NCBI GenBank assembly: GCA_002269645.1
Contig: NIVC01003974.1
Span: 1-33,114 of the forward strand
Origin: Macrostomum lignano
Lineage: Eukaryota
Direction: 5' to 3'
DNA length: 33,114 bases
Shown here: positions 1 through 33,114 of the stretch, in pieces
Position numbering within the stretch: the first letter of the stretch is position 1
Layout: every line of letters starts with the position of its first letter
Program-made: the position numbers and the translations under genes
Notes under the pieces: model-generated
What the model saw: the letters and a program-made list of their open reading frames with translations, nothing else
Databases searched by the model: none
What the model was told of the DNA's origin: nothing

Positions 1-250
1 TATACACATTTGCAAGTTGGTTCACAATCATTTCTTCCATTCAAATGATCATAAACCAATGTGATATATATGATCTTCTTCGTGGATTTGTTTTTGGAAA
101 TTGAATTCATGTAATACAACCCCCTTATACACATGCTAGCTTTGGTTCATAATCATTTACATGTATTTCTTTCTGTTCAAATGATTGTAAACCAAAGTGG
201 ATATATACTCATAGGATTGTCTTCATGGATTTGTTTTTTGGATTTTTGGT
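1..250. repeat. Degenerate ~125-bp tandem duplication
   Basis: TATACACAT..TTGGTTCAYAATCATTT..TTCAAATGAT..TAAACCAA..GATATATA..TCTTCRTGGATTTGTTTTT(T)GGA occurs at about 1-100 and again at about 126-245. Confidence 0.7.
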
Positions 251-650
251 ATTATGAAATCAATCACTAAAACCCTTTACCTTTGGTTTTTTATTTGCAA
301 CATGAAGTGATAGTGCTATGGTGGATAAATAAAAAGGATTAGAGTGCTTGTCAATTGTTCATTTGCATTTTGATGAAAAAGCAACACTTTTGTCTCTTCC
401 CTATCTCTCTAATGAGGAGCATCACTAATTTCAATGATTGCAAACCAAAGGAATTCCATAATTATCATTATTATTAATATTATTATAGTATTATATATTA
501 TATTGATTTATATATTATATAATGTGAGAGGAGAGAAGAACTCTACCATTTTAGCTATATCCTCTTTGATGGGAAATTTTAGGCCTTGGCAAAGAGAACT
601 TAATATTGTAATAGATCAAGTGTTGAAACTATTGCCAAACTATTGCCAAT

Positions 651-1059
651 TAGAGGTCAGACGAGCAGAAAATTTTGGTCGGCGCGTGAAATTTCGTAGA
701 AATTTTCAAAAGTCGGGCGTGATCGTGATCGTGATTGTGAATTTATATTTGTATACACGTATTTTGAGCCCATAAGTTTCAAGTGTTGAAAATAACAAAA
801 CAAGAAAAGAAATATTTATAAATTGATAATAGCTACTCGGTAATGCTGTCAAGTCAACAAATTTAAAATTTATTACTCTTTTACACATTTGTGTTAACAT
901 ATTTTGGTAAACCAAGTAGAAAAGTTATACTTCTAATAAAAATGTAATAAAGCAAAATTCACGACTGTCGTGAACGGTTTCAAGGAAATAACGATCATTA
1001 AAAAAATGTTTGTGAATTCACGAAATCGTGATCACGATCGTGATCACGTCCAACCCCTA
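651..1059. mobile_element. Non-autonomous hAT-like DNA transposon (MITE), 409 bp
   Basis: Perfect 8-bp TSD TTGCCAAT at 643-650 and 1060-1067. Imperfect 13-bp TIRs (TAGAGGTCAGACG versus reverse complement TAGGGGTTGGACG, 10/13). Subterminal CGTGAT/ATCACG motif clusters at both ends. No ORF. An 8-bp TSD with TAG-start TIRs is typical of hAT. Confidence 0.8.
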
Positions 1060-2870
1060 TTGCCAATATTGGGCTCTTGCAAGATTTTATAATTTTAATT
1101 TTAGTCCTAACTGTTTATAAATGATAAAAGAAGTTGTTAATCAATTTTCTTTCTTTTAAATAAAGTATAAATTTTTGCTTTTTGAGCCACTTTAGCTACT
1201 TAGATTTTTACACACAGAATGTAACAGTATATTTGATATAATATTAGTTTAGGGTCCTTTAAAAATCTTTTTTTAAATACTTCTTGCTAGACAAAGTTAC
1301 GTATAATACAAGAAAAGTTTGTTAAGTCTCAAAAACAGTTTGTAAATATATGATTACTTACTAACTAGCACAACTGCCCTTTGTTTGGAGGGGGCAATCC
1401 CAATTCTATTTAATATTCTTAATTCTTAATATTCTATTTAATATTTAAAATTCTTTTTGGTCAAATATGTTTCATTCTATTTTGGTCAAAATTGAATAAT
1501 ATTTTAAGCTTTAACCTTATAATAGCAACAATATTAGATAAAAAAGAAAAAAATACTCTTATTGTAAGTTAGCATTGTAGTAAATTTTTTTCTAGAGTAA
1601 GAAATCTTATTAATATTATCTACTTTGATAATAATAATTCAATATCAAAATGGTATTATCTGTAAACAAATCTAAAAAGAACCTAAATTTAGAATATAAA
1701 TGCTACAAACCCCTATTAGAATAAGTAAAATTTTCATAGATAGTCATTTGGCACACTTCAAAAAGTATTTGAGCTAGGCCTATCAGATTTGTTGAAGACT
1801 AGACTAAGTTTAAATTCTAAAGATAATATGATAAAAGCCAAAAATCTTTCATTAGCTATAACATAAACTAATTTTAGATTTTTTAAAAAATTAAAGCTAA
1901 TTTAGTCTACCTTAATATTGTGACAAGTCGTAGAAACACCTTATAGTTTATAATTAAGAAAATGGCCATTGTTATAACAAATTCTAGTGTATACAAGGGA
2001 ATTCTAATACATTTGGCATATAATCATGGCACATGCTAAGGTCTTTATGTATATAGTGCACAACTTTTTAGCAGCTATTGTAAAACATTTGTTAAATGAT
2101 TTTGAATTTTTTATTGTTTAATTAATTAATTTTTGTGTATATTTTACATAGTTGTTTATAAAGGGATAGAGAAGTAGAACTCCTATTGTGCCAGAATTCC
2201 ATTCATTGAAATGCATCTTCTTCATCAGCGTTGCAAGATCTTTTTAGCAATATGTCTCTCCTTTCAAAGTTTAAAACTCAAGGAACAATTATTAGCATTT
2301 GAAACTTCTCAATTTAAAGCATTGAAGTATTGAGTAAGTTCATTGCCTGCTATGTTAATTTCACTATCTAGCTAATACACAGGGCTGCTATTGATAATAA
2401 AACCAATTGAATCTTGATATAGTAGCACCCAGTTAAATGATCACATGGTTTGTCAGCCCTTCTATTGCCAAGACATCAATGTAGCTGATCTTCCTACCAC
2501 CCCACAAAATGTACACAGTTCAATTTAATAGTGCAAATGGCCACCCAACTTCTCTCTAGCAAACAAGCATTAAAATTTATTTGTACCCTTTATAGGGAGG
2601 GTTATTTGCATTGAATGTATCCACCCTCCAATACATAGTGACAGTTATAAATTAATTGCCATCTTCCTTCTACCCTTTTTAAAAACATGCCACCACCCCT
2701 CCATTGGAGAGACAAAGTGGCCAAAGAAGGTTGAAAATTTTTTTTTGCTTTTTTTAAAAAGACTAATGCTTGTAGTTTTTAAATTTCCAACATTAAAATA
2801 GCTTTTAGTTCTGTAGGAAAATTCTATTGATAATATATAGTCATAAATTTGTATTGGTAGCTATTTAGGA

Positions 2871-2872
<2 letters not shown>

Positions 2873-2913
<41 letters not shown>
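2873..2913. repeat. (AT)n microsatellite, ~20 units
   Basis: Uninterrupted AT dinucleotide run. Confidence 0.97.
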
Positions 2914-2916
<3 letters not shown>

Positions 2917-4643
2917 AGCTAGCTAGTCTGCTTTGCTCTAGATATAAGATAACATACATATTAATATATAATTAGTAAATATAATAAATTGTCTTCCAAA
3001 AATTTATTTTGGCATACTATATTACCTTGACTATGGCTTTTATCTCTAGTTTCACTTTAAAATGCTTACAAAATTATCTAGGCTCTAAATATAATGGCAA
3101 ATATAGTCAACCTCCTATTCTTTTTTGTAGTTTTTATGCTAGTTATTTTAACTATTGCTAATGGAATGATGATATTAGAAAATAATAGCATGATAGTTAT
3201 TACTAAGTTGATTTGTCATTCCAATGCTCATAGCTCATGGGATCTTCTGTTGACAAATACTTGGAGACCTTTGACTTGACAAAACACAGTAGCTATTGAT
3301 GGTTAACACTACCTTATTGTGCTTGCTACTTTCTATAATTATTTCAAAAGGGAGCATTAGCTTCTTATCTATACACAGTATTGATTGTGGCTCATTTAGC
3401 AAAATTAGGATATTGTTATTGGCACTACTACTAGTATGGGGATTCACTTCTATTGGCTGATATATTTGTTATTCTGTGATTGGCTAGCAAAGGAGATAGA
3501 ATAAAGGCAACAAGAGGCTTGGAAGTTATTGTCATCATAGTAAGCAAAATGGCAAAGACAGCATTACCTTTTGTGCAAATCATAGAATGGTAGAATATAA
3601 GTGTAAATATGTCATAACTGTGTCTTCATATCACTGGTATACCATAACCATTTTCAATTTTAGATGATAATATATGTAATCAATTTTCTCATTTTAAAAA
3701 ATTAATAAATGACTTACAAACTTTTATAGGAATTGAAACAAATTTAGAAGAACATCAATTTCTCAATATAAAAATTTATAATATTTAATTACAATTTTTT
3801 GAAGAATCTTTGCCAAACAAGTATCAATGTTTCTTAGTTGTTCAACTAAATAAGAAAAAGCAAAGAAAGAAAAGAAGAAAAAAGTGGTTTGAAAAAAGAT
3901 AAAAAGGCAAAACAAAGTAACAAAGCAAAAGAATAACAAACAAATAAAGTTGCATAATAAGCTAACTTATTTGCATTTGCAGTCAAAAGTACAAAATTAT
4001 TATGAATTATGGCTAGATATGCTGGACAGCATCTACTAAACCCCTATCAGTTGCAATAATGGCATCTGTGTCTTTTATAAGCATCTGAATTGCAATGAAA
4101 TTGAAAACCAAGGATGCCAGCTGACATCAGTCGATGAATTCAAAATCAAATAGATTGCCAACATCTCTACCTGAGGTTTTTTGTGGTATACAGGCGCCAT
4201 GGCATCCTGGATTTGGACCCCCAATGCCAAATTGACACCCGGTTTTTTTCTGAGATTGTTGCCAACTTATCTAAACTTGTTATAAGCAAATTCAATTATC
4301 CGATGGTTGATCTAAAATTGGATAGAATTCAGTAGAATAACAATTTAGTGCATTGGGAATTTGGGACTTGGGTCAGAGGCTCAGTCAGAGCAGTGTGGGG
4401 GCGCAGGTTAAAGATATTGGAATTTTCTTAATTTTGAACTTTTTTATTGATGTCACCTGGCATCTTGGTATTTAGTTTGGCATCGGGGTCGCGATATAAA
4501 ATGACGTGACATTGAGTATGGGATGTAGATGCCAATGCCAGCCATTGCCAATGTGAAAGCTGACAGCTACAGGCACATATTTAACATATTATTCACATTT
4601 ATTCACTTACACTGAAAGCCTGTTCCTGCAAATATAATCCTAG

Positions 4644-5000
4644 ATGAAAAGCCTACTGGATCACCGGCCACCAGTGTCGCGGCAAAAAATGTCCATGATC
4701 ACTAAATCGGCTATACGGGGCATCAAATTCTACAAGCACATTGTGCAAAGCGTTGAAAAGTTCATTCAAAAGTGCTCGCCAGACTACAAAGTTCCCGGCC
4801 TGTACGTCATGGACGCCATCATACGGCAGAGCCGGCATCAGTACGGCGCAGAGAGAGACGTGTTTGCGCCAAGATTTCTAAAGAATCTGCTGCCCACATT
4901 TCAACAGCTGTTTCGTTGCGACGAAAAAGACCGACCGCTGGTTGTTCGGGTATTGAATTTGTGGCTGAAAAATGAGACATTTCCGCCGGAAGTTATTCAG
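4644..5000 (+). CDS. SCAF4/SCAF8: SCAF4/SCAF8-like gene, exon encoding the CTD-interacting domain (CID)
   Basis: KFYKHIVQSVEKFIQKCSPDYKVPGLYVMDAIIRQSRHQY..DVFAPRF..VRVLNLW closely matches the SCAF4/8 CID. Acceptor TAG at 4641-4643; donor GTAATT at 5001 (phase 0). About 10 N-terminal family residues are missing, so an upstream exon is expected. Confidence 0.93.
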
Positions 5001-5096
5001 GTAATTAATTGGGACAATTCTAGGTGGGATTTATTTTGGGTTAATCTATGGAATTCCAGGGTCCTTTGAAATGTTTGGCCTTTTTCAGGGTCCTTT

Positions 5097-6006
5097 AAAA
5101 CTGAGGGCTGTTCCATGGTCCTCTGAAACTGAGGGCTGTTCCATGGTCCTCTGAAACTGAGGGCTGTTCCATGGGCCTCTGAAACTGAGGGCTGTTCCAT
5201 GGGCCTCTGAAACTGAGGGCTGTTCCATGGGCCTCTGAAACTGAGGGCTATTCCATGGGCTTCTGAAACTGAGGGCTGTTCCATGGGCTTCTGAAACTGA
5301 GGGCTGTTCCATGGTCCTCTGAAACTGAGGGCTGTTCCATGGGCCTCTGAAACTGAGGGCTGTTCCATGGTCCTCTGAAACTGAGGGCTGTTCCATGGGC
5401 TTCTGAAACTGAGGGCTATTCCATGGGCTTCTGAAACTGAGGGCTGTTCCATGGGCTTCTGAAACTGAGGGCTGTTCCATGGGCCTCTGAAACTGAGGGC
5501 TATTCCATGGGCTTCTGAAACTGAGGGCTGTTCCATGGGCTTCTGAAACTGAGGGCTGTTCCATGGGCTTCTGAAACTGAGGGCTGTTCCATGGGCCTCT
5601 GAAACTGAGGGCTATTCTGAAACTGAGGGCTGTTCCATGGGCCTCTGAAACTGAGGGCTGTTCCATGGGCTTCTGAAACTGAGGGCTGTTCCATGGGCTT
5701 CTGAAACTGAGGGCTGTTCCATGGGCCTCTGAAACTGAGGGCTGTTCCATGGGCCTCTGAAACTGAGGGCTATTCCATGGGCTTCTGAAACTGAGGGCTG
5801 TTCCATGGGCCTCTGAAACTGAGGGCTATTCCATGGGCTTCTGAAACTGAGGGCTGTTCCATGGGCTTCTGAAACTGAGGGCTGTTCCATGGGCTTCTGA
5901 AACTGAGGGCTGTTCCATGGGCTTCTGAAACTGAGGGCTGTTCCATGGGCTTCTGAAACTGAGGGCTGTTCCATGGGCCTCTGAAACTGAGGGCTGTTCC
6001 ATGGTC
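5097..6006. repeat. Intronic 28-bp minisatellite (GAAACTGAGGGCTGTTCCATGGGCYTCT), ~32 copies
   Basis: Direct tandem copies; the minus-strand ORFs have a 28-aa period (3 units). One internally deleted unit near 5615. The array fills the intron at 5001-6086. Confidence 0.97.
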
Positions 6007-6086
6007 ATCTATGTGACCCATTCTAATTTTTATGCGCAGTACAGATGCTAATCTAACCGGTCCAATTGTTTACACTTGCCGTTTAG

Positions 6087-6506
6087 TCGCTGCTCAGTCT
6101 GGCTGACAATCCCGAGGACGCCAACCTGCTGGCTCTGGCTCAGGCCCAGGTGTCTGTGGCCATCAACAACCAGGCCACTGCCAGCTCAAGCGGCGGCAAC
6201 TCAGCTCGTCGATTGAAGCGACCGCATCATCACCACGGTCATCATCACGGGCACAGGCAGCGTCAGCATAGTAGCCAAGATTTCGTTGACAACAACGACA
6301 ATCCGATTGGCGCTGGCGTTGCTATGGAAACCATGCCTGTCGGCGACGGCGAATTCGACTACGTTGGCGACAATAGCAACGAGCCCTCTGCTGCTGAACA
6401 GGCCTCGATTGCAATGCCACAGGGTGGTATTATCAGCTCTGTAGCCGAACTGTTACAGAAATTTCAGGACAGCGATGATGTTCGCGACCAGATCAATCAG
6501 CTGCAG
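6087..6506 (+). CDS. SCAF4/SCAF8: SCAF4/SCAF8-like gene, exon with the CID end and a His-rich/acidic linker
   Basis: Acceptor TTTAG ends at 6086. In-frame SLLSLADNP continues the CID (IQ|SLLSLA versus family IQPLLDMA). Donor GTGAAT at 6507, phase 0. Confidence 0.88.
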
Positions 6507-6596
6507 GTGAATGTCCTGATCCAAAGTTTTCATCCAAGTCTTTGTAGCTAGCTATTTGCAGTTTGTTTTATCTCTATTACTTTCCTTTCAAATACT

Positions 6597-7160
6597 GCAT
6601 CTAGAGCTCCATATCTATAGAGCTGCATCTAGAGTTCCATATCTATAGAGCCGCATCTAGAGCTCCATATCTATAGAGCTGCATCTAGAGCTCCATATCT
6701 ATTGATAGCCGCATCTAGAGCTCCATATCTATAGAGCCGCATCTAGAGCTCCATATCTATTGATAGCCGCATCTAGAGCTCCATATCTATAGAGCCGCAT
6801 CTAGAGCTCCATATCTATTGATAGCCGCATCTAGAGCTCCATATCTATAGAGCTGCATCTAGAGCTCCATATCTATAGAGCTGCATCTAGAGCTCCATGT
6901 CTATAGAGCTTCATCTAGAGCTCCATATCTATAGAGCTGCATCTAGAGCTCCATATCTATAGAGCTGCATCTAGAGCTCCATATCTATAGAGCTGCATCT
7001 AGAGCTCCATATCTATAGAGCTGCATCTAGAGCTCCATATCTATAGAGCTGCATCTAGAGCTCCATATCTATAGAGCTGCATCTAGAGCTCCATATCTAT
7101 AGAGCTGCATCTAGAGCTCCATATCTATAGAGCTGCATCTAGAGCTCCATATCCACAGAG
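6597..7160. repeat. Intronic 28-bp minisatellite (GCATCTAGAGCTCCATATCTATAGAGCT), ~20 copies, with a few 30-bp variants
   Basis: Direct tandem copies inside the intron at 6507-7198. Confidence 0.97.
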
Positions 7161-7198
7161 TGAGGCTAAACGTCTATTTTTAAAAATTCCTATCGCAG

Positions 7199-8347
7199 AG
7201 TCTGCAGGAAAAGATTCTTCAGCAGAGCAGCATGCTCAGCCAGCAGCAGATGATCGACCCGGAGATCCTGGCCCAGCTGCAGGTCTTGCTGAAGGAGCTA
7301 ACCAAGACCGCTCGGGCTGCCTTTGAACGCGACCAGGAGGCCCAACGAGCCAAGGATGTGGTAGCTTACGACTACGGAGACGAGTCGGACTCGGACGACA
7401 ACGCGGGCAGCAACGGACTGCAGAGGCAGCAGAGGTCCAAATTGAATGCCGCTTATCCAGCAACCAGCGGCGGTGTTGATCAGAACTTTCTTGACCAGCT
7501 GCAACAGATGACGGATATGCTGGAGCAGACTCGAGTGCTGCAAGAGCAGCTGCAGTCGGCTATGATGCAGCAGCAGCTGGAAGAAGCTGAGCAGCAGCAG
7601 CAGCAGCAACACGAGGAGCAGTTCTACCAGCAGCAGCAGACAGCTCGGCAGCGGCTGTCCTACGAAGAAGGCGAAATTGACGAAGAGGCGTTAGCCAAAG
7701 CAGCTGTGCCTGCTGCTTCCTCTATTAATAAGCTTAGCAACTATAATGACTACGGTATTGATAACAGTGCGCCGAGGGCAGCGCGGCAGTAGAAGAGACC
7801 GGAGCCGATCGCAGTCGTCACGGGCACAGTCACGGACACAGTCATCACAGCACTCGCCATCCGGCGAGATCTCCAGCAACAGCAACAACATCGTCTAGAC
7901 GACGTCGCCGAAGTCACAGCGGCGGCGGTCGCGGCGAGAGCTCGGAGCGTCGCAGAAAAGAGCGCAAGCGTAAATCGTTGCCCCGGTTACGCAATGGTCG
8001 CCTATCGATTGTTAGCGCCACCATTTTTATTGGCAAATTGCAGAAATCCACCACGGAGGCTCGGCTCCGCTCTTTGCTAGAGGAATACGGACAAGTGCAA
8101 GCGCTTGTGCTCATCTCTTCCCGCGGCTGCGGATTTGTAGTCTATTCCAAGCGAAAGCACGCGGCCAAGGCTATTGATAAGCTGCGAAGCACTCGTCTGG
8201 ACGGCGCCAGCCTGCGAGTCGCTTGGGCGCCAAATAAAGGCATTAAAGACTCCGAATTGAAAGAGTACTGGGACGAAGAGGAGGGCTGCACTTATATACC
8301 GTACGAAAAGTTTCCTAGGGACCAGTCTTGGCGCGAACTGCTGCAAG
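7199..8347 (+). CDS. SCAF4/SCAF8: SCAF4/SCAF8-like gene, exon with the Gln-rich region, His/Arg/Ser-rich segment and RRM; contains a 1-bp frameshift near 7765-7790
   Basis: Acceptor CGCAG ends at 7198. Frame 2 is open to a TAG at 7790-7792; frame 1 is open from 7765 and gives ERRRKERKRKSLP..SATIFIGKL..RGCGFVVY..LRVAWAPNKGIK..YWDEEEGCTYIPY, the SCAF4/8 RRM signature. Donor GTGAGT at 8348, phase 1. Confidence 0.88.
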
Positions 8348-8472
8348 GTGAGTACAATTGATATTTTAGTTCGTAATAAAGGGATGTCATTAAGATCAGG
8401 AGCCGTCAAGATCGCCCAACCAAAAAAAATTTTGAATCCTAATTTTTAGCTCAATACTAACAGTGTTGTCTT

Positions 8473-9062
8473 GTCTTGTCTATGGGACTAAATTAGCATC
8501 AAAGTCTTGTCTATGGCAATAAATTAGCGTTAAAGTCTTGTCTATGGCGATAAATTAGCGGTAAAGTCTTGTCTATGGCGATAAATTAGCGGTAAAGTCT
8601 TGTCTATGGCAATAAATTAGCGTTAAAGTCTTGTCTATGGCGATAAATTAGCGTTAAAGTCTTGTCTATGGCACTAAATTAGCGTCTAAGTCTTGTCTAT
8701 GGCGATAAATTAGCGGTAAAGTCTTGTCTATGGAAATAAATTAGCGCTAAAGGCTTGTCTATGGCAATAAATTAGCGCTAAAGGCTTGTCTATGGCAATA
8801 AATTAGCGCTAAAGGCTTGTCTATGGCAATAAATTATCGCTAAAGGCTTGTCTATGGCAAAAAATTAGCGCTAAAGGCTTGTCTATGGCAATAAATTAGC
8901 GCTAAAGGCTTGTCTATGGCAATAAATTATCGCTAAAGGCTTGTCTATAGCAAAAAATTAGCGCTAAAGGCTTGTCTATGGCAATAAATTATCGCTAAAA
9001 GCTTGTCTATGGCAGTAAATTATCGCTAAAGGCTTGTCTATGGTACTAAATTAGTGCTAAAA
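8473..9062. repeat. Intronic 31-bp minisatellite (G(T/G)CTTGTCTATGGCAATAAATTAGCGYTAAA), ~19 copies
   Basis: Direct tandem copies in the intron at 8348-9627. Confidence 0.96.
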
Positions 9063-9294
9063 TCCTTGCTAAGTCACTGGTTTGGTGCTCAACGCAAGCT
9101 AGCGAGGAGGCAGCCTACTTATGTCAGTACCAACTTCAGTGTGCATCATTTTTGCTGATCCGTTAAGCATGAACACAAGATGTACAGCAGAGCCTTGACT
9201 TTCTCATCAACGTGAAGCAGTGCACACACCCTTTTGCCTTGGGGGTTGGTCCTCGTAGTGTATCGAAGTTTTACTGATTCGCAAGATAAGAAAA

Positions 9295-9545
9295 GGCGGG
9301 TTGTAGCCTGGTGGTTAGAGCATCGGACTCAACTGAAAGGTCGGGGGTTCGATTCTTAAACTACTCGGAATAATTTGGGGGTGTAGCGACCCCCTTCCCC
9401 AGTCCTTGGACTGAACAGCCGTACGCAGCCTTCAGATGCGCCGCGCAATAGCTGCGGCTGAGCTGTCGGTTGCACATCTGGCCCAATTAGGGCAGGTGTA
9501 ACCAGTTATTATATTTTTATTATTATTTAAATAATATAATGTTAA
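9295..9545 (+). mobile_element. Putative tRNA-derived SINE
   Basis: Pol III A box TAGCCTGGTGG (9304-9314) and B box GGTTCGATTC (9346-9355) at tRNA-like spacing. T-arm and anticodon arm do not pair. A ~150-bp GC-rich body and a (TTA)-like AT-rich tail follow (9506-9545). Confidence 0.72.
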
Positions 9546-9627
9546 ATGAAAAGTCGCGGGCTGGACAGCCTACTTGTGTCAGTAGTAATTTAGGAGTGCA
9601 ATTTATAGCACAATCTATCTATTCCAG

Positions 9628-10274
9628 GCGGCGCGTTCATCGATCAGGACAGCGTGCCGATTGAACTCATCGATCTGCTCCGCGATCCGGATCCGCCCGA
9701 TGCCGCCGATCAGCCGCTGGCTCCGCCACCGCCACCGCCCCCGCTGCCGCCAACCGTGAGCGGCATTGCAGCGCCAGCTTTGAACCTGCCGCCACCGCCG
9801 CCACTTCCACCGCAGCCGCCGCAACGTCCGCCGCTTCCAATGATGCCGCCGAATTTTCATGCGTTCATCCCGCCGCCGCCGATGCCGCCAACTGTGTCTT
9901 CGACGTTGACGTCCTCGACGTCAGCGGCTGCTGATCCGGCACCGCCGCCGGCTATAGTTAGTCCCACTGCTGCTGTTGCTGCGTCGAAACAGCCGCCGCA
10001 GCGAACGACGCTTCTGCCGATGCCGCCGCCGCCGCCGTCGACACAGCCGCCGCAGCAGCCGCCGCAGCAGCCGCATCAACACGTTCGAACCCCGATTCCT
10101 CCGCCTCGTCCTAGGCCGCCTCAGGGATTCTTTCGAGGTGGCATCGGCGGTGGCGGCGGCGGCATTGGTAGCGGCATTCTACGACCGCCGTTGATGCCGC
10201 CGCAGGCGCTGTTTCCTCCTCGCGGCGGCGGTATCGGCGCCTGGCGCGGCGGGATTCGACGTGGCGGATTGTGA
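9628..10274 (+). CDS. SCAF4/SCAF8: SCAF4/SCAF8-like gene, last coding exon (Pro-rich, RGG tail)
   Basis: Acceptor TTCCAG ends at 9627. The phase-1 join gives LLQG|GAFIDQDSVP, resembling family GGMIDQETV. Poly-Pro and RGG motifs run to TGA at 10272-10274. Confidence 0.88.
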
Positions 10275-11480
10275 ATTAAATTTGTGTGTTTTTTTCGGAT
10301 GGCTGTTGGGCCTGGTCGGGGAAGAACAAATCAAGGTCAAACCCGATCGGCTGAAGAAAGCGGGAAAAGTTACTATTTTTTTAAATACGTGTCTGTGTGA
10401 AAATAGCTAGATTGAGCGTATACAATATGATGCGGTTTATGACTTAATTAGTTATTGTGTTTTTGTGTCCCATTTTTCTTATCGCTATCACAATTAGTGC
10501 CGCATGGACTCGCCTGTACATGTGCATTGTTTATCTATTCTGTTGTCTGTTTAACTATTAAATATTTTATTTGGTCTGCGCCACTAATACTAGAAAAACT
10601 AAGATGTGCCAGTCAGCACATTTGCGTGTAAGCTACTTTCAGTTCAGTAGTATTTTAGTAGTAGTATTTTAATGTATTTTTAAAGCCAAGGCTCATTTAT
10701 TGTCTCTTACCCCCCCCCCCGCCTAAACCCTCCAACCGCGCCTTCCACAATACTTCCCGCCCTGCCCCAAATTTTATTGCCTTTCTCGGAATTCCAGCCT
10801 AAAGCGGCCATGTACATTCAGTGGACTGGCTAATGAACATTATTGCTGAACCAATTAGCAAGCTGTTTACGCCTGCAAGCTTGGGCTTCTAAACTTATCA
10901 AAGCCATTTCAGCTGCCTTTATTTTTATAAAATAGCTTATATATTCTTCTTTGCTACTGAACTGAAAGTAGAAAGCAGTTTTACTAAGTACGCGTATATA
11001 TGCCTGAGCTCATCTAGTTAATTTTAGTATCTGTGGGCTGCGCTAGCATTTGTTCCCAACTCATGTAGTGTAGCTCTACCAATAGTACCCTGTAATTTCC
11101 TCCTTGTAATTGCTGTACAGTAAGTCCCTTTCGCAGTTGGTAAAAACCAGCTAAACATCAGCAAATCGGCTCGGTTGGTTTGTTAGGTTTACCATCTCTG
11201 TGGCTTCTATAATACTAAAATAGTTGAAATTTTATTTTCAAATACAACCGGAAAGACAGTTTGTAACCCTGGCAGCCAAAATTTACCTAACTAATTAATG
11301 CTGTACTGGTAATTCTTATTGAATAATAAAATTTCAAAATGGCTAAATTATTAAATTTTATTATTTTTTTGCGATTCGGTTAGCAACTAGATACTCTGGA
11401 TTTAACTTATTAGTCAGATTGAAGGCTTTCAACTGAATTGGTTACATGCACTCTGCTCGTTTGCGGGTGCTAGGGGTAGG

Positions 11481-12742
11481 CCCTCTGTAGCTGGTGCCCC
11501 CTTCTGTAACTGGCGCCCCTCTGTAGCTGGCGCCCCTCTGTAGCTGGTGCCCCCTTCTGTAACTGGCGCCCTCTGTAGCTGGTGCCCCCTTCTGTAACTG
11601 GCGCCCCTCTGTAGCTGGCGCCCTCCAGTGTAGCTGGCGCCCCCCTCTGTAGCTGGTGCCCCCTTCTGTAACTGGCGCCCCTCTGTAGCTGGCGCCCTCC
11701 AGTGTAGCTGGCGCCCCCCTCTGTAGCTGGCGCCCTCCAGTGTAGCTGGCGCCCTCTGTAGCTGGTGCCCCCTTCTGTAACTGGCGCCCCTCTGTAGCTG
11801 GCGCCCTCCAGTGTAGCTGGCGCCCCCCTCTGTAGCTGGCGCCCTCCAGTGTAGCTGGCGCCCTCTGTAGCTGGTGCCCCCTTCTGTAACTGGCGCCCCT
11901 CTGTAGCTGGTGCCCCCTTCTGTAGCTGGTGCCCCCTTCTGTAGCTGGTGCCCCCTTCTGTAGCTTGTGCCCTCTGTAGCTGGTGCCCCCTTCTGTAACT
12001 GGCGCCCCTCTGTAGCTGGCGCCCTCCAGTGTAGCTGGCGCCCCCCTCTGTAGCTGGCGCCCCTCTGTAGCTGGTGCCCCCTTCTGTAACTGGCGCCCCT
12101 CTGTAGCTGGTGCCCCCTTCTGTAACTGGCGCCCCTCTGTAGCTGGTGCCCCCTTCTGTAACTGGCGCCCCTCTGTAGCTGGTGCCCCCTTCTGTAACTG
12201 GCGCCCCTCTGTAGCTGGCGCCCTCCAGTGTAGCTGGCGCCCCCCTCTGTAGCTGGCGCCCTCCAGTGTAGCTGGCGCCCTCTGTAGCTGGTGCCCTCTG
12301 TAGCTGGTGCCCCCTTCTGTAACTGGCGCCATCTGTAGCTGGCGCCATCTGTAGCTGGCGCTCTCCAGTGTAGCTGGCGCCACCCTCTGTAGCTGGCGCC
12401 CTCCAGTGTAACTGGCGCCCCTCTGTAGCTGGCGCCCTCCAGTGTAGCTGGCGCCCCCCTCTGTAGCTGGCGCCCTCCAGTGTAGCTGGCGCCCTCTGTA
12501 GCTGGTGCCCTCTGTAGCTGGTGCCCCCTTCTGTAGCTGGTGCCCCCTTCTGTAACTGGCGCCATCTGTAGCTGGCGCCATCTGTAGCTGGCGCTCTCCA
12601 GTGTAGCTGGCGCCACCCTCTGTAGCTGGCGCCCTCCAGTGTAGCTGGCGCCCTCCAGTGTAGCTGGCGCCCTCCTCTATAGCTGGTGCCCCCTTCTGTA
12701 ACTGGTGCCCCTCTCTGTCGCTGGCGCTCCTCTGTAGCTGGC
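11481..12742. repeat. GC-rich composite minisatellite, variable 15-20-bp units with core TGTARCTGGYGCCC
   Basis: About 1.26 kb built from a few unit types (CTCTGTAGCTGGYGCCC, CTTCTGTAACTGGCGCCC, CCAGTGTAGCTGGCGCCC). All three minus frames are open, as expected for a stop-free repeat. Confidence 0.96.
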
Positions 12743-13842
12743 AATGTATGACACTGCAAGTGAGCCTAAATTTCTCACTTCCGTGTCCTTATGGTGTTAG
12801 GAGTTTTAAGAGCAAGATCCCCGGATAAAACTCAACCATATTGCAGAGCGGATCGATCTTCCTACTGGCTGCTTGTTTGCTGGTGTTGGAAACTACTGGT
12901 TGGACTTGGCATTTTCTTACTTATAGAAACCTTATATAATTCTATTGTTTGGGTTTTGTTAGTAGCCATATAGTTTTTAAATATATGTCCAGAACACCCA
13001 TGTGCTATCTCAGGAATTAGAATAGTATAGTGCTTAAGTCAGCTATAAATTCACTTCGTTGGTTACGAGTCAATAACAGCTATGAATTCAGAAAGGCCAG
13101 CTAAACGTACGAGCGTATGCTGCACTGAAAATATATAATATGTTTATTATACGAGTGAGTTGGAGCTGTTTTATGGTTTGCCAAATCGATCATCAGTGGG
13201 CGTGTATACAATTGCTAGAAAAATATATACACAATATATAGTATATGCTATGATTTGAATTCATTTATTCCATTGTGTACCAATGACTTACATCTATAGT
13301 AAATTGCATCACCCACAGTTGAACTGCGGTGTCACTTTGGGGCCGAGATCAATTGAGAAGAGTTGACCAGTGGATTCGAAGTGGAAACTAACGTTGTCTG
13401 AGTATTGCATCCTATTGCAGGCCCTGCAACGAGTGCAGAGAAATTCGAAAGTCGAACCGAGACAATGATTTGCACTTAATTTTTCGTGGATTTTATGTGG
13501 CAGAAAAATAGATTTTATAAACCACTGTTAAAATCATTTTCTTTTTATCCGCAGTTACAATCTGTTGTTACACAAGTTTTGCCATAGACTATTTATTTCG
13601 CTTCTCACTGCATGCATACCGAAGTATGTCCACAGCTAAAAAAATAAGTTAAAAAGATAAACTGGTGTCTCCATCGTCTTGATCTTTCACCTCACATCGA
13701 ACATGGTCTCACAAGAGGCGAGAAAGATCTTCCTGTTGGAGATTTTAAAGAAAAAAGACATGATTATGGGCAAGTTTGATGACTACGTACGAGCTAAATG
13801 GAAAGCAAAAGAAGGCGACAGATTGTAGTGAGGTGATGGACG

Positions 13843-15858
<2,016 letters not shown>

Positions 15859-18677
15859 GAATATCTCTACATGTATTGATACTCATAGAGCTTTTCGTTA
15901 TACGAGTATTAGGATATAACGAAATTTACTCCTTCACTCCAAATTTACTCCAAGGACTACTCCTTCTACTTCAGTAGTCCTTGACTAATAGTTGAGCGCG
16001 TTTATTATTAGCTAACTTGCATCAACAACTAAAAATTGATTGACTGATTGATTGAAACCTGCGAATCGTTTCCCCCTAAAGTCAAATAGATTCCTTTCTT
16101 CCGGCAATACGACCAGAGGGCAGCACTTGAATTTGACCGATGCCACCGCGGCCACCACGTTGGTGCTCTGCTAGCCACATGCAAAGCTTGCAGCTGTTTC
16201 ATTTTTTGTCGATAAAACTTGGACCCCTGCTGCGATCGGTCAATTGCTCCTGGGCGATTTGGATCAGCACTATCGACGAGAGATATTTTCTTTCCGAAAA
16301 CTAAACGATCTAACCGGTACTCGTAAGTAAAGACACTCGGTTATTCTTTTTGATAATTTTTATACTTAGGAATTTGGAATTTACAAGCATAATTTTATTT
16401 AATTTATTCACCTGGCATAAAAAATAGTTCGATACGCGGGTTATTCTAGAAGTTTTCGAGCTCAGCCCGATCACCGAGTGCTTGCAAGACTCGCTTCGAC
16501 ACTCATCACCCTAGATTAGTTCTCTATTCAGCCTCTATATCAGACCTGCTAATTCTGATAGCTAGTTCGTCATTAGCAATGCCTGCAGTTTTTAACTTTG
16601 GATTTCTATCGGAGAAGAAAAACTTTTAACGTTGACAATCAAAAGTCATGACAAGTATTGCTTTTGTCCTGCTATGTGGAGCAGTGGGCATGCAAAACGG
16701 AACGGTCCATAAGAATTCATGGCCAAGCGGTTGAATTAACTTACAAAAGCAAACCATATATAGATAACCAGATTTTTCATGCAATATGGAACGGTACGCG
16801 ATCTGCAGCGCATCGTCGCCGCCTTGCACCGTGGACTGTCGATGAAGGGTTGTGACAGTGTTGTTAGGAGTATCCAATTTTTCTGTTCACCGCATTTGGT
16901 CAACATTCTAAAAGACAAGACGGCGCAGGTTGGAAGCTGCCACTTAATTAGCACTAGCAGACACCACTTAGCAGACAGCTGCCAACAACTGGACCCTAAG
17001 CGAAACTGGGTAGTTTTTAATTTTATGTATGGCCCGAATTTCTATCGTAGCGTACGGAGATCCCTGAGAACCATCGGAACAGAACTTCAACACGAATCCT
17101 GAAGCAGTGCATGGCACTTAAGCAGTTGAGATTCATGTTAAAAATCGAGAGAGAGGCGGCTGAAGCCGTTGGGCCACGCAATCACTGCTGGAAAGTGCGC
17201 TGGGTTGGAGCTGCCCTGCAACAGATTGTTTGAATTGTCTCTGCAGCGACATCAGTTTTGAGAGTTAATTTTTGTAAATTTTGATGCTTTCAATCTGTGA
17301 CAAAATATGCTTTATTGATTCAGTTTTTATTCTTTCTTTAAATGTGTAATAAACCACTGAAACGAGGAGATACTCTATGCAGAATCTCCGAGGCGAAGCC
17401 TCAATATTTACAATATTTCCGGACCGCAGGCTTTGGCTCTAAGTCAACAATGGTCCGCCCCTGTACTAAACTTCTACGGGCCAACCACGATCAATTTCAG
17501 TTCCCCGACAAACAAGATGCAATAGTGATAGCAATAAAAAGTTGTAGACTAACGAACTAAAACAACTATAACTGACTAAACGCTTGTTTACCGTTTTAAC
17601 GTTCAATAAATATACGTGTTCTTGTTTTACTATCAATTTTAAGTTTGTCTATGGTGGCGGAGTTAACGCTACCAATAATCTCCGCGAGCTTAACACTAGG
17701 GACATAGGCAAGGCGAACAGGCAAAGTTGATTAAATAGAACTCAAATCATTTATTCTATTCTGGCTCACCGTTCCATATTGCAAGACAAATCGGCTTATC
17801 TTATGACTTGCTTTTGTAACTTTTGTAAGTTAATTCAACCGCTTGGCCATAGAATTCTAATGGACCGTTCCGTTTTGCATGCCCGCTGTTCCGTATAGCA
17901 CGACAGAAGCTATATTATACTGAGATGTACGTTTCCATTTATTGACTTTACAAGTTCTGTATTAGTATGCTAGTAAGAATCGCAAATGCCACGTACTTGG
18001 TTGAATTTACCAAGTAAGCATAGTCGACCTATACTCAACAACATTAAAAAGTCGCCACCTTTGAGAGAGCGCAGTAAATTCTGGCTCAGTATTGACTTTT
18101 GAGTGACGCAACTTGCGCCACGCGACGCAGAGTTGGGCTGGGTGAGGAGGGATTGGGAAGAGCGGAGGGCGAAGATTGGATGGATTAAAGCTTCCGCCCG
18201 GTTTTCATTGTTTTTTAAAGCATTTTTTAATATTAAAATGGTTGTCCAGGTGATAGACACTGGTCAAAAGACACTGCCCACTGGGGCAAAGGGTAGTGAC
18301 TTTTCAATGTTGCTGAGTATATCTTTTATTAGAGACAGGGGCTGTGTGCACCCTGGCGCACTTTAAGTGACATTGTCACACAAATTTTTTCAAGTCATGC
18401 GACAAAATTGAAATTACATTTATTTCTATGAAGTTGAATTTTTGCTGCATCTCTAGCTTTTCTATCTAGCGTCGATGACGAATCTGAAATTACCAACTCG
18501 AGGCCCTGAATGAAATAATAGTTAAATGGTTTAAAAAAATAACTTAGTATTCGATAATATGGTTTTCCGTGTACATGTAATTATAATATTGGTAGCAGCT
18601 AATTATTGCATTGTATTTGACTCAATCGACAGCGCCAGTGGTTGATAGCGATAACACAAGTCGCGTTCGTTCAAAGG

Positions 18678-21600
18678 ATGCAAGGCGCCCAGCTTCTCGT
18701 TTTCGCGCTGGCACTCAGCGCCTGCCCGATGGCAAATGCCGAAGGCTTGGGCACCAAAGTGGCCAAAAAAGCGTGGGACATTGTTCAAAACAAGCTGAAC
18801 CCAAAGAGCAAGGCCGAGATGTACCAGAAAGCTGTGGACATTGTGTCGGACCACATCACCAAGTCTGCCAACAAAGCTGAGAAGCTAGCTAGTAGCTACA
18901 TGTCGGCTGTGGACAAAGACCCCGGTGCTCTCATCACCAGGGAGAGCATGAAGAAGATCATAAGTGGCAGCTCATTCCTGCCGCAGAAGGCCGGCACAAG
19001 AACGGTGTCTCTGCAGTCGGATCAAGGATTCAACGGTTTCACCAACTACCAGCCATCGGGTTGGAAGATCACCGAAACAATGAGCGGTCCTACAGATAAG
19101 AAAGAGGAGCCTTCAGAGACCAAGGAGCCCGTTTACACTTACCCGATGGGCCTCGGCCCCGTTCTGCTCAACCAGTGCACGGAGAAGAACTACGACAAGA
19201 CCAGCCCGTGCTACAACAGCAAGTTGTTCGACCTGCAAATCACGATCTGCTTGAATCAGATCGACGCAGCCAACTATATCGGGGTGGGCTTCAACGGCAG
19301 AGGCTACTACAATGCGCAGAGTAGAAGAGCCAGCCTGGTTCAAAGAAGCTGCTCAAACCGAGCAACCTTCATGGGATCGGACATTCCCGACACTATGAAC
19401 ATATTCGGCATTTTTGAAACATTCGCCGAGACTAAGTCGTTCCAGTCAGCCGATGAGTATATGCAATACATCAGACATAAGGCTGGATTATCCAACCAAA
19501 AGAACTTGTTCGCGAGCGAGGCCAGCAAATACGGCAAGGCCAGCGGAATCGGCTTTGATCTTGGAGGCGTTGGCGCTGCAGCGGGAGCTTTGATCGGCGC
19601 CAAGGCCGGCGGTCCAGCGGGAGCCGAAATGGGCGCGGGTCTGGGCGGGGCTATTGGTGGCACCATCAATGGAGGCAGCGGATCTGGGTCAGGAAACGCA
19701 AAGCAGAGCGAACGGAGCAACAGTTCGTCTGCAACCAGTCACTTCGAAGCTTCAGACAAATTTCAAAAGGCCTCGAATAATTTCTTCGCGATTATGTATG
19801 TCAACGTTATTCTGTACGAGATCAGCTTGGATGAGGTGAAGCCAACAGATCTCAGTCTAGCCCTGCTTAAGGATTACATGAGCCTGCCAGTGTCCTATTT
19901 CTCCATCGGTGCTGACGTCAAGTACCAGAACTTCCTGCTGCGTTGGGGCACGCACTTCATCCGTTCAGGAAAGTTCGGAGGCCAACTGAAAATTACGAAG
20001 AGAGCGAGATCGGATAAGGTTCAGTCAGCTCAGCAGTTTGCCAGCATTGCAGAGACCGAGTTTCAATCCATGTTTGCCACTCTGCAGTCAAAATACTCGC
20101 AGAAGGAGAGCGGAATTGCTATATTCTTCATCAACACGAAGAGCAAGGAGGTTGCGCAGAACAGCCAAGCCAAGGCAGGGTCTGAATACTCGAGCTCTAT
20201 GAGGCAGACACAGAGCCAATCGCGTCAATTTCAGCAATCTGAGTTTACCCAGACAACCGTGGAGGCTCAAGGTGGAACTCCCGAGATTGCAGAAGCTCTC
20301 GTTGACTTTTACACCCCTGCGTTCAAGCAGATTTACCACGATTGGCTGGCGTCCATTAAGGACTACGCTAAGCCGTTCGAGTTCCAGTTGAAAGCTATTG
20401 ACGTGCTGTTTAACATGAACATGAACGACCTGTTTCCGGCTGGCAACATTGACTTCGGCTGCGTCAAGGATGGAGGCGGCAAAGCGAATATTCTCATCGA
20501 GCCCAAGACGAAACTTCGCTACTATATAGATGTTCAAACTCAGTTTTCCAACTCTACTAAGATTGAGGTAAAGAAAAAAGTCTATTGCAAGTACTCTAAG
20601 CTGGACGACTTCAAGACAGATCTCGACAGGCGCAGAATCTCTTTGGAGAGGGCCATCGGGGTGTACATGGCAGAGGGGCCGTTTCCAACATCGACTTTCG
20701 AACTCAAAGGCGGTGAGCCAGGGTGCGAAGAGGCCACGCTTGGAGCACTGAGAGCGGCCAATAAGGGCAAGTCGGCTGTGCTCAAGTTCTCGGAGATGAA
20801 AAAGTACCCATTTCTTGTTACATTCGATTTACCAGAGGCAATCCCGGGCCTCATTCCGAAGCAGTCAAAGTTCAGACTCATCTACAGATCAGGCATGTGG
20901 TTTGCGACTGAGCCCACACAAACGACCATGCATCTGTACGATGGCTGCGAGATTCCAGAGTCCAAAGAGGCAAAGATCTGCTTCAGGAATATTATCATGA
21001 CTTACAATGAAGCGTCTGGATTTCTGCGCGTTGATGCGAAAGATTTCCGTGCGACGAAAGCCAGGATACCAGCTTTGCCAATCTGGCTGGCAAATTCCGT
21101 TGTTGCCAGGGTACAAAAGCTTGAAATTTCTGCAACCGCTAAGAACGATATGTATGGCGGCCGGGGTGCGGTTCCTTGCAACATCAAGTGGGTGAACTCG
21201 CATCGTCTTGACCCGCAGAAGGAAGAAAACTGCATTCACTTCACTGCCGCCACCTCAGGTGACATATTCGTCATACTTTCAGCCATTCCAAGGGACCATT
21301 CTACCTGGTACTACCTGCAGATCAATCCCGAAGGTGTTTCGTTTTACCAGGCGATGGAATTAAAACGAAGGGACACTCAGAAAGGAATGGGAATCCTTGG
21401 CGATAGCAACCTCTTTCAATCATTCTTCGTCTGTGTCGTGCAGAAGAAGGACAGAGTAACGATGCAGTACGGAAAGGCAGATCCCGTGAGCGAGGTCGGC
21501 ACCGTGTATTCGGGTTATACATTTGCACCCGACAGCCAATTCAGCCGTTTGTCATTTTATACATTCGGGTCCGGTCGCAAGCCTGTGTCATTAATGGACA

Positions 21601-23194
21601 TCCGTCTAACCCGAATGTTGCCCCAGGTGAAATGTTTGAGCAAAAACTACATCAATGTAGACGGGCACTGCGTTCTCGCGTGCCATTCGGAGTGCGATCA
21701 GTGCGATGTAGCCAGAGACAACAAGTCGTGCCGCCGGTGCAAGCACGTGCGAGTGGAGACTGGCAGCGGAAAGTTGAAAGTGACGGAGTGTTTCGCAGAA
21801 TGTCCGCCTGGAACCACCTTGAAATCGTCTAAGACTGCGACTAAGAAGACTAAGGCTAAGCCGACTGGTCTGTGCGAGAAGTGTCCGGCAGGAACCTTCA
21901 AGAGTGGCGACGGAAACCAAAAATGCAGTCCGTGTCCCAAAGGAAAAATAAGCGACGCTGGAGCCAAAAGCTGCGTAGCCTGTGAAGCCGGAACCTTCAA
22001 CGACAAGCTTGGCCAGTCGAAATGCCAGCGCTGCGCACTCGGAACCTATTCAAGCGACGGTGCGGTGAGCTGCACAAAATGCCCTGTCGGGCACTATTCC
22101 GATAGTTTAGGCCAATCATCCTGCTTGCCATGCTCTTTTGGCAGCTTTGGGAAAGTCACTGGCCTGGCAAAGTGCACCCCCTGTTCGAAAGGATATTTCG
22201 CAGACAAAAAAGGTCAATCAATTTGCTCAAAGTGTCCGGCCGGGACGTCCAGTGCCAAGGGCTCGATGACTTGCAATAACAGTTGCACGAAAGGCAAATT
22301 TAGCCCTCGAAAGGGTGAGCCGTGCAGGCCGTGTCCTCCAGGCACGTACGGCGACAGTGTGGGCTCTTCCGCTTGTTCGAAGTGCAAAAAAGGCACCTAC
22401 CAGTCAAAGTCGGGTCGAACTTCGTGCATTTCAGCACCGATTGGTCACTACGTGTCGAAGGAGGGGCCACTAAACCGTCTAAATGCGCAGCAGGATCATT
22501 TACCGCTAAAACAGGAAGCATAAAATGCCGCCCGTGCTCTCCTGGAAGCTATGCGTCATCCACCGGCTCGACCGCTTGTAAAAAATGCTCGCGCGGCTAC
22601 TTCCAGCCTTCGACAGGCCAATCGAGTTGCAAAAAAGCGAGATATCATCATTATGTTAATCAGGAAGGAGCGGTGAAGGACACCCTTGCTCTGCCGGTTA
22701 CACGGCTGCTTCCGACCGCAGATCTTGCCACAAGTGCCGTCCAGGTACCTATGGCTCGGGAACAGGTCTTGGTTGCACAGGTTGCTCATGGGGTTCCTAC
22801 TCAGGAAAATATGGAAGTTTGAGCTGCACCCCATGCCCAAAAGGCTATTATCAACCTAATCATTATGCAACTTCATGCATTCCCGCTCGGCGAGGCTATT
22901 ACATCAACCGTGTGGAATCAACATCTCCTGGCTCCCAATGCGCCCCTGGCTACTATTCTGATAAGCCGGGTCAGGCTTACTGCAAGCCTTGCCCTGCTGG
23001 ACAAAGGAGTGAGAAAACACGCGGATCGACCTCGTGCCGGTATTGCGGACCCGGTACTTATTCATCTAAATCTGGCAGCACCCAGTGCAAAAAATGTCCA
23101 TCGTCTGATTATGTCACTAATGCGGCCCGCTCTGCGTGTCACAAGTGTCCAGCCGGTTCTATCGCGCTGAGCCAGGACAGGAGAAAGTGTTTTA
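18678..23194 (+). CDS. Secreted MACPF/perforin-family multidomain protein, exon 1 (~4.5 kb): signal peptide, MACPF, FAMeT-like domain, furin-like repeat and ~26 CxxC repeats; 1-bp frameshifts near 22463 and 22683
   Basis: Signal peptide MQGAQLLVFALALSACPMANA (18678-18740). Exact MACPF signature W-G-T-H-F-x6-G-G (19944-19982), plus IGVGFN, VEAQGG, WLAS..P and LERAI..Y landmarks. The Cys-repeat register continues across frames 0, 2 and 1. Donor GTGAGC at 23195, phase 1. Confidence 0.9.
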
Positions 23195-23291
23195 GTGAGC
23201 TTTTTTACTTCATTCTGATTCGAAGTTAGTCAAGGCCCTATAAAGTTCAGTATACTTATTATTCTAAATATATAAATACCAAAACTTTCAG

Positions 23292-23561
23292 AGTTCGGCG
23301 AGTGCTACTATCCTGGTAAAGACTTTGTTAGCACAAAGGTAAACCGTGCTTATGCTGGGCCGTGCCAGTCTTGGAGCGTGAAGAGCTGCTCCAAATACAC
23401 CGAAGGAGTAAGTTGTCATACGCCAAACAAAAGGGTGCGTGAGGCTCAAGCAACGGGCAACACGTGTCGAATTATCGCCAAAGAAGGAGAAAAGAAGCCA
23501 TGGTGTTACACAAAAACAGCTACAAAATGGTCTCACTGCTCAATTCCTAGATGCGGAAAAA
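23292..23561 (+). CDS. MACPF gene exon 2: kringle-like domain 1
   Basis: Acceptor TTTCAG ends at 23291. ECYYPGKDF..GPCQSW..NTCR..KPWCYT..WSHCSIPRC is the kringle consensus. Donor GTGAGT at 23562; phase 1-1 exon of 270 nt. Confidence 0.88.
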
Positions 23562-23911
23562 GTGAGTTGCTTGAATATTGATTACACTGCAGGCTAATAA
23601 TAGAGGAAAAACAACAGGAAGGCGTGTTCCGCAATGTTCTATTTTGCGTGACTAATGAAAACCCACTGTCTGGATTTTTATGATGTTAAGGTTTGTAGTT
23701 TAGAATTGATTCAATTTTAATATTTAGCAATGATTATTAAAATTTATTGCACTAAACGGAACCTATGCCGAAATTGTGTGAGAATTAAGTGCTTTGGGAA
23801 GCTCGCACCTTGTTTGTTGTTTGAAAAAGTAAAAACTATATGAGCCTAAATGGTAGCACAACAATTGCCCGAGACACCATTTTCTGCAATGCGTAGGGAA
23901 TGAGCGTAAGA

Positions 23912-24497
23912 CTCTATGATGAATTCTATGATGAACTCTATGATGAACTCTTATGGTAAACTCTAGGGTAAACTCTATGGTAAACTCTAGGGTAAACTCT
24001 ATGGTAAACTCTAGGGTAAACTCTATGGTAAACTCTAGGGTAAACTCTATGGTAAACTCTAGGGTAAACTCTATGGTAAACTCTAGGGTAAACTCTATGG
24101 TAAACTCTATGGTGAACTCTAGGTAAACTCTATGGTAAACTCTAGGTAAACTCTATGGTAAACTCTAGGTAAACTCTATGGTAAACTCTATGGTAAACTC
24201 TATGGTAAACTCTATGGTAAACTCTATGATGGTAAACTCTATGGTGAACTCTATGATGAACTCTGTGGTAAACTGTATGGTAAACTGTATTTTAAACTCT
24301 ATGGTAAACTTTATGATAAACTGTATGGTAAACTGTATGGTAAACTGTATGGTAAACTGTATGGTAAACTGTATGGTAAACTGTATGGCGAACTCTATGG
24401 TAAACTCTATATGGTAAACTCTATGGTAAACCTTATGGTAAACTGTATTGTAAACTGTACGGTAAACTCTATGGTAAATTATGGAAAACTCTATGCT
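23912..24497. repeat. Intronic 12-bp minisatellite (ACTCTATGGTAA), ~48 copies
   Basis: Tandem units with CTCTAG/CTCTAT alternation on the left and CTGTAT variants on the right, inside the intron at 23562-24561. Confidence 0.96.
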
Positions 24498-24561
24498 AGA
24501 TTCGTTCTCATAATTGTTTTTGCAAACTACCACCGTGGATTCATGCGCTATAATATTACAG

Positions 24562-24830
24562 AACTGAAGGAGTGCTACAGACTTGGCAGCACAGATTACG
24601 TCTCGGGCATCAGCGTGACGGAGAGTGGCAAGACCTGTCAGTCATGGGAGATTCGCACCTGCCCATCTGGCACCAGCGGCAAAACCTGCCACGAGCCTAG
24701 CAGCGCAGTGAAGCGTGCTAAAAAGATTGGCAACACCTGTCGGATTGTTCCCGGCGATTCAGCCAAAAAGCCGTGGTGTTATACTACTACGAGTAAGAAG
24801 TGGGAGTATTGCAAAATTCCGCAATGCTGA
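24562..24830 (+). CDS. MACPF gene exon 3 (terminal): kringle-like domain 2
   Basis: Acceptor TTACAG ends at 24561. ECY..TDY..VTESGKTCQSW..NTCR..KPWCYT..WEYCKIPQC ends at TGA 24828-24830. Confidence 0.88.
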
Positions 24831-25674
24831 ATGATTAACCTTTACTGGAGACGGTTTATAGTTGACGACTCAAAAATCATAAAAACTGGAAATTTTCTCT
24901 TTTGGCTTTTTAGTTTTCTCTATTTATTTCGTAATTTTACCGGGTTTATTTACGAGCGTAGTTTTTTTTCAAAGGTATTATCATGTTCTTATCTATATTT
25001 AATGCTTTGCTGCCAATTCCCATAAGTTTTCCCCCTTAATAAACTGCGACGCTTGTCTAATATTCCTTTTGACTCGTCTCTAGACTGCGGTTTGAGGCTA
25101 ATTTTTCGTTGCAATATAATAAATGCAAAACAATACAATTGAGCTTTTTAATGCCTTAGATCATTTTTTCTATTATAAATACGCGGATACCTATGATGGG
25201 TACATGTACTTAGATGCAATAAAGAATTGGTTTACGCTTCATGTTTCATGCAGTTAGCTAATATCGAAGTCCAGCCACGTGACGCTGGAGAATTTTCTGC
25301 TAAGATTTGCCAGCAAATGCATTTTTCCTGCAGCGCATTTGGCAGCTAGATTCTGTCTGCATTGCCTCCCTAATGCTTAAGTAAGTAATAGATTTAGCCG
25401 ATCAAAACGTTTTGATAGTAACTGCATATCCAATTCATATTTTTGTAGGTATTCAGTTCTAATACATGCAGGAGTACATCGGTGAGCTATTAATTCATGC
25501 ATATGCCGTGGCGCTTTGTCGCCAAAATCTCTTTATTAAGACTTACGCGGTACTAGCATTAGAGGGGGGTTGCAATGCAGACAGAATCTGCTGCTGCGTG
25601 GCCAAATGCTCTGCAGAAAAAAGCATTGCGGGCAAATCTCGGCGGGCAATTCGTCTGCGGACAATTCTCGTGCT

Positions 25675-26672
25675 GGGATAACGACGTTTGCCTGCGCGAC
25701 GTTTGCCTGCGCGACGTTTGCCTGCGGGACGTTTGCCTGCGGGACGTTTGCCTGCGGGACGTTTGCCTGCGGGACGTTTGCCTGCGGGACGTTTGCCTGC
25801 GGGACGTTTGCCTGCGGGACGTTTGCCAGCCGACGTTTGCCAGCCGACGTTTGCCAGCCAACATTAAGTCAGTGAGTGAAAAAATTTGATACTGAAATTT
25901 TCGCAGTTTGTTTTTTAGCCCAACTTTTTGGCGGTTCTTCGCATGTGTAAAAGTTCGAAAACGAAATCTATACAAATCATGCAGTTCATCAATCTAACAT
26001 CTAGTTTAACAAAAAGTTCTTTGGATGTGAAAATATTATAAAGTTTACTTCTGACAGCTTTGTATCGCTTTTCCCAGTTTCTATTCCCATTTCCCAGTTC
26101 ATTGGGAGATCCAAAAGTAAGTGAATTAATTCCAATGCAGCTTGTCAAGTGCACGCTGTCATGGCCAAACTCCATTAAGCAGAGTTTGGCTTTTGAGTTA
26201 AGTATAAATAGGCGAGACTAAGCCTATACCATTATGGATGTCTCAGTCTTTTCCCATTTAGCTTGTAAACACTTAGCTTGGTTGGCCACTTGAGATGGAA
26301 AGGGCCATTCCATGGCATACATAGACATCAATTGTGACATTGGAAACTCCTATTTTGTATTTTTAGCTTTCTATTTAGGCAGACAAGATCAATTACTTCA
26401 ATAAGCCTGGACAGTAGTTTGTTAGTAAACCTGTATATTTAATAGCAGTTGTAGGGAGCAAGGTGGAATTAGATTAGTGCTATGTCCTCAGTTTTCAAAC
26501 GCAAGTACATGTAAGCCTAGAGAGGGCATTACTTCTTTAACCAATTGCCGCCTGTAAATGTCCGGTTGGCAAACGTCGGCTGGCAAATGTCCCGCTGGCA
26601 AACGTCGGCTGGCAAACGTCCCGCAGGCAAACGTCGGCTGGCAAACGTCCGGCAGGCAAACTTCGTAGACCC
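25675..26672. mobile_element. Non-autonomous foldback/MULE-like DNA transposon (998 bp) with tandem-repeat TIRs
   Basis: Perfect 8-bp TSD CTCGTGCT at 25667-25674 and 26673-26680. Termini are GGGATAACGACGTTTGCCTGC versus reverse complement GGGTCTACGAAGTTTGCCTGC. Left arm has 9 x 15-bp and 3 x 14-bp GACGTTTGCC units; right arm has 7 inverted copies (26560-26661). Confidence 0.85.
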
Positions 26673-27827
26673 CTCGTGCTCCATGTGACGCATATTGCAT
26701 CACCCACAGTTGAGACGAAGCCATCGCGTAAATTGCGTCACTTAAGTCTGAGATCTGAGAAAAGTTGACCACTTGTGTTTGGGTGGAAACTTTAAAATGT
26801 TGCTGAGTGTATATCAATATTTTCGAGCATTGGTACGTGTGCTCTTAAATGCTTAAACGACTTAGCGTCAAAACGAAAAGCGACGTCAAATTCCGAGTTT
26901 TTTAATTCAAAATTCAATGAAATAAACGCGGTTTGTTGTTTCTTAGAATTGTTCGATAAATGAATCATCCACTTTTTGCCTATTCATTCGGAGGGTGGAC
27001 ATTTTGGGCGTACAAACAAGTGTGCATGTATCACTTGCTGATTATATTATTATACTACATGCGTAGAGATATTGTACAGTTAGAGAAGGCTTGAAGGGAT
27101 CATGGCTTGCCGTGAATCAGCTACGCACGTGCACACTTGTTGCATTTTATGATATAAAATGACTTTGACCTGCCGTTCTCTGTTATCAGCGGCAAAGTTT
27201 CTCTGAAGCGTTTAAACTCGCAACTGCAGCCTGTTAATCGGGACGCTATACTCGTATGAGTTGATACACAGCTAGGTGTAGGCATATAGCTATACTATAC
27301 GTTTTAAATCACCGTGTGACCCTTCAGATATCGCTTCGCAATTCCAACCAAGGTTGATGGGTGCATAGCTACCAGCTATATATAACCCAGTAGAGTTCCT
27401 AGTAGGGTGCCAAAGCTGTCCATCAGAGCTAGCCAAAGCTATACATTTAGCTATACTTTTGCATGTTAAAATTTTGATTGTTAGGATTGTAAGGATCACT
27501 TTTCAAGGTAAGCTCGGTGATCATATACTTCTTTCTGCGGGATATTATCTAGTCATGTCAAAAACAGATAATTTAAATGTGGTTGGTCCTCTAAACTTCC
27601 GTTTCTTTATAGAATGAAGCTGAACCGGGGCAAAAATTAAGATGAATAATTTGGATCGACAAAAAGAAGACGCGTCTGCACGTGACGAATTCATATTGTT
27701 GACATAATACTAATGCAATTTTTTTAAAGTATTTAAGCTACAATGATTTTATGAAACTATATTTTTGCACGCAACTTAAAAAAATTGTATTTTTATCAAC
27801 GTACCGATGTAAGTATATACGAGCAGC

Positions 27828-28438
27828 TATACTGTCCGTCAGGAGTTCCGGAGCCCTTGCTACAATGTCTTCTAGCGGACATAATTTCAGTCCGTTTCAA
27901 TTGTAACTTGATTCAAATGAAAGCTGCGGATCTCAGCTCCATGATGTGGTCAAGAAAAAGTTTATTCGAAGGAGCGCGTGTGAACAGGCCAGTGTTATGT
28001 ACATAAAGGTTAGAGAAAAAAAGTGAGGAAAAGACAAACAAGCAATTGTCTATGGTTGCTGAGTCTATGGAGCAAACACACATGGGAAGGAATCGGTTTG
28101 CGCGCAGTGTTCAGCCTGGCTAACATTAGTCTATGGCCAAAACTTGTGTTGAAATCAACAGGCTCTTATGGATTCTTGTGCAGTCAGCTTTAATGGGAGA
28201 GTAAAAAAGAGTAAAAATAATTGCTTGTTTGTCTTTTCCTTACTTTTTTTCTCTGACCTTTATGTACATAACACTGGCCTGTTCACACGCGCTCCTTCGA
28301 ATGGACTTTTTCTTGACCACATCATGGAGCTGAGATCCGCAGCTTTCATTTGAATCAAGTTGCAATTGAGACGGACTGAAATTGTGTCCGCTGGAAGACA
28401 TCGTGGCAGGGGTTCCGGAACTTTTGACGGACAGTATA
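27828..28438. mobile_element. MITE with 220-bp inverted arms and TA ends (Tc1/mariner-like)
   Basis: 27828-28047 is the near-identical reverse complement of 28219-28438, with a ~170-bp spacer. Ends are TATACTGTCCGTCA ... TGACGGACAGTATA, consistent with a TA TSD. Confidence 0.82.
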
Positions 28439-29359
28439 ATTGATTCTGTAATAGTATCCACTACAAATTGATTAAATGTTCTTATGATACTACTATTAGT
28501 TCGCCGCTTGTATGTTTTGCTCCTACAGAAAGCCTGAATGAATTTATTTTTCTTCAATATTTTTAGCTGCTTCGATCGAAGTAATGTCGTGTGACTGCAT
28601 AATACTTCTGTACAGAAATTCGCGAACTATACGCTACTCACTACTACTTACTGATGGTAATGTTGTGACAGTAGAGCTCATATTTTACTGCCGCGAGTCA
28701 GTTACGAAATCGAGCAAACTTTTTGTAATTATGTTTTGTGCGAATCAATATAGTCGAGCATGGACTCGAACCCGGATAGAGAAGTCAACTGATCGAGGTC
28801 AAAGCCCCTCTCTTAAGTGTCAAGTTTAAATGTGTCAAGCACTTTTGTCTCCTTAGGTTCCAACGTATTTCTCAGCTATCATGCATAAATTCAAATGAGA
28901 AGCAGACGCGAAAAAAGCAGAAAGCAGGAAAGCTTACGAGCTATCAACAAAGAAAGCCTCGCCAATCTAAGTAATTCTTAATTATTTACTTAGCATAGTA
29001 GCCATTATATCATAAACGTGCATGTAAATAACGTATAGCATAGAGGACGCTTGTGAAGATAAATTACATGCATGCGTATCTTTCGCGTAGCTATACAGGT
29101 AAATGCCTATGTGCAAACCTGTGCAAACAAAAAACAATAGTTGGATGGTACGAGCGAATCTTTACAGTAGTTTATTGCAACTTTATGAGCCTGGAACCTT
29201 TCGAAACCTGGCAACTTAAAGCAGCACCTCATGCTTTCGAAGGTACTAGAACCTGGCCTGACAGTTGGAGTTGTATCGACGCCGCAACGGAGGTTGCTTG
29301 GATGCATGGGATTCAAGATGCTGATGCTGAATGCAAGCGTCAGAAGATTACAAGCATTA

Positions 29360-30100
29360 GAACGCAGTCCACCGAATTGATTGCGAAAGCTGCAGTCCGC
29401 AGGCGCCGCTGCCGTTGCCGTTGTACGCGTCGCATTCTTCGGTTGCGATAAACTGATTAGCACCACCGGACGAAGCTCTCGTCAGCTGACCGCAGCTACC
29501 CAGCGACGGCGGCGGCGGTGGCGGAGGCGGCGAGCGCTTTTTTCGACAGCAGCCGCTGTCCAGGCAGCGCTGGAAGGCCGGCTGGCCGTCTGCGTCGCAT
29601 AGCAGGAATGCGGTTGGAGCGAATCCTTCCACACCATCGCTAAGGCGGCGGACCCGCAGCCAATCTGGCCGACGCTCGCTGCAGTCGATGGCCAGTATTT
29701 TCTCTTCGGCTGACAGGGCCAGCTCGTCCGGGCTATTGGGCGACGGCGAATAGGCGAATACGACTGTGAAGGCGAGGCCGCGGCACGGACGGCGGTGTGG
29801 GTTCTGCAGGAGCGTCTGCTGCTGCATCTGCTGCTCGATCTGTAAATCAATGCCAAGGCCTGAGTCTTCGCGACTGCAGCAGGTGCCGAGAGACGCTGCG
29901 GGACGTAACGGATGCGTCGCAGCCGCAGGCTGGTTGAGCCGCTGCTGCTGGGTGAGGCACTGCTTGAATTGCTGGAGCTGGTTGGGTTGCTGTTGTTGTC
30001 TGGTTTTTTGGTGCTGGTCCTGGTTAGGCCGCTGCAGGTGACGGTGCTGTGGATGAAGCGGCTGCTGATTTTGCTTGAACAGTCGAATATGCATGTATTT
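29360..30100 (-). CDS. Gln-rich, SH3-domain, poly-Pro protein (exon; 5' boundary uncertain)
   Basis: FTVVFAYSP..PDELALSAEEKILAID..DWLRVRRLSDGVEGFAPTAFL fits the SH3 pattern (about 29590-29770). It is preceded by a Gln-rich tract and followed by PPPPPPPP. GC-rich coding-like composition; stop at 29357-29359. Confidence 0.75.
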
Positions 30101-32145
30101 ATAGCCACACTTCATGCATGCATGTAGTACACGTACCGTTTCACTTGAAGCAGGCTGTAGCGACTCGCTCGATGCGCCCTTAGTTTTATTTGAATGTTTC
30201 ACAAACAAATTCATTTCAACAAAATAATAACTGTAATCCTCTAATTCTAAATACGAGCTGAATTTTGATTTTTAACTCAACAATATGCTGTCAACCCCGG
30301 AAATCAAGCTATCCAAGATTCACTGTGGAATGGTGCTTCACATTTCAAACATTCCAAGCCTGTTGCATTTATAATATAAGAATGTTTTTCTTCTTCCAGT
30401 GAGGCTGCGAAGCAAGAGGTAGAATTTGTTTTGCTTGCTGCTGGAGTTCATTCTACACTGTAGCGAGTCTGCATGGTTGGCTGGCTTTTTGAAATGCTTC
30501 TGTGTCAAGAGCGACAGATAATGCAGAGCCATGCAGTTAAGAGACTTGAGAGAGTCATTCCATAGGCGGGTTTGTCAATTTGTTTGTCAAAGCTGAACCA
30601 ACATGAGCAGTAAAAACTGATGGCAACAGAGGCCGCTCTTGCTGTAGTGGCTGCAGCAAATGCTCAATTCAACTGTGTCACTACTCAGAATTATGTAGCT
30701 AGACATTTGCACTGGTTCAGTGTGTGTTGCTTACAGCCAATTTATTAATTTTTACTGACACTTCAGTATATCTATAAAGCATGGTGAGGCTTGAGTCGCT
30801 TCACCATTCCACAACTACAGCACTGTCATAAAGTTTTTATGACGAAAAATGCAGAACACCTTTCTCTTTTTTACGGCTAACAATATATGCAGTAGAAAAG
30901 AACAAAATTTTAAAGAAGTCTTCTCTATGAAGGCAGAGACCCCACAGTCTCCCAGTCGATGCAAATGTACAGCCGAGCTCCCCATGAGCTCAAATTTTTT
31001 TCTAGCATAGATTGTTGGTTGATTTTTCAGTGAATTGTACAGTGAAGCAGTCAATTGTTCTCTCTCCGGATTTTACTTTCCTTTGCTAAGCTCAAAATAG
31101 CTAGTAGTGGCTTGCGTAAAATGACATATACACTCGTAAATCGTTAATACGACCTTAAATGCGCCGACCCGACTTGTTCCTGCCAATTTTTTTTCCAAAA
31201 GTCAAACTTGAGCAGAATTAGTTTGTGCTTTTGTTGTATCCCACATATACACTTGTAACGATTGAAGTACTGGTGCAGTATTTTTAAATCCTGATTTAAA
31301 AAAAGTAAAATATTATCCGTTTTTTAGATTACTTTTTTCTCCAGTGGCCAGTTATCAAAGATTTTGTATCTGAGCGTTTTATTCACTTTACTAACGGTAA
31401 ACAACTATCTACTCTACGATTTGCATGAAAAGCTTTAATCATTTTCACTAATGGAAAAATAACTGCAAGAAAAAAGCATCACATATCAACTGTTTTAGGG
31501 TCGAACACATGATGGTCATGGTTATTAGATTATATTTAACAAACAACATATCAACGACTGTTAAATTTGAAACCTTCTAATCAAAAACAAGCAGTAAGTT
31601 TTCTGTCAATAAAATGTACTAAAAATACCAAATATATGCTAACACTGCGAAGCTAAATAAATATATACTTGCGAGTTGCGGCTTTAAAGAAACGAAACTT
31701 TTAGGTAAAACGTTTTAACATTTGTACAGCATGTAAAGTTCTATACAGGACAACAATAATCAATGAATAACGTATGGAATTTTAGCTACGAAACGTAGGC
31801 GGTAGGCATCCAAAGGGGCTATTGTTTAAGTAGAACCAATCTATTGAGTTTTTATTTATTATGGATGGGTAATTGGCAGCCGCTTATGCATATCAAGTGT
31901 TCGAATGACTTTTTTCTAGCAAAAATATATTGAATTTTACAAACAATTTGATTCTCTGCATGTCCGTGCCTAGCCCGGGTGGGTAAATTGGATAAATGTT
32001 TTTGATTTTTAGTTTCTTGGCTTTTGCCATGTTAAAAATATTTGATATGTGAGAGCATTGTTGCTTTTAATTGATTTTTTCAAAGATTATCTAAATAACA
32101 TCCCAAATCCGCTTTTTTAGCTGAAGCCTGAAAAGATTTAACAAT

Positions 32146-32196
32146 TAGTGTTTAACCGCCCTTACTCTACTGCATTGTAAGGGCGGTTAAACACTA
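32146..32196. other. Perfect 20-bp inverted repeat (hairpin) with an 11-nt loop
   Basis: TAGTGTTTAACCGCCCTTAC (32146-32165) pairs with GTAAGGGCGGTTAAACACTA (32177-32196). Confidence 0.93.
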
Positions 32197-32204
32197 TTGA
32201 TTTT

Positions 32205-32755
32205 CTTAGTTAAGTTTGGCCTGGGTGAGAATTATCGATTGGCTAGTCAAGCTCCGGTGGGGCCTGACTTTTAATCGTTTTAAAAAAACGTCGGCCGCTC
32301 ACCGTCCCCCGCCTAGGCTCTTTTTTATGACATTAACGTTTAAATTAATAGCCTTGCAGTGGGTTTGGTCTGGTTGAACATTATCGATTTTTTGGTTAGC
32401 CGCAGTTCAGACCGGGCCTGACTTTTAATCGTTTTAAAAAAACGTCGGCCGCCCACCGTCCCCCCGCCCTAGGCTTTTTATGACATTAACGTTTAAATTA
32501 ATAATAGCCTTGCAGTGGGTTTGGTCTGGTTGAACATTATCGATTTTTGGTTAGCCCTGCAGTTCAGACCGGGCCTGACTGTTAATCGTTTTAAAAAAAC
32601 GTCGGCCGCCCACCGTCCCCCCGCCCTAGGCTTTTTATGACATTAACGTTTAAATTAATAATAGCCTTGCAGTGGGTTTGGTCTGGCTGAACATTATCGA
32701 TTTTTGGTTAGCCTGCAGTTCAGACCGGGCCTGACTGTTAATCGTTTTAAAAAAC
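32205..32755. repeat. ~155-bp satellite-like tandem repeat, ~3.5 copies
   Basis: GGGCCTGACT recurs at 32261, 32414, 32571 and 32727 (periods 153, 157, 156). A degenerate copy may extend to about 32870. Confidence 0.93.
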
Positions 32756-33114
32756 CTCTACCGTCTCTTTCAATCTGCTAGGTCTTTTATGACTTAAAGT
32801 TCAAATTGACTGACTTGAGAGAGTGCGCGTGGGTGAATAAATTTTTTTATCTTTTATCGATTTTTACAGCGGTCAATTCCTCTGGCCTCATGCCTGATTT
32901 CTTGTTTTAACACTGTTGAATTAGTCAGTAAAGTTCATTGTTGTTTCCGCTTTAGCATCTTTTGTAGAACTTATTACTAACAAGTTGAATTAATTCAATA
33001 AATCGTTATTGGAGCACCTAAACAGAACACACATTTCTTTCCGGAGACTCAGCCCGTACTTTAGACGCCAAAACCGTTAATCTTACAAATCTACAATCAC
33101 ACAACGCAAGCATA

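Follow-up and report, generated by a model that had tools for sequence, protein, structure and literature searches.

A kringle-tailed variant of an old, unnamed animal MACPF family in the flatworm Macrostomum lignano

Complement C6, C7, C8alpha and C9 and perforin-1 are secreted MACPF proteins, and perforin docks on membranes via an adjacent beta-sandwich (C2). Pomacea perivitellin-2 (PV2) is a two-chain AB toxin, consisting of a MACPF chain and a tachylectin chain. To our knowledge, Torso-like and the BRINPs are animal MACPF proteins without demonstrated pore activity, and the membrane interaction of astrotactin-2 is unsettled. MPEG1 (perforin-2), an ancient invertebrate MACPF immune effector built of MACPF, P2, a transmembrane helix and a short tail, is multicopy in Macrostomum lignano, from which thirteen copies have been reported (PMC10781884).

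The gene considered here lies in a window of 33,114 nucleotides, which is one entire contig (NIVC01003974.1) of the M. lignano Mlig_3_7 assembly. Like complement C6, C7, C8alpha and C9 and perforin-1, its product is secreted, bears the same MACPF signature and has small disulfide-rich modules flanking the MACPF domain. The best solved-structure matches of the profile of its family are C8alpha (E 1.6e-4), C6 (9e-4), C9 (1e-3) and perforin (0.014), and no match to MPEG1 structures was obtained in the PDB at E<=1. Unlike the complement proteins and perforin, however, it contains no TSP1, LDLa, EGF, Sushi or C2 modules by Pfam; sequence likeness is limited to the signature region, and the post-MACPF region, stalk and kringles are missing from C6-C9 and perforin-1. 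Unlike MPEG1, it has no transmembrane segment. PV2-type lectin-delivered toxins offer an analogy of concept, a MACPF pore-former joined to a separate target-surface recognition module, but the window protein is a single chain in which a long rigid stalk parts the head from the kringles.

Domain architecture and family membership

The gene is one of two ~98% identical M. lignano copies of Mlig027585. The gene model was read straight from the letters of the window (ORFs, frame analysis, splice motifs) and runs from an ATG at 18678 to a TGA at 24828-24830. Restoring the two G residues missing from exon 1 yields 1,685 aa, the approximate length proposed in the initial annotation. The features are as follows.

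18678-24830, + strand: whole gene, three exons, encoding a secreted MACPF protein
18678-23194, + strand: exon 1 (4.5 kb), start codon to stalk end (ORFs, frame analysis, GTGAGC donor)
18678-18743, + strand: predicted signal peptide, aa 1-22, MQGAQLLVFALALSACPMANA then EG (hydrophobic core, A-N-A cleavage motif)
19260-20447, + strand: MACPF domain, ~aa 195-590 (Pfam PF01823, family alignment, profile against PDB)
19545-19700, + strand: glycine-zipper-like insertion in the first helical cluster (TMH1), aa 290-341, 12 GxxxG (motif count)
19944-19982, + strand: MACPF signature WGTHFIRSGKFGG, aa 423-435 (read from the translation)
20448-21629, + strand: conserved post-MACPF region, aa 591-984 (family alignment, AF2, Foldseek)
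21162-21614, + strand: modelled beta-sandwich within that region, ~aa 829-979 (AF2 and Foldseek)
21630-21812, + strand: furin-like cysteine-rich repeat, aa 985-1045 (weak matches; cysteines nearly invariant in the family)
21813-23194, + strand: stalk of Ephrin_rec_like (TNFR-like) repeats, aa 1046-1506 (Pfam PF07699)
22463-22466, + strand: frameshift 1, GGGG where the sister locus has GGGGG (copy comparison, frame analysis)
22683-22684, + strand: frameshift 2, G missing between these positions, sister reading ACACGCC (copy comparison, frame analysis)
23195-23291, + strand: intron 1, 97 nt, GT..AG, phase 1 (GTGAGC donor, TTTCAG acceptor)
23292-23561, + strand: exon 2, kringle 1, 8 Cys (Pfam Kringle; TTTCAG acceptor, GTGAGT donor)
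23562-24561, + strand: intron 2, 1,000 nt, GT..AG, phase 1 (GTGAGT donor, TTACAG acceptor)
24562-24830, + strand: exon 3, kringle 2, 8 Cys, stop TGA (Pfam Kringle; TTACAG acceptor)
25038-25043, + strand: candidate poly(A) signal, first AATAAA 3' of the stop (motif only)

This is a real gene for a secreted, soluble, multidomain MACPF protein of 1,685 aa, in which a signal peptide and a helical, Lys-rich N-terminal region are followed by MACPF, a ~450-aa family-specific region, the stalk and two kringles. Several elements of the initial annotation held on re-examination. The predicted signal peptide is the sole strongly hydrophobic N-terminal window and has an A-N-A cleavage motif, and a hydrophobicity scan found no membrane-span-grade stretch beyond it, so that a C-terminal transmembrane segment is absent, as had been stated. 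The MACPF signature is exact (W-G-T-H-F-x6-G-G); across the family G424, T425, H426, G434 and G435 are invariant in the alignment and W423 is nearly so. The Pfam match itself covers aa 349-581 (19722-20420; E 1e-15, 58.5 bits against a cut-off of 21.5), and the "GVGFNGRGYY" start of the domain sits 5' of an unusually long first helical cluster. The glycine-zipper-like insertion in that cluster, a marginal match to Pfam Gly-zipper_YMGG (E 0.15), occurs in three Macrostomum paralogue groups, is shorter in amphioxus and Owenia and is absent in cnidarian members, and it was counted as a Macrostomum-specific feature. The AF2 model of the N-terminus and MACPF domain has a pLDDT of 38; it is therefore from sequence alone that the fold and its pair of helical clusters are inferred.

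The post-MACPF region defines the family, has no Pfam model and amounts to ~450 aa when counted with the furin-like repeat. Its AF2 model (pLDDT 65) finds its best Foldseek matches in galectins and LamG domains (E 8e-4, target TM-score ~0.6), and it models as including a galectin/LamG-like beta-sandwich. The FAMeT-like label previously given to it is not supported by Pfam, which returns no such match even at E<=10. The furin-like label is left unconfirmed by marginal matches to GF_recep_IV (E 0.036) and, with the family profile as query, to the R-spondin-2 Fu repeat (E 0.035); the Lingula homologue matches Pfam Furin-like at E 4.8e-4.

The long, Lys-rich Cys-repeat stalk was correctly recognised: it is a disulfide-laddered stretch of ~460 aa in which Ser, Gly, Lys and Cys abound (lysine 10.9%), and it matches Pfam PF07699 many times over (E 1e-30, with further matches in two downstream frames). 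As for the ~26 CxxC repeats, CxxC motifs number 21, of which the stalk holds 19 and the furin-like part 2, and ~26 is reached as units of ~17 aa when variant half-units are counted. The "CxxC stalk" is the known Ephrin_rec_like/TNFR-like repeat, already fused to the same MACPF core in amphioxus.

Both terminal exons encode Pfam kringles, as claimed, and the layout recurs in the sister copy and in a 59% identical Macrostomum paralogue. Kringle 2 scores 41 bits against a cut-off of 34.3, and a two-kringle query against the PDB retrieves plasminogen at E 1e-31 and ~35% identity. Like those of plasminogen, the window kringles keep the six canonical cysteines, W62, Y64, K71 (for R71), W72 and an acidic residue at 57. 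They differ from the kringles of plasminogen, apolipoprotein(a), HGF and Tmed-krg1 in having two extra inner-loop cysteines, and unlike those proteins the window protein has no protease, PAN or transmembrane part. For Tmed-krg1, a flatworm kringle protein with homologues reported in M. lignano, binding to Lys-rich adhesive proteins has been proposed (PMC9229212). The C-terminal half of the window protein is shared with a Bolinopsis microptera "major surface trophozoite antigen 11-like" protein and with metagenome proteins (P0013, P0031, P0061 and P0108), in which 8-13 Ephrin_rec_like repeats precede one or two C-terminal kringles. These proteins are 29-32% identical to the window protein but lack the MACPF core; the shared stalk-kringle combination reflects either common origin or repeated arising.

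By sequence, the first ~1,045 aa place the protein in a eumetazoan MACPF family that is ancient and has no name. Members occur in amphioxus, a hemichordate, a brachiopod, an annelid, flatworm and cnidarians, and 101 representative clusters score E<=1e-30. Identity to the window protein is 31-36% over ~1,000 aa, and 31-34% for the Branchiostoma, Owenia and Oculina proteins first compared; the named members, from Branchiostoma, Glandiceps, Lingula, Nematostella and Macrostomum, are all uncharacterised. Examples are Branchiostoma XP_035696659.1, XP_078657439.1 and C3ZKF3, Lingula XP_013392189.1, Nematostella A7S0A0, Oculina ACROYT_G007668, Glandiceps XP_077985079.1 and an Owenia protein. They share with the window protein an N-terminal "YPMGLGPVLMNGC...PCY" motif, MACPF, the ~450-aa region, beta-sandwich included, and the furin-like repeat; several also carry Ephrin_rec_like repeats, in a shorter stalk. 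Their tails differ, consisting of SRCR, F5/8C (discoidin), SUEL, C-type lectin, CUB, HYR, Sushi, EGF or chitin-binding modules. Among ~160 family proteins retrieved, kringles were found in two Macrostomum clusters and in no others; the last domain of other Macrostomum paralogues instead carries an F-type-lectin-like RxDCC motif (weak match, E 0.24). The C-terminal modules of the family have been repeatedly exchanged, the kringle tail being the form that this exchangeable end takes in Macrostomum.

The architecture is therefore a kringle-tailed variant of an old family and not a stand-alone new system. The lineage-specific system suggested earlier does not stand free, given the age of the core and the stalk-kringle cassettes that occur elsewhere without MACPF. 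The unfamiliarity of the architecture survives in part: a literature search found no paper describing a MACPF-kringle protein, but the core family is old, the stalk is of a known repeat type and stalk-kringle cassettes occur elsewhere, and the protein is in GenBank and UniProt as a hypothetical protein with the same Pfam domains. Taken jointly, the gene identity, architecture and family placement are very probably correct.

Proposed function

Taken as a whole, the explanation to which we incline, though not strongly, is a MACPF family member with a kringle tail that serves as a secreted pore-forming defence effector. Its parts merit separate weights: a pore-forming effector function is conceivable though somewhat doubtful, and the assignment of the kringles as the target-recognition end is more tentative still. 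The toxin, venom or immunity role put forward in the initial annotation is likewise hypothetical. On this scheme the protein would be secreted, and the distal kringles, perhaps with the stalk, would capture it, or anchor it by way of a ligand (protein or glycan) present either on a target surface or on Lys-rich extracellular matrix or mucus of the worm itself. The beta-sandwich adjoining MACPF would act as a membrane-proximal ancillary domain, comparable to C2 in perforin and P2 in MPEG1. The MACPF domain would then oligomerise and its two helical clusters unfurl into a beta-barrel pore, in antimicrobial or anti-predator/anti-prey defence. A recognition or tethering tail fits, because relatives hold lectin- or scavenger-type recognition modules at the same C-terminal position. 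Against the scheme, the canonical lysine-binding D-x-D/E pair lacks its first acidic residue in both kringles, where Asp55 has become Ala (kringle 1) or Pro (kringle 2). The helical clusters are polar, and their beta-amphipathic periodicity is weak. With ~460 aa of stalk separating head from kringles, the geometry is also awkward should the kringles attach to the very membrane into which the head has to insert. Torso-like and the BRINPs, for which no pore activity is known, are a further point against it. Searches of the literature and of paper supplements turned up no data on function, expression or localisation.

A non-lytic extracellular role in matrix, adhesion or signalling, by analogy with Torso-like, BRINPs and astrotactins, is possible but rather improbable. 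In that case the MACPF core would provide a scaffold or bind membranes, and protein binding, for example to Lys-rich flatworm secretions, would fall to the stalk and kringles. Modules of the kringle, Ephrin_rec_like, CUB, Sushi, HYR and EGF types are characteristic of cell-surface and matrix proteins, and both the proposal made for Tmed-krg1 and the character of the helical clusters agree with such a role. Yet the MACPF signature is exact with its glycines invariant across the family, each of the two helical clusters has the length needed to form hairpins, and the tails of relatives are mostly lectin- and scavenger-type pattern-recognition modules (SRCR, C-type lectin, SUEL, F5/8C). The family is also expanded in amphioxus, a pattern that would be typical of immune effectors.

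Frameshifts, sister locus and exon structure

Both frameshifts are one-base deletions inside exon 1, and the annotated product of the window contig (P0132) is 1,281 aa long and ends shortly past the first. At the ~98% identical sister locus, in the same assembly, the product (P0133, PAA73168.1) is intact at 1,685 aa, differing from the repaired window translation at five residues and having identical splice junctions. Divergence between the copies is 0.4% in exons and 2.5% in introns. Synonymous changes account for 16 of the 21 coding differences (P = 2e-7) and, in the repaired frame, for all seven lying 3' of frameshift 1 (P = 3e-5). The latter result leads to the conclusion that both frameshifts were either introduced in assembly or acquired very recently. 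The argument for selection on the window copy is weakened because some of the synonymous changes may sit on the sister lineage. Diagnostic SNPs of the window contig against the sister are 22409 G, 22450 A, 22645 T and 22698 T.

The likeliest reading of the frameshifts is that of PacBio assembly errors left uncorrected; failing that, they would be lesions that a redundant duplicate acquired very recently. The commonest PacBio consensus error is a one-base deletion; frameshift 2 lies outside any homopolymer and is a less typical error of this kind than frameshift 1. Mlig_3_7 is a Canu PacBio assembly corrected with Pilon, in which 64% of bases are error-free by REAPR and 180 Mb lie in blocks at >=95% identity (PMC5730564). 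An unlikely but serious alternative is that one of two redundant duplicates, the window copy, has very recently become a true pseudogene, with the sister locus as the working gene. It would account for two independent deletions in one exon, the second not in a homopolymer, that persist despite Pilon polishing in so redundant a genome, and for the short annotated product. However, the 5,056 coding bases show no indel besides these two, no stop codons are present, the splice sites are all intact and the downstream substitutions are silent. The deletions are of the usual PacBio type in an assembly with the error rate given above, and polishing would probably be unreliable where reads multi-map between copies ~98% identical.

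The joining of the kringle exons to the MACPF exon, as drawn in the initial annotation, is reproduced by the annotated sister product, including the 3' junction of exon 1, in an annotation guided by RNA-seq and transcriptome data (PMC5730564); because that product is intact at full length, the architecture is not a gene-prediction artefact. That the kringles belong to a separate downstream gene, the MACPF protein stopping with the stalk, is highly improbable: they do lie on exons of their own, 97 nt and 1 kb past a very long single exon, but exon 1 has no in-frame stop ahead of its GTGAGC donor, both introns are phase 1, the frame stays open until just past kringle 2, and the three-exon layout is annotated in RNA-seq-guided models (PMC5730564) at the sister locus and, with another intron length, in the 59% identical paralogue.

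Intron 2 holds a 12-bp minisatellite of ~49 copies (23906-24495), and the length of this array differs between the window copy and the sister locus.

The gene, its frameshifts and the sister locus

An ORF scan of the gene region yields a single plus-strand gene, in which a 1,293-codon ORF (18642-22523) with its first ATG at 18678 is carried on in two other frames, 22322-22822 and 22819-23229. Three-frame translation of 22380-22900 places two -1 shifts in exon 1, one at the GGGG run 22463-22466 and the other near 22683. The exon boundaries are as follows.

Exons of the MACPF gene and their splice signals
Exon 1: ends at 23194, + strand, followed by a GTGAGC donor
Exon 2: 23292-23561, + strand, preceded by a TTTCAG acceptor and followed by a GTGAGT donor
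Exon 3: 24562-24830, + strand, preceded by a TTACAG acceptor and ending in TGA

Both introns are in phase 1 and each downstream exon holds exactly one kringle, which is the classic layout of shuffled modules; a 12-bp minisatellite of ~49 copies lies inside intron 2. Adding back one base at each shift gives a product of 1,685 aa with a single, terminal stop, in agreement with the length of about 1,685 aa given in the initial annotation.

The N-terminal 1,052 aa match Macrostomum lignano proteins, and the cluster at 90% identity to which the window's protein belongs comprises three entries: PAA73168.1, P0132 and A0A1I8J970. An intact product, PAA73168.1 (BOX15_Mlig027585g1), likewise of 1,685 aa, is encoded at a sister locus on a 125-kb contig of GCA_002269645.1, which has an identical three-exon set and the same CID/RRM gene upstream. 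The two contigs are collinear over ~23 kb at 92-99% identity, and the copies differ at 21 of 5,056 exon bases (0.4%) as against 31 of 1,245 non-coding bases (2.5%). The two frameshifts are the only coding indels between them, and all five residue differences between the repaired protein and PAA73168.1 lie upstream of frameshift 1. Of the 21 coding differences, 16 are synonymous (P = 2e-7 under neutrality), and so are, in the repaired frame, all seven that lie downstream of frameshift 1 (P = 3e-5). The coding sequence is under purifying selection; for the window copy specifically the argument is weaker than the P values suggest, because some of the changes may belong to the sister lineage.

Homopolymer undercalls are a typical PacBio error, and frameshift 1 is of that type; frameshift 2 does not involve a homopolymer. 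The assembly was built from PacBio reads with Canu and polished with Pilon, has only 64% error-free bases by REAPR, contains duplicated blocks (>=95% identity) that total 180 Mb, and takes its gene models from RNA-seq and transcriptome mapping (PMC5730564). The architecture is genuine at full length, with transcript support at the sister locus, and the two deletions in the window are probably uncorrected errors in a short duplicate contig. That they are instead very recent lesions is the less probable account. A word-index search for homologues of the C-terminal 485 aa, which returned plasminogens and stalk-kringle proteins, gave no independent copy spanning the frameshifts; such a copy came from the 90% identity cluster.

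Near-identical duplicates with one-base indels call for caution in annotation, since they lead to truncated or wrongly spliced models. The product annotated on the window contig itself (P0132, 1,281 aa) ends at frameshift 1, and the UniProt entry A0A1I8J970 (P0001, 1,296 aa) has false introns that skip the frameshifts. Compared with window 22100-23300, the latter is missing ~390 aa of stalk and part of kringle 1, and it under-reports the repeat number because the introns invented around the frameshifts drop stalk sequence. If the sister locus were lacking, both models could pass for different architectures.

The MACPF head and the region that follows it

The first ~1,045 aa of the protein define an unnamed eumetazoan MACPF family. 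The head matches Pfam MACPF (PF01823) over aa 349-581 with an E value of 1e-15 and 58.5-59 bits against a cut-off of 21.5, and the exact MACPF signature claimed at the outset is borne out: WGTHFIRSGKFGG (aa 423-435) fits (Y/W)-G-(T/S)-H-(F/Y)-x6-G-G in full, in columns that are invariant or nearly so among family members. As was also claimed, the protein begins with what looks like a signal peptide (MQGAQLLVFALALSACPMANA/EG), and no stretch after it has the hydrophobicity of a membrane span; the encoded protein is secreted and soluble.

AF2 modelling of aa 1-600 from a 10-sequence alignment gave a pLDDT of 38, and the model, being unusable, was left out of the fold search; its strand-helix order is compatible with the bent four-stranded sheet of MACPF domains and with TMH1/TMH2. 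The beta-amphipathic moment of the two helical clusters lies near the protein's 95th percentile and is not distinctive. Within the first cluster is a glycine-zipper-like, Gly/Ala-rich insertion of ~50 aa (aa 290-341; 19545-19700) with 12 GxxxG motifs, which is kept in three Macrostomum paralogue groups and missing from cnidarian members.

When the family profile is compared with the PDB, the nearest MACPF proteins, at E 1e-4 to 1e-2, are C8alpha, C6, C9, perforin and the insecticidal GNIP1Aa, and no MPEG1 structure matches at E<=1. MPEG1 (perforin-2) has P2, a C-terminal transmembrane helix and a cytosolic tail, whereas the window's protein is without a hydrophobic span beyond the signal peptide; on these two grounds membership of MPEG1 was rejected. 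Membership of complement C6-C9, which carry TSP1 and LDLa before the MACPF domain and EGF/TSP1 after it, was rejected because Pfam finds none of TSP1, LDLa and EGF in the window's protein.

The alignment of the post-MACPF ~450 aa and the furin-like repeat has 50 invariant columns, Cys, Trp and Gly among them. The window's protein scores 777 bits against the profile of this region, being itself one of the sequences from which the profile was built, and independent members score 550-650 bits. AF2 modelling of aa 530-1045 from 11 sequences gave a mean pLDDT of 65, with blocks at 80-88, and the modelled parts comprise a small beta-rich domain (~aa 699-819), a beta-sandwich of ~150 aa (~aa 829-979) and, last, a cysteine-rich repeat. 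A Foldseek search of the PDB places galectins on top (E 8e-4, target TM-score 0.57-0.63) and laminin-G-like domains (agrin, SHBG) at lower ranks. On the model, aa ~829-979 are read as a putative concanavalin/galectin-like sandwich adjoining the MACPF domain. This position is held by C2 in perforin and by P2 in MPEG1, and the sandwich may serve in membrane or glycan docking.

Two labels in the initial annotation of this region fared less well. The 'FAMeT-like' module was rejected on the Pfam results: Methyltransf_FA (PF12248) has no match in aa 767-1090 at E<=10, and among 11 family members a single one matches it, at E 0.12. The fold seen in the model is instead a sandwich of galectin/LamG type. 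The 'furin-like' label corresponds to marginal matches: GF_recep_IV matches at E 0.036 and the Fu repeats of R-spondin-2 at E 0.035, and the Lingula homologue matches Furin-like at E 4.8e-4 with 20.5 bits, under the cut-off of 26.8.

Stalk, kringles and the exchangeable tail

The Lys-rich, Cys-repeat stalk described earlier is evident both in composition and in domain matches. Ephrin_rec_like (PF07699), a TNFR-like cysteine repeat, is matched at E 1e-30 in six stretches of the long ORF, and again in each of the two downstream frames. Within aa 1046-1506 the stalk has 19 CxxC in units of ~17 aa, with longer variant units besides, and consists of 15% Ser, 12% Gly, 11% Lys and 10% Cys. The two terminal kringle exons were likewise correctly recognised. 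Pfam Kringle (PF00051) is found in both small exons, with 41 bits for kringle 2 against a cut-off of 34.3 and 58.4 bits for both together, and a query made of both kringles finds plasminogen at E 1e-31. Besides the six canonical cysteines, each kringle carries two more in its inner loop. Among the lysine-binding positions, as aligned, the canonical Asp55 is replaced by Pro in kringle 2 and by Ala in kringle 1, position 57 is kept as Asp or Glu, and W62, Y64, K71 and W72 are kept.

Within Macrostomum, the Mlig022132 group includes a 1,678-aa product that is 59% identical over its full length, has its parts in the same order and likewise ends in two kringle exons; its intron 1 is ~3 kb, versus 97 nt in the window gene. 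Three more paralogues (P0003, P0004 and P0005) share all parts up to the stalk and then carry a ~140-aa domain with an RxDCC motif, around which a suggestive match (E 0.24) hints at a resemblance to the F-type lectin FBP32.

Beyond the flatworm, proteins of Branchiostoma, Owenia and Oculina are 31-34% identical from ~aa 50 to ~aa 1045. Because a word-index profile search added just three proteins, an exhaustive search was needed, and the post-MACPF profile was run in this way against 1.84 billion representative proteins, with 418 matches at E<=1e-3, of which 101 reach E<=1e-30. Named members come from Branchiostoma (many), Glandiceps, Lingula, Nematostella, Oculina, Owenia and Macrostomum, with no vertebrate, fly or nematode among those retrieved, and all are recorded as 'uncharacterized protein' or 'MACPF domain-containing protein'. 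Their tails include SRCR, F5/8C, SUEL lectin, C-type lectin, CUB, HYR, Sushi, EGF and chitin-binding domains, accompanied by Ephrin_rec_like repeats in some members and not in others. Throughout the family, the tail is an exchangeable position. Kringles occur in only two clusters of the ~160 family proteins retrieved, both from Macrostomum.

An Ephrin_rec_like stalk with a C-terminal kringle is also found without MACPF, in one ctenophore protein and several metagenome proteins. In light of these stalk-kringle proteins and of the shuffled family tails, the architecture initially described as unfamiliar is a join of two recurring cassettes. Only its kringle end is particular to Macrostomum. A literature search for MACPF with kringle, Ephrin_rec_like or Macrostomum found no description of the architecture or the family, in keeping with the novelty first supposed; the one work found on M. 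lignano MACPF proteins deals with MPEG1, whose defining features the window's protein lacks. The protein is already deposited, as a hypothetical protein with its Pfam domains.

The 405-aa database protein P0141, encoded on a contig of 1,250 bp and labelled 'MAG: MAC/perforin domain-containing protein, partial [Kangiellaceae bacterium]', is 56% identical to the window protein's post-MACPF region; most likely its contig is eukaryotic (flatworm-like) and was wrongly binned with a bacterial genome. The database proteins P0149 and P0165, both family members, look misnamed or chimeric. One, from Branchiostoma lanceolatum, carries the name 'SCUBE3', presumably because of its cysteine-rich repeats. 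The other, the M. lignano UniProt entry A0A1I8JDZ1 ('RNase H domain-containing protein', 1,383 aa), has the family's post-MACPF region at 836-1148, which suggests a fusion with a transposon ORF.

Proposed role and neighbouring sequences

Animal immunity has its main pore-forming weapons in the MACPF proteins, and their accessory domains set how each finds its target. The conserved, unnamed family with shuffled recognition tails is of more interest than this single locus. It constitutes a natural re-targeting experiment in which one head is kept and the tails (lectins, scavenger-receptor domains, kringles) are swapped. On the main reading, the window's protein would be a pore-forming effector. 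The sandwich adjoining the MACPF domain would dock the head onto a membrane, and the distal kringles would capture a ligand or tether the protein. Binding to Lys-rich adhesive proteins has been proposed for kringles of flatworms (PMC9229212), so that anchorage in the worm's own Lys-rich secretions is no less plausible than recognition of a target. The length of the stalk (~460 aa) speaks against simultaneous engagement of one membrane patch by the kringles and the MACPF head; a capture-then-dock order, or an anchored defensive layer, fits better. The main rival, that this is a non-lytic matrix or signalling MACPF protein, is considered less likely. Searchable supplements of M. lignano papers yielded no expression data, and no full-text literature occurrence of the gene identifiers was found.

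For the family as a whole, it is tentatively proposed that the ~1,045-aa core represents an ancient, previously unrecognised class of very large secreted 'modular perforins', with members in cnidarians, lophotrochozoans and invertebrate deuterostomes. A rigid cysteine-rich stalk would link a fixed pore-forming head, with its own galectin-like docking domain, to recognition modules that are freely swapped. For this end, kringles would have been taken up in Macrostomum, directed at Lys-rich protein surfaces of a target or at the worm's own secreted matrix, giving an immobilised defensive layer. If pores form, this would be the first kringle-guided MACPF protein, with an additional accessory fold adjoining the MACPF domain, and an immune effector open to study in a transgenic, RNAi-amenable flatworm.

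Upstream of the MACPF gene, a SCAF4/8-like gene (4644-10274, + strand) encodes CID (E 1e-22) and RRM (E 2e-13) domains and flanks the sister locus too; minisatellites separate its coding ORFs, with 28-bp units at 5098-6004 and 6595-7160 and a 31-bp unit at 8475-9061. A GC-rich minisatellite of ~70 copies of a 19/36-bp unit (11481-12742), in which three frames have long spurious minus-strand ORFs, is unlike the sister contig's array in length and sequence. At 13941-15757 (- strand) lies a degenerate retrotransposon fragment, present at the sister locus as well (98.7% identity), in which one ORF matches RVT_1 weakly (E 1.3e-5, below the cut-off) and the adjoining ORFs are without a match. Downstream of the MACPF gene, two arrays of 14-15-bp repeats ~700 bp apart (25683-25855 and 26556-26665) share the core GGCAAACGTC and appear to be reverse complements of one another. 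An ORF at 29357-30214 (- strand) has a weak SH3 match (E 2e-4) and Gln/Pro-rich flanks, and on that account is probably an exon of a neighbouring minus-strand gene. A 157-bp tandem repeat occupies 32260-32754.

Follow-up and report, generated by a model that had tools for sequence, protein, structure and literature searches.

The window analysed here, a 33,114-nucleotide stretch of Macrostomum lignano contig NIVC01003974.1, carries a MACPF gene within an ORF at 18642-22523 on the forward strand. The encoded protein is 100% identical to UniRef A0A1I8J970 of the same species. The first ATG of the ORF, at 18678, is likely the true start and is probably followed by the signal peptide MQGAQLLVFALALSACPMANA, where hydrophobicity over 17-residue windows of the N-terminus peaks (KD 1.72). 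Nucleotides 19563-19676 (+) translate to GGVGAAAGALIGAKAGGPAGAEMGAGLGGAIGGTINGG, which corresponds to residues 308-345 of the ORF and matches exactly the 38 residues quoted in an earlier, sequence-only reading of this DNA. A bacterial origin of the gene is ruled out by the sparse ORFs, AT-rich intergenic DNA and satellites, as well as by the full identity with the M. lignano UniRef entry. Further ORFs of the window, together with the conserved part of the protein after the MACPF domain, were scanned against Pfam with nothing relevant returned. The features of the gene are the following (aa, residues of the ORF):

18678-18740, forward strand: start codon and probable signal peptide MQGAQLLVFALALSACPMANA of the MACPF gene, at the first ATG of the ORF.
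19416-19442, forward strand: central-sheet strand beta1, aa 259-267 (AF2 DSSP, fragment E95-103).
19443-19781, forward strand: TMH1 region, the beta1-beta2 connection, aa 268-380, 113 aa (AF2 topology; HMM-anchored extraction).
19563-19613, forward strand: zipper arm 1, GGVGAAAGALIGAKAGG, aa 308-324 (translation and periodicity).
19614-19616, forward strand: Pro325 of the GG-P turn, at the TMH1 midpoint (from the coordinates).
19617-19676, forward strand: zipper arm 2, AGAEMGAGLGGAIGGTINGG, aa 326-345 (translation and register table).
19677-19700, forward strand: Gly-Ser linker SGSGSGNA after the zipper (alignment; a (G/S)n stretch is kept in all zipper-bearing homologues).
19722-20420, forward strand: Pfam MACPF domain (PF01823), aa 361-593 (58.5 bits against a cutoff of 21.5, E 1.3e-15).
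19776-19829, forward strand: central-sheet strand beta2, aa 379-396, FFAIMYVNVILYEISL (AF2 E215-232; conserved in the family).
19944-19982, forward strand: MACPF signature W-G-T-H-F-x6-G-G, WGTHFIRSGKFGG, aa 435-447 (invariant alignment columns).
19953-20012, forward strand: central-sheet strand beta3, aa 438-457 (AF2 E274-293).
20001-20246, forward strand: TMH2 region, aa 454-535, 82 aa (family comparison of TMH lengths).
20112-20132, forward strand: hydrophobic TMH2 tip GIAIFFI, aa 491-497, at the TMH2 midpoint (sequence).
20250-20270, forward strand: central-sheet strand beta4, aa 537-543 (AF2 E373-379).
21639-22520, forward strand: C-terminal cysteine-rich Ephrin_rec_like repeats, the array going on 3' in other frames through frameshifts that may reflect a pseudogene or an assembly error.

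The assignment of the protein to the MACPF family is sound, being given by Pfam, by the signature and by Foldseek. The residues WGTHFIRSGKFGG agree with the MACPF criterion Y/W-G-T/S-H-F/Y-x6-G-G. The AF2 model of the MACPF fragment (pTM 0.62, with low confidence at the TMH centres) was matched by Foldseek to GNIP1Aa, Mpf2Ba1, C9, C6, TgPLP1, perforin and MPEG1 at E values of about 1e-9 to 1e-6. In this model, beta1 is followed by two helices with a disordered stretch, beta2, a linker with the signature, beta3, TMH2, beta4 and the HTH. This order fits the bent four-stranded sheet of MACPF proteins, in which TMH1 lies between beta1 and beta2, and TMH2 between beta3 and beta4. The Ephrin_rec_like repeats are the probable target-binding part. 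The known architecture of MPEG1/perforin-2 is a MACPF domain, then a P2 domain and then a C-terminal transmembrane anchor. Orthology to MPEG1 was considered since 13 MPEG1 genes have been reported in M. lignano (PMC10781884); it does not fit the C-terminus, made of Ephrin_rec_like repeats and, in the UniRef model of the protein, a Kringle domain (PF00051). MPEG1 ranks 11th among the Foldseek matches, and no MPEG1 chain appears among the PDB sequence matches at E<=1.

Homologues were collected by word-indexed searches. With unmasked queries these returned only 5 and 4 proteins, since the low-complexity TMH regions swamped the candidate stage, and with the TMH regions X-masked they returned 17 proteins. 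The sequence-only reading had described a GxxxG run inserted mid-way in a segment of about 110 aa that precedes the central MACPF strands and belongs to TMH1, and this placement is borne out. The beta1-beta2 connection counts 113 aa, AF2 topology puts the run between these two strands in a fold matching MACPF structures (Foldseek), and the GG-P turn (residues 324/325) coincides with the arithmetic midpoint of TMH1 (residue 324.0). The TMH1/TMH2 lengths are 113/82 in the window protein, P0023, P0014 and P0041 and 105/82 in P0016, which together make five zipper carriers. P0016 thus differs in length by 8 residues, equal to two periods. In relatives without the zipper the two lengths match: 81/82 in P0006, 80/82 in P0026, 80/78 in Branchiostoma and 41/46 in corals. 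Thus the zipper is a true insertion of about 32 extra residues into TMH1. TMH2 counts 82 aa in homologues both with and without the zipper and is not lengthened alongside it.

Within the segment, Gly occupies positions 4, 8, 12, 16, 20, 24, 28 and 32, giving eight consecutive period-4 steps around the central GGP. Such a run arises in 0.22% of 200,000 composition-preserving shuffles (p about 0.002), and no other period attains it. The segment consists of two arms of about 17 residues built on the repeat G-(A/G)-x-(I/L/V/M). This register recurs in a paralogue (57% identity), in a relative (63% identity) and in three metagenomic homologues of 32-37% identity. In the paralogue, L001, a copy with an in-frame TAA that may mark a pseudogene or an assembly error, the zipper equals the window copy in length and Gly register, and different codons are used at 10 of the 13 Gly shared by the two. 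Period-4 Gly runs number 8 in both of these copies and 9 to 11 in P0016, P0041 and P0014, and do not exceed 4 in relatives without the insert. In the register table, G+0 is Gly in 48 of 52 cells and G+1 is Ala or Gly. In arm 2, G+3 is I/L/V/M in all 23 cells and G+2 tolerates polar residues, while arm 1 is apolar in all registers across six homologues. At turn residue 325, three Macrostomum-type sequences have Pro, and P0014 and P0041 have Ala. The Fourier spectrum of the paralogue peaks at 90 degrees with a weak 180-degree signal; the window copy shows some signal at 180 degrees. Mean KD is 0.5-1.5 per arm, and the summed translocon-scale free energies are positive for every arm (+3.6 to +12 kcal/mol).

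All four Gly codons are used in the zipper DNA, and TRF found no tandem repeat at 19300-19900, which rules out a microsatellite origin. Small-xxx-Gly steps of the glycine-zipper motif, (G/A/S)xxxGxxxG (PMC12744356), are present and conserved. The segment is therefore a genuine zipper by motif, and the possibility raised earlier that homologues would reveal an unconserved low-complexity linker came out negative, since the register is conserved and the DNA holds no repeat. Judged from the sequences compared, it is a conserved zipper module of 32-38 residues specific to one clade, which comprises the window protein and a few relatives.

The search against Pfam Gly-zipper HMMs proposed in the sequence-only reading gave a divided answer. 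All four profiles align near full length, each with at least most of the six zipper segments, but none reaches its gathering score. The best bit scores (cutoffs in brackets) are 21.0 (25) for Gly-zipper_Omp PF13488, 20.7 (28.9) for YMGG PF13441, 15.9 (27) for the OmpA-type PF13436 and 17.1 (24.2) for Rick_17kDa/SlyB 2TM PF05433. The segment is therefore not filed as a Pfam Gly-zipper member, and the resemblance is one of motif only; for a motif this simple, convergence is no less likely than homology to the bacterial zippers. Like the bacterial Pfam domains, it is a module of about 40 residues with two GxxxG-rich apolar arms around a short turn. Unlike them, it is hosted by a secreted animal protein and lies inside a loop of another domain. 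Glycine zippers that pack helices and insert into membranes occur in depolarising toxins (PMC12744356) and in SlyB/YfgH-type lipoproteins, SlyB and YfgH being described as transmembrane glycine-zipper lipoproteins. The toxins TelE, EsxX and TspA carry an extended helical (G/A/S)xxxGxxxG motif that is essential for membrane damage (PMC12744356). They share with the present protein the extended Gly motif and are soluble before meeting the target membrane. However, their zipper is a C-terminal effector solubilised by a chaperone or immunity protein, whereas that of the present protein is a hairpin lying within its MACPF domain; the likeness holds at the motif level.

Pore formers of the alpha type and of the beta type are regarded as mechanistically distinct, and all MACPF/CDC pores of known structure are pure beta-barrels. 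To our knowledge, TMH1 and TMH2 act as beta-hairpins in every MACPF/CDC pore solved to date. The window protein has the same domain, signature and element order as C9, perforin, pleurotolysin B, MPEG1 and GNIP1Aa/Mpf2Ba1, and its zipper occupies the site of their membrane-entering hairpin tip. Unlike these proteins, it has a TMH1 of 113 aa against a TMH2 of 82, and the TMH1 centre is a 4-periodic, almost uncharged stretch of Gly, Ala, Ile, Leu and Val with 17-residue arms. In pleurotolysin B (PlyB), about 20 residues, some 10 per strand, make the whole 30 Å membrane-spanning hairpin (PMC4318580); this stretch is 2-periodic and amphipathic, in contrast to the 4-periodic zipper. The closer relatives are uncharacterised MACPF proteins of Branchiostoma, Owenia, corals and a chiton, with 30-41% identity over the MACPF domain and the conserved C-terminal region. 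Both TMH midpoints carry a patch in them as well, Gly-rich and apolar in TMH1 and aromatic in TMH2, yet they are without the 32-residue zipper, have TMH1 and TMH2 of about equal length and give no Gly-zipper HMM matches; no such match was obtained for the Gly-rich tips of relatives without the insert in general. In the literature searched, no paper joins MACPF to 'glycine zipper' or 'GxxxG'; PMC6626399, which mentions 'Macrostomum' as well as 'MACPF', has no bearing on the zipper.

The AF2 predictions differ with the context of the zipper. Within the MACPF fragment it is unstructured (pLDDT about 25). The isolated tip is predicted as a helix at 307-323, a break at G324 and a second helix at 325-342, with pLDDT 56-63 and pTM 0.28 from 3 sequences only; at this low confidence, the helix-break-helix may be taken as a weak hint of helicity. 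A zipper-profile search of the PDB sequences yielded no solved structure, only chance-level ADP-ribosylglycohydrolases (E 4.7-8.4).

The sequence-only reading is thus supported in part: the place in TMH1, the insertion and the zipper motif stand, while the hybrid mechanism, the anchor and the plug that it put forward are hypotheses. The features described suggest, short of proof, that a putative beta-barrel pore former has acquired a helix-type membrane element, and we infer that the zipper is a marginally hydrophobic hairpin forming a membrane-penetrating tip. The reading tentatively placed first, with a likelihood somewhat short of even, is that the clade-specific module at the exact TMH1 tip of this secreted MACPF protein enters the membrane as an alpha-helical hairpin. 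It is favoured because of the 17-residue arms, the 4-residue periodicity and the overhang past TMH2. As a helix, 17 residues at 1.5 Å each would measure about 25 Å. The proposed sequence of events begins with secretion: the module would be too weakly hydrophobic for capture by the ER translocon, and for this reason the protein could be secreted as a soluble monomer. In the monomer, the arms would pack together through their Gly faces as a helical hairpin, with the apolar residues hidden. Once the protein oligomerises on a target membrane, the usual beta-barrel wall would form by unfurling of the polar TMH1 and TMH2 parts, and the zipper, reaching about 16 residues per arm beyond the TMH2 tip, would enter and span the bilayer. 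It would most probably stay an alpha-helical hairpin there, and its Gly faces may also pack between adjacent subunits. This would place a ring of helices below the beta-barrel, either as anchors or as a lining of the pore. The fuller form of this proposal is that a single 32-residue insertion has created a natural alpha/beta hybrid pore, whose beta stalk ends in zipper helical hairpins that cross the bilayer and pack laterally; this is possible and is offered as a speculation.

The best of the alternatives, though on balance doubtful, is that the whole of TMH1, including the zipper, unfurls as an amphipathic beta-hairpin with a longer tip. Gly would then provide flexibility and small lumen-facing residues, Ala and I/L/V/M would face the lipid, and the added length would suit a thicker or coated target membrane or a protrusion on its far side. 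This has the precedent of all solved MACPF/CDC pores (PMC4318580) and of C8alpha, whose TMH2, a true beta hairpin, carries GGG runs (PMC9935631). A short apolar tip rich in Gly is already present at that site in relatives lacking the insert. In the window copy, the odd positions read V, A, A, A, I, A, A, G, A, A, M, A, L, G, I, G, I and the even positions hold G, K, E, T and N, consistent with the Fourier signal at 180 degrees. The polar residues of arm 2 are confined to G, G+1 and G+2, with none at G+3. As a strand, the repeat would present an Ala/bulky apolar face (G+1/G+3) and a Gly/polar-tolerant face (G/G+2), and arm 2 fits this pattern. However, arm 1 is apolar on both faces, unlike a 2-periodic amphipathic strand, the 90-degree signal of the paralogue dominates over that at 180 degrees, and the conserved unit is of 4 residues, not 2. 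Length argues in the same direction: the 17-residue apolar arms are nearly twice the roughly 10 residues per bilayer-spanning strand of PlyB (PMC4318580). With no added length in TMH2, about 16 residues per arm would therefore extend below the barrel of four strands per subunit as lone two-stranded hairpins whose edges are unpaired.

It is improbable that the segment serves self-association or plugging and spans no bilayer, whether by mediating contacts of monomers in the prepore, latching TMH1 in the soluble state or occluding the lumen. Homo-oligomeric packing of helices is indeed a role of GxxxG zippers (PMC12744356), the Gly-Ser linker that follows arm 2 points to a unit on a flexible tether, and the hydrophobicity is just marginal by mean KD. 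On the other hand, the exact hairpin tip is the membrane contact site in all MACPFs, G+3 is strictly bulky and apolar, and the adjacent TMH2 tip is likewise apolar and aromatic.

The chance is slighter that the tip inserts co-translationally as a transmembrane hairpin and so tethers the protein to the membrane of the cell that makes it, in function akin to the C-terminal anchor of MPEG1. The topology would be allowed, since a hairpin keeps both MACPF halves lumenal, and the paralogue has an uncharged 36-residue stretch with a central turn; the function of MPEG1 itself depends on membrane anchoring (PMC13631362). The free energies of the arms are nevertheless clearly positive, mean KD is under the usual threshold of 1.6, and K and E occur inside the arms of the window copy. 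Least plausible is a neutral low-complexity expansion, a flexible Gly/Ala spacer in a variable loop: the family's TMH regions do differ in length and abound in G, S, A and Q, and AF2 renders the segment disordered, but this is disfavoured by the lack of a DNA repeat, by a period-4 register significant for the composition and held in five further sequences down to 32% identity while Gly codons turned over synonymously, and by Gly-rich tips elsewhere in the family, which have short runs, no register and no Gly-zipper HMM matches.

Macrostomum lignano is a laboratory flatworm with RNAi and in situ hybridisation tools, so the biology of this protein should be approachable. A helix-type motif at the membrane-entering TMH1 tip, with the partner hairpin unlengthened, constitutes a natural test of the limits on tip chemistry and on the matching of hairpin lengths. 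Should it remain helical, the tip would be the superfamily's first hybrid architecture and a template for engineered pore formers. Should it become a strand, a beta transmembrane hairpin can be built from a sequence that looks in every way like a glycine zipper, and this would matter for motif-based annotation.

The open frame at 18642-22523 (1293 codons) contains the segment GGVGAAAGALIGAKAGGPAGAEMGAGLGGAIGGTINGG, the 38-residue translation of window 19563-19676 on the forward strand (aa 308-345). Its protein is 100% identical to UniRef A0A1I8J970, an entry from the flatworm Macrostomum lignano that is named 'MACPF domain-containing protein'. The AlphaFold2 model, covering aa 165-703 and built with 22 homologues (pLDDT 62.9, pTM 0.62), displays the canonical MACPF order of elements.

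Features of the gene product and of the modelled MACPF fold
18678, forward strand: first ATG, opening the signal-peptide-like MQGAQLLVFALALSACPMANA
aa 361-593: MACPF Pfam match, 58.5 bits against a cutoff of 21.5
C-terminal: six Ephrin_rec_like repeats (Pfam)
aa 259-267: beta1 (AlphaFold2)
beta1-beta2 connection: two helices and an unmodelled stretch (AlphaFold2)
aa 268-380: TMH1, 113 aa, midpoint 324.0; turn G324-P325
aa 379-396: beta2 (AlphaFold2)
beta2-beta3 linker: helical (AlphaFold2), with the signature WGTHFIRSGKFGG at aa 435-447
aa 438-457: beta3 (AlphaFold2)
beta3-beta4 connection: one helix and an unmodelled stretch (AlphaFold2)
aa 454-535: TMH2, 82 aa, midpoint 494.5, inside the apolar patch GIAIFFI
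aa 491-497 (window 20112-20132): TMH2 tip patch GIAIFFI
aa 537-543: beta4, then helix-turn-helix (AlphaFold2)

Foldseek matched the model to GNIP1Aa, Mpf2Ba1, C9, C6, TgPLP1, perforin and MPEG1 (E 2.5e-9 to 1e-6). These matches and the order of elements place the zipper inside TMH1 by topology, as the sequence-only reading had proposed. Since the zipper turn and GIAIFFI fall on the two midpoints, the apolar patches mark the exact centres of both hairpin tips. The TMH2 midpoint patch is conserved as apolar/aromatic: close relatives have GFLGFG or SFLGLG there, and Branchiostoma has SSSWFH or SSSWWH.

The claimed GxxxG run split by a GGP turn is borne out. Glycine occupies each fourth position 8 consecutive times around the central GGP, a run that only 0.22% of 200,000 shuffled versions of the segment reach, and no other period gave a comparable glycine run in this segment. 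The same reading took the zipper for an insert, and hairpin lengths agree. TMH1 and TMH2 were extracted from 50 family members by three HMMs anchored on the conserved strands, the members being drawn from an exhaustive HMMER search (349 matches, E<1e-3) and from indexed searches.

Lengths of TMH1 and TMH2 (aa) in family members
Coral proteins: TMH1 41, TMH2 46
Branchiostoma and others: TMH1 80, TMH2 78
P0006 (relative without the insert): TMH1 81, TMH2 82
P0026 (relative without the insert): TMH1 80, TMH2 82
Window protein, P0023 (63% identical), P0014 and P0041 (metagenomic homologues): TMH1 113, TMH2 82
P0016 (metagenomic homologue): TMH1 105, TMH2 82

The two lengths are mismatched (113/82 or 105/82) in five proteins only, which are exactly the zipper carriers, and matched elsewhere. 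Across the family TMH1 and TMH2 lengths co-vary, the zipper clade excepted; in bilaterian members both regions (window 19443-20246 in this gene) are unusually long (~80 aa each) and polar, with many S, Q, T, E and K residues.

An unconserved low-complexity linker does not describe the segment, as the register is kept in homologues and the zipper DNA, which uses all four glycine codons, holds no tandem repeat. Period-4 glycine runs in the carriers measure 8 to 11, and 4 in P0023, where one glycine has become alanine. The M. lignano paralogue (57% identity) encodes, in a frame upstream of its annotation, GFNLGAIGGIVGGAIGAIAGGPAGAALGAALGGAVGGSL, of equal length and in the same register, with K and E of the window replaced by I and A. 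Different codons at 10 of the 13 shared glycines indicate that glycine was kept while synonymous sites turned over. Over six sequences the repeat unit reads glycine (48/52 cells), A/G, a variable residue and a bulky apolar one; arm 2 (aa 326-345) has a bulky apolar residue at this fourth place in 23/23 cells, and a Gly-Ser linker follows the zipper in all six. Tips without the insert, such as AAGYGAGGGIFGLGGSAGGGFS, are Gly-rich but off the period-4 register. In the paralogue an in-frame TAA adjoining an A7 run (L001:9935-9937, on the sequence holding it) separates zipper from beta2, so that the annotated protein begins only at beta2 and the conserved zipper is hidden; the stop marks either a pseudogene of recent origin or an error in sequencing.

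Against the Pfam Gly-zipper profiles, the segment alone aligns near full length with Gly-zipper_YMGG, Gly-zipper_Omp, Gly-zipper_OmpA and Rick_17kDa ('glycine zipper 2TM'), the best E values (~3e-4) coming from homologues, whereas Branchiostoma and P0006 tips match no such profile at E<=1. All scores lie under the gathering cutoffs (top 21.0 bits against 25), and the resemblance is therefore taken as a shared motif, the segment not being filed in these families.

The zipper tip may be a helical hairpin, a reading to which we give slightly less than an even chance. It is favoured by a conserved unit of four residues, not two, by the apolar character of arm 1 (aa 308-324) on all faces, and by the computed length of a 17-residue arm as a helix (~25 A), which matches the bilayer core. 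The zipper overhangs TMH2 by ~16 residues per arm; as strands these would lack partners beneath the barrel, and as helices they would be hydrogen-bonded internally. Pleurotolysin B crosses the membrane with a hairpin of only ~20 residues in all (PMC4318580). Known zippers, in toxins (PMC12744356) and in SlyB/YfgH-type proteins, pack helices and insert in membranes, which also favours the helical hairpin. AlphaFold2 folds the isolated tip into helices 307-323 and 325-342 broken at G324, with pLDDT of only 56-63. Against helices, solved MACPF/CDC pores are, to our knowledge, all beta; arm 2 and the window copy are compatible with an amphipathic strand; and TMH2 of C8alpha contains GGG runs (PMC9935631). 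A long beta tip is less likely than the helical hairpin, and the remaining readings, taken jointly, are somewhat less probable still.

The 3' end of the gene is not at 22523: further Ephrin_rec_like repeats are encoded in other frames, at 22322-22822 and at 22819-23229, and the frame moves by +1 at a G-run around 22455-22462. Exons at 23378-23581 and 24411-24830 match the C-terminus of the UniRef model, which lists a Kringle (PF00051) and splices around part of the frame-broken region. This state of the stretch 22322-24830 suggests either indels introduced in assembly or an array of repeats in decay. Some 300 residues after the MACPF domain (window 20700-21640, aa ~700-990; CNxKWSNxHRxDP ... 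FTAASxGDIFVxF) are conserved from corals to amphioxus and have no Pfam match, and so make up an undescribed domain. Identity with MPEG1 was rejected because the architecture does not fit. The window is of eukaryotic character, with few long ORFs, GC-rich coding DNA flanked by AT-rich stretches (25-30% GC), and many satellites.

Repeats and a neighbouring ORF
5098-6004: minisatellite, 28-bp
6595-7160: minisatellite, 28-bp
8475-9061: minisatellite, 31-bp
11481-12742: GC-rich 19/36-bp array, ~1.26 kb, creating spurious long minus-strand ORFs
23906-24495: minisatellite, 12-bp unit repeated 49 times, lying past the end of ORF 18642-22523 and inside the 3' extension of the gene
29357-30214, reverse strand: ORF with a weak SH3 match (E 2e-4, just under gathering), which may be an exon belonging to a gene nearby
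32260-32754: 157-bp repeat

The MACPF family of the window protein is itself uncharacterised; members from Branchiostoma, Owenia, Oculina and Liolophura are labelled 'uncharacterized' or 'hypothetical', and in the literature searched no paper pairs 'MACPF' with 'glycine zipper' or 'GxxxG'. P0008, 59% identical to the flatworm protein, bears the title 'MAC/perforin domain-containing protein, partial [Kangiellaceae bacterium]'; its MAG contig measures 1250 bp and is probably of animal origin, misplaced in a bacterial bin. The marginal hydrophobicity of the zipper arms (mean KD 0.5-1.5; summed translocon-scale energies +3.6 to +12 kcal/mol) suggests that the protein would be secreted rather than anchored. 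With this segment, TMH1 of the MACPF domain takes a genuine variant form that is conserved and specific to one clade.
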